Positions 1-64,000 of a DNA stretch of 64,000 nucleotides are shown here, piece after piece. How positions within the stretch are numbered: position 1 is the stretch's first letter; each line of letters opens with the position of its first letter. Source of the stretch: Antedon mediterranea (Eukaryota > Animalia > Echinodermata). Both the position numbers and the translations under genes were made by a program. The stretch is from positions 23,361,175 to 23,425,174 of the forward strand of contig NC_092677.1 in assembly GCF_964355755.1 (NCBI RefSeq). Direction: 5' to 3'. The notes beneath the pieces were generated by a model that was given only the letters and a program-made list of their open reading frames with translations, was not told the DNA's origin and ran no database searches.

Positions 1-472
1 CTTCCGTTGTAACGATAATCGTACGCTATGGGTCTGAACACCTCGGGTTTTTTTTCTGCGGTTTGTAACATGACCTTGCTAGTAACGTTGTACACTAAAA
101 CGGTCTAACGCCATGGGTCTGAACATAGCCTAAATCGTAACAAATCTGAGAAGGGTCAAACAAACAAGCCCACTACTATACTATACATAGGTAAGCTCAA
201 TTGATCAGATAAAGAAAGTTCAATAAGCCTCCCAAAACACTGAATGTCACCAAATATCACTTCATTATCTTTACAAAGATTTGTTAATAAAGATTTGGTT
301 TTAACTAACAAATGAAATTAACTCAAGCAGGCATTATATTTTTTATAATATTTTTAAATATATTATTTAACAAGTAAAAATGACTGCAAAAAATGAGAAA
401 TTTACTAAATTAACCCATATCATATCAAGTTCAAATAGATATTTTATAACAGTTTAAATAAAATGTATTTAC

Positions 473-1287
473 CATGACTCTTGTCATTCAGAAGAGGTCT
501 TGCAGCTGGAATAAACATCTCCATAAGATCAGGAACCTTCCTTACCACCCGCAAAGCACATAAGGCAGCCTACAAGATTAAAACATATTTCATTTTCAGC
601 TAGTAGAAGTTATTGCAATTTAGTTATTACTGAAAATGCATTTGCACCCTTCTATTGGCGTATTAAATGTAGTAAATATGCAGAAAGTAATGTTTGAACT
701 CCTAAAACTTAGGCTTTATTGCATGATATTGCTTGATGACATAATATTGATATTACTATTGAGAAGAGGTAACAGAATGTTTTTCTGGTAGTGAAGTTGA
801 TTAGTTTGATGGTTTGCCCAACTCCAGCCTTTCATTACTTTACTTCAGGTACATGGGGCAAGGATTACCAATAGTAAATTAATTACTTGTCATATTAAGA
901 TATTTTGTGAACCAGTTTACTAGGTAACTCCCTACCCATCTCAAATGATGGGGTTTTTAAAATTCATACACTTTAAACTGTGTACACTGGGCCTACAGGA
1001 TTGTCCTATCCGAGTTCCACAACCAGAATTAGGAGCTAGTCGGCCTTGGACCCATTATTGACTTTTTAGGTACGACAATTGACGCCCCTTGCTTTAACCG
1101 CTCGGTCATTTGACCCGCTACGCTTTAGAATACTCTGGTGGGACTCTAAACCACCAATCTCTGGATCACCAGCCTGGCATATACATATACAAAATTGGGA
1201 TTGTGTTGAAGGCTAGGATTAAACTCAAGCCAAATGAAGCAGTAGTTACCGAACCAATGTGATAATGTGATGATATTGCTTGAACCA

Positions 1288-1325
<38 letters not shown>

Positions 1326-2757
1326 CTATTTACAGCCAACTGTATTGCTTACCTTTTTTTTAATATAAGCATTTGATGTTTTAAGGAGTTTCTCTATTTC
1401 ACCTGCTAAATCTCTACTCATCTCAGTGGAACATACTCCTCCTAAGCAGCACAACGCTTGGCCTACTATGTACTGATTTGTATGATTCATGTCACTGTAG
1501 GAGATAATTTAAGAGGTTAGGGTTAAGTTAAAGTTTAGGTGTTATGTTATTGTTGGGCCTGTCGTCATCTGCAGACACGATAATGTAGGCTGTATATTGC
1601 TGCTAGACATGATACTGTACTATAGAATATATACAGTTAGGAACAATAGTACAACTCTTTCTAAAAATGTTTTCTACAAAGGCATGTTTACAGTATGATT
1701 GGCCGACCTATTATATTAGATTAATGAAGACTGTTCTTACAACTGTCCAGTCAAAAAGTTACGCGGCGTTTTTTGTAAGAAATATTTCTTGTTTATTTAA
1801 AGTATTTTGAAATTTATTTATTTTACTTTATGGGTTTACAGTGTAGATATTAGAATTTCTGGGCTTCATTTGAGATTGGTATTAGGAGGGTTAAATGTAC
1901 CGAGTACTTTCTACTTACTTTTTCATTGAATTTGTCATGAGAAGGTGAACATCGTGTCTTTCGTCTAATAAAAGTGTTATACCTAAGTAGCCTATCCTTT
2001 TATCTGTGTATTTTGGCATTGCTATCAGCTTTAAACATTCCAACTGAAAAATAAGACCAAAAGAGAAATGAAGGCCAATTAAAGTAGAGAGCACAGTATA
2101 CAGTACAGAACTTAAGAAAATATGTATAGTAGGTAGAGTATGTTATTAGTTAGTGTAAAACATAGGCTACGTTATGGTAAATAAACAACTTTCAATGGGC
2201 TATATTCTGAAGTTCATGACCTACAAAAACAACTGTAATCCTGCAATGGATGAAATTGGTTGACATACTGATGCTCTTTAACAAATAGTACATTTTGTCT
2301 CACTTTAAATCCTTCTCTCGATATTCATCCAGATGTATTTTAATCAAAATGAGCATAAAAGGTTAGCTTTCTCACGTTAAGACTTATATCGCATAACCTG
2401 ATAATAGAAGCCGGATCGTGGTCTCACAAGCCTCTCACAAGATGAACGTATTTGTAAATGCTGCGAAGTGGAGACCGAGCTTCATGCACTTGTTTGCCAT
2501 GCTGGACACGGTTATCCCCAGTTGTCAATAAAGAATAATAATATAAATATGTTTACCTGTCCAAAATGTGCTGGAAAGCCCAGCATATGAATATACAACA
2601 ATTTAGCAACATTACGACATCTGTACGTATTATCTTCTTCACGGAAATTGTTACGTATTAATGCACATTCTTTCTGTATTACCGCCCTCTCATCGGCCGC
2701 AGTACGTGCTGCCCGGATATTGCGTATTAGATCCTTGAGACGAATAGGCGCCGGCAT
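473..2757 (-). CDS. AP1G1: AP-1 complex subunit gamma-1 (gamma adaptin), 5' coding exons; gene continues off the left edge
   Basis: GT-AG exons 2757-2557, 2043-1919, 1494-1353 and 569-473 join in frame: [32 protein letters not shown]...[25 protein letters not shown].../[18 protein letters not shown].../[19 protein letters not shown]. This is the gamma-adaptin N-terminus. Confidence 0.97.
855..1115 (-). mobile_element. Degenerate tRNA-derived SINE copy
   Basis: Shares blocks (ttaccaatagtaaattaat, actgtgtacactgg, ttaaccgctcgg) with copies at ~12400, ~14575, ~18535 and ~42080. Confidence 0.65.
1289..1321. repeat. (CA)n microsatellite
   Basis: Seen directly. Confidence 0.95.
2280..2500 (+). mobile_element. 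Decayed CR1/L2-group LINE ORF2 C-terminal fragment
   Basis: Interrupted translation resembling [15 protein letters not shown]...[14 protein letters not shown], the RLSxHxLxIExGR...CxxC...H tail. Confidence 0.55.
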
Positions 2758-4699
2758 TTTTGCCAACTAGAGAAAAGCAAAATATTATTGTGTAAATTAC
2801 ATACGAATTATCCAATTCTACATGATGTAAATTCATTGCTATGGAAACAGGATAGCATTATAATTAAGTAGCTTACAATGCTAATCTTAATGCCATCTCA
2901 TGAAAATTACAAATTATTATTATGAATCTAATATAATAAATATTCTTGTTAATACTTACAGTTAATAATCTTAAAATTTATTGAAATCATTGTAAATTAG
3001 CATTGTAATTATAAATTCAACAGTAACAAATTTAATAATTTTAAAATGAAAATTAGTTTTACCAAAAAAAAATCTATTTCTCTATCATAATTCAATTCCC
3101 ATTTTCAGTTTGTTATGGAATGATTAATTTGTTGCTAATTGTTAGTAATTATAGTAAATTATTATTGTAAATTAAATCAACAATCTATTTTTTAAATGCA
3201 GTATTTATCTTCTACAGTATAACTAGACCATCCAATTATAAATACATGCCAATGAATGTTGTACCATAAAATTGTACCATATCATATCATATTAATATTT
3301 ATAATCAATAAATTTTTATAATTTGCTGTTTAAACTGTTTATCATCATACAACAACCTGGTTCACAATTATTTTAATATAATTATCTGCCAAGTTTTTCT
3401 AGCAAAGCTATCTATTCTAATAAGCATTTTATATTATAGGAAAACTATTTTAATTTTCTTATAACATTACAACACAGAGTGCATCATTCAACAAAATGCT
3501 CATCAGCCTGATGAGATAATTATTCGTAATTATAGGTACACTGAACAAACCAAATACAAAGAGGTAAAGGGTCACAACCAAAAGGTGAAAATAACAAGGT
3601 TTGTGAGAAAATAAGAATCATACAATAGAACACAAAATATCTATTTCTGTAAATCATACATAAGCAACCTACAGTATTACATTGTAGATTTATTATTATT
3701 TCCTGTTATATTTATTTTCACCTGTTGCTATATGAATTAATGTGTGTAGACATTTATCGTCACATATTCAATTATTAGTGATTAAGTTCTTGAATTTATG
3801 ACAACAATATTACACTAAATATCAATCGGTTTTACCATTCGGTTGAATTTATAAATTATCATTATTAATATCATTATTAATATTACTATAGCATTTACAA
3901 GTACTTAATAGATTATCTTTTAGTAGTAACTGTACATTGTAGTCCATTTAAACTGTTTCTATAGTTTTCTTTACATAATCGATAAAAACTAAATTATTAA
4001 ATTATTATTTTATACATTCTGTACACACTGAGATGTTAAAATGATAGATCAAACACATTACAATACGAGGCATAGAATCACAAAATCGGCAAAATATCAC
4101 AATTGTTTTTTTTTTATTCATATCTATATTGATCACTATAAAATGATTAATTTATTAAAAATTTGTCTGTCAACAGTTACAGTGTTAATGAAATTGATAA
4201 CATACATCACAAAGCAAATGATTGTGCTACCCTACTGTAGGCCTAGGGTAGTAGGGTAGTCTTGGAGACTCTCAATTTCTTTCTTAATAACAGCAAATTC
4301 TCACTGTGAACTTTAAGGGTAGGGGTTGTGACTGTGCTGTTGTGATTCCAGGCCTCAAATAAATAGTGTACAGTTACTGCATGGTAATGTACTGTAATGT
4401 CTACTTAGTCAGTCATGCTACCAAAACAATGATCAAAGCAATATGAATGAATTTCTTTCTATTGATGAAGTTTATTAACTGCCAAGTTTATAAAATGTTA
4501 TCCTTATGAGTCATGCAATTGCCTCTAACCTACAGTAATCAAATAATTTATTAGGATTATTGACAAACACTGCTATTTTGATTTTACAACAAAAAACAAA
4601 ACAACTGTGAGTGTGAGTGTAATCCAACAATCTTAGTTAACCGTGCTATTCCAAATTATATCATGCACACAGACAAAATAAAAATGATAATGAACAATG

Positions 4700-5560
4700 T
4701 AAATGATGGTGTTGATAATGGTAATGAATCTTGATAATGGTGGCGTTGGTAGTGATGATAATATTGATAATGGTAATGTTGGTAGTGATAATGATCTTAA
4801 TAATGGTGGTGTGATGTGTTAATGATAACCATGATATTGAAAGACTGTGTCGGTAGTGATGATCTTGATAATGGTAATGTTGGTACTGATGATGATCTTG
4901 ATAATGGTAATGTTGGTACTGATGATGATCGTGATAATGGTGACGGTAGTGATGATGATCTTGATAATGGTGGTGTCGGTAGTGATGATGATCTTGATAA
5001 TTGTAATGTTGGTAGTGATGATGATCTTGATAATGGCAATGTTGGTAGTGAAGATGATCTTGATAATGGTAGTGTTGGTAATTATGATGATCTTGATAAT
5101 AGTGGTGTCTGTAGTAATGATGATCTTGATAATGGTGGTGTCGGTAGTGATGATGATCTTGATAATGGTAATGTTGGTAGTGATGATGATCTTGATAATG
5201 GTGGTGTCGGTAGTGATGATGATGATCTTGATAATGGCAATGTTAGTATTGATGATGATCTTGATAATGGTGGCGTCGGTAGTGATGATGATCTTGATAA
5301 TGGTAATGTCGGTAGTGATGACGATCTTGATAATGGTGTTGTTTTGTGTTAATGATAACCATGATAATGAAAGATTGTGTCGGTAGTGATGATCTTGATA
5401 ATGGTAATGTTGGTACTGATGATGATCTTGATAATGGTGGTGTTGGTAGCGATGAGGATCTTGATAATGGTGGTGTCGGTAGTGATGATGATCTTGATAA
5501 TGGTGATGTTGGTAGTGATGATCTTGATAATGGTATTATTTGTGATGTTGAAAATCTTGA
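4700..5560. repeat. 33-bp minisatellite (gatgatgatcttgataatggtaatgttggtagt)n in the AP1G1 5' intron
   Basis: Direct tandem copies, plus a larger duplicated block (tgttaatgataaccatgata..gaaaga.tgtgtcggtagt at ~4817 and ~5347). Confidence 0.92.
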
Positions 5561-7278
5561 TCTTTATAATGGTGATGTTTGTAGTAACGCAATGTTATTT
5601 AATGAATGTACAGTAATGGTGATGTACTGATCAACTTGGAATTATTACCTTTCTATAAATTGGCACTTTAAAACCTGTTGAATATTTGTTAACACCTTGG
5701 ACAGACCTTGCAGTTATAATAAGAAATTCAAATCAATTTTAATATTTTGCAAAAATGTATTAATGGTACATATTTGGATCTGCTTTATTTTTCTTTTTTA
5801 CAGGATAGACAAAATGAGACATAAAATATACTTGAATGTACTTGGTTCCTCCGTAATGATGGACCAAACATTTTCTTTTAACATTAAAAACATTTGATTA
5901 ATTTAGCCCTACTGATGACATTTACAATAGTGACTTCACTGAGCATTACAATCATGATTAGCATGCTAAACAGACTATTACACATGCCATAGACAACATG
6001 CAATAACTAGCTTTACCTTTGAAACCTGACAAAATTCAACAGAGTGTTTACAACCTAATTCCAATTGCAATCAGTTTCTCTGACACAGTGGGAAGAATTA
6101 GGAAGAAAGCAATTGGTAAGAAAGCAATGCATTATTTTAAGTATAAATAGATCATCGTGGGTGTCACATGAGTTTGATTAAAGTGATCACAAAAATATTG
6201 AGCTTTACATTATGAACTAAGGCCATGTTCAGACTCATGAAGTTAGATTTGCTTTCTAACATACTGTAAGGTGTTAGATAAGCAATCTAAAGTCTAACAT
6301 TTAAAATGGAAGTTCCATTATCACTGGGTAAGTTGGGCAGTGTAAAAAATCACTGATGATGAATTACAAAAAATAGCATTTTTTAGTCAATATCAATGGA
6401 ATTATAAATCTTGCTTAATAGCTTTTGAGCTATAGTTAAAGTGCTTTGAATGATGATATCAAATCATCGTAGCTATGTCTTAAAATGTAAGTCTTTTAGT
6501 GATGGCAGCGCTATAACTGTCATGTTAAACAATGTATTTTCCTCTAGTGCCTGAATGATGATGACTATTAGGTATTAGGCACAACAACTGTATTATAATT
6601 AGGACAATCTTCCTAGACTAGATACAAAATGTGTAGGCCGCATAGAACTAAATACATCTTAAAGGCCAATTTGCACTGACGAGCAGTAATGGTAGTGGAA
6701 AGCCACATGCAGTAACTTGTCCAAATAGAATTTGTATCTATCCTGATGTGGTTCCACTAAGAAATAACATATATTCTATATTTTCATTTTCCACTTCCTT
6801 TATCTGTTTAAATTGGCCTTTAAGCTGCAAGTCTGAACAGACCCTTAGGCAGGTGAATAAGCTGTGGCAAGTAATCTCAGATATGTGATTTCATAACAAC
6901 ATGTAACATTTGGGTTTGAGTGTAAAATACCAAGAAACTAGTGGTATTTCACATGCAGTTTTTGTTTGTGCTAAGCCTCATAATAAATATCTAAATGCAT
7001 TCAATTTTAATGTGACATGCTGTTGATATCAAAATAAGTTTTTTTTTTTCCAAAATTAATCTCCTATCCTATAAAGTGATAACATTTATCATATTACCAT
7101 GATGGTACTTGAAACTTGATATTTTAAAATATTATCAGGTTTAATTGCTCTTTAAAATGAAAAACAAAAATTCAATTTGTAATTCTGCAGGATATTATGA
7201 TGAATGTTATTGCAACAGAATACTTATAGGTTAATCTCCTCCCAGATATCAATACAAATACTGGTGGTAGTGGTAATA

Positions 7279-7751
7279 GGGAGGTTTCGCAACGCTACGA
7301 ATACAAAAACCGGATACGTCACGCACACGTATTTGTTTTCGTAAGTCAGTAAAAATCTGTTTTGCATGGCAACGAATATTGAGGGCGTCGTCCAAAATAT
7401 GACTGCGGTAAAAATGAGCGAAGCGCAGGTACGTGTTGCTTGGCTGCCTAGGCCTAGCGTAATGTCGAAGTGAGGGAGGACTTTAACAACTGCTAATTAT
7501 CAAAATTTACCTGGCATTTCAGTAAATTACTTTCAATAAATTTATGATTATATTATAACCATGAATAATTCCTGATTCAAATGCAAAATAGATCAAAAAC
7601 TATACTCGTTTTGTAGTTACGAATATGACTGATGATATTTCGTAAACACGAAAACGCTTTACGAATATGAAATGGGGATCAGCTCAAAAGTTTCACAAAT
7701 GTGTGACGTAACCGTTTTCGTTATCGTATTCGTAAGGTTGCGAAACCTCCC
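7279..7751. mobile_element. MITE with TIR GGGAGGTTTCGCAAC
   Basis: gggaggtttcgcaacgctacgaatac ... gtattcgtaaggttgcgaaacctccc, flanked by TA on both sides. Confidence 0.8.
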
Positions 7752-7900
7752 TATTAATCCATGGAATAGTTCAATTTATGCAGACATTAGCAGACCAATT
7801 TCATTGTTGAGATGTATTGTTGTTATTAAGGTTAACATGTGTGCTATGAGCAAATGTTTTCATACGATACAGTACTGCTTGCAAAGCGTGCCATACGTAC

Positions 7901-7973
7901 CTTTTCTTCTATAGTCTGCAAAATGGACATGTTGATTGCCTCCGCTGATGTTAAAAATGGTTGTTACAAACAC
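7901..7973 (-). other. AP1G1: Probable upstream AP1G1 exon with an in-frame ATG (7930) encoding MSILQTIEEK
   Basis: Flanked by tttacag and gtacg. A phase-0 splice to the acceptor at 2766 gives MSILQTIEEK-LAK-MPAP. Confidence 0.6.
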
Positions 7974-8792
7974 CTGTAAAATGTAAGAGTTATTCTAGAA
8001 ATCATTTTTAGTGGTTTCAATAAAAAAAAAGTGGTTGCAGGGCCCGAGGTGCGTTATGGTATTTATAAAGTATGTCACATCAGACAATGACATAGTCAAT
8101 TCAACAATGTTTACTTTGTTGCAATTAAATAATTTGAATAAGGCCTTTTTTGGCCTATATATTACAGTGGGTCATATAATTTACAATAAAAGTGCATACT
8201 GTAGGCCTAGCCTAACTATTTTTGCCTCTATCATTGGTTATCATAGTCATACACTGCAGTAGGCCTAGGCCTAGGCCTACCTAGCCTAGAAAAATGTAAA
8301 TAAAACAGAAAGAATAACAATTCAATGATGGAAAACTTCTTTCACTTTATTAATATTATCCATTATTTGTTTTATAATTACAACAATATACAAAATATTA
8401 ATAGGCCTAGGCTAGCTAGGCCTAATACACATGCCTGTAGCCTAGCCTATAAAAACAAATAAGTAAAACAATCTGACTCAGTCAAGCCCTACTGATAACT
8501 AGGTGTAGTCATATAGGAATTAATCAACCCTACTAGGCCTATGTTCTAGATATGTAGGCCTATGCCACAATGACCCGAGGAGCAGTTCTAGGTCCCCCGC
8601 CTCCAGCCAGGATGCACCAACCGGCAAAACAAAATCATTCTCCACTTCTTCACACTCTGCATATGAGAGACACAGACGCTCTGCACACTAGGACAGAGTG
8701 CATGTAAATCACTGCCGATATACAATATAATAGTAAAAATCATGTAGCCCGATAACTTAGTTTAAACTGTAATTACATTTTGTACACACTAC

Positions 8793-8900
8793 CTTTCTAT
8801 AAAAATCATAGAAAATCGCATTTGATGACAAAACAGAGTAAAATCATCAAAATAGTCTTCTCAATAAAAATGATCCACTCCTTCTTTCAAGATGGCCGAC
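8793..8900 (-). promoter_or_regulatory. Likely first (non-coding) exon / TSS region of AP1G1 with a YY1-like motif
   Basis: CGGCCATCTTG on the minus strand (~8888-8898), followed by a donor AAAG|GTAGT at 8793. Confidence 0.5.
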
Positions 8901-11051
8901 AGAAGACTGATTTCAATAAAAATATTCATCCGCAAATATGAAATACGTATTATCGATAAAGTAACTGTAAACAAAAAGCATATTCATTTGACCGGATGTC
9001 TCTTTAAAAAAAATGGTTTACTTCACAGGTACTTGATTTCTTATTATTTTTATTTTTTCAACAATTAGGTTTTAGCCCTATTAAATAGATCATTGCGCAT
9101 ACACTGTTTACTTATGAGTGATTTGTCGGAACTCGTGGCATCAATGACATCATTGAATAAGCGCCCTCAAGTTCCATTAGACTTTGATTTTTCCCTAGAT
9201 ATCTTTGTATATTTATGTATAATAATGGGTTAAATTATAATATATTCAATGAATTCTCAGATAAATAAACATTTACAAATAGACAATAATAGCTTACACT
9301 ATATTTTCACATGTATTAAATCATTTTTCCTATTGATCCAATGTCAGTGCACTTAGGCAGCAACTGAGTCTAGGTTCTAGACCAAAAGTACAGTAAAAAG
9401 ATAAATATTTTGGCACATATGGCGATACATATATACAATATAACAAAGACAATAACTACAGACTTGCAGCAAGTCTAGAAGCAACCAGTGTCGCAGCCAC
9501 AAGCTGTTGCTTATGATTGGTCAACTTAATTGCATTGCACTTATGTTGTTGTTGCATTGAGAGGCCTTTATAACGTGAGATCCATGCAAAAGAATACAAA
9601 ATCAAAACATGAATTCAAATATACAAAGATTTTATTGACTATGTTCAATTGTGAAATTCAACATGTTCTCATAACCAAAATAATAATCTTAAATTGACAA
9701 GTCAATTTTGTAAGAAGTATGTTAAATACTGTACAGTATATATTCATATAGCATGTTAACCAATGCCATATTAAAACAGAACGTCCAATGAGAATGAGTA
9801 CTTGATATTACCAGTAGTCTATTTTCATTGGATCAGTAAGTTGTAAAAAATGGGAGGGGGGAATTAAAAATTGTAAAAAAAATTGCTGAAATTAATGTTA
9901 TATTTTTGTTACAGTTTTCTTTTAAATTTAGGACAGGGAAGAGGGCAGGTAGGGATGGATCCACGAAGGTATCCAAAATAAAGCATAGATTTAATAATTA
10001 TTATTTTAGGTGTAAATGAAAAATATGAAAACGATGTAAAATGGCCAATAGCAGCTGTACAATAGGGGGGGGGGGGGGAGGGTTTTGATACAGTATTAGC
10101 GCTCTTTCATTGACAACAATATGGATCTTCCCATTACAGCCCCCCCCCCCCTCCCCCACTTCATTGGTTGTGCTAATCATTTAATGCATCTGGAAACTTA
10201 AAAATAATTTAATCATCACTCTAGACGATATAAAACATTTGTTTTACGTTATTTAAATTTAAATCCTTTCTAATAAATACTCCAGAACAATATTTATGCA
10301 ACAACATTAGTATTTGTTATTACCCTAAAAGTAAAAACAATTTGCCAAAATTGAATTTTAGAACTTAAAATAAAAATACTGTATAAACAAACTCAAGTAG
10401 TTTAAAATAAAACACAACACAACAACTTGATAGTAGCATGATGCCTTAAAATCAACACAAATTTACAAATGAGATGAAAATAAATTTACAGATTCTATTC
10501 CAATTAAAGCTTTGTGTAAAATAACGGTGTCTTACAGTTAATAACATAAATTCAGGCTGGCTTCGAGTTGACTTGTGTTCAACAGGCAAATGGTCTCTAT
10601 TTAGAGGGAGTATACTTTGAAGATGCGAGGTTTCTACCCTAAATGACTGAGGCTAAATAAGGTATTTTTAATAGGTTTAGGAAAAATGCAAAATACAGTA
10701 CATTTTTATGACTGTAACTTTCTGAAACTGTTGGTTTTATTGTTCTGGCCTTCCGAAAAATTGCATTTTTTGTTTGACCTAGGTCAAAGGCTCAAATAGT
10801 GCAATTCAGTGACCCCAAAAAGTCAACCTGCACATATACGGGCGTGGGATAGGTCTTCAAAGGGGTATTGCAATACTGCTTGGGTATACAAACAACAGGT
10901 ACATAAACAGTATATTATGTTGATTAACATATTTTACAGTTTAAGATTAGTAATTTTTTTTCTGTAATTCCAACAATTTTCTTATGAATGAAAACTTTGC
11001 TTACATAACAATCAGTACATTGATTTGATTAGGCATTATTTGCACAATTAA

Positions 11052-11362
11052 AGATGTATTGTCTCCCGAAAAACATGAAAAATGACGATTAAATAAATCA
11101 GAACTTGAATATGTTATTTTGTAGTTTTAATAAAGTTAATCACTTCAGTAGAAAAAAAAACGAAAACAAAAAATGTTTTCATGTATAAATTGACAAAATA
11201 AATATTTAAATTCCACCAAAAACCATTTGCTGGCAGCCAATTTGACCATTTTTTGCTTTAAATTACAGTTTTTGAGGTAAATACATTTTTTTTTCCGATC
11301 CAATTTTTGGTTACATTAAAATGGCATATTTAAAATAATTTTTTCAGGGGGACAGTACATCT
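11052..11362. mobile_element. TTAA-flanked MITE (Kolobok-like), copy 1
   Basis: ttaa|agatgtattgtc ... gacagtacatct|ttaa; homologous inverted copy at 27875-28219. Confidence 0.8.
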
Positions 11363-12164
11363 TTAATATATTATGAAAAACAAAGCATAAAAGGTATGGT
11401 AAAATATGAAAATAACTTAATATAATTATGAAATTTAACAAAAGTTTGACATAAAAAGTGTATTTTTAAATATGGTCTGATTTTCCTGCATAATTATATT
11501 ACCAATACAAATTAATTTTTAAATTTCTAAATAGTTCTTTTAGTCAATTTTCCAGATTTAGTATTGTAATGTATTAACTATATTCATTTATATATTTAAT
11601 AAAAAATGTTATTAACATAATTAATCAAACTATGGTTTTAATTCATAATAATAACAGTATAATTTAATTATGGTTTCATTGGCATTATCTCTAAACAATA
11701 CTTAGTATACCAAATATACAAATATAAAATAAATTACAATTAGTAATAATTGTAATTGTTTTTCAATAAAAGTGAAATTACCTGCAAAAAATACCCTCAA
11801 AATGGTTGCATAAAAAATGTTATAAAATTAACAGAAATTTGTAAATACTTGATTAAATGACAAAATTGTGTAAACCAAAATCATGATTTCACAAAACTGA
11901 ATATATGTACCAACTGAATTAAAATATTTCTATTTAAAAAACAGTAATGCTCATGAATGTACACATTTTAGGCACAACGTCAGCGGACATACTTCATGAC
12001 ATTTAATGTCAAAATATTATTAGATTTTGTGAAGATTAACATAGAATGAATAACATTAGGTAATGTTATTATTAATTAGGTAATGTTATTTACTAACTAT
12101 ACACAGGCATTTAAAATGGTATTATTTAAACGCATGTTGTTTGAATGTAAAAACTTGTTTGTTA

Positions 12165-15100
12165 TTAGAAAACATCAAAAAGGTCGCATACACCCTCGCT
12201 GTCGTCCAGATTGAAGTAGTAGTCATTGTCTCCTGGTGGCGGCGATAATCGCAGTAATGGTGCAAACACTATCAATAAAAGAAAAAAATATTATTATCAA
12301 TAAATCATGTTTTGATCATGAACCAGTTATAATTAAAGTGGCAAAAATGATAACACAATACTTTATGGTTCATTGGACATTTTAATTTATTTTTAGGCAC
12401 ATGTGGCCAAGGATTACCTATACCAATAGTAAATTAATCACTGTCCTATCAAATAGGTGGTAATTCCCCCGGATACAGGGGATAATTTATGAACCTGTCA
12501 GCCGGGGTAACTCATCTTGAATGATGAACTGGGCTCTTTAAAGTGCACACAGGTTATAACTGTGTACACTAGACCTATGGTTTATAGTCTTTATCCGAGA
12601 AAACTTGTTCCACCAGCAGAACTAGGAGTGACTTGGCCTCGACCCCATGCAGATATTGTAGCTCTTTAGTTCCTGGGAATAAAGCATTTTTCCCCCCAGG
12701 CAAAATTATTTGGGGCAATCCAATGTTTTCGCACAAAAAAATCTGCACTACAATGAGATTTTCATTTTCACCATAAGTGTCCGCCGAGTTGTGTTTTTAG
12801 TCGCGTGGAAGCGACTCTATAGTTCACTATGTCGGTCGGTCGGTCTGTCTGTCGGTCTGTCTGTCGGTCCGGTATCACTATGCGTTTTATCGCTTTCTGA
12901 CCTTATCTTGATATCAGTTTAATCTAGCTAGGTCAATTTTTCACAGTATATTCCTTATGGCCAGGAATCAATGTGGTTATGTTTTCACGGTGCGCAATAA
13001 AAAATTACGCGGTCTACGCACGATTTAACGAAATCACGTTTGTAATCATATCTTCACAACCATGAATCACAATTAAATAAAATTTGGTACTCATAAATTT
13101 CAGGGCATAAATCATCATATGGCAATACAATTACGTGCGTAGCGCATGTAACGCATGCGTACGCGCGCTTAACATTTTCAAAATTTATTTTCGATGAAAT
13201 AAGAGTACATTTCAGGCAATTTTAAGCGTTTACAAAATCGCCATGAGTGCGCATATTTTTGCGCGCGCACTACGCGTTAAATGTTGTTGCGCACTCTTTT
13301 TGCCCGATTTCTGTTTTCTTGACTTACTTTTCAACTCGAAATTACGTTATACGAGCACGTCGAAAGTGACAGGCTACGCACGTGTAAATAAAAAAAAAAA
13401 AATGTTTTTAAACATTTCAACATTTTTAAACATGTTCAGTAATTTCGGTCAGTATAGTTCACTGTGTCGGTCGGTCGGTCTCTCTGTCTGTCGGTCCGGT
13501 ATCACTATGCATTGTAGCACGCGACTTAATGGCTGTTGGCCTTGTTAATTTACACAAGTGCTCATGAACTAATTTCCTGATCTCTTGGCTTATAAAAGTC
13601 ACAGATGATGGGAGTATTGAAAGCAGAGAAAACTCATAATCAGTCATGATCAACATGGACCTTGTGAAGAGATTAATAGGGTATTGCTAAACACCGCAAA
13701 CCCCCAAAAAAACATAGCAAACCCCACCGAACCAACATAAAGATGATTGAATCATGTAGTGTACAACCCACTGGGTATATCCATGTAAAAAAATATTACA
13801 TTTTTACTGTTAACTACTTATTTTTGGGGTAAAACATCATTTTTTGGTCAAAAATGATTGCTGAACCCTGCAAACCTCCAAAAAAATATAGCAAACCCCA
13901 CCGAACCAACATAAAAGTGAGCATGGACCCAGTGAGTCGTACACTACATGATTCAATCACTTATATGTTGGTTCGGTGGGGTTTGCTATGGTTTTTTGGA
14001 GGTTTAGCAATCATTTTTAACAAAAAAAATGATGTTTTACCCCAAAAATAAGTTGTTAACAGTAGAAATTTAATTTGTTGTTTACATTGATATACCGAGT
14101 GGGTTGTACACTACATGATTCAATCACTTTTATGTTGGTTCGGTGGGGTTTTCTATGTTTTTTTGGAGGTTTGCGGGGGTTTAGCAATACCCAAGATTAA
14201 TACAGAGATAACTGAACTTTGAGAAAAAAGAATAAAATGTAGAGAGAGAACACTTACTTTCAGGATCTAGGTACAGGTCATCAAGAGAATCCAGAGTTGG
14301 ATCAAGTAAATTGGTTACGTCATCTGAAAATAATTAATAAATGATTAAAGTGTATATTGTCACATAAATTAATTCAGAAAACACATTCTATATTTCAAGA
14401 ATCTACTCATTTCATGCATAATGTATTTGAGGTCTATCATCTCTCGCACAAATATTTTTTATTTTATTTTTTTTTTATTTATTCGACTTCTCACTAACTC
14501 AGTTAGTGAAGGATCTGGACCAACAGGTGGTAAACACCTCTAAAAGGGTCCAGTCCCAATTTGCACAGTGGCTGTGTGTGACAGTGGCTGTGTTTATGTG
14601 GACTAGTACACCGGGGTAACCCCCTACTCGTCTCGAAAGATGTACTAGGTTCTTTAAAGTGCGCATGAGCTATGTGTACACTGGACCTACGGTTTATAGA
14701 CCTTATCCGAGAAGACTCGTTCTACCACCAGAACCATGGAGCGAGTGAGCCTCGAACACTTGCCGATGTTATGGCTACGTAATTACGGTTCCACTGTCTT
14801 AACCGCTCGGCCACTCACTCACTCAAATAGGTTACATAACAACTTTTATATAATATATATTTAAAATACTAGTGAATCTAAGTAATGATACTTTGTACTG
14901 ATAAAATGAATGAAGAAATGATCTATTTTTTTATGACATTGTATTTTTGCTCTATTGGATAAATTTTAATGATTAATGTCCAGTATATTTATTTTTTTAT
15001 GCATATTGCAAATTGTTTTGTATTTTTTATCTGTAATAATGTAACTTTTTATTATATGTACTACAATAATTTCAGACTTGTTCTGCTTTTTGTAATGTTT

Positions 15101-18100
15101 TTATATACCGGAATAAATAAATAAATAACACCTAAATACATTCCTGTCATTTAATTGGACAATTGTGGGTCACATGGCATGCAATAGTAAGCACTATTAA
15201 ACGTTCATTATTTGTATATTATCCTGCTGCTTGTTAGTATACCGTACGAGAGTAATGTGACATTTTATTTATCTGTTTTTGTATATCTCAGAGCAAACAT
15301 AATTTCTATGTATATTTTGAATGCTGATTTCGAAGTGACCATACAACCAAACCCAGTCACATGACCTCAGTAACAATGCAACAACAATACAAATTAATTA
15401 CATTGTCTACAGTAAAATCTATATAATGACTAGCATGTTCATTGTCTAGAATAATAGTTTTCTTTTTAAAATATGGTGGTCATTAGCATAGTAATCTGTT
15501 AATAACATAGTTTACAAAACTAATAATAATAATAATTTAGAAAAAACAAAACTTCATAGCTATTGTTTCTCATCAACTTTACCTGGAGCAGTGGTATATA
15601 CTCTCAGGTTGGTAAGACAGGGAATTTAATATACCTCCATTTAAATGCCACAAAAGAATGAATCAGTTCTTAAATGGGGTAAGATTGGAGGTGTATTTAC
15701 ATTTATTTGCCGGGAGAACTATGTAATGCAGTTCTCGTCAGCATCTCTCAACAAGATTTTTGTCAGTTTCGTCGTAACATAATGTATATCTTATTTATGA
15801 TAGGTACTGGTTGAAATTATTTTTTTATATTTCATATGCATCCAACAGCAAGTAACTCGCCAATTATTGGATGGAGAAACTATTTCATAAATTAGCATGC
15901 TTATAAACAATAGCACTCATTTCATTGAGGCTTAGGGAGTGAAGTTGGATTGAACCCTGGAGCTTGGGATTGAAAGGCTTGGATGTTAACCACCAAGCTA
16001 CAGCTCCACTACGTTTATGCCTCCATTTAGTTTAAATATAGTTATTTAGTACCAGAACTTACCAAATGAGTCACGCTTTATAGACTTGAGTGGTTCAATA
16101 GCTGCTGGTGTTGTATCCATTGCTACCTCATCTGCTGGAATGAGTCTACCAGCTGGTGGTTGACTTGCGCCATTAGGTTGAGACATCCCTAACGTTGGGT
16201 TGGAGATATCATGTGGTGGTACGGGTACAACAACAGGGCTACTACTTGATGTGTCTTTGTTTACCAGCAGAACATATATTGGACCATTGAAACTTTTCAA
16301 ATGAATTTGGTATTTTTTCTTATTATCAGAAACCTGAAAAACATATTTAAAAACATAATGATATTCATAATAATTACAGACAGCATTGTATACACTGCAG
16401 TAAAGCGAAACCAGAATGTCAACTGCAGTTGACTGCGTACAACAAAGTAATAACAACAACTGCTGGTAGTCTTATATATACAGTGGCACCTAATACTATG
16501 TTTCTAAGCGCTTTATACACAAAAATGATCATTAAAATATCCAAAGGTAACCAAAAAAAGAAGCATAGGAACCATTTACTTTACACCGTACAGTAGGTGC
16601 TGTAGTTCCAGCCTATAGCTCAACGTAAATTGTATGTGAAGCTTAATTTAGCTTTTAAGCAAAGCAACTATATTGCAAGGCACATCATTATTTACAGCCC
16701 ACGAATTTCACGTCGGCAATCGGCAATTGCCGACCTTATTGCCGACCTTAAATTGTCAGAGGACGGCAAGAGATTGCCGACCTAGAAACTAGGCTAGATC
16801 CCTCCTTTCAAGCCTCCTAGCAACAACATGGTACTTTAAGGGATCGTATCATTGAAATTTTAACAGGCATATTCACCACCATGTTGTGTTTAGTTAACAA
16901 ACCATGGAATTAAGATGATCCCTGAATTCACTCAACCATTACATCATTTTGTGTGTACTGTGAGCTGCATGCTTTCCTATCAACCAAGCTGGCTGGGCAC
17001 AGCGCTGTGCGTGCGCGACAGACCTGTGTAGGGGAATACCCTGTTATGCCAAGCAAGCAACTATGCTCTGTGTACGGCTAGCTCCAGAACCATGATGTTC
17101 ATCAATTAATTATCAAATAGAATTTATCTTGTAGATTTTAGTGTTAGGTTTTTATATTTTAGTTAATTTTGCTAGTTCTTTTTGCATACCATATAGCTAG
17201 GGAGGCTAGCCTAGGCCTAGCTAGGCCTTTAGGTTAGCAAGAGGTTTTGGCCTTGGGGTGAATTTTCTATTTTTAGAACTGCCGAGACTGCCGACCTTGG
17301 CGAATTTAAGGTCGGCAATTTTTTGCCGACATTTTTTCTGAATTTCGTGGGCTGTATTTACCTCCGCCAAAGAGGTATGTAGTCAATCACATGTGTTTGT
17401 TTGTTAGCAGGATTACTCAAAAAGGACTATTCCATTAAATTTTGATTATTTTTTTAATAATCTAGACCATATTTTAAATATTATTTTCAGACTTGCTAGT
17501 GTTAAAGACAATTTTCAAAATCTATTGATTAATTTGATTTAATGTACCGGTTTTTTGATACGAGTAGTTTCAAAAGCCGATTTCTTTTCAAATTCAGCCA
17601 TTAGTTTTTGGCGTTGCCATTACATCAAGTTCGCATACACATGGTTGTATTGAGATTAGCCTAATCACACACAGCATTAAGACACAATAATTTAATATAA
17701 TATATATAAAATATATTTTTTTTCTTCCAGTGAAATCTTATGTAGGAGAATTTTACAGTAGGCAGAGATATGCACTCTTGGAGGTCGTTCTAGTTTATAC
17801 TTGCGAGACTTTTATTTATCCATTGTCAATTAACATCATGCTTCTCATTTGCCTACCCAGTGTACCGTAGTTTACCAACTTCACACAATTATCCCTATAC
17901 AATTTTTCACAAATTATCCCGAAGAAAAACGTGTTGGGGAATCAGTCTTGGAGGTTAACTGTCCAAACTACATTTTTCATTTCAATTAAAAAAACTGTAA
18001 TACTAATACATACCCTTTCAGGAACTGGCACTTCCAACTGTGTACCTGATGGAGCTTGTATTGCTAATAATGTGTCATTCTTAAAACATTTACAAAGATC

Positions 18101-21100
18101 TTCATGGTTTACATATGCCAATGTAAAAACACAAATTAAGAAAAAAAACTTTTGAAAATTTTGCTTTAAATAAAATACTGATAGATAGAGACCAATTTGC
18201 AATAAAGTTTATAATAGGCTCCATCTTGAAAACAATCTTGAAAGAAACAAAAACCAACGGCGACGACGACGATTGAAACTAATTTTTTAAAGGATATCTG
18301 CTATTTTCTTGGTCGTCTGTTACGTTTTTAATACTCTGTTGTACCCATTCCCTTTGTTCATCTAGTTCTCGTTCCCTTTCTTGTAACTCATTTAATTCCT
18401 CTTTCAACACCTCTAATCTATCAGCCAGTTCCACTGTGTTGCAGCCTGGACCAGCGCCTCTGTAAAATACAATAATGTTCAATATCAATAAATGATGTTT
18501 TAAGACTTTTATTTATTTATAATTTTAAATAATTGTTAGTAAATTAATCACTGTCCTATCAGATAAGTGGTAAGCCTTTTTGTGAACCAGTTCACAGGGG
18601 GTAACCCCATATAAATTTTTATATGTATTTTTGTATGTGTACGCCATTTGGAAAATAAATTTCTATCATTTTTTTATGATGGACCAATAGATATTATCTT
18701 ATCTTATACTGGTCTCAAATGATGAACTAGGTCTTTTAAACTGCACATGGGGAAAACTGTGTACATTGTACCAACAGTTTATAGTTATGCGACTTGTTCC
18801 AGCCCCAGAACTAGGAACATGCTGGCCTTCAACTCATGTTGATATTGTTGCCTCTTTAGGTATGACAGTAAATGGCAGACCTGCCTTAACGGCTTGGCCA
18901 TTTGACCTCTGATAAGCAATTTTACATTTCAAGTAATTTTGTTTATATTTTGCACTTTTAGAATAAAAATATTTATTAAATTAAATAACTGTTTGCACTA
19001 CTGTAAGTGTAGCAAAACATCCAATTATTGATTATAAGTCTCTAGGATTACTAGTTTACCAAGGTACAGTATAAAATGATTAAAGGTCAAAGTTCAAGAA
19101 AAGTAAAACATCCAGGTTGACTTTAAATTGACCCCCAAATACGTAGATCGTAGCTAAAAAGGCTTTCGTATTACCTCCTTTACTCACTCACTAGCTTAGC
19201 CTAATCTTGGCCTGCTGTAGGGGGAATGCACATGTGTGGCTTGTCTCACAGCCTGGGTTTTGTGGTTTGTTGTCACAAAACACCAAACAAATATTGACTT
19301 AGAGAAGAAAGTCCTGGTGTATACTGTAATCTACAGTGCTTCAAAATGACCCTACTGTATATTAGTAATGCTCAAAGTCTTTAAGCCTTATCCCATAAAG
19401 GAACACAATAGGGCATTGTGTTATTTCCAGATGGCTAGCTAGCAGTGCTTACTACAAAGCAATTCACTTGCTGTACATAAATGTACTACAATACAACTCC
19501 CATGTGGTAGAAATTAAAAAAGATACCAGTGTAATTATTCCTTCTGTAGGCCTACAGAAAAAAAAACCGAAGGAGGCACTGTTTTCAAAAGGTTTGTTAT
19601 TCAAATTGCCTATAGAAAATATAAAATTCAAAGAAAAACATTTCAGTACATAAACAATTAAACATATTAGCTCATTGTGTTGTTGTGTACAACAATATGT
19701 ACTGTATCATGACAAATTTGTTTCTTTCCTAATATAATCAAGTAAATTAACACTTTCTCCCTAATATAACTTTTCCTTTTTTAGCTGGAACATCTGCTTG
19801 CTTCGCAAATAAAACACCTACTTAATAATAGGTCAATAATGTAAATTTACATATCTAGGGTAACTATATAATGATACTATAAACCATCTGCATATATAAT
19901 CCTAAATATAATTTGATAACAAAGGTAATATAGCATTTTCTGTGCAAAGCATTACAATGAATGCCCTTGACTTTTCACTGATAAAATCATTAAAAAGAGA
20001 AAATATTGCCATGTATCAGGAAATCAAAATTTAATTTTTGACAAAAAAAAACCACATTTTTTATTAATTAACCCTACTGAAGCAAGAAACACTAAAAATG
20101 ATTATTTTTCGCTCATGCTGGTTTTCAAACTGGCCCAGATCCTGTGAAAATATACACTCTGGGCTAGTCAGTCATCTGTCTTGTAATGTACAGTTAGTAA
20201 AATAATCACCTGAACAACACAATTTTGAAACCACACGTAAGATCATAAATGCTTTGAACATTAACAGTAAAATTCTCCTATTTATTATCGGGACACTTAT
20301 CTTTAAAGTGAACAAGTGAAAATAATATGTATCACTACATGGCCAACCCCTATTCAGGGGACACTCTTATTACGTTTGTATGAAATTGGCAGGGAATTTA
20401 CTGTATTGGAGCTGCCATGGCAAAAGCTCTCCAGTCATGTGCAGACACAGACATTCGTAAGTCTATTTTGAAACTGAATAATTTAATACCTTCATTCACC
20501 AAACAGTATCAGTATTTAAACAGTAAATAATGTAAAACACAGTAACAGATAATGAATTTTAAAAGGCTAAATTAGCTACAGTTATAATTAATCTTTATTC
20601 ATCAGTACTATAGCTATTGTGTTAGGTAGCGTAAGGAAAGATTACCTTTTTATTAACCAAAGAAAAGGTAACATTTAAGTACACACTTTGAAAGCACACA
20701 ATGTTAAGCTGTATAATAATGCTACCTACTACTGTACTGTATACCCCATGGTTTGTTTATTAATGTACATGTAATGATACAGGTAGGTAAACCTGTACAA
20801 ATTATGGACCTACAGTATTTCTATTGAAAGAAAAGCTTGGAAATAGTTCATAGTTCATTTTATTTGTCCATACGGAAATTCATGTGACATACAATTGCTC
20901 AAAGTTAAAAGGTTCATACAATACAATTACATAGCAACAAAATCCAACGACTTAACAACGACTAAATTGGGTTTGGTATTTTGTATAAATTGTTTGTATT
21001 CAAGATCCTAAATGACAGTGCTCCTGCTTATTTATCTGACCTTGTGGATCGTTACGAATCATCCCGCAGAGGCCTACGATCATTGTCACAAAACCTTCTT

Positions 21101-23620
21101 CAAGAGCGTAGAGCAAAAAATCAGTGGGGTCAGAGATCTTTTTACGTTGCGGCCGCAAGTGTATGGAACAGCTTACCAGCAACAGTTAAATGCTCAACTA
21201 GTCTAAACAGTTTCAAGACCAACCTAAAGACGTCGCTATTCGCTGATGTTCTCGCACGTTGTTAATGCACAAAGCGCCATGAGCGCCACATGGGTGGAGG
21301 ATACCGGCGCTATATAAGTTTTCATTTATTATTATTATTAAATATAAATAAAGATCTTATTGCAGGTTTAATTTTAATACTAAAATGCCAATAGCGGTAA
21401 TGGTATACTTGCGGAATTATTTCACACATCATATAGTTGTTAGGTGGAAGTACAAAATGGTATTAATGTTTATTTCTGATAAGATTCAACAGCCTTTCAA
21501 ATGTTCATGCTGTTGAGCTGAACTTAATCTACTGAAGTGAGGTCAAATTGAAACTTACACATTCAAAATTTATCAAGTAAAATGAGTTCAACAAACAGTA
21601 TTGCTGCAAGACTGAATTCAATGTTGTTTAAAAATTATGGACAAGTTTTTGGGTCAATTTCTATCGGCAAGGAAAACCTGTTCTTGAAAAATGTGGTTTT
21701 GGCCATGATTTTCCTTGCCAATAGAAATAGACTTGTCATAAGGGGCCAATTTCATTCGGCAAGGAAAAATATGTTGTTTGTTCAAACATATTTTGCTTGT
21801 CAATAGAAATAGACTTGTCATGGCTTTATTAAAGAACAAAAACAAATTTATACTTACTTCCATTGTATGCTATTCTTTGATTTTTTTTCTATCAGACCTA
21901 TTCCTTCTAAAACATTTGTTATATCATAAATTCTTCTTTTCTGTCGGACAGCTAATGTATCTGCAGCCTATATAAAATAGATAACATAGAAGCAACATAA
22001 TAATTTATGCAAATTATTTGGGAAAACAATCTAGGCCCCTAGTTAATTAAAATTATTTTTTAAAAAGAACATTGTTTATTATTGGATTATTTTTCATTGA
22101 GGTTACGAAAGGTCACATAAAAAAATACTGGAGGAAGCTGTGAGGTTTAAAAAAAATCGAATTATTTCTTGTAATCACTGTATTATTTTAAAAAATGTGA
22201 AAAAATGTTTAGGCATTACTTTTTTAAATCTTCTGAAAATCGGTTGACGCAAGTCAACGGTTCCAGGACGACTCGGCCCGGGACTATTCGGCCCACTTTT
22301 GGTGGGACGATTCAGCCCACTTTTGGGCCGAAACATCCCACTTTGTGGGCCGAAACGTCTCATTTTAGACCAAATTCAATATTCATTTTTGTTGGTATTT
22401 ATCAACTTTTTAAAGGTGTTTAACAATCCGTATTTTATTCATATTGACAATGTTGATATAATATATATAGTAAATTACTAAAAAAACGTCATTTTATATT
22501 CAATTTATTACTTCAGAAACCTTGTTTATTTCGTGCATTCGCCAAGCCACCAACAGAGGGCGTAACTTGTTTACATCGTTCGCGTGACTAAAAAATGATC
22601 ATTTTCGACAATGTTTTCAAAATGTTTGCTTAATTGCATCTTTATTCCTAGTAGTACTACCCATAGTCTCTCTGAAAATAAAGTTTGGGCAAAAAAGCTT
22701 ATTTTATGCATATCAAAACCGATGTGTGCCGAATCGTCCCAGGCCGATTCGTCTCAGGGCCGAATCGTCCCGGTACCGAGTCAACACGGAAGATTTTTCT
22801 TGCGTGTGCCATTAAGTCACGTCTTTCAGGGCAGTCCAATTAACACAGGAAAATGCATAGGGCCCTAGTAGCTAACTTTTCATACTAAAATTAACACTGC
22901 CCGTCATTTGTCATCAGTTTTATCACGTTGCTGCAGTATACTAAATGTTGCATTTCTTACAATGATTTTTTTAACCTAACTAATACTACACGTCTAGAAT
23001 AATAAAATGTTACCTTTAGGCCAGCCAAGGCCTTCTCCTAGAGTGTGTATGCTGAGAGGTTATACCTCCCTGGTCTACAGGTGTATGCTAGCCTAGCTAC
23101 TGTAGGCCTAACTAGCTAGGATATTCGTTTGATTTTGAAAAGTTTGTTTTGTGTGTGTGTGGTGGTTTTTAAATCATCATTCCTGATTAAATTATATACA
23201 ACAATCACTCCTAGGCTACGTAAGGTTTTAATGGTGTATTACCAATAGTAACAACATAATATAGTACAATAACTGAGGATTTAGAAACTTATGAAAAACA
23301 TAAATATTACAAAGAAGGTCGGTTTTGTTGGAGTCCGAGTTTTTTGCAACCACTACTGTACACAGAAGAGCTTCGCGTTGTTGAGCTTATCGATCCAGTA
23401 CCACGGCTGCTAAGCCGGGACAGCGAGAATAAATAACAAGTTTTAAAATGCAATATACTAGGTTAAAAAATGACAATACAAGGTTAATTTTAAACTATCA
23501 AACCTTTTTAAGATCTAGCACCCCGTCTTTGGCATCCTGAAGAAGTGTAACAAACTTAGTTGTTAGTAAACCAAGGCTTTTCTCATGCCGACTTAAAGGT
23601 TGCGGCGTGGTGTCGGCCAT
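12165..23620 (-). CDS. E2F4/5: E2F4/5-class transcription factor, complete, ~312 aa, 7 coding exons
   Basis: Exons 23620-23504, 21967-21858, 18459-18298, 18122-18014, 16333-16063, 14323-14258 and 12268-12165 total 939 nt. Motifs: [41 protein letters not shown], marked box [18 protein letters not shown], Rb-binding tail [17 protein letters not shown]. Confidence 0.96.
12400..12670 (-). mobile_element. tRNA-derived SINE copy
   Basis: Same family as 14575-14820. Confidence 0.65.
12794..13546 (+). mobile_element. Helentron-associated interspersed element (HINE/DINE-1-like)
   Basis: 5' TTTTTAG; subterminal IR agtcgcgtg ... cacgcgact; (GTCG/GTCT)n microsatellite; short 3' stem-loop ending CTTGTT. 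Confidence 0.75.
13679..14192. mobile_element. Foldback/MULE-like MITE
   Basis: gggtattgctaaac...gtttagcaataccc, near-palindromic over most of its length. Flanks gagattaata / aagattaata (9-10 bp TSD). Confidence 0.8.
14575..14820 (-). mobile_element. tRNA-derived SINE, best-preserved copy
   Basis: Minus strand shows A-box-like TGGCCGAGCGG and B-box-like GTTCGAGGC, then a central block (ggataagg...gcactttaaagaacc) resembling the Meta-SINE domain. Confidence 0.72.
16695..17354. mobile_element. MITE with TIR CAGCCCACGAA
   Basis: tattta|cagcccacgaatttca ... tgaatttcgtgggctg|tattta, with internal gtcggcaa/ttgccgac repeats. Confidence 0.78.
17357..17796 (+). mobile_element. Second HINE-like element
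   Basis: Starts ttacctccgccaaagagg, contains (gttt)n, ends ggcagagatatgcactct...ttctagtt. Confidence 0.65.
18123..18297 (-). other. U12-type AT-AC intron in E2F4/5
   Basis: 5' site ATATCCTTT, branch-like TTCTTAAT about 12-20 nt from the end, 3' terminus AC. Splicing restores ...ENSR-LAYV. Confidence 0.93.
18535..18905 (-). mobile_element. Degenerate SINE copy
   Basis: Same family blocks as 855-1115. Confidence 0.6.
20981..21340 (+). mobile_element. 5'-truncated L2/CR1-group LINE 3' end
   Basis: APAYLSDL...RRGLRS...[17 protein letters not shown]...[10 protein letters not shown], followed by a GC stem-loop 3' UTR and a (TTA)n tail. Confidence 0.85.
22258..22778. mobile_element. MITE with CGG termini and 6-bp TSD, nested in an older repeat
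   Basis: agtcaa|cggttccaggacgactcggccc ... gggccgaatcgtcccggtaccg|agtcaa. The flanks join into sequence similar to 48894-48990. Confidence 0.78.
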
Positions 23621-24559
23621 GGTTTTGTGCTTGTGTTTTTTTCCGTTATTATTTGACGAATCCTGGGAAATTATATAGAGAGGGCGCCCTTCATACATGA
23701 AATAGGGGAAAAAGACGCAATGCGTCCGAAATTGCCGACAACTCACAACATTATAATACAAACTTTAACACCTAGTGAGTAACTCTGGTACTAAGTCAAG
23801 ATTACATCTGTGACCTTGGGATTGGAAGGAAATCACCAAACCACTATTCTCCAAGTCTCCATGAGCACAAAAAGACAATTAAACAAAAAGAAAATACATT
23901 AAATAATTTAGAAGCCATATTTATTGAAATATTCATACATCCTTAAACTAATCATACATTTGATATAAAAAAAAACAATTAATCAACCTTTACCAATAAT
24001 TCCATATTTACAATAAACATGACATTTTAAATAAATCATGGCATTATTACAGAATATTTTAATATATACATATAAATCTTAATTGAATTTAAAGTATTGC
24101 GCGTTAAATAATATTCTTTAATAGTTTATAATTGAAGATCCCAATGATAACAAATACCTCTTTTTCTCTATTTTAAAAATCTGTTATATGTTCTTGCATA
24201 ATAATTTGTATATATTTTATATTTTTTGTCAAGAGAATATTGAGTAAACAGAAATCCATTTATTTAAAACATTGTTATTTAAAAATAATTTATATTTGTT
24301 ATTGTGTTTATGTATCTGAAAATATATTTGAAAGACATTTCATGAATTTGAAATTACCAATCCATTAAAAAAATATACACATCTAATGGTATTAATGTCT
24401 AGGCAGATCAATGTTTGGTACCAATAAGAAAAGTGAAAGAATTAGAAGAATAATTAATGGACGGATAATTTGGAATATATATCTATATAAATGAAATGAA
24501 AGTGCTATGTAATTACAATCATTACTTGGAAATGTTGTGTGTTGGTATCAATGAGTAAC

Positions 24560-25440
24560 TACCACACTCATACTACAACTACTCATTATCATATCACAGT
24601 CATACTACTAGGCCTACTAATACTCTAAAATGTCAATTATTCTCAACTATACCTCCAACTCATATTATTATTCAAACCTCACTCACTCTCGATCATACTT
24701 CTAATCATACCACTTATCCTCCCACTCATACATCCACTCATAGTCAGTCATATAACTACTAAAGCCTGGTTTCTATAAAATCGCTACACCGTTTCCATTG
24801 AAATCGTTACACCCGCAGATGTCGCCGACGCGCATCGGGAAGGTCTCCCCGATTCATCGCAGACAAATCGGGAATGTTGAACCAAGTTCAACCTTTATAT
24901 TCCCACTCATATTAGGCCTACTACTTGTATCTCCACTTATACTCTTACTTGTACCCATATTAGTACTTATATTCCTACTCATACCTTTACTCATACTCTT
25001 ATTACTACTTATAATCCCACTCATACCTTTACTCATACTCTTATTACTACTTATAATCCCACTCATACTCATGTTACTAATACTCTCTTGCCTCCAGTCA
25101 CTCTTACCCATACTTTTACTTATACTCATACTACTACTTATATCTCCACTCAAACTCTTACTCATAATGCCATGACCAGGCAGCTTGTCAACAAGCAGTT
25201 AGTTGATAAAAACATTACACCGTTTTTACTCTTTCAACAAAAAATATATTTTATAAATTTAAACTGAAATGAAGATTCTATCCCACTGTCACTCATACTG
25301 TACTCCTACTCATATTACTATTAATACTCCCACTCATACTACTTGCTTTCACCTATACTCTTATTAATAATCCTACTCATATTACTAATTATACCACTTT
25401 CCTACTCATACTCTGATATAGTATATCACTACTTGTATTC
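24560..25440. repeat. Degenerate low-complexity tandem repeat (cccactcatactcttattacta-like)
   Basis: Repeated actcatac/ttactact units; accounts for ORFs 24798 and 24854. Confidence 0.75.
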
Positions 25441-26514
25441 CCTTTAAGAGAAAATTAGTTTACATAACTAACATTATTATAATAAAAATAATATTCACTG
25501 GAAATATTTAATATAATAAAAAATGATTTTAAAATATGTCATTATCATCATAATAAATAATGGGGATCTTGCAAAATCGCCAGGAGATATAACTCAGTCC
25601 CAAAATGTAAGGAATTCATAACTTTTAAAAATAATATCTGTTTATCAACTTCGTCAATATTATATATCTTAACAATAATATATCTTTCTTATACATATCA
25701 CATATTATTTACATAAAAACCCATTAAACAGACATGAACAGATGGAAGATTGGTTTTCGAAAAATTAACAAGTTAAACTTGAAAAAAAATACATTCTACC
25801 TATCAAGAATTGAAAGCAATATTACTATATAGTAGGTTAATATGTACAAATGAAATATATTGTGTCTATTATATAAATAAGTTATTATAGTATATTTATA
25901 TAATTAATTTAATTTTTTAGTGCCAAGATAAAAAATGAATGAATGTGGCTATACTAGTCCATTAGGTGTGAATGTGAGAACACTGGGCATGTGCTAGACT
26001 TGCCCCAAGTCTGTATTAATTTTTTTTATTTTTTTTTTTTATTTTGATTTTTGTCTGAAAATATCCAAGCTCAAGTAGTATACGTATGTAACGCCATATG
26101 TGCCAAAATATTTATCTTTTTACTAATATTAAAACAAAAGCAGACTAGGCATGTGCATGTCTCAAAAATGTTTAATGAACCTCTACTATTTTTTCCTATC
26201 TTAAATATATTTACAATTAATTTTAACCTGATCAAAATATTATTTGTAATTTACATTTAAATTAACTTTATGTTATCTCATCAATCAAAAGTTAAAATAA
26301 TAGTACTTATTGCAAAATTTCAACAAAATAAAATTTTAAAAATAGTAACCTTGTTGATATCTATAATTTATGCTCAATTATTATTTGTTTATTATACAGT
26401 ATCATTATTATGGTCATAACATATATAAATTATGGTTCAATCATTCAACGCTATCCATTTTAATGCTTTCATTATTGGGCCTTTATAAGTATTTTTCCGC
26501 TTTCAATTGCCTAA

Positions 26515-26673
26515 AGCTCTGTCTATACTATCAAACTAGTTTGAAAAAAAGTGTGATGTGCCCAAATATGGCAGTGATATGCTTAAATATGGTAGTGATA
26601 TGACATCATCATGTCCATATATGAGCATATCACATTTTTTTGTCACATGAAGTTTGATAGTGTAGACAGAGCT
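26515..26673. mobile_element. Small Harbinger-like MITE (further copies ~35099-35222, ~35245-35328, ~35731-35900, ~62803-62952)
   Basis: taa|agctctgtctatactatcaaact ... agtttgatagtgtagacagagct|taa. Confidence 0.82.
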
Positions 26674-26969
26674 TAACCTTGGTTCCCACTAGAAAAAAGA
26701 TTTCTGCCGCAATGCAATGTAACCACCCAACATAAGAAATATTCTTCTATCAATTTCAAGTCCCCCTTTTTGAATGATCACCGTACAAAGCAGAAAATGG
26801 CATTGAATATACGTCTTGGCACCATGCTTACGATAGCTGGTTAGCACACGCAAGGTATGTTCTAACTTTGCGTCAATACGTTGCATCTACAACCTTGCAT
26901 TACTTCCTAGTGGGAACTAGGCCACTAGGGTACTAAACCCTTAATACTGCATCAGTTACTAACAGTTGA

Positions 26970-29900
26970 TTACATAACAAGACAAGCTTTGCTACCCTCT
27001 GCCTTTCCTTTTGGTGTATCTCCTCCCCCTGCTCCTGCTGCTGCATTACCATTGCCACTAGCTGCTGCTGCATTGCCATTGCCATTAGCCGCTGCTGCTG
27101 CACTGCTTTCTTGAGCCCCTTTTACGATCTGCAATTTTTCAAAAAATAACTTAGGTAATAATTACAATGCTTTAGTTTGTTATGGAGTAAAGTAATTTGT
27201 AATGTCAAAATAAAAATGGTAATAGTCAGTCAGTCAATGAACTGTGCTCGAGATTTAAAATGTTAAAATTAGATGCCCAACTTAACGGTAGGCCTGTTTA
27301 TGATTAATGATACATGCTGGAAATGATGGAAATAAAATTGATGACGAAAGCGAAAGATAATGTCAGAAATGAATTAATTCAACATTGAAAAGGCAAATTA
27401 TTATTAGAAAATTATAGGAAACAAGGGACAAGGATATAGTTTGTTTAATTTAAATAACATATTATTTCTCACCATTTTGAAGTACAAATAATTTGGAAAA
27501 AGGCATTATCTGCAATTTGGCCCCCCCCCCCACCCAAAATAAAAAAATAATAATTGAAAATTATGTCAGATATTGTTCAATAATGTACTTTTAAAATATG
27601 TTCATTTGAAAATAAAATACTACATGAACTTTTGTAATGAAAAACAAAAACATGTTTTGTTCAATTACTAAAAAGTAGCTTTTTGAAGATAAGCTCTTTT
27701 CTCAAAGTACGGCAATATAGTTAAACAAACCTGCTACATCCACTGGGGTGGCAACAGATTTTATTTTTCAAATGTCTTTGTTATTAACGGTACTATACAG
27801 TGAACAAGGAACTTAGTAAAAAAACCTGTTTTATTCAGGGATGTATTGTGGTTGTGACAATACTCTAATATTAAAGATGTATTGTCCCACTGAAAAAATA
27901 ATTCTTAAACAAATTTTTGTTGAATATTCCAATATTCCACGTAATAGTTATCCACTTTGACCAAAAATTGGATCTAAAAAAAATGTATTTACCTGAAAAA
28001 AATGTAATTTAAAGCCAAAAAATGGTCAAATTGGCTGCCAGCCAATGGATTTTTGGTTGAATTTAACCATTTATTTTGTCATTTTACAAGTGAAAACATT
28101 ATTTTTTTGGCGTTTTTTTTTTCTACGGAAGTGATTAACTTTATATTAGCTACAAAATGTGGTATTCAAAGTCTGATTTAATTAATCTTCATTTTCATGT
28201 TTTTGGGGACAATACATCTTTAATATTCTAATATTAATTGAGGTGGCATCAGATTGTTCAAATTTCTTTGTTAAATCCACCTGATTTAAGGTATGCTTAT
28301 TTTGGTAAAACTAACTAAAATTTTGGATACTATTTGTTGAGTAAATTAATTATGCTTCAATTGAAGAAAAAATTACCAGCATAAAAGCGTATTTTACAAA
28401 AAGCCTATTAAAATTATTTGGACATGTAAACAAGAACAATAGACATGCTAATTAAGCTATTAAAATGGTATTCAGACATTTACTCCTTTATTCATTATAA
28501 AAGCCAAATTATTTACGCCTTTCCAAATTTTTTAAAAACTGAAGTAAATAATCTTTTAAAATAATACAGATTTGAATACCCACTGAATTTAACCTACTGG
28601 GTACACAATGTATTTACTGTAAGGCATTAGTGTTTAATGTATGTATATTTTGATTATTATAATGTGTGGAAAAGATGAATAAAGTATTATTTATTATATT
28701 GTTATTCAGTCTATTGGAAATATCAAATGTTATCATATTAATTTATTTCATGCATAGACAATTATTTTTATAAAATAAATATAATAATAATAATAAATGT
28801 ATTAAAATATTTTTATTTATTATTAATGTAAATACTATAGTACCATATATTCCTGTTTTTGTAAACAAACTATAATATTTCTTTGTCATCTCCATTTGTA
28901 AATTAAAAAGTTGCGTTTTGTTCATTATGATGTATATTTATGTTTGTATTAATTAAATATTAGTACTGTCAGTCAGTCTGTCTGTCTGTCTGTCTATAAA
29001 AAAATTAATTCATGATTAAGTGAATGATTTTGTTAGTGTTGAAAACACATGTACACATAAAACAAAATGTGGAAGTACCTAGAAGACAAGAGTGAGGAGG
29101 CAAGTAGGAGGGTTGGGAGAGAATGGGGGCTGAGGAGGCAAGTAGGAGGGTTGGGAGAGGATGGGGGCTGAGGAGGCAAGTAGGAGGGTTGGGAGAGGAT
29201 GGGGGCTGAGGAGGCAAGTAGGAGGGTTGGGAGAGGATGGGGGCTGAGGAGGCAAGTAGGAGGGTTGGGAGAGGATGGGGGCTGAGGAGGCAAGTAGGAG
29301 AGTTGGGAGAGGATGGGGGCTGAGGAGGCAAGTAGGAGAGTTGGGAGAGGATGGGGGCTGAGGAGGCAAGTAGGAGGGTTGGGAGAGGATGGGGGCTGAG
29401 GAGGCAAGTAGGAGGGTTGGGAGAGGATGGGGGCTGAGTTGTTTGTCTCTACGGTACCACAAATGCTCATTACTAAAAATTGACAAATTTGTCATAATAA
29501 CCAATATTAAATATATCATTAATTTCTCATGCTTTCTTAAACATTAATGTAAAATATGCATAAAATAATTGTTGAACTAAAATACAACTAAACTTCACTA
29601 TAATAAGCAAGCTTGATGTACATTCATCAACTTATGCATAATTCATGAAGGCCATCGCAAACTAAAATTATCATGGTTGTTAGAAAACATAAACATTCCA
29701 AAATAATAGCAATTAGCATTTTAATATTAAAGAAAGCAAGCTGTATTCTAATTACTCCCAACAATTGTTTACATGCGCTTAGCAACAGTAGTTATGGACA
29801 CAATTTAACAGCAACTATAATAAGCATGTGATTGTTAGTTACGCTATGGAAGAATTATAAGTAATTCATCCATAGTTACACGGTGTAACCTCCTCTGTAA

Positions 29901-32900
29901 TAAACCAATACATTGAAATGTAAACGACAATACCCACAAACCAACCAAACATGTACAATGCAATTGAAGTGAAAAATAAATAAAAATTAAGTTGATACAG
30001 TTAATAAAGCAAAGAAAGTTATTTAATTACAAGCAAGTAAGTTATTATTTGATTATAAAATTTGAAATAAAATACGATAAATAGAAACAACAATCTTTGC
30101 TTTACCTCAGTTTGATGATGATTAATTTTGTGAATATGATTTGTATATATCAAATAACAATCAAGTATTATATTGTTTATTTAAATATTATTGGTGCATT
30201 CAATAGTGAAACAATTTTTAAATGTACACATTTGCATATGCAAGTGCCAGCTAATGTAACGTGCATAATTTTTTTTCTCACAAAAAACAATACTGACACC
30301 AATTTAAAAATGGCAATACTGATTATACACAATGCAAGCAAGGGATTTGATTGGACAATATATGCGACAAATAAGGAATTTATATTAAAAATGACAACAT
30401 TTAATAACCAAATAAATAAAAGGAGTTTTGAATATAAATATAATTAGATATGGAATATTTGTTCAAATAATGAAATATATCGATACAGAAATAAAAACAT
30501 TATTCAAAAGAAGAGACGATAAAAAGGAAGACAGGAAGAAAAGAGGAAAATGTTCACGGTGACGGAAAATAATTATGGTAATGCACTTACACCACAAACT
30601 TTAACATTAAGAGGTGCCGGATGAAGGAGGAAGAGGGAGCTGGCTATTTTCATGCTATTTATTTTTTAATACCACATAGGTTGTGTATGCAAACAACAAT
30701 CTGGTGATCTGGTATAATATAGGCCTACTGTTAGTTGATACGTCCTTATCTATTAGTATTAATTTAATGCATAGATCTCTTTGTTTTTTTTTATTTTAAT
30801 TTTTGCACTATTAATTAAAGCTGACACTTACAAAATACAAATTCAGTTTAGAAAACTTCAAGAAGTGTAATAATCAAACAAACTATACATTTCAATAGAG
30901 TTAATATGTTAGACCAAAAGATTAATTATTTTGATTTCAATTTACATGGATGGTAATACACACTGACGATTATGTTTAAGACTTCAATTAGTATTTGAGG
31001 ATATGTATATTAAGGGTGAAGAAAGGAAGAAACATAACACTTATTATTGGACGTACAGTTATATGATTGTACAGGTCGTTGACTTTTGACCTTTAATAGT
31101 TTTGTCAATTTCTTGCATCTGTAAAAAATGTAATTTCTTTCTTTTTATAATTGTTTGGGTTAAAATTATTATAGAAATATATAAATGAATATAGTAAAAA
31201 AGATAAGTCATTTAATCTACAGGCATTAGTGAAATACTAGATTATTTTTTCGTAAGCATAAGATGTGCAAAGTGAAAGTACTTTGAAAACACTTTTTCAA
31301 GTCTGTTGTTTTTTGTTTGAATTCTACTGGAATGAATTAAGGCTGGTTTCCTGTCGACGTAAGAATATCACTTTTGTTGCGACTACGTCGATATGTCGTA
31401 AGAAATGCGGATTTTACAGGAAACCGATTACGATCGAAAATTTATAAAATCGATCTTTATCTTACGCTTGAATGAACGCCCTTGCGTCACGTTTCTTACG
31501 TCTCATACGAAAGTTGACTTGAAGTCAACTTTCGCAAGAGACGTAAGCGCAATCGTAACAAGTAACCAATGAACGACAAGAGTTATGACGTAATGTGTAT
31601 GTCCTTATAGTGAAATAAAGCCGGACAATAACATTTGTATGTATTTACTACTATAATTTTAGCCCACTTTACGATGTTGTACATACTTTACAAATGCACA
31701 GTAGTTTCAATATAGGCCTAATAATTTTCTAATCAGGGAGTTTACAACTCATATCAAAATATAATACTCTTATTTATGGACGTGCAATAAACAATCAGCA
31801 TCGGTAGAAACGTCGCGAAAATGAACATTTTCAACAAGATAAGATATAGAAAGCCCCTTTGTAAGCAATATAATATTATTATGTAACTTTAAAAAAAAAT
31901 TGTTTGCTTGATTTTGTATAATTTATATTGTTTTGTTAAATTTATTCTTATTATAGGCCTGTAAATAATGGGTATCTTACTGCGGTAGTACTATCTCATG
32001 CTCGATTAGATATGCTTATAGGCCCATAGGCCAATGCCTAGTCTAGGGCCTAGGTAGGTCTAATAATAATAATAGGAATCTCTAAATGATTTGCCTTTTT
32101 TTAATTTTGAAAATTATTTAAGGCTAGGCCTAGAGGGCCAGGATAATTAATTCATATTTAGATTCATACAAATAATACATAGGCCTACTAGCCTAGGCTA
32201 GGGGCCTAGGCTAGTTTGATTGTTTGGTCAAATCAATTCCTATTAGTACAGTATTAATTATTATTAGTATTTTACTAATACTAGGGCCTAGCCTATCTAC
32301 TGAAAATAACATGTTGGTGTGCTGCACTGACACTGCTGCTGAGTAGCTACAGGTACAATAAGAACATTCAACATTTCGCGCGAAAAATGATAAAACCCGC
32401 TCTAAAAAGAAACACCAATCAGAAATGTTGTTTCAAATACGTCATAAATCCGACCGACGTAAGAAAAAAATTTCAACTTTCGTAACAACACTAAAATCGA
32501 CGTAAGCATACGACGTGTGTTTCACAGCCAAAATTTCAACTTTCGGGAGCAGCATAACTACAGATGTTTCTCTGCGGCCTGACACGATCTTGACTAAGGT
32601 CAACGACGTCAAGTTTTTCTCAACTTTCGTAAGAGACGTAAGAAGCGTATGAAACGCAAGAATCGTTGCAAAATTCGACTTTTTACGTCGACAGGAAACC
32701 AGCCTTTATATACACATAATCAAGTGGTTTTTTTTTATGTGACTATGAGCAGTGCGTGATATTGTCATGTGCAACGTTCACCAACTGTAATTGTTTAATA
32801 ATGCCCCACATGCGTGAATGAATTACCGTATCAGCTTCACATTGCTCTAAAGACTACATGCAAAAGGTGACAGAATAAAATAAAAGTATATTCAGTTTTG

Positions 32901-35900
32901 GCGGACAGACATTTGACAAGACAACAATATATAGCGGGGAGAAACATTTTTTTTTTCTTTCCTGTCTCAATGTAAATGTCTTACATTTGTCATGAGAACA
33001 TTTTCATTAGTGTCAGCAATAGCAATTCCATTTGTTTTGGATTCTGTCCCCTTAGGAACCACAGTTTTTAAAGGTTCTTTTTCTAATTTCGGTACAGTTT
33101 CCTGGACGCCATTTTGTAATGTAGGTGTTTCTTGCTGATTTGCGGCAGGTTCCTCGTGGTCTATTTCAAAGCTGTACACACTGACAGTCTCTTCCTGGGA
33201 AATAGTTTGTAATAGAGATAATAGAGACATAAAGCATAGAGAAGTATACATAAACAGAAATAACAAGATAAATTGATAAACTGTAGAATAACTGTACACA
33301 TTAGAAAATATGTACAGATGGAGAAAGATACAAACATTTATAGAAACAAATTCTGTATACAAAAAATAAGCAAATAAGTTCGTCATAATATAGACTTTGC
33401 AAATTTCAGCAAAAAAATGTGTTAACTCGCCTTCAGAAAAATTTGCATAGTGCATTTAAATTTTTTTAAACTGCAGCAATAATTTCAAATTTAAAAATCC
33501 ATTTCTTGCATTGTGTGTAACCATGATAATGGCAATAATTGCTTGGAATACACATATGATTCAGTAATCTTACATTTTTACCACCGCCATTTTTCAAAGA
33601 CTTTACTAGCCTTTGACCTTGGAGCACCTAGTTAGGAAAGAGTTCATTAGATATATAAATAAAACAGAACGAAAAAGACATGTAACTAATATACTTCAGA
33701 TATGAAGGAAAATGCATTATAATAGTACTTAATTCTATTTCAGAAATAAAAATGCTAATATGGTAGAAAGAATCAAATGAAAAACAGTGGTGAATCAGGG
33801 GCTGCTTGGCTAACACCACCTAGAAGTAAAATAAAATAATTAAAACCAAGGGTTAATTGTTCAAGGGGTTGTTATTTGGATAATACAAATTTATTATACA
33901 GTATTAAATCCAATTGTTGTTTATATTTGTTTGTGTGTATGTATTTAATTGTTCTACCATTTGGCTTCTCTTGCTTAGGAGACAAAATGCTTAGATTTAA
34001 ACAAAGGTGGCGTTTAACGGGACAATGCGTAACACAGTCACAATGGTTCTGCATAGCATAGCTAACAACAGATATAAGTCATAATTTGATTGTGCGATAA
34101 AATGCCTCTTTTTTCAACTGCCTGATAGCGAGTTGTTAATGATGACTTAGAATGAACTGTAACAGTGTAGATTTTAGGAAAGATGATGAAATGTACAGTA
34201 GCAATACGTGAAAGGAATGTAGAGATAATAATTATAACAAGGAAAAGTATCATATTATTATGTTTATAATTGTCAAATTAATGAAACCCAATTAAATTAA
34301 GTTTTATGGAAATTGTTCTTTTTCTTCTGCATCCGTTTCTCCTTGGAATGCGTTGCTTATTTGCATACGTCAGGCACCTTCCATCAGTGTCTTTAAATCT
34401 CTCCTCAAAACACACCTCAAATTTTTCTGTCTATGTAAAACGCATTGAGGCAGTCAGCATAATGCGCTATATCAAGTACCAGTTATTATTATTATTATTA
34501 AATCCTCAAAGGTTAAATACTGTAATGAGGATTTGGCATAAATAAATGGAAAATTTTTAATGTAAGGCTAAAGTGATATATACCAAAGATTACTGAGCTA
34601 TTGAAAAATTTAAAAAAAAAAAAATTTTTCCAAAAAATAACATAAATCAAACTTAGTACTGTAATATTATTTTGATGAAAAATATATACTTATTTTATAT
34701 GTAGCAGAATAGTTTTACCAAATGTAAATCACGTTTGCAACAGAAAAATATGTTTACTGCTTTCTCACAATCAGAGCAAACTTGTGTTATGGACTGCACA
34801 TCAATCAGTACAACACATAATTGCATATAGATATTAGTAACAATTTGTTTAGTTGCATTAAAATATATTTTGTTCATTATAACTGTAATAATTGAAGAAA
34901 AAACAATCCTGTTTTTAGCTTTGAAAACCATTTCATTTCAAATAAAGTCTGTCAGCATTTTACAACAAATACACATATCTATTTTATCTGTTTAAAAGTT
35001 TTTGAAGAAAATGAATATTAAAAATGTTTTCTGAAAAATAATCAAAACCAAACAAACATTTCTTCTACTGTCTTATAATTTGTTTTTTGTTTCTATTAAG
35101 CTCTGTCTATCATCTAACTTTATGTTATGTTATGTTGGTGGTCTGCCAATATATGGACATGATGATTTCATATCACTCCCATATTTGGGCATATCAAACT
35201 AATTGATAGTGTAGACAGAGCTTAAAGTCTTATAATTGTTTTTGGCTCTGTTTACACAATCTAACTTTATGTGACAACAAAATGTCACACTTCTTTTATC
35301 AAACTAGTTTGATAGTGTAAACAGAGCTTTACAGATATATATGTCTTTGGATTAGAAATCAATGGTAAGTACACAAAATGAATATAACGACTTTGACTTT
35401 AATACGTACCTTATTCACGATTTGAATGCGTGACTTCAGCCTGGAACCAGAACTGAAAGCTACTGCATGTACTTTGCGATAAAATGGTAAGAATTGTTGA
35501 TCTTCAACTGGTTTCTTCTCCCATTCTTCGCAAATATCCTACAAGAAAATGTAATAAAAGTTTCATAGAGAGCAGACATGAATCTAGTGGGCAAAGTATA
35601 GTTTATCCTCAAATCAGCCAATTTGATATGTGTGTTTAAAGCACAACTCTCTGCTCAGACATGCACAACTATGCATCTAGCAAATCTGATCATAATACTG
35701 CTTAATGTACACTTAAACAAAACTGATTAAAGTTCTGTCTAAACTTTATGTGACATAAAAATGTGATGTGCCCATATGTGGACATGATGTCATATCACTA
35801 CCATATTTAAGCATATCACTACCATATTTAAGCATATCACTACCATATTTGGGCACGTCACATTTTTTGTGACATAATGTTTGATAGTGTAGACAGAGCT

Positions 35901-38900
35901 TAAAGAAAAAAGATATATTTCATGTTCTTAATAAAAACAGAAATGGCGGCTATATTTAGTTAGCTATTTTCTAATCTAATCCTAGTGAGCACTCTATGAA
36001 TAAGATTTGACCTTCTTTATTCAGTATACAAGGTCGTAAAGTATAGTATCCAGTTTCCTGAATCCTAGCTTAAAGAAAACCCAGGCTGCCAAAGATCGCC
36101 AACCAATAATGAAAATGATCATGACCATGTCTTAGTCCCCAAGTATTAAGCTCAACATACAAAAACATGTACCCACTTCATATGATAAACGATATGTACA
36201 TTATGGATGACACAACTAATAAAGTGCCCTAGCCAAGACATCTTGCACCTTGTAATGTTTTGCTCCCCCCACCCACACTTCAAATTCATGGGCCTAGCTA
36301 TGCCATAGCCTGGATTCATAGCTTACCTGCATGCGCCGTTCTTTCTTACGCAGTCTATCGTACTGCTTCTGCAAAAGGACAAGCTCACTCTTTAAATGAG
36401 TTGTTTCATCCTCACCGTTCGGACCAAAGGAGACAGACATCTTTTTGTTGAGGATTGGTTTTGCTGACGCCTCTTGCATATTTTCCAATTGTCTAAGCTC
36501 CTAATTTCAAACAATACAATATTTCTATGAGTTTAATATCAATAATGTTATTATGTGCTTGTATGTGTAATATCCCTTAGCTAAATCTCCTCTACAATAT
36601 AATACAGATTTCACTTTCTAACATACTGTGGCACGGTCTATTGGTTCTATTACATCCCACAATGCCTCATAAATTTTGGAATGAACAGAAGATTCCAACC
36701 CAATACCCGCCACTATGTCTTACCTTAGTTGTTAAATTTTTCCTTTTAGTATCAACTGCTGTATTTTCTTGATGACCATACAGTGAGTAGGTAATGCTGC
36801 CAGTTTCAAAGTAATCTAATACTTCTTGCGTTACTACAGGAATGGAGACAATACGGCTATGATTCCACTCGGGTGATAATGTGCCAGTTAGCATTGGCGT
36901 CTCTGTGTACTCAGTTTCCTCGTAAAACCTGTATTTAACCATCAAACCTTTAGAATAACGTGCTTTGTGTACATCACCATTTATAACCCCAATCTGAGCA
37001 AAAAAAGGAATGTTATTAGAGAGAAAATCAGTAGAAACTGTACTTTATATCTATCTCATGTCTATAAGATTTAGTAAAGAACACTGGTGAAATCATTGGG
37101 AGTTAAACCTGTATGATATATCCAATATGATTCTGTATCAGTGATGTTACAGACAAATAACATTATAAGATCCGTGATGAACCACTAGACATGGTAACAC
37201 TAAAGATCAGTGATGCACACCTAGACATGGTAATACTAAAGGTCAGTGATGAACTGCTAGACATGGTAACACTAAAGGTCAGTGATGAACTGCTAGACAT
37301 GGTAACACTAAACGTCAGTGATGAACCACTAGACATGGTAACACTAAAGGTCAGTGATGAACTACTAAACATTGTAACACTAAAGGTCAGTGATGAACTG
37401 CTAGACATGGTAACACTAAAGGTCAGTGATGAACTGCTAGACATGGTAACACTAAAGGTCAGTGATGAACTGCTAGACATGGTAACACTAAAGGTCAGTG
37501 ATGAAGTGCTAGACATGGTAACACTAAAGGTCAGTGATGAACTGCTAGACATGGTAACACTAAAGGTCAGTAATGAACTGCTGGGTATGGTAACACTAAA
37601 GGTCAGTGATGAACTGCTAGACATGGTAACACTAAAGGTCAGCCATGCTAACGTACCTTGATGTGATATGGTTTTCCAAGTAGTTCACTTGGATCATCAA
37701 CATATTCTTCATCTGTGTATGGTTTACCATCTTGTGTACAAGGTTTGATAGTGATGTACAGCTTGCCCTCATCTGTACCCTAGAAATTAATGGAGAAACA
37801 GGTTAAAGGTTACTGAAACTTACATTGATATAATATAATGGTTCTCAAAACTGTGTGACCATGTAAAAGTCAACAGAAACATATCAGCCAACTTCGGTCT
37901 TTTTTTGTACAATTTAGGAGGACGTATTTGAGAAGTTAATGAAAAGTAAATATAACAAAGTGTAATATGTCCTGAATGATGAAAGATAGTTGCTTTTGTT
38001 TTGTCTGCAAATATTTAACATAACTGTGACTGTATAAATAGTATCCACATCGCCTATTCAAGTTTGGATGTTTCAAGTAGTTTGCCATACATCATCAGCA
38101 ATAATTCTTAAACAAAAAGTAAATCCTGAACCATTGGAATCTACATTATACTGCTAAACATTAACCTTATATGCCTACATTGAGCAGTTTTATATTCACA
38201 AATGCAAATATTTTAATATTTTTGTGTTGTATTTTTTATAAGAAATGTATCTTTTAAGATACAACACAAAAACAGACAGGATATGTAAGTAGTGACTACA
38301 ACACAACTTACTTTGAAATCAGTAACAGTTATGTTATCATCAAAATCTAAGGAATAACCCAAGCTCTGAAGAAAAGCATGTGCTGTGCCAATAAGAACAT
38401 CTTCAGGTGGCTCCCAAAATGGGTCATCATTGTCTTTCACATCGCTAACATCTTCACCATCAATAAACCTTTGGTATAACTCCTACAAATAAAAAAAACA
38501 AACAAAAAACAACTTAATTTTACAGCAAATATAAAAGTGACTTAAGGAAAGTTCTGCTTACTGCTTTCATAATAAATACCGGTAGTTAATCCCAATTTTC
38601 AACAAATTTATTTTAAATCTTCTGGTCATTCACTCTAGTATAGTTAGTTTAGCATAGCGACAGTAAAATGTTGTAAAAGTAACTTTGGAGAGCACTATGT
38701 GATGATCTTTACTTCATGACTTGATAAGTTTAACCAACCCATGTGAGTGGCCTAGTGGTTAAGATAGTGGAATCGTAATATGTAGCGACAATATCGCTCC
38801 ATGGTTGTATAAAGGCAATTTTTTACATCAATAACACTTACTTGAATCAAGTAATGCCTGTTAATAAACTTGCCTCTACCCCACACCCAAGTATTTTAAA

Positions 38901-41900
38901 GCTTCAAATACATTCTTTACTTCCATAATACTTACTTGAATCAAGTAACGCCTGTTTATAAACTTGCCTCTACCCCACACCCAAGTATTTTAAAGCTTCA
39001 AATACATTCTTTACTTCCATAATACTTACTTGAATCAAGTAACGCCTGTTTATAAACTTGCCTCTACCCCACACCCAAGTATTTTAAAGCTTCAAATACA
39101 TTCTTTACTTCCATAATACTTACTTGAATCAAGTAACGCCTGTTTATAAACTTGCCTCTACCCCACACCCAAGTATTTTAAAGCTTCAAATACATTCTTT
39201 ACTTCCATAATACTTACTTGAATCAAGTAACGCCTGTTTATAAACTTGCCTCTACCCCACACCCAAGTATTTTCATTCAACAGATTTTTCATTTTTACCA
39301 TAACCCTAAATAAATAAAATGATAAAAAAAAAAACAGATAAAAATAAAAATAGCAAAACTACTTTTATCATTTTTAGTTAATTAAGACAGTAACACTCAC
39401 ACTTTGACTAGGATGCAACGCAAGGAAGTACGCGGTGCAACGTAAGTGAGTTGACCAATCACAAGCGACCATTCGGACGATCTACAGTAACATGTCGTGA
39501 TTGGTCAAATGACTTTTTTTGCTTATACACTTGGACACAAAAAACCAGGTGGTAGGATAGGACTTAAAGCTCACATTTTAAATTTTATATCTGGTTAATT
39601 CTATATAAATCAAATATTTGTAACAGAAATTAAGATGAAAAAACATGAATTTCCCTAAAAATGGTCAAATAGAAAATTTGGCAAAATTCTATAAAAACCA
39701 GCAAGACTTGTTTTCAGTAGTAGTAATAAAATGTCTGGTGACTCCCTAGAAGGTGAAAAAAGATAGTGGCTTTATGGTGGATAATTTTTGCTATAGCATA
39801 AAAATAAACCACTGAAGTTGAAAAAAAATACCAGAAACGTAAAAATCAAGTTATATTACCTATATTTAGTCATCTGATAACATATTTTACCACACCGTTT
39901 ATTTTTCATAGTTTTTAAAAATGTATCTCTATTTACAATTGTAATTTGAAGTATCACTCCACTGATAAGAAAGTGCTTATTTTCAACAAGCTTGTGTATC
40001 ATAAATAAAATCCCAAAAATTATGAAACATAGAGGACACTATAGATCGATAATTATTGGAATGTATGATCAATATGATCCTTAATGCTGCACCTGGTATT
40101 TAAGATTTGTCACTTACTCAGTCTCTTTGTCTTTGCCTTCTTGAGCAGCACCACTAATAAGCACAATCTCAAAGCTTCTATGTTTGTTCAATTCTTCACT
40201 AACCGCATTCACTTCATTTACCATTGGCAACAGCTCAAGGATCTGGTCTTGTACACGTTGTTGTTCTTTAAATTTATTCAATAAAATCAATTCATTATAT
40301 TTATTCATTTATTTATTCAATTCATATACATTATTTAGGACCACAATGGAAATAAGTTTGCCGTCTCAGTACTTTTTTGTGTATTTATCCTATTGATTTT
40401 TATATCAGAATAAAGAAATAAAATATATATTACTGATATGAAAATTATAACCTTAATTTTTTCTAAAATGTTGATAAGAAACATCACTTTGTGCTACCCG
40501 GGACAATAATTACCTAGATAAAAATTACTGTTTGCGATCATGAACGCTAGTAAACCAAACCCAGTACCGCTTTGATTCGAGAAATTACTTCAAGACATGA
40601 CAAAGCGTGGAGAACAATAAATGTGATTTTTTTCTACTGCTATGTAGGCACCTTAACTTTTAAACCATCATTCTCATATTGGTACATGACAATAACTAAT
40701 ATTAAAGTAAATGCAATGTTAATCTTGGTCATAAAACAATTTTTTGTAATAATTAATCAGACTTATATAGCGCCAGTATCCATAATGTTATGTTCAGAGG
40801 CGTTTGCAAAAGTTAAACAGGAAACGCTTCTGTGTACAAGTGAGTTTTAAAATTTGAAGATATTGACATTTTCTGATGTCTTTATGTCTATAGGTAATAT
40901 CCATAAAATGGGTTCTTCACACGAAAATGCACGATGGCCATACGACTTATAATAATAAAATACATACCTTTGCTGAGGCCACTACCAGCAGTTTGGTAAC
41001 CTTTAGCGTGGGCAATCTCTTTCTGTGCAAATTCCCAATCAATTGTTGCTGGTGTTCCCTCTGGAACATCAGCCTTTGCTGGGTTATGATAAACATACAT
41101 ATGATTTGAACCTAATGTCAACAAAAACAAATAAAAGAAAAAAAAAACAATTAAGATTTACATTAATTTCTTATTCTCAAACCTCACAATTTCAGATATA
41201 AGATTTGTTTGAATCTTAAATGTGTAAAAGAAATCACAATAAAATGAAGAATATTACAAAAATCTATTATAAATAGTCAGACCTGATGTTACAATATCTA
41301 GAGACTCCCCCAGAAAAATTGTTTTTAAAAAGTTAAATATTTTTTTCTCCTCTAAATTTGAATTAGATAAATGTATTATTTTGTTAGGAATGGAAGGACA
41401 CTAAAGATCTGTCTGTGTAAGATCAACGATTATTTATCGCGTCGAAGAAGAAGAGAATTTTGAGAAAACAGGAAGGGCAATGATAAGAAAGAAAGAAAGA
41501 AAGAAGAGGAAAGAAAAGGAGGAACACAAAGGAGCTCTAGGTCTGAGTGAAAGAATCATGGAAGTCATTATGTGGAGTAGCTTGAGATGGATATGACATA
41601 TTCTAAGAAAAGATGAAGATGAACCAGTAAAGAGAGCTTGCCATTTGGAAGTTAGAGGATGGCCAAAGGTGATGTGGAAAGATATGGTAAAGAAAGAATA
41701 AAGGAGAGTTGGTTTGAAGGAACATGATGCGCCAGACAGAAAAAAGTGGAGAGATGGTGTAGGAACTTGGTGACAGTGACAGCCAGTAACTTCTTGGAAG
41801 AGGGAGATGATGATGTTGCATAAGAAGAATGTAACAAATGTGTTATTTACCAAATAGAATTCTATCTAAATTTTCCAAAACCTTGCTGTTGACCAATGGT

Positions 41901-44900
41901 ATACCATTCACTTTGATCTTAGCTCCTGGACTTCCAGGCTTGATTTCAACTTCACCATCACTGTTTGAAACTATTGCATGTTTCTTCTGGATGCTAAAAC
42001 AAGGAAACAGACATATGCCATTTTTAAACTTAAAATGTATGAAAATGATTCCCTGAGGTTGAAAAAGCTCCCAAATTCTTAACCAGTAAAATCAATTCAC
42101 ATGCACTTTAACGAACCCAGTTCATCAATTAAGATGAGTATGAGTAGGTGGGGGGGGGGGGGGTGTCGTGTTTACCCCAGTCAGCTGGTTCACAAAATAG
42201 CCCCTGTGTCACGGATATCTGATAGGGCAGTGATTATTTTTACTATTGGTAAACCTTGGCCTAAAGACATAAAATAAAATGAAAATAAACACATTCGGTA
42301 TACTAGACTTTTCAGAAAACCTGAAATCCCAGCCCAAGGGTGTTCGGTATTGGGAAAGTTGACTGGACTCCCAAATACCTTATTAAATCAACAAACAAGA
42401 GTCAAATACAGTATTTTGAATATATTTTTTATTTCTTGCTACCTAAATATACCACATTTGTTATAAACATTTTTTTTAAGATTAAAAAAGTTGTAGTTCC
42501 AAAAAAAAATATTTAAAATACATTACCTCAAACCATTAAGTGTAATAGTTGGTTGAGGGTCAGCATCTTTACGTCCGAACGTTGTTTCACTAGAGCCAAG
42601 GAAATGACAAACAACTCCTGACAATTGTGGATCTTCATTTAGGTTCAATAAATGTGGTTCTTTCTTCTTTCTACTTGCGGTCAAATCTCTTTCATTATTT
42701 TCACTTACATCCTCAGCCCTTTGTTGTTCAAGCTTTTACAAAATAAATAATATATCTTTCATGTTTATATAATAACAATCTCCGTTAACAGTAAGTCTGT
42801 TCAGGCTACAATCGACTTTCTTACTTCTTATTACAAACCTTACTCAATGATGTCATTGCTACATTTTTACATTTCTGTTTAAACTGAAGGTTTTGTGAAT
42901 AGAAAACTTAGTAGCAAAGGTATTTTAAGTTAACAATTTATAATAGCACCCTTTGCAAAAAAACAACCTATGTTTCATATAAGTTTCGTATATCGCGTCG
43001 TTTCATATAAAAACGTATACGAAAGACAGGAAGTAAAACAGGAAGTTAATTGCAGTATACGGCCGTATACGATCAGTATACGCTCGTATATGACCCACAT
43101 ACGGCTCGTATATGACCCGTATACGGCCGTATATTACTCGTATACGGCTCCTATATGATCCGTATACGACTCGTGTACGAGACGTATACGACTACTTGAC
43201 CACAAAACCTCCATTAACTGTCTAATCTAAACAAATTCCCGAATTAATTACAATTGTATGAAACGGAGTATTATCACTTGTTGCAATTAAGACCGAAACA
43301 ACAACGACAATACGCCGATCGGCTGCTTACGCAAAGCAAGGATTTCCCTTTTTAAAGTTCTTTAGAAACACCACGAGTCGTCGCTCAAGCGGGAAGAGTA
43401 GGCCTAGTCTAGCCTACTACATGAACACTGTAGGCTTACTAATGCATTGACGTCAAACAAAAAATTACGTAAGGGCAAAATTCGCTAAATCGTTTTATAA
43501 ACGTTTTACTCAAAAGGTACATAAAGCAGGGAGTTGTAAAATTATTTATTATTATTTTACAACTCCCTGCATAAAGTTACTTTCAGTAGTGATTTTAACC
43601 ACCTAATTTATATATTAATTAAATTCATTTGTTATACAGAACCTGTATTAAGGGTACACATTCGGAATCCAAACAAATTGAGTAAATTTCCCTAGTAAAT
43701 TAATATAATTAGGCCTATTTGGTATTTTTTGTTTGTATAGAGGTTTCCCAGAAGGAGGGGTTATACTGTAATTAGTTATTTAGGTTAAATAATTTGCTCC
43801 GAACATTTTAAAACATACACAGTACGGTACTGGATTCTGTTCTTAAGAACATTTACAAAGAACGATTGAGCGTCGAAACTATAAATAGACGATGGAGAAT
43901 AATTATACGATACGATGAATCAATACATGAACCAACTGAACTTCTAAATATAGTGTTCGGTTAATCGTACAAAAGGATGCCGACCTCTAACCCGGCCCTC
44001 CGTGTTGTTATCTCGGCGCGTTTGAAGCTGATCGACTCGAATTTTTTTTAACCTAACAATAATTGTAACAAGTTTGTACAGTAATGGTTCATAAACACAA
44101 CATCGATCAAAACAGTACTGGTTTATACTATGGTTTAAACATAATAATAACCGAATTTACACAATGTATTACATTTTGAATGTAGTCCTACAGTGTTAGG
44201 TTAAATTCTCTTTGTGGCTAATATAGGCCTACATTCAAACATTATTTGTTTGTTTCTTTAATTTAAATAACTGCATTTCCGCCTTGTATAGGCCCACACA
44301 TTAAATAGGGTGGGTTTAGTATTTTTTTTATTAATTTGTTTGTTAATTAGCATAACATAATGTATCATAAATTATCGTATGACGAATGTTGTTTAGATTT
44401 TTTATTTTTTCCTGAAAATAAATATAAATACATAGAATTGACCAGGCTTTTAGGCTTTCTGGTAAGGTAGAATGCAGAACAATTTCAATAATTTCAGCAG
44501 AAAAGAGGAAACACCGTAAACTTTGTAATTCTGTGCCGCGCTTGCAGACAGCACGGCATTTTAACAAAAACCTATTTAATTGAAGCAAAACAAAACAATG
44601 TACAGTACGTTGTTATTGTATGTCTTGTATTGTATATTGTATTGATCTTTAACAGCTTGGACGTGTTTGTCCACAAAAAACGTTTTCACTTTGTGTATCC
44701 GGTGATGATTTGACCACCAGAGAAACGTTCAAAGGAAAACAACACCTCACGCGGAAAGCACATCGGGGTGATAGGATTTCCCCATTTAGGCCTACACCAC
44801 TCGATCAAAACCGCAACACCGGCGTTCAACGCCCGTCTTTATTCAACAACTGTGCGTGGTTACACACCGTTGCGGTGATGTAAAAACTTCCAGGGTAGGC

Positions 44901-45565
44901 TTACTTCGGCCCTGTCCCCCAACCCTTCGGGGCGTTGAAGCAGCGCGAGTTAATCGAGTGACACAGTAGGCCTGTGATTTTTACCTAATAAAACCATATC
45001 AATTTTACTTTGAGTATGCCCTTCGTCTTAATATGGCCTTTTGCAATGCTATTCAAAAACCCTGAATACAGTTTAATGCAATCTCATCAATTACGTTAGT
45101 TAAAAGCAAGGAAAAGAGGCTACTAAAGTATCATCAGTACAACTTTTATAATAGGCCTATACATGATGTTATATTCTCCAAACATCATCACGCGATTTAA
45201 TATAGCCTTCTAATAATATATAATACAAAATAATAATGTGTTTTACGGTAGGTATTGTTAGGGTTTATTTAATTGATTTATCCAAAGGAAATTTACTGAC
45301 AAAAATGACAATACGAGTATCAGTGGATTAGTGATTGGTTTTGTAGATTAAGAGTAATCATGTATTTAAATTACATGTTGTACTTGTTATATTTGGAGAA
45401 GGAGAAGGAGGGGAATGAATGAGTTTTATTACATGTTACCGTATGTGTAGATTAAGTATGTTTTTGTCTATCTTGTGCTTTCATTTATTACCGTATATAT
45501 TTTTGTTGGACGCACCTTCAAAATGTGAAGTGTGCCACTGTTACAAAAGTAAAGTTCCGAAATAA

Positions 45566-45625
<60 letters not shown>

Positions 45626-48600
45626 TAACCATCCCGCAACTGACTTTAGTTACTGGAGAGTAAAGAATGGTTATAATCCAACTAATTACCTATTTTCCCC
45701 AAAAATGTCAAAGATCATCATTGTAATCTAATTTCATCTAAAGTAGTGAATACTTTGGTATTCATAACATTTAGAACAAAGTATTCTTCTCGAAATCATT
45801 TCCGAAATTAATAGATTATTAGAGTTTATTTCGGAATACCTTTGAAGATCAACATTGGCGGTTAGAGTCTAAGAACGCGTTGAAGCAAATCTAACTGTCA
45901 GTTGTTTATATGCCCAAGCAAAATCAGAAAGGGCTTTTGATGTGCATTATATAAACACGGCATTGCTCTCATTCACTCATTGCATTATTTATTACAAATC
46001 ACAAACAACCTTTGCCTGAACAAAAATGAGCACTCGTGAAAATAGTCAGGAGAATGGGCCGTGGATTGATGTTATGAAAGCGAAATATGGGAATCAACCC
46101 TTATACGCAGGGTCACAGATTTCCACGGTAGACAGCCTGAGTTTGCTGATGGCATATTGCCTTGAGCACAACGCAACAGAACGTAATATATCTAATATTT
46201 TAGATATAATACAACTTCATTTGCCAAAGGAATCAACAATTCCAAAACATCTAAGGTCGTACTACTACCTAAAACAAGATTACGACATAGGGAAAAAAGA
46301 AACAATTAACAAACATCCCATATGTAGTCATTGCGGCTATCTGTCGGAAGATGGGATGGATGCAACAAGTTGTTCTATGTGCAAGAGGTTGGGTACATTT
46401 ACCAACGAATCTTATTTTATCACATTGGACATCAAAAGCCAACTAGAAGAATTATTTAAAGGTAAGTTTGAATTTCTTTCGTCTTGCCTTTATACTCGTT
46501 AATATTTACTACACGTGTATAATATACAGTATTAGGGCAATTTAAGGAGTATGAATTGTAAATAAAACTGAAATTGTAAACCGCAAATTCTTGATGAGCG
46601 AGGATGAACTAATAATATGTATTTTTGTACTATACTTAGGCCTACAAAACTCCGAACGTTCACTTTCTAAAAATTTATTTTGATCATGTCACTTATTGCC
46701 AATTGTTTGCACGCACCCTTTGTGAAATTGAATAGTTATATAGTAGGATTGCCATATAATGTGGGGCTTTTGGTTAATATTTGTCTTCTTTTTACCCAGA
46801 TCCTGCCGTGGTAAAGGGATTGTCTGTCAATAAAACATCGGAAGATGGGGTAATTCGGGACATTTATGATGGAGAAATATATAAACGCCGAAATACTTCA
46901 ACGGACACATTGTTGCTAACATTAACTTGGCATTTTGACGGTGTGAGTGTATCCAAAAGTTCGAAGCAGTCGATTTGGCCTCTTCATGCGGTCATAAATG
47001 AACTGCCACCAAAAAGAAGGTAGATTTTTGTGGGCTTTTTTATTCACTCACTCTCCCCTTTACCGCTGGACCACTGTTCCTCATGTAACCGCATTTTAAA
47101 ACTTAGATTAACTATTTTGATGTTTAATGTTACAGGTTCAATAAGAATCGTATTCTTATGTTTGGCCTATGGTCTGGAGACAGTAAGCCTCAAATGCCAT
47201 CGTTCATGATACCATTGACGCCCATTATTAACGATCTGTATAACAATGGTAAGAAATATAATTTGTTGTAATGTTTACGTTTCTTTCTCTTAATTTACGA
47301 GTTTGCGCCAGTGTTGGTCAAACATTGTATTTGTAACGTGTTGTTCCAATAATCAAAATATTAGAAAGCAGAAAAGGTGTTCGTTTACCACGGACTAACA
47401 CTTTATAGGCCTACTGTATTAATTAGGTTAGTGGCCGGAACTAAACACCGTAGCGTAGGGATGATTTCCGGACACCATGTTATTTATTTAAGCCTATTAA
47501 ATTCCTAGAAATGCATATCGGTCCGTGGAGATCGGTCCATGAACTATTTTCCACTATTATATGTTCGCGCAACTCAAAAGCGTCAGCTTATACGCATGCG
47601 TATTCATTTTCCAATTTCCAAATCCCACTCTTAGGAGGCATGCGTCGTGTAAGCTGAGCTGAGGTGGTGAGGTGATGATTCGCGCAGCGCAAACAAATTC
47701 GCCTTTCCGATTTTTCGGAACATGAATACGCAATACTGTAGTATAAAACCTTGCGCCTACATTGCTGGTTTGCTTATCGTTTCCAGCAAATTTTGTCAAA
47801 TCGTATAACATATGACCGGAGTGGGGGTTTGGGGTGTAGACTTCCTCCAAGTGTTAGAACGAAGACGACTAACAGATAACATTAATAATAATAGTTAGGC
47901 TAGACTAGAGGCCCTCCATCGGCCCTACTTTGTCTCTACGTTCTGAACTAGGCCTACACTCTTTTTGGCCCTAGACTAGTCACTAGTGGTGGTGTATGTA
48001 AGCTAGTGTTTTAGTGCGACTAGGCCTATGTTAGACAAGTAACTAACTAAAGTAATAATTAATATAGTATAACCTAGCTAGGCCTAGGCCTAGATATAGA
48101 GACAGCATAAAACAAAGAAGGTGGTATAAAATTACAAATATCTATGATTATTTAGTATAGTAGCATGTATTTTGAAGTTGATTCTTTTTAGTGGTTTAAC
48201 ACAGTGTAAACTATAGGTAGGGATACCGAGAGCTGACTCCATTTTCATTACCACGATTAAACAGCGCGCACGTTACTATGCGCGCAATGTCATTGACGCG
48301 GTGTTTTTTTACTTTGGTAAACACTTTTTATTAGGTAATTGTTCTGAAAATAAATAAATTATAAATATATCCTTTTGAGTATATATTTATTTACCTATTA
48401 TTCTATAAGATCAAGTATTTTTTATTTCCATTTCATTCAACCAAAAATGTGAATATAGTGGTTAAAAGATCGTTATCGCCTAGCGCGTATAGCTTTTGTT
48501 TACTACGAAACCCTCGGAAGGCTCAATGACCTACCATTTCAACCTTATTTTTGTAGTTGAGCCTCTTATGACCTCAAAATGTTTTTTATTCCTACACCAA

Positions 48601-51600
48601 GATAATATAGTTCCACATACCATGTGCTTGTTACTAAGAAAAATATTAATTTTAACTGCTAAAAAAACAATTTTATCCCGATATGAGGCCTTTATGATTC
48701 GAATATTTCATAGTAACAACCCATATACCATAAAAAATATCCGTTTAGTCCATTTTTTAAATAATTTTTGAAAAATTCCGAGGGGCTCAACTACAAAAAC
48801 GCCATTTTATGGTATGATGTCATCGCAAGCCAATCAAACCTCCGCTCCGCAAGTCCCACGGTTGAACGATTTTGGATTCTCGCCCTTTGATTGGTTGACG
48901 CCATTCAACACACAGCGGAATAATTTTCTCGCGAGTGCCGTGAAGTCACATGGTGTCAGGCCTGTCCAATTACACAGGAAAATAATGCATTGAAATTCTT
49001 CGAACGAGGTTAAATAAACACTCTTTTTTATACAATAAATAAGTAATATCATATTTTATTGAATTTTACAATGTTGATATATAAAATATGTTACTTAAAA
49101 TCGTGATTTTATATAATTATTTTTACGAAAAATGACTAGTTCATACAATTGTCGACTGAGGGCGCAATTTGTTTATATCGTTCGTGGCTAAAAACGATCA
49201 TTTTCGGCGATGTTTTAAACCCTATATTTCGAAAAGTACAAGTCATATTTTCATAATTCTTTCTTTATTATAATATTGATACAAAATACTAACAGGCAAT
49301 GTATAATTTGTTTGAAAAATATTAACTTTTAATTTTACATCGTTATCCCTACTATAGGCCTAGGTTATGTAAATTTATGACATTTTATGACATGACAACT
49401 TTTAAATTAACAATTTATTAAACAATTGTTAACATTTTAAACATTTTTTTCAAACTTCACAATTTGCTTGATGAGTTTGCCAGTTAAATTTAAAACATTA
49501 TAATTTATCGTAACATTTAAAATACACTGTAATTGACCGCTTCATTGGTTCCTTTATTACTCAAAATAAACCATTGAATTGTGGTTTGAGAGTGATTACA
49601 ACAGCTAAAATTGTTTATTTGCCTTTTTAATTATGTCTGCTGCCTTTGTCTTGATTTTCTTTGTAACACTTTGTATGGCTAATTGTTTATATCTCATTTA
49701 TATACTGTACTTATGCATAGTACTGTAGTTATAATTGTTGTCTGCCTTTGGAATTATTGTTCATTCCTAATGATGCTCAAAAAATAAAGATCAAAATGTT
49801 GAATCATGGCTTCCCCGTATTATTTAATATTTTTATTAATCAGTTTTAGATATTAACATGATTTCCCACATGATCAATAATATAGCTTAATTATCTCAAT
49901 AGTAATAGTTTATGATTAATTTTTGTATTATTCTCCTTTGTTTTAAAATATTTCAAATGAGTGACTGACACATACATGTACCTATAGACTCCCATTAGTC
50001 ATAAGTTTAACCAAAATGATAAAAGTTTAGTAATGCTGCCATCAGATTCTTAAAAACGTCATCTTGAATCTACTGTTTTATTTTGTGTTTTATGTTATAG
50101 ATATTTTATATTGTCAATTGTTTATTTTAAATAGGAATAAGCATCGGTGGACGTGAAGTTAAGGTTTTATTCCATGTAGGGACCATGGATTTGTTGGCCA
50201 TGTGTTTGACCAAAAACATGCAACAGTTTAATGGCAAACATGGCTGTGGAATGTGTGAAGTGTCTTCTGTCCGCGTACCTAAAGGAAAGGGAAGCGTATC
50301 TGTATATCCATGGATTCCTGCCAAACCCAAACTGCGTACTGCCAATGACATGATGGAGCAGGCAAAAGAAGCCATGCAAACTAAAGACTGTGTAAGTAGA
50401 CCAATAGTTTTTTTATAGAAAAGTAGTTTAGGTAGGGTTTGTTTTTTGGCAGTTATTTAAACAATTAAATTTACCTTTATTTTTATTTTATTTCCTAGGT
50501 CAAAGGAATAAAGGGATATACTATGCTATCCAAGATAACATATATCGACCCAGCTACAGACATTGTAGTCGATTACCTTCATGGTGTTTGTTCTGGCTTG
50601 ATGAAGAGCATGCTAAAAGTGTTGTTATTTGATCGCAGCAAACCGTGCTACATTGGTGATCAGATGACCGAGCTGGATGCGCGTTTGTGTGCAATCAAAC
50701 CTACTGACTGTATTACTAGAACACCAAGGTCGATTGGAGAAAATTTTGCAGATATCAAAGGTTAGGCCGAACTATTGACTTTATTTTATTATACATATTG
50801 CAGTTTTTAATCTTGTGTAAACTAAAAAAAAAAAAACTCTTCTATTTTTTCAAGGGATAAGCTAAAGCTGTTCCTGTGTTGGGTTTAAGGAACACGAAAA
50901 TAAGAAAGTATATATTATGTGTACTGTATTGTTTTTTATTAATTTTGATGTATAACGATATTAATTGATTATATTTTCAGCGGCTGAATTTCGTGCCTTC
51001 CTCATATATTATGGATGTGCCGTTTTTAAGGGTATCTTGCCAGAAGAGTATTATGTCCATTTTTGTTTGCTTTCATCTTCAATTTATATTTTAATGCAAG
51101 AAGAAATTACCCAAAATGAATTGGCAGTGGCAGAGACCAACTTACAAAAGTTTTATTACTTGTTCACTGACCTGTACGGTAAGTATTTTTAAGAGAATTG
51201 AAGAAACTATCTAGTGTTATTAAAACAAACAAAAAACAGTCCTATTTAGTAATGTTTAACAACTTTTCACATCATTGTATGGTTTTAAATTTAATAAAAA
51301 CAATATTTCTCACATCAATACTGATGTTAGAAACATGTAGTAATAGATCAATATGCCTCTTTTGTTTTTGCAGGTAAAGAAAATTGTACCATAAATTTGC
51401 ACAACACCTGTATGCATCTTGTGGATTGCGTAAGAAATGCAGGCCCTTTGTGGGCATTTGGGTGTTTTGCATTTGAAAGCAATTGCGGACAGATGGCCAA
51501 ATTTGTACGTGGCACTCGACATTGTGGGATGCAGGTAAAGCAATTGTTTCAGATTTATTTTTTTAAAATGTATATATAATATAACTTGCACTGATGAAGG

Positions 51601-54600
51601 GCTAGTGTTGGCCAAAAGCTTAGCTAATTTTAATGGATATTTATTTTTTATCTCCATTGAGATCCAGCCACAGCATTGAAATTTGTTCGATAATTTGCCT
51701 TTGAAATAACTAAGCTTTCACTTTTCAGAAATTGTGCCTCCTTCATAATATTTCATTCATTTTATTTATATATATATTTTTATTATTATTTGTTACTACC
51801 TCATTTTTCTTTAACTATGAACATTGTGCTGTATTTATATATTATGAAGGAAATAAATATTATGAAATGAAAATATAAAAATAAACAATTGTCTAATTTA
51901 AAAATCATTTTATCATATTTTTGTAGGTTGTAAACAATTACAAATATTTACAACGAGTTAAAACACTGGCAACTGAATCCAGAAGTCCTAGAGTTAAACA
52001 GCTCATTGGGAAAATGACTGGAGAAAAAACAATGTGAGTAACTTTTTTTTACATTATCACTTACAGTAATTCCTGTAATAACCATGTAATTCAGCAGTTA
52101 TGCTGCTAATTGGTTTTTTTTGTGTTATCAATAAATAACAATTAAAACCATGAATGTGTAAACATTGTTTCTGTATTAAAAGCTATAGCTCTTTGTTTAG
52201 CACAGGGCCTATTGTTAATTCGAACTTTGACTCTTCATTTTGTCAATGTTATCTTGTTGAAGCATTAAATCACTTAATAGACTTAATTTCTATTTATCTT
52301 ATCTGCCTTAGCTTTAAAACGCTGCATATTTAATATTTTTTTTAAATAGATTCTACACAGCAATTGTATACTTTCAGATTTATTTTTAAAAATGTATATA
52401 TAATATAACTTGCACTGTAAGGGCTAGTGTTGCCCGATAGCTCTGCTAAATTTCTGCCTGTTTTAATTATCGTTTTGATTTAGCTTTTCGCTTTTTTTTG
52501 TATCTCCATTGAGATCCAGCCACTGATACCCACAGCATTGTCATTTTTTCAGTAATTTGCCTTTGGATTTATAATATAACTTGCACTGATGAAGGGCTAG
52601 TGTTTTCAGAAATTGTGCCTCCTTCATAATATTTCAAACATTTTATTTATATCCAAAGACAAATTACTGAAAAAATGACAATGCTCTGGGTATCAGGGGT
52701 TGGATCTCAATGGAGATACAAAAAAAAAGGGAAAAGCTAAATCAAAACGATAAAGTAAAACCGCAAGAAAAGTTAGCAGAGCTTTCGGGCAACACTAGCC
52801 CTTCATTTATATGTATATTTTTATTATTATTTGTTACTACCTTATTTTTCTTTAACTATGAACTTTGTACTGTATTATTTATATATTATATGTTATGAAA
52901 GAAATAAATAATATGAAATGAAAATATAAAAATAAACAATTATCTAATGCTGCTAATTGGTTTTTTGTTATCAATAAATAACAATTAAAACCATGAAATG
53001 CGTAAACATTGTTTCTGTATTAAAAGCTATAGCTCTTTGTTTAGCACAGGGCCTATTGTTAATTCGAACTTTGACCCTTCATTTTGTCAATGTTATCTTT
53101 TTAAAGCATTAAATCACTTAATTTCTATTTATCTTATTTGCCAATTTTTTGTTGTTGTACCATTTTTTTTGTCAAGGTTCTGTTACACTGTTTTTATTTA
53201 TGTACCAAAAAATGATACCTGAAATTCATGCCTTCTGCTTTATATTAGCTTTAAAACGCTGCATGTTTAATTTTTTTTAATAGAGATTCTATACAGCATG
53301 TTGGTAGTAAACGACTGAATGAGGATTCTATGGACACAAAAATGGTCACTTCCTTCTTTAACTGCAAAGTTCAAAATGTTTCAAGATATTCAAAGTTGGA
53401 AAGAAAGTTTGACACAATTTACTCCGAAGATTGCAATAAGATAAAAAAAAGGATTGCCAATGTTGTCCAGTTCCGTGATGAAGAAGATGTAAAAATCGCA
53501 AGAATTAAATACTTTTTAGATGCCGATGGTAAAAATGTGGCTGTTGCGCGTGTGGCAACCATAACGTGTGAGAATGTTTATAAAGAAGGAAACAATGCGC
53601 TTTGGGTAAAAGCCAACATATGCGAAGACACTGGAAATTATGCAAAACGCATACAATTTGAAAGGTAAAATCAATTTTATCAAATCCATACAATAATGTG
53701 AACTCATTGAGCAAATTTAAACATAATATTACTAGTTAGATAAATAGCAATTCATTGTTCTTGCAGTAAATAAATTATTGTGTTTAAGTGAATGCATATG
53801 TACATTTAAGTACACCGAAAGCAAACATGAATTGTACAATTTTCATTCGATTTAATCTATAAACAGAAAGGAAAAAAATGTCAATATTTTCCATGTTTTT
53901 TTAGCACAATATAAAGATGTTTAAATATCCACATTCTTTACACTACTGTAATGTGCTTAAGCAAATTTAAACTTAATTACAAGTTAGATGAATAGAAATT
54001 CATTGTTTTTGCAGTAAATAAATTATTGTACAATTTCCATTTGGTTTGATCAATAAACAGTTGAATAACAAAAAAATTGTTAATATTTTAACACAAAATA
54101 ACGATTTTTTTTTTTTTTTTTTTTCATTTTTTAGTATTGAACTTCACATTATAAGAGTTGAAAATATCCTGAAGAAGGTTGTGTATATGGAAACTGATTT
54201 AGATGGAGGCATAGCTATTCCTATTGCTTGTAGGTGGGAACACGACTGATCTCTGTGATGGTTGCTGTTGTTCAGTCAGCGGTGTCCTATAAAATGATTG
54301 CTGTGGTTGGTTCGCATTGTTAGACCTTTGATGGTTTTCGGCAGCATGATTGTTATATTGCCACGAAGGTTCTTCCCGAGGCTGCTGTTGTTCCAAACTA
54401 GTGAAATGAAGATGAAGAAGTCAAAATGTCATATCAAATCAAAAGGTTCTTTTCAGAACCACAAAATTACAGAAAGAGATTTGAATTTGCAATTTTTATC
54501 CACGTATGGCTTAAAATAAAACACAACCACATATTGTTCTTCCATTGAAAACCCTAGATTCACTATATTCCATCTACAGAACTAATTTAAAATATCGATA

Positions 54601-57600
54601 TACCTTAGTGATTTTTGTCTAATCCTAACCATTTCTTGCCTTTTCTTGGAAATGACTTCACGGATGCTTGTCCTCGGTGTGTTTGGAAAAAGCTTTCTGG
54701 TAAAATCTATGCCAAATAAATCAAAATGTGTTAATTGCATTCAAAAACTGCACAATGTCATAACAAAACCCCATAGTAAGTGTGCGGAACAGTTTGCATT
54801 TCAAAGTGATTCTTAATAAAAAACACACATTTTTCACAAAAAAATATTAGAGATGGGAAATGCATTCAAATTAATTCTGATAACATTTTTAAACAGTGTA
54901 AAATTTGTCTCCCCTGTATAACACAGTTTAAATTACCTGTAATAGCACCCAGTCGGATTGGGTCTAAAACTTGGCGCTGGAGGCCATCTCGATTCTTGGT
55001 GGCAGAGAAAGAGCAACGATACATCTCATCTGAATCGAAAAAATGGTTCACTAAAATTCTTGTGCACTTCGAAAAAGTTGAGCTTGATCTGCATTCAGAT
55101 TGAATGTGTTCCGGAATTTTCTGCAAAATTAAAATATGGTTGTCAGTTAATAAGTTATTCCACCTTCTTAAAACAAAATTACCACAATGACAGTAATTTT
55201 TAAATACTGAATAGAATTGTATGGCTTACAAATCAACACATACTGATAATAGTTAGTGCAAAACTTACTTTTAAGAAATCATCTATCTCTTTCTGCTGTC
55301 GAGATTTCTGAGGAGGGCCTGGGGTGCGATTTTCTATCTGTAAAATAATTTCATATACTGTGCTATCTCAAATATTTTGAAATCTTTTTATTAATCATAC
55401 AATCGGAATATAATACAAATCGGAGATTTTTTTTGGTAACAAAATACTTGTTCTCATATAAAATAACAACTTTAAATTTTGGTGGCCAAAATGTCAATAG
55501 TTTGAATGAAATTACCTTGGCATGCAAACTACTTATTTGTTCCTTCATCACCTTGTTGTCCTCCACAAGAAAGTTGACCTGGGTGCAGAGTTCCTTTACG
55601 GTTCGTAAAAGTGTGCTGTGCTCATTTGTGGATACTGGTGTTGTAAATGGAGAATTTGTTGATTGCTGCAAAGGTTTGTATGGTGTTGGTCGTAATGGTG
55701 CATTTGATGATGAAGGTAAAGGTGGAGATGAAGGTAAAGGTGGAGATGGTGATCGTCCAGATGACATTGATGTTGAAGTTGATGGTGCTGGCGACAGTTC
55801 TTGTGGAGGCTCTTGTGAAGGCGAGGGTTCTTGTGAAGGTGATATTTCTCTAAAAGGTGATGGTTCTCGGGAAGGGGAAGATGCTTGTGCTTGTGGTGAC
55901 TGTGATTTGGTGGCATTTGTTTGAAACAGCTTTCCACACATTGCAAAAGCAGTGCCTGCAACATCATCTCTTCTTTCTAAAATAAACATATAAAAATGCC
56001 TGAAGAGTTTTTTTTTAAATTAATTAAAATATATTTACTCATAAAATACAATAGAGTAATAAGATCAGAACATACCTTTTCTTTGTAATGCTACTGCTGC
56101 AAACAAATAAATAAAATATATATTCATTATAATAATATATTTGTGAATATTTTGGTGTAGAAAATACATACGACACATGACTGTAGAGGAATTGATATTG
56201 ATTATATTGTTCCATAGTATATTATATACAATTTATATAAAACTTACTCATATTTTTTGTCTTCTTTTCTTTGTTTTTGTCTGAAATTTTAGATAAATTT
56301 TGAAGTACCTTGGTTATTTTTTATTTACAGTATTCTGTCCTACTTATTTACAAGCTTGTCTTTTTCAAGAATTCAAATATTTTAAAACATTCAAGAAAGG
56401 TTTATAAATTCATTTAGCTTGGCATAATTAAGACAATAAAATAACATAGAAAAATACATCAAATTGCAAGTTGACTGTTCCAACTTAAACAATCTATAAT
56501 TTTACATTGCATATCTAACCTCATTTTGCGTTGCATTACTTAAAAGTTTGCCATAAGAATAAAAAAAGGATATTGTAAATTACTTAAAATTAATTGATAT
56601 CTTACCTTCCTTTTTCTTCGCTTTTCTCTTCTTTGATTTTTCTTCTGTGGACTCTAAAGAGTAAATTAAGAAATTGTTATCAAATGGAGGAAAACAAAAT
56701 ATGATTCACTTTAGCTAACCTTTCAGGGTATTTTATTTACATGTATAATGTATGTTATTCAATAATCACCAACTATCGGTGTCAGTGATCTATTAAATCA
56801 TCCAGCTAAGGTGTACTGTATGTTTTGTTGTATTGTATATTTACAGTAGGTTTTATCATATTGCTAAAAGATTAAGGCTACTAATTTAAATAATAGATTT
56901 TAAACCCATTTTTAATATTCTGAGAATGTTTTAACTTTTTTAAGATTTTATTTACTGTTTTTTGGCTGTTTCCCAATCATCAGCATTGCTAATTTAGGGC
57001 GCTTTCTCTATATAATCTATTATATAATCACTTTCCACTCGGGAAGTGAGCCTTTCACTTCCTTTGTTCTAGCATGCATCAATAGCCTTTTATATTTTTG
57101 CAACTGTGTTCTTAATTACTAATAACTTAATTACGTTTTAGTAAGTGGTTTTCGACTTAAAACGTAAATATTGAGTACTTTGCGTGCGGAGTGAGCAACA
57201 ATGGGCTGGGGCATTTTAGCCATACAAAAATCTTGCTGTAAATATCCTAAAGTGGTCGCTAATGAATTGCCATGATCAGTGGCGTATCCAGTAGGGGGAC
57301 GGGGGGGGGCGGCCTCCCCCCCCCCCCTGATTTCGTTTCCGTCGGCACATCATCGCGGCCGTCGGCAAACAAAGGTGCCGGGGAAAAAATTAAACTATTT
57401 ATTCTGACAATAATTGAACTGTAAACATAATTCTTTTGAGTGTTTGTTTATTTACATATCATATCATCATTGATCCCTTCAGATCAACTATTTTTTAATT
57501 TCATTACATCTAACGAAACACGTAAAAAATGTGTAGCACGTACGTACGCGGTAGATTGTTTACTCAAAAGTCTTTGACCTTTACCCTAAAACCTTGTTTT

Positions 57601-60600
57601 TGCATGCAGTTGAGCCTCTCATGACCTGGGATTTGTATGTCTTCCTACGCTAAGAGATTATATAGTTCCACATGCCATGTGCTTTTTTGTCTATATTTAT
57701 TATAAGTGCAAAAAACCCGGTTTTTTTTCTCGATATGAGGCCTTTATTATTCAAAATTTTTAAAGAAAAAGCACATATATCATAAAAAATATCCATGTAT
57801 TTCATTTTTGGAACAGAATATTCCGTGAGGCTCAACTACAAAACCACCATTTTGTGATATGATGTCATCGTAAGCCAATCAAAGCTGAGCTTTTTCGCGA
57901 TTGGCATTGCTCACGGTTGAATGATTTAAGATTCTAGCTGATTTGATTGGTGGATGCGAATCACCCGCAGCGGAATGTTTTCTCTCGCGCGTGTACCATG
58001 AATCTCTCTGATCGTTACTACACAAAGTTAGAGCAATGAATTTGTCCGAATTCCGTTAAGTAAACAACTTTATATATTTTATAAGCATTTAATAACATGT
58101 TTTATTGATATTTCCAATGGTGATATATAAAATAAATTACTAAAAAACGTAATTATATGTAATTATTTTAACCAAAAATGGCGTAGTTAATAGAATTGTC
58201 GACTGAGGCCGCAAATTGTTTTACTTCTTTCGTGGCTAAAAACGATCATTTTCGGCGATGTTTTAGACCCTATATTTCGAAAACTACAAATCAGATTTTC
58301 CTAATTCTTTCTTTATTGTAATATGAATACAACATACTAACAGATAATGTTGGTTTGGTTTTAATTTTGCATCGTTATCCCCGGATATAAGACAATATGA
58401 CTATATGTAATCCTTGATCAGAGACGTCGTGTATGTACACCAATTTTGTCGGCAAATTGGCAATTCCCGCCCCGCCCCCCCCCCCCCCCCCCACTTCAAA
58501 ATCCTGGATACGCCACCGGCCATGACTAAATATAACTTAAAAAATCCAAAGGATAAATTGAAAAATATACGCGACCGGCAAACGTAGTACCAAACGCACG
58601 GACAAACTGTATTCGTAAATAAAAATAAATTTGTTAAACCAATTTAAACGTCGAGCCTTTGTAACTTTTGTTCTATATTCGCGATACTATTCGCACGACA
58701 GGCTTTATACTGGGCATTAATTAGACTTGTAAACAACCCAACGAAAGTGACCGAAATTCGAACAAAGGGGCATCGCCAAACAAGAGTGCGTACCTAGTAA
58801 ATACTGTACACGCTTTGGTGCCTGTAACTTGATACAGCCCAGATCGACGCTTGAACCGCAAGAAAATGAGTCCGTGAGTTAAAGACGTTCACCTCCCTGT
58901 TTTACTATTGGTTAAAAGAACCATGTAGGCTGGTAATATTTTTGGACAAAATTATAAAAATCGTTTTTTTTTTTTAAATAATGATTCTTCACGACTACAT
59001 TTATAGTATAAATAATAATATATAACATAATAAAGTGTATGTGTGATCATTTTTATCACAATTTGAGAGGAAAATGCAATAAAATTAATTTATATATTTT
59101 AAAAGTATAGAACATTATGCGAGTATTTATATTATAATACAATATAATACATATATCAACAAAAATACGTAATTGCAATTAATTTTTCCGCGGTCGATAG
59201 CCGGCATGCATTAATCACAATCGCAATTACTACAAAATCCTACGTTGGATCATGGAGGTATTATACCTCCATGGTTGGATGGACACAACGCAATGACATG
59301 ATAATATTTGCATCGCTTAGGCCTAACCTATCTGACGGTACATTATAATTAGGACATTCGCATTAAACGCAAAATACGATTGTTTTGCTGATTCCTATCG
59401 CGCTAAGGGAGTGTCATTTCCGGCCAATTATATGCGTGAAATATAAACAGCAATAAATTTACCTTCATTTTTCTTGTCTTTTCTCTTCTTTGATTTTCCT
59501 CCTACAGACCCTAAAGAGTAAATTGTAAAAAATGTTTCAAATGAAGAAAATTGTTTGTATAAGTATTAATTATGTACAGTTTAGTGTGTATGAAATAATA
59601 CTAGAGCAATAATTAATTATGCCATACCTTTCGTTGTTGCAACTTCCGGGGCAACTTGTGTTTCTGTAGACCCTCAATTGTAAAAACAAGACATCGTTAT
59701 TTATACTACAGTACAGACAAATATATTTTAATATATATTAAAGTTTGATCAACCAATATAGCCAACATTTTAATTCAGCTGGTCACTCGATTGCAAATGT
59801 CAGAGTTATTTGCAATAGACCACGATGTCAAATGGATCGATAAAACTCGCAAAGACACATAGTTTCATTTGTTATCTATGACGATCTATTGTATAAAAAA
59901 TAACTCGTGTAAACTTAATAAATCAGATTTAAACACGGAAAAATACGATTTCAATAACGTAGACATTTTTTTTACACCCTCCCCTCTCTAAAAAATTCCA
60001 GCATGACGAGCAAACAAAAAAGACTTAATCACACATCATCAGCAATTGATATTAATAATCGTAATGCTGGTGGTAATTTATATTTATAATCACAAGTTTA
60101 CCATCATTTCTGTTATGTATAAAAATGATTAATTTATTAAATATTACATACCACTGTCCAGATTCTTTTTAGTGTCTGAAAAAAACAACATAATTAAGAA
60201 AATTGAATAATAGATTTTATCATTAGTATAGATGTGATGGCCGTTAAAAAACGTGGCACACAATGCGCGAATAGCCCATTTTTAACCACTGGAGTTTTGT
60301 GATATGAAATAAAGTTGGCACCCTTTTTGTATTAGGAGTCATGGAATTAATTACTGCATGACGAAACATCCATCAGGGATGTGTTATTATTAAGTGATCC
60401 ATGCACGTCACAAAAAGAGCATGTGTACAGTACATTAAAAAGTAAGATAGATAGTATGCATATCAATATGACTTAATACAATAATACAATTTTAGAGTTT
60501 CACAATAAGTGCTATAAGTACATGAACAAAAAAGAATACGGGATGGGATTGATGGACAAAACTACTACATCAACATACCTCCAACTCTAACAATTTCGCC

Positions 60601-63352
60601 TTCCCAACCTCGGCTTGGCAAGATTACTCGCGTCCCGACTGCAAATGCGGCAACATTTAGTTTTAATTTTTCCGCAATTTCTGGTTTTAAATCTGTGATG
60701 GTATTATCGTCCCACTCGACGCGACACCATTCTGTAAAAAAAGTTAATCTTTATTATCAATCATTTCTTTAGTATGCTAACAGTTAATATTAATAATTAC
60801 TTGTAAGAAGTTATACAAATTCATTTCTGTACCAAACTTAAATACTAATATGATCATAGAACAGAGAATTGTGTAATAATACAATAATCTGCATTTACTA
60901 GTGACTATAAAATAGCCTAAATATGTGTCTATGTCGCATGACATAATAAATAATTAGAAAAAAAATGACTAATTAATTCACCATGCCTTAACTTGAACAA
61001 CATAATTATATAAGCAACAATGCAAACTAAACCTACTTTAAGAAATTATGTGCAATATTTATCAAATTCTGCCTATTTATAAAATATAAGTTAATTGAAA
61101 ATCCTGCCAAAAGTTTTACTTACTTTTTTCTCCAGGAAACGTCATTAGGCTAATTTCTATATCTCACCGTCAATGTGTTACATGTATTGCTTGAGCTGAA
61201 CGAATGTATAAAAAATGTACACATTTGACATATAACCAATCGTATGCAGCCCCGGCCCCGTTATTGATCGTAATAACAAAAAAGGAATTAGATCAATTGT
61301 TTAATATAAGAGGCACGCCTAACCTTTTGTTTAGTGCAGGCGTGGTTGAAAGCGCTTAGAAAAAAAACACAAAGAATGTTGCAACGATTACTGTACGATA
61401 CTCATGATTCATAGTCATATTCTTTTAAACGGTTCAACTTTATTTAGTAGCCATTTTTAATTACTTAAAATAAAAATGTGTTGTACAGTCAGTGAATCAT
61501 ATAACGCATAAAATCAGTTGATTGTGATCGTGAATTAAATGTTGGTATGTCCCTATCATTTATAATGTCTCTGAGCCTCCATACTAAATAATCGGGTTGT
61601 GGTTACTACCAGTGACGTTTATAGCTCCATGAAACCGAGAGTAGCTGTTTTCTGACTTGTACAAACTATAAACATTTTTTTTGGTATACTTTTTAACAAT
61701 AATATTTTATAGCCTATGTATAAAATATACGAACATTATTAATAGTACTTCATTCATATTTAAAAAACAAAACCACAATAAATATCCGAATCGTCCGCAA
61801 GCCCTCCACTAAACAGAGCCTCGAGATTCAAACATTCTTGGCTTGGCATGGTATCAACGCTACAAAGAAAGAAGTCAAATACGCGACATTTACCGAAGGC
61901 CGCGCATACACACTATTTTATTGTTTTTTTATAGTATTATTATCCGACCTGTAACAGTAGGCCTAAAAATAGCCTGAGTAAACAGAAGCCATGGTCAAAT
62001 TGGTAACTAGGCCTTACGCAATCAATAATTTTATTATGTCAATAAATATATCGCTACTTTTCATGTAGGAGGCCTAACTGTTGTGAAATCCATGGAAAAT
62101 TCCCTTTATGGTTTGAGCCGATCGACGCGGTGATCGTTGTTGCTGCTACCCACGTTACAAAGACAGCTGCCTTATATAAGGCCGTATACGCTCAAATACG
62201 GCCGTATAACAGCCCGTATACGCTCATATACGGCCGTATACTAGACGATATACGGCCGTATACTAGACGATATACGGCCGTATACTAGACGGTATACGGC
62301 CGGATATGGGCCGTATATGAGCCCATATACGCTCGTATAAAACAATAACGTTTTGTATACAACGTATACGAACGGATGTAGTATACTAACATATATGAAA
62401 CATAGGTTGTTTTTTTGCAAAGGGCAGTTATATATATTTTATTTATATTAGTATTGATGATATAAGTTTTTTTTCTTTTTTCTAATTTACAAACTTTCTC
62501 ATTTACAAACTACTTTCAAACTTTACTCAATGATGTCATTACTACATTTTTTCCATTTCATTTTAAACTTATAGATTTGTGAAGAAAAAAACCTTAGTAG
62601 CAAAGGTATTTTAAGTTTAAAGTGAAGAGTATTAAACAAAACTAAATTGTTACTTTTTGATCCCAGTCCATATCTGAAATAGCTTTTTGATTTGCCAGTA
62701 ACTGGGCTCTAATTTCCTCCTCCATTTCTTTCTTCATTTTGTCAATATCTTTTTAAATAAATGATTAAAAGAATATAAGAAAAGCAGTATGGTGTAATAC
62801 TAAAGTTCTGTCTACACTATCAAACTAGTTTGACAAAAAAGGTGTGATGTGCCCAAATATGGTATACCCAAATATACAATGACATCATCAAGTTCATATA
62901 TGGGCACATCACACTTATTTTGCCACACTAGTTTTATAGTGTAGATAGAGCTTAATGCGCATACTGTATAATCTTTGAAAATAGGGCATATAGTCTAGTG
63001 GTGATATGTCTGTCCACATACCAATAGAAAAAAGTCCATTTGGAATAATATTGATTTTGAATTAAATTTAAGGGGTAAATATTTTTATTCAACTCAAATA
63101 TATGTATGTTAATAAACAACAAAAATACCTTCTTGACTCATTCCTACATTTTCTGGCATCATTCCTCCTGTTAGTGATTTCTTTAGTTTGTCATTTTCTT
63201 CACGTAATTCACGGATAAGTTTATCCATAGGATTCTCATTGACTACAGCCTTATTCTTAATCTTCTTTGCTCTGTCAGCGTATCGCAATGTACCAAGTGT
63301 CTCATCATAGTTGATATCAGCAGGTGACAAGGCTGCTATCATCACAGTTTTA
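26970..63352 (-). CDS. KIF28: Kinesin-3 family KIF28/KLP-6-like protein, from the end of the motor domain to the C-terminus; gene begins beyond the right edge
   Basis: In-frame GT-AG exons 63352-63129 ([33 protein letters not shown]), 62748-62654, 42732-42527 and 41993-41851 (FHA: [28 protein letters not shown]), 41111-40968, 40265-40118, 39305-39218, 38482-38312 (DPFWEP), 37779-37657, 36993-36724, 36500-36327, 35538-35410, 33627-33574, 33194-32985, then last exon 31118-31059 or 27128-26970. The tail exons are less certain than the rest. Confidence 0.88.
27875..28219. mobile_element. TTAA-flanked MITE (Kolobok-like), copy 2
   Basis: ttaa|agatgtattgtccc ... gggacaatacatct|ttaa. Confidence 0.82.
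29094..29437. repeat. 38-bp G-rich minisatellite, ~9 copies
   Basis: (gaggaggcaagtaggagggttgggagaggatgggggct)n. Confidence 0.95.
31340..32705. mobile_element. PIF/Harbinger-type non-autonomous element
   Basis: tta|aggctggtttcctgtcgacgtaa ... ttacgtcgacaggaaaccagcct|tta; 3-bp TTA TSD. Confidence 0.88.
34340..34500 (+). mobile_element. Short L2/CR1 3'-tail remnant
   Basis: tggaat...tttaaatctctcctcaaaacacacctc...gcgctata...(tta)n. Confidence 0.55.
37173..37642. repeat. 36-bp minisatellite, ~13 copies, intronic
   Basis: (gtgatgaactgctagacatggtaacactaaaggtca)n. Confidence 0.95.
38836..39272. repeat. 94-bp tandem repeat (~4.6 copies) made from a kinesin exon 3' half plus its donor site
   Basis: Units start at 38836, 38930, 39024, 39118 and 39212. 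Confidence 0.95.
41575..41770 (+). mobile_element. Decayed RTE-clade LINE 3' fragment
   Basis: Interrupted LRW..HILRK...G.PKVMWKD...GL....A.DRKKWR motif. Confidence 0.65.
42080..42265 (+). mobile_element. SINE 3' part, opposite orientation to the other copies
   Basis: gcactttaacgaacccagttcatc...atctgatagggcagtgatt...tactattggtaaaccttggcc. Confidence 0.6.
42985..43192. repeat. Left subterminal repeat array (CGTATACG / TATACGGCCGTATA)
   Basis: Perfect palindrome GTATACGGCCGTATAC at 43055-43070 plus many half-sites. Confidence 0.9.
45567..45625. repeat. (TTA)n microsatellite after AATAAA, possibly a retroelement tail
   Basis: Seen directly. Confidence 0.85.
45948..45982 (+). promoter_or_regulatory. 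Putative TATA + initiator promoter of the transposase
   Basis: TATATAAA at 45948, TCATT about 30 nt downstream, ATG at 46026. Confidence 0.5.
46026..54249 (+). CDS. CMC/EnSpm DDE transposase (TnpD-like), ~749 aa, 10 exons
   Basis: Exons 46026-46461, 46800-47019, 47136-47248, 50135-50391, 50499-50760, 50981-51178, 51374-51534, 51927-52033, 53284-53664 and 54135-54249 total 2250 nt, all GT-AG with no internal stop. Motifs: CxxC..Cxx[60 protein letters not shown]. Confidence 0.93.
48218..49351. mobile_element. Nested MITE in transposase intron 3
   Basis: ctatagg|tagggataccga ... tcgttatcccta|ctatagg (7-bp duplication). The interior is homologous to ~57590-58381. Confidence 0.72.
54199..61145 (-). 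CDS. Transposon accessory protein with a C-terminal BEN domain, ~469 aa, 13 exons
   Basis: Exons 61145-61124, 60731-60579, 60175-60152, 59672-59628, 59510-59463, 56653-56606, 56280-56248, 56096-56076, 55976-55516, 55337-55269, 55120-54937, 54706-54604 and 54397-54199 total 1410 nt in frame. BEN-like [20 protein letters not shown]...[18 protein letters not shown]...[11 protein letters not shown] follows a Ser/Pro tract and a coiled coil. The domain call is by eye. Confidence 0.82.
57277..58518. mobile_element. Nested hAT-type non-autonomous element in a BEN-gene intron
   Basis: gccatgat|cagtggcgtatccag ... ctggatacgccaccg|gccatgac; 8-bp TSD with one mismatch. Confidence 0.85.
62180..62390. 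repeat. Right subterminal repeat array
   Basis: 22-bp unit tatacggccgtatactagacga, ~3 copies, plus variants. Confidence 0.9.
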
Positions 63353-63499
63353 CTAAAGAAAATAGAATTTATTTAGTTTGTATATCAAAGCAAAACTTGT
63401 CAAACTCATCATTATTTTTCATAATAGTAAAAATAAAATATTTTAATTCAATTTCAATCAACTCATGCCTCTAATTGCAGGTCAATCAATCAATTAGAC

Positions 63500-63840
63500 T
63501 TATATGGCACTGGTATTCATAAAAATAATGTTCAAAGGCGCTTGACAAAGTTAATCAGGAAATGCAAGTGGGTTTTCAGTCGTATTTTAAAGGTGTTGCC
63601 GTTTTCTGATGTCTTTATTGGTAGTGTATTCCACAAAATGGGTGGTGCACAGGAAAATACATGATGACCATACGACTGCAGATTCCATTTAGGAACACGA
63701 AGGAGAAGTTTATCAGATGAACGCAATGTACGAGACGTAGTGTAATGTACAAGAAGATCAGCCATATCCTAAGGTGCAAGTCCATTTAGAGTTTTGTATA
63801 TTATGAGAAGCAGTTTGAATTTACTGCCAATGCAGAATGT
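63500..63840 (-). mobile_element. Decayed L2/CR1-group LINE 3' fragment
   Basis: FKLLLIIYKTLNGLAP / RTLRSSD..LRVPK..YG..FS..P.LWNTLP..FK..LKTHL with disruptions. Confidence 0.85.
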
Positions 63841-64000
63841 TTGCTTGTATTGTAGATATAGAATTATGATTTTTTCAGTATATGACATTGATGAATGGAT
63901 GTTCATTGAATTGTAAGCAAATTCATGGAAAAATTTCATTTGAAAATTTTGTTTAGCAAAATTGCTAATCAAACTGATTTTTTAGTCAAGAAACATAGTT

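Follow-up and report, generated by a model that had tools for sequence, protein, structure and literature searches.

Does a single kinesin gene of the crinoid Antedon mediterranea end in two alternative last exons, each with its own CaaX box, and would splicing between them also select the lipid by which the motor is anchored to membranes? A sequence-only reading of a 64,000-nucleotide window (the whole stretch of DNA analysed here) had proposed both.

The KIF28 gene in the window

The gene, KIF28 (kinesin-3), lies on the minus strand. Fourteen GT-AG exons were mapped, and the spliced coding sequence is identical to residues 328-1035 of the 1035 amino acid NCBI protein 'kinesin-like protein KIF28 [Antedon mediterranea]' (P0001). 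The window covers KIF28 from motor residue 328 on, the earlier exons lying beyond base 64000; the part within it is the tail-coding two thirds of the gene. Pfam analysis of P0001 revealed Kinesin (PF00225, E = 1.9e-104), FHA (PF00498, E = 6.4e-6), KIF1B (PF12423, E = 5.2e-9) and Kinesin_assoc domains, and a single alignment (E = 2.6e-221) joins its residues 3-864 to residues 2-853 of the full-length KLP-6 structure (7wrg_A). The named relatives, judged by the names of their representatives, are mostly KIF28, KIF28P, KLP6 or 'Kinesin-like protein 6', and the remainder consists of products labelled hypothetical or unnamed, a few with composite kinesin names and some with none. By its domains, its collinearity and the names of its relatives, the gene is assigned to the KIF28/KLP-6 subfamily of kinesin-3; the Pfam domains, the 7wrg_A alignment and the NCBI name all agree with the KIF28-type motor of the sequence-only reading. 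A 928 amino acid protein considered as C. elegans KLP-6 (P0125) proved to be a Toxoplasma kinesin and was rejected.

The first exon in the window (63129..63352) encodes the last part of the motor domain, starting at residue 328, and the second (62654..62748), which precedes an intron of about 20 kb, the neck and CC1; both were placed by identity with P0001. Exon mapping located the start of the FHA domain at 42527..42732 (also found by Pfam), further FHA sequence at 41851..41993, an exon at 40968..41111, CC2 at 40118..40265, the start of the MBS or KIF1B-type domain at 39218..39305, exons at 38312..38482 and 37657..37779, the MATH-like tail domain at 36724..36993 (also from the KLP-6 structure alignment), the tail coiled coil at 36327..36500 and the last constitutive tail exon, which ends ...RIQIVNK in phase 0, at 35410..35538, all on the minus strand. 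A 94-bp tandem repeat after exon 39218..39305 copies the 3' end of that exon together with its donor.

The 3' region is modular and entirely in phase 0, comprising an 18-codon exon that is in the NCBI model (33574..33627, minus strand), a 70-codon cassette exon that is unannotated (32985..33194, minus strand, phase 0-0, bounded by tcccAG and GTaaga), and two last exons. The cassette, read as 33194-32985, was recognized as homologous to the SVYSFEL cassette found in isoforms from sea stars and the sea cucumber; other ambulacrarians have isoforms with and without a counterpart of the 18-codon exon, and among these relatives the optional 3' modules are found in all combinations. A Pfam search of the cassette and of eight large ORFs from introns and flanks returned only a weak DUF1258 match, below the cut-off. 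Three unannotated coding features are pointed to in the Antedon KIF28 model, those named being the cassette and the proximal of the two last exons.

Two last exons with CaaX ends

The unannotated proximal exon (31118-31059, minus strand) follows the acceptor ttttttacAG, opens with ATG...TGTACAATCATATAA, and comprises 19 codons and a stop with CTII as its CaaX box. The annotated distal exon, which is the last exon of P0001 (27128-26970, minus strand), follows aaaattgcAG, opens with ATC...TGTCTTGTTATGTAA, and comprises 52 codons and a stop, ending ...GSKACLVM*. The two exons are in phase 0 behind AG acceptors, 3.9 kb apart and each with its own stop; the candidate upstream donors, at 35410 (gtacgt), 33574 (gtaaga) and 32985 (gtaaga), are likewise all phase 0. 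AATAAA or ATTAAA hexamers start 258 nt past the proximal stop and 505 nt past the distal one. Cysteine stands four residues from the C-terminus in both CLVM* (a2 = V, X = M) and CTII* (a2 = I, X = I), and the stretches ahead of it are moderately basic. CTII is the less typical box: its a1 residue, Thr, is not aliphatic, and its X is Ile. Of the positions in a CaaX motif, a1 is the least constrained. The two phase-0 exons with good acceptors and CaaX ends are thus present in the sequence exactly as had been claimed.

A CxxX-stop behind an AG is, by itself, within chance expectation: the 6445-nt intron contains, on the same strand, 13 C-x-x-x-stop frames, 7 of them with an in-frame AG ahead. Perhaps, then, Antedon uses the distal exon alone, the proximal frame being a relic or a chance ORF in the last intron and the protein having a single CaaX end. 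Besides the frequency of such frames behind an AG, this would be in keeping with the NCBI cluster, which has one member whose protein uses the distal exon only. The proximal frame is nevertheless set above chance by its homology to the short last exons of relatives. An HMM was built from these exons in seven other ambulacrarian species and run against all 4670 six-frame ORFs (>=8 aa) of the 64-kb window; its sole match was to residues 32-49 of the ORF at minus 31211-31062 (E = 2.5e-5, 22.3 bits), the runner-up having E = 0.52. A unique match of this kind disfavours the CTII frame as a chance ORF. Moreover, frame, acceptor, Cys and stop are all intact, though crinoids and hemichordates are separate lineages, and both ends are present in every other ambulacrarian with isoform models. 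We therefore consider use of the distal exon alone very unlikely, and regard both as real-looking, conserved last exons with CaaX ends, as attested by the homologues and the HMM.

The homologous short last exons end in ...KSTTCTIL in Ptychodera, CSLM in Asterias, CSVM in Acanthaster and Patiria, CAVM in S. purpuratus, CVCM in Lytechinus and CVVM in Apostichopus, and in each of these seven species a short-exon isoform is annotated alongside a long-exon isoform. The range of the short exon is thus sea stars, sea urchins, a sea cucumber and the hemichordate Ptychodera, plus the Antedon ORF; by a count from the alignment, Antedon and Ptychodera share 12 of the 19 residues. One sea-urchin form occurs as an intronless Logan contig (P0043), 3592 nt long, in which a single frame codes for 955 aa. 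Outside the Ambulacraria, no short exon was found among the listed sequences of Branchiostoma (15 of 39), the eight full-length sequences of Pomacea or those listed for Mytilus and Crassostrea, which have a single shared end; the single end in these lists is weak evidence that these genera lack the short exon.

Contigs of sequencing runs were placed on window positions 26500-43000 to find joints. No run is recorded as RNA; for one (X1) the RNA nature is a guess, and three others (X2-X4, from one sample of one study) look like DNA. Among the joints listed, beyond which there are 554 more, none led into 31118 or 27128, the former being a further point for use of the distal exon alone; the tables are dominated by repeats, and those filling the joint and loose-end tables lie at about 26500-26680, 27600-28200, 31340-32700 and 35200-35880. 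X1 contigs overlie 31036 and 27099-27425, contig depth being unable to rank the parts of the gene. One X1 contig of 1004 nt touches the window only at 36723-36993, the MATH-like exon, and a piece of another is placed by its end coordinates at 32985-33196, over the cassette exon.

Conservation, prenylation and the choice of lipid

The sequence-only reading had pointed to the C-termini of orthologues as a check, and the CaaX box is kept there: Cys stands at -4 in 118 of 123 distinct KIF28 cluster representatives, which include many isoforms of single species and are not independent rows. In these 118 ends only L, I, V or M occurs at a2, and X is Q (77), M (39), T (1) or I (1), M or Q accounting for 116. 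The long-exon end follows the pattern G-S-K/R/S-A-C-a-a-M/Q, and a CaaX end is also found in two choanoflagellates (CSVM, CAVM), Hemimastix (CLIL), Cyanophora (CVIQ), Limulus (CILL) and a millipede (CQIL). The long-exon CaaX is, by these comparisons, a near-universal hallmark of the KIF28 family. The motif is absent from five of the 123 representatives, from the KIF28 of rays (four species, one cluster), and from a second Haliotis paralogue and an Owenia paralogue, and the anchor may therefore be dispensable in some lineages.

These losses would also suit a conserved C-terminal Cys motif that is no prenylation site, serving instead, for example, as a protein-contact peptide or for another Cys modification, as would the fact that no lipidation report was found for any KIF28. 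We consider this most improbable, since the exact placement of Cys at -4, the confinement of a2 to L, I, V or M and the M or Q at X are those of the FTase rule, and since two unrelated exon sequences both retain the CaaX geometry. In searches of the literature on KIF28, KIF28P, KLP6 and kinesin-3 prenylation, nothing turned up on a CaaX or prenyl anchor for the KIF28/KLP-6 subfamily, in line with what had been supposed from the sequence, and a splice-chosen pair of CaaX ends is apparently new for this group.

The best explanation, which we hold to be probable, is that the gene has an annotated CLVM end and an unannotated, conserved, alternative CTII end, both predicted to be prenylated and likely to hold the motor on membranes or on a carrier that binds prenyl groups. 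Splicing in Antedon would, like that of its relatives, join one or the other last exon to 35410, 33574 or 32985; the Cys would be prenylated, as the motif suggests, followed by cleavage of -aaX and methylation; and the two tails may send the same motor to different membrane or carrier targets, as in CDC42 and KRAS4A/4B. Residues M, S, A or Q at X direct FTase, and L or I direct GGTase-I (PMC13524398, in the part available), by which rule CLVM would be a substrate of FTase and CTII of GGTase-I.

Whether splicing selects the lipid is a matter on which the species divide. Comparing the X of the long exon with that of the short, Antedon has M vs I and Ptychodera M vs L, but sea stars and sea urchins have M vs M and Apostichopus has Q vs M. 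The proposed splice-selected lipid thus fits only Antedon and Ptychodera, which pair farnesyl-type with geranylgeranyl-type X, and does not fit sea stars, sea urchins and the sea cucumber. Asteroids, echinoids and the holothurian carry farnesyl-type X (M/Q) on both tails, so that a lipid switch does not appear to be the conserved function of the pair.

Most of the difference between the tails lies in the 15-45 residues ahead of the Cys, and X is farnesyl-type in both in most classes, which together point to context, and not lipid type, as what distinguishes them. It could be that the lipid, instead of inserting into cargo membranes, is a handle for a prenyl-binding protein, either a carrier of the PDE6-delta type that brings the motor into cilia or a partner like that of CENP-E at kinetochores, and that the two tails pick different partners. 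C. elegans KLP-6 works as a motor in cilia, and ciliary proteins that are farnesylated make use of PDE6-delta. The moderately basic stretches ahead of the Cys, however, also suit direct binding to membranes, and we regard the handle as a rather unlikely explanation. A broader reading, which we offer tentatively and with some doubt, is that KIF28-type motors were ancestrally prenylated through an anchor that predates animals and was lost in vertebrates, where it was therefore never noticed; that the ambulacrarian ancestor gained a second last exon with an L/I box, so that splicing chose between farnesyl and geranylgeranyl; and that this state is kept in Antedon and Ptychodera.

Comparison with known systems

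If true, a CaaX box kept from choanoflagellates to echinoderms would offer a simple answer to how this motor holds its cargo in most animals, namely by a covalent lipid in place of a PH or PX domain. Loss of the box in the single vertebrate cluster examined (rays, four species) could, if general, explain why work on vertebrate KIF28 has missed the CaaX.

Antedon KIF28 resembles C. elegans KLP-6 and rat KLP6 (KIF28P) in the order of motor, neck, CC1-FHA-CC2, MBS and MATH-like domains, and its predicted lipid anchor has no counterpart in the passages available on the other two. The portion available of the KLP-6 structure paper suggests that cargo is bound via MBS/MATH and does not contain the word 'lipid', and the passages of a review that deal with rat KLP6 call its mitochondrial role unsettled and leave a lipid anchor unmentioned. 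Other kinesin-3 motors reach membranes by contact with lipid at the end of the tail, KIF1A/UNC-104 through a PH domain and KIF16B through a PX domain. These are folded lipid-binding domains, whereas Pfam shows none of this kind in KIF28, whose lipid would be covalently attached.

Two kinesins outside this group have comparable ends. CENP-E (kinesin-7) likewise possesses a farnesylated C-terminal tail, according to the passages available (PMC8950801, PMC7475649), but it is a kinetochore motor of another kinesin family, with a single C-terminus, and is not known to have alternative CaaX exons. KinesinCaaX of Trypanosoma brucei ends in CVIM and has been shown to be farnesylated (PMC3206815); that source gives its orthologues as kinetoplastid-only and describes no splice-selected ends, and the protein differs from Antedon KIF28 in that it is not a KIF28-type kinesin-3.

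With its paired last exons, a motor would join CDC42 and KRAS among the few proteins whose place on membranes is set by splicing. In KRAS4A/4B, alternative last exons lead to two differently lipidated C-termini. CDC42, with its CAAX and CCAX last exons, similarly has two lipidated C-termini and two localisations, as given in the sections available (10.1101/366369, PMC10883850). Both are small GTPases and not motors, and the second end of CDC42 adds palmitate, whereas the two ends of Antedon KIF28 are both plain CaaX boxes that differ in their linker and, in two lineages, in X.

The KIF28 gene and its two last exons

A search with one tail exon retrieved only P0001 (1035 aa), named 'kinesin-like protein KIF28 [Antedon mediterranea]', which identifies the organism as a crinoid. 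Refinement of tblastn matches one junction at a time resolved 14 GT-AG exons between 63352 and 26970 (minus strand), which when joined encode exactly residues 328–1035 of P0001, the first 327 motor residues lying outside the window. The KIF28-type motor proposed in the sequence-only reading is borne out by the NCBI name, by the Pfam domains Kinesin, Microtub_bd, Kinesin_assoc, FHA and KIF1B, and by a single alignment of residues 3–864 with C. elegans KLP-6 at full length (structure 7wrg_A, E = 2.6e-221).

That reading had also placed two alternative last exons, and their coordinates and peptides were recovered exactly from the window sequence. The proximal exon (31118–31059, minus; ttttttacAG/ATGCAAGAA...TGTACAATCATATAA) specifies 19 residues and a stop with a CTII end, and the distal exon (27128–26970, minus; aaaattgcAG/ATCGTAAAA...TGTCTTGTTATGTAA) 52 codons and a stop, ending GSKACLVM. 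In both, the Cys-a-a-X motif closes a low-complexity, mildly basic tail downstream of a MATH-like domain and coiled coil. P0001 runs from ...RIQIVNK through an 18-residue exon to IVKGAQ...GSKACLVM, showing that the annotated protein contains the distal but not the proximal exon; since its 90% cluster has one member, no second Antedon isoform is on record.

Within the distal exon a 27-bp unit (2.4 copies, 27035–27098) encodes a NGNGNAAAA(S/G) low-complexity run, because of which the linker ahead of the CaaX box is longer than in other echinoderms. Of two intronic minisatellites, one (38 bp, 9.1 copies, 99% matches, 29093–29438) lies between the two last exons and the other (36 bp, 13.4 copies, 92% matches) at 37158–37642. 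A 94-bp unit (4.9 copies, 98% matches, 38818–39273) copies the 3' end of exon 39305–39218 with its GT donor, so that the following intron holds four extra exon-end/donor copies (tblastn pieces 39177, 39083, 38989 and 38895). The ~20-kb intron 42733–62653 carries, on the plus strand opposite to KIF28, a chain of 75–160 aa ORFs at about 46020–53668, which resemble the remains of a degraded mobile-element gene; the sole Pfam match was a weak one to DUF1258, below cut-off (E = 0.0054, 46778–47020).

Homology and context of the proximal exon

Of the 13 frames ending CxxX-stop on the same strand of the 6445-nt last intron, seven have an AG in frame; such an arrangement alone does not exceed chance. 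The proximal exon is set apart from chance by the homologous short-end isoforms that other ambulacrarians carry. Cluster members from seven other species include isoforms with a short last exon alongside long-end isoforms: Ptychodera (19 residues, ending CTIL), Asterias (MRQIQEKTTGKKSQVCSLM), Acanthaster (MMEIHEKATGKKSQVCSVM), Patiria (MRQIHEKATGQKSQVCSVM), S. purpuratus (MNRVHEAATGKKPQSGVCAVM), Lytechinus (MNQVHEAATGKKPQSGVCVCM) and Apostichopus (MNQGHRMVKGHSSSRMCVVM). Counted from the alignment, the Antedon frame has 12 of 19 residues in common with the Ptychodera exon. When a profile of the seven short exons was run against all 4670 six-frame ORFs of at least 8 aa in the whole window, the only match was minus 31211–31062 (residues 32–49, E = 2.5e-5, 22.3 bits), the next having E = 0.52. 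A sea-urchin short-end form (P0043, 955 aa) is encoded by a 3592-nt Logan contig and is thus free of introns. As far as sequence comparison goes, the isoforms and the unique profile match uphold the proposal of two alternative CaaX last exons.

All boundaries from exon 35538–35410 to the last exons are phase 0. The 18-codon exon (33627–33574, minus) has optional counterparts in relatives (MIQGHKQLKEMQNGNPN, VLLGHRLAKERQTNGNAD). An unannotated 70-codon cassette (33194–32985, minus; tcccAG/GAAGAG...ACAAAT/GTaaga, phase 0-0), absent from the NCBI Antedon protein, matches optional cassettes of Acanthaster (EDTVSVFSFELED) and Apostichopus (EEDSVSVYSFELDEE), its start being conserved with both. Isoforms of these two species show every combination of the optional modules with either last exon.

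In X1, a sequencing run guessed to be RNA, a 1004-nt contig matches the studied stretch only at 36723–36993, the exon 36993–36724, which fits a spliced cDNA. Another X1 piece, placed at 32985–33196 by the end values of four variant rows, comprises the cassette and two further bases; these bases, AG, equal the last two of exon 35538–35410, which weakly suggests splicing from 35410 to 33194. Among the read joints listed, none touches 31118 or 27128; that Antedon transcripts include the proximal exon is inferred from its conservation. At ~26500–26680, 27600–28200, 31340–32700 and 35200–35880, contig depth in all four runs exceeds that of the neighbouring sequence by factors of hundreds to thousands, which marks these stretches as interspersed repeats; those at 26553–26602 and 35791–35850 contain related 21-bp tandem units.

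Conservation of the CaaX ends and predicted choice of lipid

A C-x-x-x end was found in 32 of 33 orthologue representatives retrieved with the tail (residues 700–1035). With the 120 listed for residues 440–760 added, Cys stands at -4 in 118 of 123 distinct representatives, a count that overstates independence, many rows being alternative isoforms from one oyster or mussel species. The taxa include echinoderms, hemichordates, amphioxus, a tunicate, molluscs, annelids, nemerteans, a brachiopod, cnidarians and Trichoplax; the five exceptions are P0020, P0294, P0320, P0342 and P0356, the last named partial. Conserved CaaX ends in orthologues, which the sequence-only reading had put forward as a check, are therefore present. 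In the 118, a2 is confined to L, I, V and M; X is most often Q (77) or M (39), with T and I once each. HMMER against 1.84 billion representatives added C-x-x-x ends in 45 of the best 149 further matches, among them two choanoflagellates (CSVM, CAVM), Hemimastix (CLIL), Cyanophora (CVIQ), Limulus (CILL), a millipede (CQIL) and Biomphalaria (CVVL). The box is missing from ray KIF28 (one cluster, four species). Of the second KIF28-like paralogues present in several invertebrates (P0103, P0108, P0122), that of Diadema ends in CSIM, and those of Haliotis and Owenia lack CaaX. Judged by its conservation, the distal CaaX of KIF28 is meaningful.

We propose that the Cys of both tails would be prenylated and then processed, that the lipid, alone or with basic residues, would tether the motor to membrane cargo or a prenyl-binding carrier, and that splicing would pick between two linkers. 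The long and short ends are CLVM versus CTII in Antedon and CIVM versus CTIL in Ptychodera; in asteroids, echinoids and the holothurian the short-end X is M, and the long-end X is M, or Q in the holothurian. T-C-T-I-(L/I) is common to the crinoid and the hemichordate outgroup; with crinoids as sister to the remaining living echinoderms, a single change in the common ancestor of those others would be most parsimonious, a history under which a lipid switch could plausibly be ancestral. As excerpted, a 2026 review (PMC13524398) assigns X = M, S, A or Q to farnesyltransferase and L or I to GGTase-I, by which rule the family box is of the farnesylation type, and a farnesylated long end and a geranylgeranylated short end are predicted in Antedon and Ptychodera. 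The claimed splice-selected lipid would thus fit X in these two but is lineage-limited, X being farnesyl-type at both ends in asteroids, echinoids and the holothurian; on this comparison the lipid switch is not the conserved function.

Relation to known prenylated proteins

The claim that no prior report exists for the subfamily agrees with the literature searched, which excluded subscription journals and supplements: none was found of a CaaX or prenyl anchor on KIF28, KIF28P or KLP6. Matches mentioning KIF28 had the term in no title or abstract. KIF28 with farnesyl gave nothing; with CaaX, the passage retrieved concerns INF2; the KIF28P and prenyl matches were judged unrelated from their excerpts; kinesin-3 with farnesyl yielded, among the matches listed, none on KIF28 by title; and KLP6, farnesyl and kinesin led, in the excerpts, to CENP-E and fission-yeast Klp6 instead. 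The word 'lipid' is absent from the retrieved portion of the KLP-6 structure paper. Splice-selected lipid tails are familiar from KRAS4A/4B. They are also described, in excerpted sources, for CDC42, and prenylated kinesins are likewise already known in CENP-E and T. brucei KinesinCaaX.

Follow-up and report, generated by a model that had tools for sequence, protein, structure and literature searches.

A young TRC-type CACTA/EnSpm transposon with two genes, the second probably encoding a BEN-type protein, in the feather star Antedon mediterranea

The Element and Its Ends

The DNA analysed here, referred to below as the window, is a stretch of 64,000 nucleotides of Antedon mediterranea contig NC_092677.1 (positions 23,361,175 to 23,425,174). 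It contains a DNA transposon that carries two convergent genes and sits inside a minus-strand intron of a kinesin-3-type gene. The boundaries and ends of the element are as follows.

42949..62424, no strand assigned: whole element, TRC-type CACTA/EnSpm (CMC) DNA transposon, 19,476 bp
42947..42948, no strand assigned: left copy of the CA target duplication (2 bp); contigs of the empty site match as far as 42948 and thereafter leave the element
62425..62426, no strand assigned: right copy of the CA target duplication (2 bp), from sequence comparison
42949..42981, plus strand: left terminal inverted repeat, 33 bp, starting with CCC
62392..62424, minus strand: right terminal inverted repeat, the same as the left at 33/33 bp
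42984..43193, no strand assigned: left subterminal array of GTATAC-type units flanked by CpG, spaced mostly 10-12 bp or twice that
62180..62373, no strand assigned: right subterminal array of the same GTATAC-type units, spaced mostly 10-12 bp or about double

Read as reverse complement, the last 33 bases of the element equal its first 33, a match of exactly 33 bp in the window sequence. CA directly flanks both ends. The initial annotation of this DNA had reported both the identical inverted repeats and the CA duplication, and both hold. A placement of the ends at CAC was ruled out, as the right end has no matching TG.

The subterminal arrays adjoin the inverted repeats; the distance to the predicted start codon is 2.8 kb for the left array and 1.0 kb for the right. 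Matches to CGTATA/TATACG occur 18 times in the 252 bp at the left end and 17 times in the 255 bp at the right end, whereas the other 63,493 bp of the window together have 12. Base shuffles (2000 per end) gave a mean of 0.16 matches on the left and 0.15 on the right, with maxima of 2 and 3, which bears out the arrays reported in the initial annotation. The observed/expected ratio of CpG is 1.8-2.0 at the element ends versus 0.42 in the adjacent host DNA. The presence of matching arrays at both ends implies a sequence-specific binder.

Insertion Site, Age and Copies

The intron that received the element is bounded by two exons of the host gene.

42527..42732, minus strand: exon of the kinesin-3-type gene downstream of the interrupted intron, from the gene model, Pfam and contigs
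62654..62752, minus strand: exon of the kinesin-3-type gene upstream of the interrupted intron, outer boundary approximate

The host gene occupies 38216-42732 and 62654-63372 on the minus strand, and spliced host contigs are found in the contig set X5. It is identified as a kinesin-3 through its matches to the Pfam families Kinesin, Kinesin_assoc, FHA and KIF1B; the frame 63112-63372, adjoining the upstream host exon, matches Kinesin at E 1.5e-07. The host intron also holds an older direct duplication of approximately 104 bp (42831-42931 and 62514-62617), and the element landed between its two copies.

Without the element, the host intron measures 443 bp, the length predicted earlier (about 443 bp) for an empty intron, and this empty site was found in contigs of two runs. 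One contig of X1 and one of X2 pass 42948 and continue into 400 non-element letters. In the part realigned to the left flank, these contigs carry the right-flank letters at 8 of the 9 listed substitutions, the ninth being a matter of gap placement, and both listed insertions fit the right flank as well. The fit ends after a single CA. The empty site rules out a domesticated, fixed gene pair.

Element contigs are deeper than host contigs by 7-14x in X1 and 4-8x in X2 and of similar depth in X5, contig depth being distinct from copy number and sample S1 being possibly the window's own source. In the gene regions, the differences between element contigs and the window amount to 0 in 1554 bp, 1 in 4240 and 1 in 2483. 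The empty site and these deeper, near-identical contigs support the proposed youth of the family and indicate that it is probably multi-copy. In both X1 and X2, the depth over the left 3 kb (43084-46079) is approximately 1.6x that of the transposase exons, and one contig in each run departs from the window at 46079; together these suggest internally deleted derivatives with a common left arm.

Three further repeats lie within the introns of the element.

48210..49350, no strand assigned: 1.14-kb repeat nested in transposase intron 3, with ends of TAGGG and a direct repeat of 7-8 bp; X1 and X5 contigs pass over it
57277..58518, no strand assigned: hAT-like repeat nested in a second-gene intron, with CAGTGGCG ends and an 8-bp duplication that has one mismatch
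52419..52805, no strand assigned: palindromic repeat of very high depth, within duplicated intron DNA of transposase intron 8

As the contigs of X1 and X5 pass over it, the 1.14-kb repeat probably arrived after this copy arose or is limited to a minority of copies. The repeat at 57277..58518, which we take to be of the hAT-like class, contains a 74% relative of it. Duplicated intron segments surround the palindromic repeat (51539-53298), and a summed contig depth of approximately 55,000 in X1 marks it as a very abundant small element. Having gathered nested insertions, the present copy of the element is not brand new. The initial annotation mentions neither these insertions nor the fact that the two genes, as predicted, overlap by 51 bp at their coding ends (54199-54249); on the side of the second gene, this overlap depends on a last exon that is a prediction only.

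Outside the element, two inverted pairs of dispersed repeats (9392-9425/26091-26124 and 11047-11311/27960-28224) look like separate repeat copies and not the ends of one element. Minisatellites are present at 4702-5534 (33 bp period), 29093-29438 (38), 37158-37642 (36) and 38818-39273 (94).

The Transposase Gene

46026..54249, plus strand: transposase gene, 749 aa, exons 46026-46461, 46800-47019, 47136-47248, 50135-50391, 50499-50760, 50981-51178, 51374-51534, 51927-52033, 53284-53664 and 54135-54249

The model of this gene has 10 exons, and all nine introns are GT-AG. The 749-aa frame has a single final stop and none internal, in agreement with the uninterrupted frame expected at the outset. 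An acceptor at 53286 was discarded because it gives 17 stops. A protein search with exon 4 yielded one match among 20 candidates, P0001, which is labelled Antedon mediterranea (feather star). P0001 equals the model over the first 429 residues, and the first four exon junctions agree. Beyond that point, this database protein (window 46026-50763) continues into intron 5 and terminates with 430 aa in all, lacking both the H(4)H motif and the catalytic E. Either a genuine short isoform or an error of annotation might account for it.

Thirty-four longer relatives align to the model at 25-35% identity, some of them up to residue 740, and exons 6-10 stay open and align with homologues to that same residue. 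D192, D275, D367-x-x-H370, C294-x-x-C297 and H505-x4-H510 are retained in 34/34 homologues and E530 in 33/34, so that the catalytic D/D/E and DxxH motifs claimed initially are found conserved among these relatives. D192, D275 and E530 are presumably the catalytic DDE triad. The model deviates from its relatives at 10 of the 75 columns that are conserved in at least 85% of them. That this copy encodes an intact transposase frame is supported.

In a profile comparison of the single protein P0001, two matches were obtained, both of them under the Pfam cut-off (DUF1258, E 1.9e-05; Transposase_21, E 8.3e-05). Among the aligned transposase proteins, 29/35 match Transposase_21 and 26/35 match DUF1258 at E <= 0.001. 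Searched against the PDB, the transposase profile returned weak RING-finger matches only. None of the 10 joints listed in X5 is a spliced transposase joint, and exons 1-3 lie on unspliced X5 contigs, a kind of evidence that cannot show absence. One X5 contig (50624-50785) has 11 listed differences in approximately 160 bp of exon 5 and the following intron (at least 4 changed and 3 silent codons). This divergence is far above that elsewhere, and the contig perhaps stems from a diverged sister copy.

A related transposase is found as an intronless frame of 922 codons on a 5.7-kb metagenome contig (locus L001, 2146-4914). A scan of 174 metagenome stretches gave two loci, this one included, both of them short, and the second protein was matched in neither.

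The element ends in CCC..GGG, which is the TRC form, and not in the 5'-CA..TG-3' of most CMC transposons; the CACTA ends of plant En/Spm are likewise absent. Animal TRC elements are marked, in the available text of PMC1636069, by CCC ends, a 2-bp duplication and Transposase_21 similarity. At this locus, a CCC core stands in both inverted repeats, and the 2-bp CA duplication on both sides, within the 2-5 bp of CMC transposons, agrees with the departure of the empty-site contigs from the window after one CA. A Transposase_21-related domain is present, with the single-protein match on P0001 below the cut-off. These three features are consistent with the TRC branch. The C(2)C and H(3-4)H motifs that the available part of PMC12730594 gives as characteristic of the CMC group are present here as C294/C297 and H505/H510, each in 34/34 homologues.

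Judged by sequence, the element thus fits the known animal TRC branch of CACTA/EnSpm, and the transposon class itself has already been described. The CACTA/EnSpm assignment of the initial annotation is sustained by the CCC ends, the duplication, the Transposase_21 similarity and the two motifs. It had left aside whether the family was known; the class is described as animal TRC in the part of PMC1636069 available, with CCC in place of CACTA ends.

The Second Gene

54199..61145, minus strand: second gene, 469 aa, exons 61124-61145, 60579-60731, 60152-60175, 59628-59672, 59463-59510, 56606-56653, 56248-56280, 56076-56096, 55516-55976, 55269-55337, 54937-55120, 54604-54706 and 54199-54397
54604..55120, minus strand: BEN-like domain on two exons (54937-55120 and 54604-54706) with an intron between them, the junction seen in X5

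The model of the second gene comprises 13 exons with 12/12 GT-AG introns and a stop-free frame of 469 aa; 24 acceptor combinations were tried, 6 of which are open. Contigs of X5 join 54706/54937, 55120/55269, 55337/55516, 55976/56076 and 59510/59628, and every one of these joints is a predicted intron. A 949-base X5 contig has the length expected with three further small exons, and the first three junctions and the last exon rest on prediction only. The same five joints have a depth of 0 in X1, which rules out a processed retrocopy as the origin of the spliced contigs. Spliced host contigs occur in X5 too, which makes RNA the likely source of the joined form; the RNA status of X5 itself is a guess, and the spliced transcript may stem from another copy. 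The second gene is therefore supported as a real spliced gene, and the multi-exon open frame first proposed for it is retained. Some of its small exons are duplicated, 56602-56693 and 59459-59550 being 79-83% alike. The ends, the duplication, the subterminal arrays and the two open frames are all confirmed as observations.

The second protein consists of a small beta-rich N-terminal part, a lysine-rich stretch (35% Lys+Arg), a Ser/Pro-rich linker (42% Ser+Pro), a predicted coiled coil judged by eye, and a BEN-like helical C-terminal domain at about residues 310-405. For the N-terminal exon, the best neighbour in the Atlas language-model search reached 0.78 with recognition under the threshold, and the predicted fold (pLDDT 58) had no structural match.

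The case for a BEN domain comes mainly from two sources. When the single exon 54937-55120 was scanned, the Pfam BEN model (PF10523) aligned with it over positions 3-44 of its 76, up to the end of the exon; the score of 16.5 bits (E 0.0098) lies below the cut-off of 23.2. The second BEN-like exon, scanned by itself in Pfam, gave no family. Among the Atlas neighbours, 17/30 hits belong to the BEN set (best 0.93, recognition 2449), which by the calibration of the tool is a lead. The 10 best family-bearing hits all agree on BEN, and the best BEN cluster carries the family on only 31% of its members. Several low-scoring Pfam matches, among them TM250, Toxin_22, DUF2813 and BCD1, were taken as chance, and none of the six second-gene frames scanned matched a TnpA-type Pfam family.

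The BEN domain has been described as five helices plus a middle loop (PMC10789644). A single-sequence fold of the first BEN exon, that is of half the domain with no alignment, consisted of two helices plus a beta hairpin, with a pLDDT of 91 and no BEN among 500 Foldseek rows and none of these at E <= 0.001. Phmmer of the half domain against the PDB returned 0 sequences at E <= 10, so no solved BEN chain was matched. A homologue search with the BEN exon gave 0/6 candidates, and the one hit among 1.84 billion representatives, which involved translated intron sequence and a repetitive protein, was rejected as spurious. The BEN identity given in the initial annotation thus gains a sub-threshold Pfam match and BEN neighbours in Atlas, and is weakened by the score below the cut-off and the half-domain fold without a BEN match. 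On balance, the second protein is probably of BEN type.

Relation to Known Systems

The closest animal counterparts are SmTRC1 of Schistosoma mansoni and the TRC elements of Aedes and Tribolium. As far as the available text of PMC1636069 describes them, they share with the present element the CCC ends, the 2-bp duplication, weak Transposase_21 similarity, spliced transcripts and internal tandem repeats. SmTRC1 (approximately 4.5 kb) is described there as producing its extra proteins, to which that text assigns no domain, by alternative splicing of one unit. In contrast, the second protein here has a gene of its own on the other strand and is BEN-like. The zebrafish CMC-EnSpm elements EnSpm-N49/N49B are active in an animal and share the CA duplication, but have CAC ends and a 15-bp repeat, are non-autonomous, and have no second gene described in the available part of PMC13189230.

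Plant En/Spm, with TnpD and TnpA, belongs to the same DDE superfamily and, like the present element, has two proteins and motif arrays at both ends (PMC1636069; bioRxiv 10.64898/2026.08.24.746577, both as available in part). It differs in its CACTA ends and in TnpA, which attaches to DNA by way of two tandem helix-turn-helix motifs and is reported in those texts only from flowering plants. In maize, TnpA and TnpD are both required, and in Arabidopsis, TnpA binds motif clusters and causes demethylation at the element ends (same sources). Being BEN-like and having no TnpA-type Pfam match in the scanned exons, the second protein would be an analogue of TnpA and not a homologue.

The predicted layout of a coiled coil followed by one BEN-like domain resembles that of BEND5, and BANP and BEND3 bind unmethylated CpG motifs, BANP by oligomerising (available parts of PMC9233729, PMC10602864 and PMC11472053). 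The candidate sites at this locus also contain CpG. Unlike the second gene, BEND5, BANP and BEND3 are host genes outside any transposon.

Proposed Mechanism and Alternatives

DDE enzymes of the CACTA/EnSpm type cut at the inverted repeats and insert with a 2-base stagger. The reading that we favour, and hold to be somewhat better than even, is that of a young and intact two-gene TRC/EnSpm transposon whose likely BEN-type second protein binds the subterminal repeats and helps the transposase. The transposase would excise the element at its inverted repeats and reinsert it with the 2-base stagger. The second protein may oligomerise via its predicted coiled coil, settle on the units at both ends, which recur at intervals of about one helical turn, and, once bound, help to pair the ends or to recruit and load the transposase. 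By analogy with plant TnpA, we infer for it a helper role of this kind. It would likely also act, like plant TnpA, as a methylation-sensitive switch on the inward-facing promoters of the element, since CpG is part of the units and both genes are transcribed from the ends towards the interior.

One alternative is that the second gene rides along as a passenger: a BEN gene captured from a host and dispensable to the element. Its small exons are duplicated (56602-56693 versus 59459-59550), and BEN genes are known to travel with other mobile DNA such as bracoviruses. However, the 13-exon frame has stayed open over 7 kb that include a nested insertion, the matching end arrays call for a specific binder, and no parent gene was found in the two homologue searches of the BEN exon, both of them weak; a passenger is thus considered improbable. 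An equally improbable reading restricts the second protein to transcriptional regulation, as an anti-silencer or repressor, and leaves the binding and pairing of the ends to the transposase alone. BEN proteins are described as transcription regulators, and in the available text of the 2026 preprint (bioRxiv 10.64898/2026.08.24.746577), TnpA acts on end methylation and the DNA-binding part of animal Spm elements is typically fused to the transposase. Against this, TnpA of maize is required for transposition as well as for regulation in the same partly available sources, and the arrays adjoin the inverted repeats and not the predicted start codons, from which they are 2.8 kb and 1.0 kb distant.

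More improbable still is that the second protein has another helical DNA-binding fold resembling BEN, or that this copy has no full transposase and is moved by other copies. The sub-threshold Pfam score and the non-BEN model of the fragment would agree with the former. The database transposase model that stops at 430 aa and the divergent exon-5 segment in X5, with at least four changed and at least three silent codons among the rows shown, would agree with the latter. Yet Pfam and Atlas indicate the same family, BEN, and exons 6-10 of the transposase are open and alignable with homologues to residue 740.

Novelty and Implications

A full-text literature search, which reached few subscription papers and neither the original BEN paper nor Repbase or Dfam, listed no study in which BEN is paired with an EnSpm/CACTA element. 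The sole paper in which BEN domain, transposon and CACTA occur together handles them separately, and PMC10027918 contains 0 occurrences of BEN, CACTA, EnSpm or CMC. A preprint of 2026 that surveys 962 Spm-encoded protein models describes, in the text available, TnpA-like helpers only in flowering plants and a DNA-binding part that is typically fused to the transposase in animals (bioRxiv 10.64898/2026.08.24.746577). The word BEN is absent from the main text of this preprint, whose figures or supplements may list it among "other" domains.

It is tentatively put forward, as a possibility held at somewhat under even, that animal TRC/EnSpm elements use a two-protein system in which a separate BEN protein replaces TnpA, reads the phased CpG repeats and couples transposition to methylation. 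Such elements would then also form a mobile reservoir of BEN genes among animals. The idea of a separate helper is directly testable, since intact frames, an allele lacking the element and a defined candidate site for binding are all available in this family. If it is true, the two-protein design arose again in animals with a different fold. Orphan BEN genes would gain a function, and a route for their spread would be suggested. This polymorphic, young family of the feather star would offer a ready substrate for testing a two-protein BEN system.

What the first reader, a model, noticed from the sequence alone, without database searches (positions are those of the whole stretch)
54199..61145. 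BEN protein as candidate binder of the element's own CpG palindromes (TnpA-like or anti-silencing role)
Seen: the protein has an N-terminal beta-rich module (WCRVEWDD...[24 protein letters not shown]3/Tudor-like by eye), Lys-rich NLS-like microexons, a Ser/Pro tract, a coiled coil and BEN. Both element ends carry arrays of the CpG palindrome TATACGGCCGTATA. Known: some BEN proteins bind palindromes (Insensitive; BANP, which is methylation-sensitive), and maize TnpA binds subterminal repeats and promotes demethylation. Inferred: a dimeric BEN protein recognises these repeats for end synapsis or to counter silencing.
Basis: inference. Interest (0 to 1): 0.8.

Follow-up and report, generated by a model that had tools for sequence, protein, structure and literature searches.

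The report
Feather-star transposon with BEN helper gene
A 19.5-kb cut-and-paste transposon in a feather-star genome carries, beside its transposase, a second spliced gene for a probable BEN-type DNA-binding protein that would likely dock as a dimer on the CpG palindromes repeated under both ends of the element, much as maize TnpA does; no binding was tested.

Summary
The sequence facts hold. TATACGGCCGTATA (up to 1 mismatch) occurs 8 times in 64 kb, all in two arrays just inside the ends of one element (expected 0.02). The arrays have a 22-bp period.

The element is 42949-62424. It has identical 33-bp inverted ends that start CCC, and a 2-bp CA duplication. That matches the published animal 'TRC' branch of CACTA transposons.

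It carries a transposase annotated in Antedon mediterranea. A relative of that transposase passes Pfam Transposase_21.

Converging on it is a 12-exon, all GT-AG, 454-aa open gene at the stated coordinates. That gene has:
- lysine-rich microexons;
- a Ser/Pro tract;
- a clean leucine-zipper heptad;
- a probable BEN domain.

BEN stays below Pfam's threshold (16.5 vs 23.2 bits, first half only), because an intron splits the domain and a spliced protein could not be handed to the tools. The 'SH3/Tudor-like' fold was not confirmed. No relative or RNA run was found.

The TnpA-like reading fits the layout but is untested. The anti-silencing part has no support beyond CpG-rich ends.

Earlier AI notes of this scan report the same two-gene design on other animals' DNA. 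I found no paper describing it.

The parts
42949..62424 (.). Whole element, 19,476 bp, flanked by the 2-bp direct repeat CA (42947-42948 and 62425-62426)
   Evidence: the two ends read identically for 33 bp. The CCC start and 2-bp duplication match what PMC1636069 describes for animal TRC elements.
42949..42981 (+). Left terminal inverted repeat, CCCTTTGCAAAAAAACAACCTATGTTTCATATA
   Evidence: 33 of 33 bases identical to the reverse complement of 62392-62424.
62392..62424 (-). Right terminal inverted repeat
42987..43192 (.). Left subterminal array. It holds about 6 units of GTATACGG-CY-CGTATAY every 21-22 bp, plus two outlying copies at 42987 and 43014. CpG o/e is 2.4.
   Evidence: period 22, 6.3 copies.
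62174..62374 (.). Right subterminal array, with three near-perfect 22-bp units ATATACGGCCGTATACTAGACG and degenerate copies on both sides. CpG o/e is 2.1.
   Evidence: period 22, 3.7 copies, 96%.
46026..51579 (+). Transposase gene. Exons: 46026-46460, ~46781-47020, 47134-47250, ~50089-50394, 50499-50762, 50981-51179, ~51331-51579.
   Evidence: P0001 (NCBI, Antedon mediterranea) is encoded here at 90-100% per tblastn segment. Pfam Transposase_21 scores 22.3 bits and DUF1258 24.8 bits, both below cut-off. The relative L001 passes Transposase_21 (34.6 > 28.6). Shared DGV.., GT.DL.A and CFAFES motifs are.
54199..61145 (-). Helper gene, predicted 12 exons, 454 aa: E1 61124-61145, E2 60579-60731, E3 60152-60175, E4 59463-59510, E5 56606-56653, E6 56248-56280, E7 56076-56096, E8 55516-55976, E9 55269-55337, E10 54937-55120, E11 54604-54706, E12 54199-54397
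   Evidence: all junctions are GT-AG and the frame is open. There is no RNA support.
60579..60731 (-). Exon 2: N-terminal module WCRVEWDD...EIVRVG, fold unknown
   Evidence: (pLDDT 58.5; strands 2-7, 34-37 and 42-48, one helix).
56076..60175 (-). Five lysine-rich microexons (24, 48, 48, 33, 21 nt), 36% Lys, with KSKKRK twice. E4 and E5 are duplicates.
   Evidence: (56602-56694 ~ 59459-59550).
55516..55976 (-). Exon 8: Ser/Pro-rich tract followed by a leucine-zipper-like coiled coil. The coiled coil covers about aa 239-272, encoded at about 55516-55611, with the last two residues in exon 9.
   Evidence: the core positions read L V L V L N M I L I.
54604..55120 (-). Probable BEN domain, split by an intron between exon 10 (54937-55120) and exon 11 (54604-54706)
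   Evidence: Pfam BEN E=0.0098, first half; Atlas.
54199..54397 (-). Exon 12: Gln/Ser/Asn-rich tail and stop codon

Best explanation
The flagged gene is the second gene of a two-gene CACTA-superfamily (animal TRC-type) DNA transposon of the crinoid Antedon mediterranea. Its product is predicted to be a nuclear, zipper-dimerised, probably BEN-type DNA-binding protein that likely acts as the element's TnpA-like helper.

Shown here:
- the ends, the 2-bp duplication, the phased palindrome arrays, the separate transposase gene and the open 12-exon frame.

Inferred:
- The protein dimerises through the zipper.
- Each dimer sits on one 16-bp GTATACGGCCGTATAC-type palindrome.
- The 22-bp spacing (two helical turns) puts successive dimers on one face of the DNA, coating about 200 bp under each end.
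- This coat marks the ends for the transposase and helps pair them. Because each array lies upstream of one of the two outward-placed gene starts, it probably also regulates the element's own transcription.

Methylation-sensitive binding to the CpGs is possible by analogy with BANP, but it is the weakest step.
For: - Position: the gene lies wholly inside identical 33-bp inverted ends with a CA/CA duplication. The CCC start and 2-bp duplication are the published marks of animal TRC/CACTA elements (PMC1636069, passages).
- Partner gene: the transposase is annotated at this locus (P0001). Its 32%-identical relative L001 passes Pfam Transposase_21, 34.6 bits against a cut-off of 28.6. The catalytic-region motifs are shared.
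- Gene integrity: 12 exons, all GT-AG, 454 aa open. Exon 8 alone lies in a 218-codon open frame in 32% GC DNA.
- DNA-binding domain: Pfam BEN is the only hit of exon 10 (E=0.0098). 17 of 30 Atlas neighbours fall in the BEN-bearing set.
- Dimer: the heptad core is L V L V L N M I L I.
- Sites: 8 palindromes against 0.02 expected, only at the two ends. 17 of 18 CGTATAY half-sites lie in the ends. The period is 22 bp and half-site spacings are 10-11, 20-22 or 32-33 bp.
- Precedent: TNPA recognises subterminal repeats and is required together with TNPD (PMC2613891, passages). Insv, Bsg25A and Elba2 BEN homodimers bind a palindrome (PMC4281564). BANP has a coiled coil plus BEN and needs oligomerisation to select unmethylated CGCG (PMC11472053).
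- Weak hint of constraint: of the 5 shown (out of 18) differences in exon 8 of a second species' copy, 4 are third-position changes that are silent on their own. Two of the five fall in one codon and together give E to K.
Against: - No binding, expression or excision data exist. No listed sequencing run is on record as RNA.
- BEN is below Pfam's cut-off (16.5 vs 23.2 bits), and only its first half is matched.
- The AlphaFold2 model of exon 10 alone (pLDDT 91.4) shows two helices and a hairpin, and it matched no BEN structure.
- No relative of exon 10 or exon 8 was found in 5.8 billion proteins. None was found for exon 10 among 1.84 billion representatives. So neither conservation nor protein-motif covariation could be tested.
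- The transposase keeps a conserved CxxC...C..C cluster that could bind DNA itself.
- In this genome the element appears to be single-copy: flat depth of 156-187, single contigs. It holds nested repeats in introns of both genes, so it may no longer move.
Confidence: 0.5

Rival explanations
1. The transposase itself reads the subterminal palindromes through its N-terminal part with the conserved cysteine cluster. The BEN-like protein does something else, for example acting as a transcriptional repressor or insulator of the element, or tethering it to host chromatin.
For: A CxxC...C..C cluster is conserved between P0001 and the 32%-identical L001 ORF, upstream of the catalytic motifs. Many cut-and-paste transposases bind their own subterminal repeats (general knowledge, recalled). 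BEN-solo proteins act mainly as repressors or insulators (PMC4281564, passages).
Against: No known DNA-binding family was detected in P0001 or in the L001 ORF by Pfam. In the CACTA model system the repeats are read by the second protein, not the transposase (PMC2613891). A perfect 16-bp palindrome matches a dimeric reader, and only the helper has a zipper.
Confidence: 0.25
2. The gene is a passenger or a relic. Either it is a host BEN-type gene picked up by the element, or the whole single-copy locus is an immobile or domesticated remnant, so the protein has no present role at the element's ends.
For: Depth is flat at 156-187 with single contigs over the unique parts in run X1, which suggests one copy. 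Unrelated repeats are nested in introns of both genes. There is no annotated protein for the gene and no relative in the databases. The NCBI transposase model is truncated.
Against: A complete start-to-stop 12-exon frame is unlike the fragmentary captures typical of CACTA elements (recalled). Both genes remain open, and the ends are 33 of 33 identical with an intact duplication. Earlier notes of this scan report the same helper type in CACTA-type elements of several other animals (unchecked AI notes).
Confidence: 0.2
3. There is no real gene here; the frame is a chance chain of open pieces.
For: There is no RNA evidence. The microexons are each a multiple of 3 nt, so the frame cannot verify them.
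Against: The six longer exons (2, 8, 9, 10, 11, 12) join in frame through canonical sites. Exon 8 lies in a 218-codon open frame. Exon 10 hits a DNA-binding family.
Confidence: 0.03

Closest known systems
Maize En/Spm (CACTA) with TnpD transposase and TnpA helper
   Same: The transposase family is related to tnp2/Transposase_21. A second element-encoded protein accompanies the transposase. Short motifs are repeated in both orientations under both ends. The helper is expected to bind them, pair the ends and regulate the element's promoter (PMC2613891 and PMC1636069, passages).
   Different: - The helper here is a separate, convergently transcribed gene, not an alternative splice form.
- It shows no hit to any TnpA-type Pfam family; its only hit is BEN.
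- The ends start CCC with a 2-bp duplication, instead of CACTA with 3 bp.
- The motif is a 16-bp CpG palindrome with a 22-bp period.
Animal TRC elements (SmTRC1 of Schistosoma mansoni and relatives in Tribolium and Aedes; PMC1636069)
   Same: Both have a Transposase_21-type transposase, inverted ends starting CCC, a 2-bp target duplication and extra non-transposase proteins proposed to play the TnpA role.
   Different: SmTRC-PrA and PrB come from alternative splicing. The authors found no similarity between them and proteins of other TRC elements, and no BEN domain is reported in the passages I read. Here the helper is a distinct gene with a probable BEN domain and a matching palindrome array.
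BEN-domain transcription factors: Insensitive/Bsg25A/Elba2 and BANP
   Same: All are built as an oligomerisation element plus a single BEN domain. Insv-type factors bind as homodimers to short palindromes, and BANP reads CpG-containing palindromic sites (PMC4281564, PMC11472053, passages).
   Different: Those are host genes acting on host promoters and insulators. This one sits inside a transposon, its BEN match is below threshold, and its candidate site (GTATACGGCCGTATAC) is longer than and unlike CCAATTGG or CGCG.
PIF/Harbinger elements with a Myb-like second protein
   Same: Both are two-gene cut-and-paste transposons whose second protein is a DNA binder for the element's ends (recalled knowledge; the scan note e1-9359407 cites it).
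   Different: The transposase superfamily and the type of DNA-binding domain are both different.

Membership tests
BEN domain (Pfam PF10523) | Match to the family profile at or above the curated cut-off (23.2 bits) | tested here: inconclusive
   Exon 10 alone scores 16.5 bits, E=0.0098, over profile positions 3-44 of 76, and BEN is its only hit. Exon 11 alone (33 aa) gives no hit. The spliced domain could not be handed to the tool.
BEN domain (Pfam PF10523) | BEN fold, similar to solved BEN structures | tested here: inconclusive
   Only the first half could be folded (pLDDT 91.4; helix, helix, hairpin). Foldseek found no match at E<=0.001, and the best VIA-align Z was 3.8 with no BEN chain listed. 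PDB phmmer gave 0 hits.
BEN domain (Pfam PF10523) | Sequence-specific DNA binding | not testable with these tools
   Needs EMSA, SELEX or DAP-seq.
CACTA/Mirage/Chapaev superfamily, animal TRC group | Transposase of the tnp2 / Transposase_21 type | tested here: inconclusive
   The window's own P0001 scores 22.3 bits against a cut-off of 28.6, and DUF1258 24.8 against 33.1. Its 32%-identical relative L001 ORF scores 34.6 bits, above the cut-off.
CACTA/Mirage/Chapaev superfamily, animal TRC group | Conserved acidic catalytic motifs | tested here: met
   TW.(F/T)DGV..KSSK.S.WP...NELPPK.R, GT.DL.A and HL.DCV...GPLW..CFAFES are all present in the window's exons and in L001. Which residues are catalytic is recalled, not tested.
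CACTA/Mirage/Chapaev superfamily, animal TRC group | Inverted ends starting CCC with a 2-bp target duplication (PMC1636069) | tested here: met
   CCCTTTGC... is 33 of 33 identical at both ends, and CA flanks both.
TnpA-type helper (function) | Second element-encoded protein besides the transposase, inside the ends | tested here: met
TnpA-type helper (function) | Homology to plant TnpA/Tnp1 proteins | tested here: not met
   None of the exon pieces scanned (exons 2, 8, 10, 11) hit a TnpA-type Pfam family. Plant helpers themselves share little similarity with each other (PMC2613891).
TnpA-type helper (function) | Binds the subterminal repeats and is needed for excision | not testable with these tools
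   Needs bench assays.

The most novel reading that the evidence does not exclude
Animal CACTA-type transposons use a zipper-BEN protein as their TnpA equivalent. In this crinoid element it reads unmethylated CpG palindromes phased along both ends. DNA methylation of the ends would then switch the element off by evicting its own helper. Helpers of this kind would be the stock from which host BEN genes of the BEND5/BEND6 type were repeatedly tamed.
Probability: 0.25. Interest if true: 0.8.

Novelty: new variant of a known kind. Interest (0 to 1): 0.55.

Why it matters
Two-gene cut-and-paste transposons with a dedicated end-binding helper are textbook for plants (En/Spm) and for Harbinger. For animal CACTA-type elements the helper has stayed undefined since the SmTRC1 paper of 2006.

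A BEN-type helper with a clear candidate site would do three things:
- give the BEN domain, whose origin and target logic are still being worked out, a natural protein-site pair that is easy to test;
- offer a route by which host BEN genes could arise from transposons;
- provide a case where CpG methylation might directly gate transposition.

This crinoid copy is useful because its site is a long, perfect, CpG-bearing palindrome in a regular 22-bp array.

Tried and rejected
- Whole genome: none is held for this window, so copy number and other copies could not be searched.
- Relatives of the helper:
  - The search for homologous proteins with exon 10 and with exon 8, longer proteins only, found none.
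  - The search of protein representatives with exon 10 gave 0 hits at E<=0.001 (after 8 tries that met a full queue).
  - A viral-contig scan with exon 10 and one with the L001 ORF found none.
  - The metagenome scan with P0001 gave two transposase relatives (L001, L002). tblastn with the spliced helper found nothing on them. Those contigs are short (5.7 and 2.1 kb), so this says little.
- RNA: no RNA holder is listed. X5, guessed to be RNA, covers introns evenly, and none of the 15 joints shown (152 more not shown) matches a predicted splice junction, so it behaves as DNA.
- Second read laying, on the BEN exons in organisms B and C at 80% likeness: nothing laid. This is no evidence either way.
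- Complex prediction with two copies of the zipper piece: no verdict (score 0.09, mark 0.32). This is neither for nor against dimerisation.
- N-terminal module:
  - the AlphaFold2 single-sequence model has pLDDT 58.5;
  - Foldseek against PDB found nothing at E<=0.001;
  - the best Atlas score was 0.78;
  - Pfam gave no hit and PDB phmmer gave only chance hits.
- Exon 10 fold searches found no BEN chain.
- The genome search with PF10523 on L001's record: not held.
- The 137-aa ORF at 53255-53668 compared with the C-terminus of L001's ORF: no significant similarity. Pfam also found none.
- The 100-bp direct repeat in the flanks was considered as a long target duplication. I rejected this: it is 85.6% identical and offset from the ends, whereas CA/CA abuts them.
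- Literature: 'BEN domain' with 'transposase' (19 papers), with 'transposable element'/'domesticated' and with 'CACTA' (2 papers). None describes a BEN gene in a DNA transposon. Subscription journals and Repbase reports were not searched.
Full report
**What is there**

The window is AT-rich eukaryotic DNA, about 32% GC. No whole genome is held for it.

The 14-mer TATACGGCCGTATA occurs 5 times exactly and 3 times with one mismatch. All copies lie at 43056-43133 or 62175-62306. Shuffles give 0.02 on average, and none of 100 reaches 8.

The underlying half-site CGTATA[CT] occurs 18 times in 64 kb: 10 in the left end, 7 in the right end, 1 inside the element and none elsewhere.

Tandem Repeats Finder reports a 22-bp period for both arrays:
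- left, 43055-43190, 6.3 copies, 79% matches;
- right, 62226-62306, 3.7 copies, 96% matches.

Half-site spacings are 10-11, 20-22 or 32-33 bp, which are whole helical turns. Each unit is an imperfect or perfect 16-bp palindrome, GTATACGG/CCGTATAC, plus a spacer of about 6 bp.

**The element**

An inverted repeat joins 42935-42985 with 62388-62438. Read base by base, the two ends are identical for 33 bp: CCCTTTGCAAAAAAACAACCTATGTTTCATATA at 42949-42981 and 62424-62392. Both are flanked by CA on the plus strand. The element is therefore 42949-62424, 19,476 bp.

A CCC start and a 2-bp duplication are what DeMarco et al. described for animal 'TRC' members of the CACTA superfamily (PMC1636069, passages read).

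The 104-bp direct repeat in the flanks (42831-42931 and 62514-62617, 85.6% identical) is offset from the ends. It is not the target duplication.

**The transposase**

Exons on the plus strand between 46026 and 50762 encode a 430-aa NCBI protein of Antedon mediterranea, P0001, at 90-100% identity per tblastn segment.

P0001 scores below the Pfam cut-offs: Transposase_21 at 22.3 bits against 28.6, and DUF1258 at 24.8 against 33.1. A 32%-identical, intronless 922-aa ORF on a metagenome contig, L001, passes Transposase_21 with 34.6 bits.

The NCBI model stops by reading into an intron. Two further exons, 50981-51179 and about 51331-51579, continue the homology to L001.

The motifs around the expected acidic residues are all present..DGV.., GT.DL.A and CFAFES. 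So is a conserved CxxC...C..C cluster upstream of them.

**The flagged gene**

On the minus strand I could chain 12 exons, every one with an AG acceptor and a GT donor, from an ATG at 61145 to a stop at 54199-54201.

The protein has these parts:
- the quoted 50-residue N-terminal exon;
- five microexons that are 36% lysine, with KSKKRK twice (two of the microexons are duplicates);
- a tract that is 22% Ser and 21% Pro;
- a 35-residue stretch whose heptad core reads L V L V L N M I L I, a leucine-zipper pattern with one buried Asn;
- the BEN-like part, split between exons 10 and 11;
- a Gln/Ser/Asn-rich tail.

Two caveats apply. There is no RNA support. Exon 1 and the microexons rest on splice consensus only; the microexons are each a multiple of 3 nt, so skipping any of them keeps the frame.

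**Is it BEN?**

Evidence for:
- Exon 10 alone hits Pfam BEN and nothing else, at E=0.0098 and 16.5 bits, over profile positions 3-44 of 76. That is below the 23.2-bit cut-off.
- In the ESM Atlas, 17 of the 30 nearest clusters belong to the set that carries PF10523, with a best score of 0.93-0.94.

Evidence lacking or against:
- Exon 11, which would hold the second half of the domain, is too short to score alone.
- The tools do not take a spliced protein, so the whole domain was never scored.
- PDB sequence search found nothing.
- A confident AlphaFold2 model of the half domain (pLDDT 91.4; two helices and a hairpin) matched no BEN chain. A truncated domain makes this inconclusive.

By eye, the stretch across the exon junction follows the BEN pattern as I recall it. 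That is recollection, not a test. I put BEN at roughly 0.8-0.85.

**The N-terminal module**

No Pfam, PDB or Atlas relative was found. The AlphaFold2 model has pLDDT 58.5, with three strands and one helix, and it has no fold match. 'SH3/Tudor-like' is therefore not confirmed here.

**Relatives and copies**

No relative of exon 10 or exon 8 turned up in 5.8 billion proteins. None was found for exon 10 among 1.84 billion representatives or in viral contigs.

Public runs of the same organism hold the stretch as DNA. Depth over the unique parts is flat (X1: 156-187 for eight contigs; one contig is at 347), and those eight contigs each differ from the window by at most one letter. That suggests a single copy, although I have no baseline.

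A second organism, coded B, holds pieces about 91-96% identical over 45634-46103 and 55495-55688. Of the 18 differences in the exon 8 piece only 5 were listed. Four are third-position changes that are silent on their own. Two of the five share one codon and together give Glu to Lys. This is a hint of constraint, no more.

A second attempt to lay organisms B and C on the BEN exons laid nothing.

Repeats unrelated to the element sit in introns of both genes: 48541-49302 and 57590-58350, plus a very high-copy cluster at 51.4-53.4 kb.

**CpG content**

CpG observed/expected values:

| Region | CpG o/e |
|---|---|
| Host flank | 0.56 |
| Whole element | 0.97 |
| Regions upstream of the two gene starts | 1.08-1.19 |
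| Coding parts sampled | 0.35-0.88 |
| Subterminal arrays | 2.1-2.4 |

Three explanations fit this pattern: unmethylated ends, CpGs kept because they belong to a binding site, or a young insertion. The data do not tell them apart.

**How it most likely works**

In En/Spm the transposase TNPD and the helper TNPA are both required. TNPA recognises the subterminal repeats and also regulates the element (PMC2613891 and PMC1636069, passages). Helpers of different CACTA families share little sequence.

BEN domains are sequence-specific DNA binders:
- Insv, Bsg25A and Elba2 bind a palindrome as homodimers (PMC4281564, passages).
- BANP has a coiled coil plus one BEN domain and selects unmethylated CGCG only when oligomeric (PMC11472053, passages).

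Here a zipper sits about 20 residues before a probable BEN domain. The only over-represented motif in the element is a palindrome of dimer-like symmetry, spaced at two helical turns under both ends.

The best-supported reading is that helper dimers coat both subterminal regions, mark and pair the ends for the transposase, and feed back on the two promoters. All of these steps are inferred. I give this reading 0.5.

The rivals are:
- the transposase reads the repeats through its own cysteine cluster, and the BEN protein does something else (0.25);
- the gene is a passenger, or the locus is a relic (0.2);
- there is no real gene (0.03).

**Novelty**

Full-text searches found no description of a BEN gene in a DNA transposon. 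I searched 'BEN domain' with 'transposase', with 'transposable element'/'domesticated' and with 'CACTA'. Subscription journals and Repbase were not covered.

Earlier AI notes of this scan report the same design on other DNA: a CACTA-type transposase plus a 'Tudor-like'-coiled-coil-BEN gene and end arrays. They name sponge-type, sea-urchin, rotifer, shark and arthropod-like sequences. I used these as leads only. One of them pointed me to the SmTRC1 paper, whose CCC/2-bp rule I then checked on this window.

This element is therefore a new variant of a known kind: a two-gene CACTA-type transposon with an undescribed class of helper. It is also a further instance of something the scan has seen before.

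Noticed in passing
42831-42931 and 62514-62617; also 40748-40947 and 63484-63677: The host DNA on the two sides of the element shares direct repeats (85.6% over 104 bp, and 74% over about 200 bp). The element seems to lie in or beside a dispersed or locally duplicated repeat.
   Followed up: partly
48541-49302 and 57590-58350: One unrelated ~790-bp repeat (76% alike) is nested in an intron of the transposase gene and again in an intron of the helper gene. It is multi-copy in the runs of three organisms.
   Followed up: no
51393-53375: A cluster of very high-copy short repeats with inverted arms. Depth reaches 173,000 in X1, against about 170 for the unique parts. It sits between the last recognisable transposase exon and the 3' ends of the two genes.
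   Followed up: no
50740-51180: The NCBI protein model P0001 ends at 50765 by reading GGT TAG across a GT donor. Splicing AAAG|gt to the acceptor at 50980 continues the frame into conserved transposase sequence.
   Followed up: yes
53255-53668 (+): A 137-codon open frame lies between the two genes. It has no Pfam hit and no significant likeness to the C-terminus of the L001 transposase. It may be a last transposase exon or nothing.
   Followed up: partly
46300-46400 (P0001 residues ~99-123): A CxxC...C..C cluster is conserved between the window's transposase and the 32%-identical L001 ORF. It is a possible zinc finger ahead of the catalytic core.
   Followed up: partly
4700-5590; 29093-29438; 37158-37642; 38818-39273: Four tandem-repeat arrays lie in the host part of the window, some at 98% identity between units. 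Several create long spurious open frames.
   Followed up: no
16046-16471 (-): An open frame has a weak, below-threshold match to the E2F CC-MB domain (E=0.0006, 20.3 bits against 33.9). It is possibly an exon of a host E2F-like gene.
   Followed up: no
L001:2146-4914: A metagenome contig carries an intronless 922-codon transposase frame of the same family (32% identity). tblastn found no helper gene on the 5.7 kb held.
   Followed up: partly

Follow-up and report, generated by a model that had tools for sequence, protein, structure and literature searches.

A 51-bp antisense overlap between the coding ends of convergent transposase and BEN-like genes in a CMCT-clade transposon of Antedon mediterranea

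An overlap of two coding ends

The two convergent genes of a CMCT-clade, EnSpm-like cut-and-paste transposon in Antedon mediterranea overlap in their coding ends by 51 bp, at positions 54199-54249 of the 64,000-nucleotide stretch of DNA that we analyzed (the window, to which all positions refer). The stop codon of the transposase gene (TGA, 54247-54249, +) lies beyond that of a BEN-like accessory gene (TAA, 54201-54199, -), and the two frames use the same triplets on opposite strands, i.e., the overlap is codon-in-register. Both peptides encoded in the overlap terminate intact spliced gene models. The preliminary description of this DNA had placed the overlap at exactly these coordinates, and our analyses bear it out. 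The overlap is real and mildly unusual, and any regulatory role for it is purely hypothetical; we consider it probable that it represents an incidental run-on of the BEN tail and not a built-in silencing switch.

The transposon

The transposon is 19,476 bp in length (42949-62424) and carries two open gene models in convergent orientation, the transposase on the plus strand and the BEN-like gene on the minus strand. Its terminal inverted repeats (TIRs), at 42949-42981 (+, starting with CCC) and 62392-62424 (-), form a perfect pair over 33 bp, and directly outside them is a CA target-site duplication (TSD) at 42947-42948 on the left and 62425-62426 on the right. Both ends also have a subterminal field of CGTATA/TATACG repeats (42987-43190 and 62183-62370). 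As given in PMC12730594, the definition of the CMCT clade comprises TIRs, a TSD of 2-5 bp, within which the CA flanks fall, and the motifs C(2)C and H(3-4)H in the interval from the second D to the E of the transposase. The element termini are CCC..GGG and not the 5'-CA..TG-3' which that definition has "in most cases", and not strictly; the related locus L014 apparently also ends in GGG. The strict EnSpm/CACTA criteria set out in PMC12730594 are CAC..GTG termini and a 3-bp TSD, neither of which this element has. Because of its CCC..GGG termini and 2-bp TSD we filed it as CMCT and EnSpm-like, not as EnSpm proper.

We also considered describing the locus as a domesticated gene pair, and rejected this because the TIRs, TSD and subterminal repeats are all intact. 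The whole element is apparently intact (TIRs, TSD and two open genes) despite several high-copy insertions in its introns. The DNA run X2 has even depth across the element and one unbranched 4.2-kb contig, which is compatible with one or few copies, the depth comparison being one made inside the element only. One high-copy repeat is present in two 74%-identical copies, 48541-49349 and 57590-58381, with each of the two genes having one of them in an intron, and the latter copy falls within a segment (57271-58524) that has inverted ends of its own. An 86%-identical direct repeat (42831-42931 and 62514-62617) flanks the element, and the insertion site seems to be a tandem repeat of about 200 bp.

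Upstream of the element, exon-like ORFs of a host gene extend over 16046-37044 (-). A Pfam scan of these ORFs found no family at the cut-off, and one of them has what we take to be a resemblance to a kinesin-3 tail. At three positions in the window (54364, 59458, and 60009) all three runs examined have an alternative letter at full depth, and there the window represents either the other haplotype or base errors. The variant at 54364 is synonymous in the BEN frame, and none is listed inside the overlap.

The transposase gene

The CMCT-clade DDE transposase gene (46026-54249, +) is modeled with 10 exons encoding 749 aa; the model is open throughout and all of its introns are GT..AG. Exons 1-5 (46026-46461, 46800-47019, 47136-47248, 50135-50391, and 50499-50760) correspond to the RefSeq protein XP_071958667.1 of Antedon mediterranea, which ends just inside intron 5 and has 430 aa, and exons 6-10 follow at 50981-51178, 51374-51534, 51927-52033, 53284-53664, and 54135-54249. 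The 430-aa form has a Pfam Transposase_21 score of 22.3 bits, against a curated cut-off of 28.6. Among its relatives, P0003 and P0152 score above the cut-off (42.6 and 43.1 bits, respectively) and P0046 below it (25.0 bits).

For comparison we used the 104 relatives of at least 690 aa, out of 150 that were fetched. The DDE triad is kept in the Antedon protein as D192, D275, and E530, in columns conserved in 100, 100, and 98% of these relatives, respectively, and based on their position and conservation these three are the putative catalytic residues. In the interval from D275 to E530, the protein has C294-x2-C297 and H505-x4-H510, as the CMCT definition requires.

The last exon (54135-54249) codes for the conserved C-terminus of the family. 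In 55 of the 104 long relatives the C-terminal end is [ED]x[DE], and the peptide encoded in the overlap is this terminal motif. The closest relative covering the C-terminus, XP_033110644.1 of the crinoid Anneissia, is identical at 6/15 residues within the overlap, at 6/22 across the remainder of the last exon and at 32/127 in exon 9, and given these identities the transposase side appears to have no sign of reshaping by the overlap. A "PN" dipeptide is found in 31 of the 55 relatives that end in [ED]x[DE]. An overlap-forced loss of this dipeptide was rejected, since the Anneissia and Amphiura relatives are also without it and since the PN codons create no antisense stop. Intron 9 ends in a T20 polypyrimidine tract and acceptor (54105-54134, +), and the first AATAAA past the transposase stop, a predicted poly(A) signal, lies inside the last BEN intron (54515-54520, +).

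The BEN-like gene

The BEN-like accessory gene (54199-61145, -) is a spliced model of 13 exons with GT..AG introns that encodes 469 aa, its 5'-most exons being predicted. Exons 1-7 are at 61145-61124, 60731-60579, 60175-60152, 59672-59628, 59510-59463, 56653-56606, and 56280-56248, and exons 8-13 at 56096-56076, 55976-55516, 55337-55269, 55120-54937, 54706-54604, and 54397-54199. In the protein, a V.W domain at the N-terminus, linkers rich in K/E and in S/P/T, a BEN-like domain (within 55120-54604) and a 66-aa tail can be distinguished. The assignment of the domain draws on several comparisons: Pfam PF10523 on the first BEN exon only gave 16.5 bits (E = 0.0098-0.025; cut-off 23.2), a profile built from two relatives that pass the Pfam cut-off matched the BEN-like model alone at E = 1.4e-5, and in the Atlas the model is at 0.93 to a cluster in which 31% carry BEN. 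Searching proteins with the first BEN exon gave no match and missed the product of the gene itself as well; this is weak evidence. A 48-nt K/E-rich exon of this gene is duplicated with its flanks (56602-56693 and 59459-59550, 83% identical).

The tail is encoded by the last exon (54199-54397, -), and 36 of its 66 residues are Q, N, S, or P; it had no Pfam match. The intron before it, at 54398-54603 (-), is also covered unspliced in run X1. On the minus strand, an A20 run (54124-54105) begins 75 nt past the BEN stop, after ACTAAA/AATGAA, and these features would together constitute the BEN 3' end.

Transcripts of the two genes

Five runs cover the region, none of which is recorded as RNA, and three of them were examined. 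Run X1 (listed as "RNA?") was taken as RNA because of its splice joints; it represents one sample, and its contigs are unstranded and merge both strands. Along the BEN-like gene there are six joints in X1 with CT..AC ends and one further joint at 59509|59627. The joint 54397|54604 (CT..AC, depth 17.9) leads into the BEN last exon, and the exon at 55337-55269 is supported as well. On the transposase side there is a GT..AG joint at intron 4, and a 685-nt contig maps to 53245-53664 and 54137-54399, i.e., intron 9 has been removed (53664|54135). The latter joint is absent from the joint table, from which two joints at repeats were dropped, and the two letters of the contig that are left over are the expected 54135-54136. 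This contig retains the end of intron 8 and so is not a fully spliced transposase mRNA. Six transposase introns have the exons on either side in range, and joints were seen at just two of these, introns 4 and 9; X1 is without cover over most of introns 9 and 6. The DNA run X2 crosses 53070-57309 without a gap, and the splice joints are absent from the DNA contigs.

The GT..AG joints on the plus strand and the CT..AC joints on the minus strand in X1 indicate that both strands are transcribed and that both last exons are used. A different last exon for either gene, a possibility raised in the preliminary description, was not found for the spliced forms, as both last exons are spliced in the X1 contigs. 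Since these spliced exons overlap, mRNAs of the two genes that reach the stops necessarily share 51 nt or more of complementary sequence, and if both predicted 3' ends are used the complementarity of the mature mRNAs would extend to as much as about 260 nt (54135-54397). It is possible that complementary mRNAs give rise to dsRNA. Folding of the shared region on the plus strand produced no unusual hairpin (z = 0.80).

An unspliced X1 path crosses the last BEN intron (54370-54633) at a depth of 13.8, vs. 17.9 for the spliced joint, and represents either BEN RNA with the intron retained or the transposase 3' UTR. Retention of the intron would give a stop at 54584-54582 (TAG) and an isoform without the coding overlap. 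The BEN contig has a depth of 31.5, vs. about 8-13 on the transposase pieces, contig depth being a poor measure of level. Depth arithmetic fits BEN RNA over about half of 54135-54399, which we did not count as evidence, since contig depth shows neither levels nor ends.

Three further features of the transposase gene were observed in X1. Firstly, introns 5, 7, and 8 are unspliced (50761-53283), and the RefSeq protein ends before H505, H510, and E530; control of the transposase by splicing failure is possible. Secondly, one X1 allele (depth 10.4) has 73 nt deleted at 50090-50162, with five other letters instead, which removes the exon-4 acceptor; this probably represents a null allele that segregates in the species. 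Thirdly, one X1 contig is without 844 nt (52158-53001) between two duplicated segments of intron 8, a length polymorphism of the intron in which the missing part includes a palindromic high-copy repeat (52419-52803).

Overlap length and gene order in relatives

In a codon-in-register overlap, antisense stops can come only from TTA, CTA, and TCA codons, of which the transposase has 25 among its 749. For a BEN frame that extends to the transposase stop, the probability of 15 open in-register codons is P = 0.60, and 474 of the 735 windows of the transposase coding sequence are open antisense for 15 codons. Among the 22 relatives with a captured C-terminus (those of 32 related loci in which the transposase stop was captured), 13 likewise keep this antisense frame open over 51 nt or more, counted from the stop, as do 9/14 once near-identical elements are merged. 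In short, for genes in facing orientation an overlap of this length is not beyond chance. The 65 codons of the BEN last exon were all open in 3.9% of shuffles, which suggests that the BEN tail is truly coding, and maybe selected, and has no bearing on its last 16 codons.

We examined gene order at the 32 loci, which are from metagenomes and encode transposase relatives about 28-36% identical to that of Antedon. BEN (Pfam) was found in none of the 137 downstream minus-strand ORFs of at least 45 aa, which were from 24 of the 32 loci. Upstream, 149 of 278 minus-strand ORFs in this size class and one shorter ORF were scanned, and two passed the BEN cut-off, in L021 and L024, both on the opposite strand to the transposase. 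A home-built profile matched none of 686 downstream minus-strand ORFs (5,833 ORFs of at least 20 aa were screened overall) and upstream gave one weak match (L032, E = 0.59) and one motif match (L005). Pieces resembling the N-terminal domain occur upstream in L002, L008, and L024/L025, and weakly in L005/L027; L002 was matched by the Antedon sequence at E = 0.012, and L002, L008, and L025 (to which L024 is near-identical) then served as seeds. These BEN screens are insensitive (the Antedon element's own BEN exon has E = 0.0098-0.025), and seven distinct elements had at least 1 kb of downstream DNA. In a quick tree the metagenome relatives fall outside the crinoid/ophiuroid clade that the Antedon transposase forms with its nearest relatives, those of Anneissia and, as XP_072047976.1, of Amphiura. 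The comparison shows that the distant relatives are head-to-head and that a tail-to-tail overlap is not family-wide, a result limited to distant kin.

No relatives were found in scans of viral and genome contig collections, and an automatic TIR search of 16 related loci returned no convincing pair. In L002, a HECT-domain gene (6419-9522, -) is in facing orientation to the transposase, whose stop lies about 1.8 kb away, with no overlap. In L014, a P-element-like THAP transposase (6192-10183, -) adjoins the apparent right end of the related element.

Interpretation of the overlap

The preliminary description regarded the overlap as a built-in source of dsRNA or transcriptional collision with which the element could regulate itself or feed host small-RNA silencing. 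Of this interpretation, the convergent transposon genes and the overlap of their spliced last exons stand; the "built-in" device fits poorly with a length as expected by chance and with a layout unseen in the distant relatives examined. In an incidental run-on, the low-complexity BEN tail would have grown across the opposite strand of the conserved last transposase exon and would have halted at the first in-register stop, provided by a TTA (Leu) codon of the transposase at 54199-54201. Our inference is that it was the BEN tail that extended into the transposase, and not the other way round, because the transposase end is the terminus of its family and the BEN tail is Q/N/S/P-rich and without a Pfam match; the residues of the tail are presumably under little constraint. 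The consequence would be a tail-to-tail natural antisense pair whose mRNAs have no fewer than 51 and perhaps as many as about 260 nt of complementary sequence, and any dsRNA would be a by-product, limited in amount by the scarcer transposase RNA, with no dedicated switch.

Supporting an incidental run-on are the ordinary length of the overlap, the apparently unreshaped transposase end, the presence of BEN only upstream in relatives and the inefficiency of MuDR antisense silencing. Counting against it are the distance of the relatives compared and the possibility that the BEN tail is selected as coding. In addition, coding/coding overlaps are described as selected against in five metazoan genomes (PMC2330155), so the persistence of this one may mean something. 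Convergent 3' overlaps are described as the commonest overlap class in human, mouse and fly (PMC2330155).

The overlap could instead be that of a functional cis-natural antisense transcript (cis-NAT), as the first reading of the locus would have it: BEN mRNA would pair with transposase mRNA over the last exons, Dicer would generate siRNAs and the transposase would thereby be self-limited. This is consistent with the splicing of both strands in one sample, with a predicted complementarity of up to about 260 nt and with the greater depth of the BEN contig (31.5 vs. about 8-13, a poor level measure), and in Drosophila convergent 3' overlaps are reported to give rise to cis-NAT siRNAs more often than any other arrangement (PMC13228617). 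We nevertheless consider it unlikely, based on the fact that the tail-to-tail layout was not seen in the distant relatives, that only 5/694 siRNA-producing cis-NAT genes are reported as derepressed in D. melanogaster dcr2 testis (PMC13228617), and that the antisense RNA of MuDR is described as an inefficient silencer (PMC3440606).

More speculatively, a crinoid CMCT lineage would have moved its BEN gene from head-to-head to tail-to-tail, so that the 3' ends became interlocked and the transposase polypyrimidine tract came to serve also as the 3' end of the BEN gene. BEN mRNA, the more abundant of the two, would then be an antisense repressor, as a siRNA source or as a splice-site mask, of a self-limiting element regulated by its accessory RNA and not only by protein. 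We regard this scenario as a long shot.

Masking of splice sites by antisense RNA has been proposed as the mechanism at TRalpha2/Rev-erbalpha. Here, each predicted 3' UTR would cover the last 3' splice site of the other gene and so switch its last exon. The geometry would allow this, since the transposase UTR to the AATAAA at 54515 spans the BEN acceptor at 54398 and the BEN UTR to the A20 run spans the transposase acceptor at 54134; furthermore, the unspliced (13.8) and spliced (17.9) depths at the last BEN intron together approximate that upstream (31.5). However, transposase intron 9 is bridged by an X1 contig and no retained form of it was seen in X1, the unspliced path at the BEN intron is perhaps transposase 3' UTR or pre-mRNA, the contigs are unstranded, and both 3' ends are predicted. 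Such masking is very doubtful.

We give only slightly less credence to the idea that the overlap is seldom realized as protein, with transposase RNA mostly incompletely spliced or truncated, BEN RNA often keeping its last intron and the overlapping C-termini being minor products. The RefSeq model that ends in intron 5 at 430 aa, the X1 contigs that continue without splicing from transposase exon 8 across intron 8, with joints only at introns 4 and 9, and the X1 allele without the exon-4 acceptor would all agree with this. All 10 transposase exons are open, however, the last of them retains the family terminus, and the spliced BEN joint is deeper than the unspliced path, all transcript observations being from one sample.

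RNA polymerase II transcribes beyond poly(A) sites in any tail-to-tail gene pair, and a transcriptional collision, in which polymerases from both ends meet at the overlap and expression is mutually exclusive per copy, would agree with the convergent layout and the transcription of both genes in one sample, but is the most improbable of these readings as the 51 shared coding bases add nothing specific beyond any such pair.

If the overlap is incidental, it is a clean, small case of eukaryotic overprinting inside a transposon, and the locus is a record of an intact CMCT element of an animal in which a BEN-like gene accompanies the transposase. If it is functional, a DNA transposon could dampen itself via the RNA of its accessory gene, and the locus would be a compact, testable one for endo-siRNA work in echinoderms.

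Comparison with known systems

Repbase includes EnSpm-like families of animals that carry second genes. Our literature search, outside of which lay Repbase and most subscription journals, did not find a description of a CMCT/EnSpm element paired with BEN or of a coding overlap in DNA transposons. The CMCT clade, as delimited in PMC12730594, consists of EnSpm/CACTA, Mirage, Chapaev, Transib, Plavaka, ESTA, as well as Lanisha. Relative to the features given there, the Antedon element differs in its CCC..GGG ends (not CA..TG), in its 2-bp TSD (vs. 3 bp for fungal EnSpm) and in having as its second gene a BEN-like gene on the opposite strand that overlaps the transposase end. The animal CMCT relatives L002, L005, L008, L021, L024/L025, L027, and L032 share with it the transposase and pieces of an opposite-strand accessory gene that resembles that of Antedon (N-terminal V.W domain, K/E- and S/P/T-rich linker and BEN). 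In these relatives, however, the accessory gene is upstream and head-to-head, and so there is no 3' overlap.

Maize MuDR, as described in PMC3440606, similarly has two convergent genes (mudrA and mudrB) with antisense RNA possible at their facing 3' ends. Unlike the Antedon element, it belongs to another superfamily, and its antisense RNA, which is reported not to silence efficiently, arises via termination failure in an intergenic region and not from a coding overlap (PMC3440606). In Drosophila, the 3'-overlapping cis-NATs are also tail-to-tail with complementary 3' regions, but these are 3' UTR overlaps of host genes for which siRNAs have been sequenced, whereas in Antedon the coding ends of transposon genes overlap; these pairs are reported to yield siRNAs often, with 5/694 genes repressed in one species and 360/992 in its sister species (PMC13228617). 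In its structure the transposon pair resembles TRalpha2/Rev-erbalpha, an antisense coding overlap at convergent 3' ends in which one partner has a last exon subject to alternative processing, and which is described as lineage-restricted (PMC3047299). That pair, however, consists of host nuclear-receptor genes of eutherian mammals.
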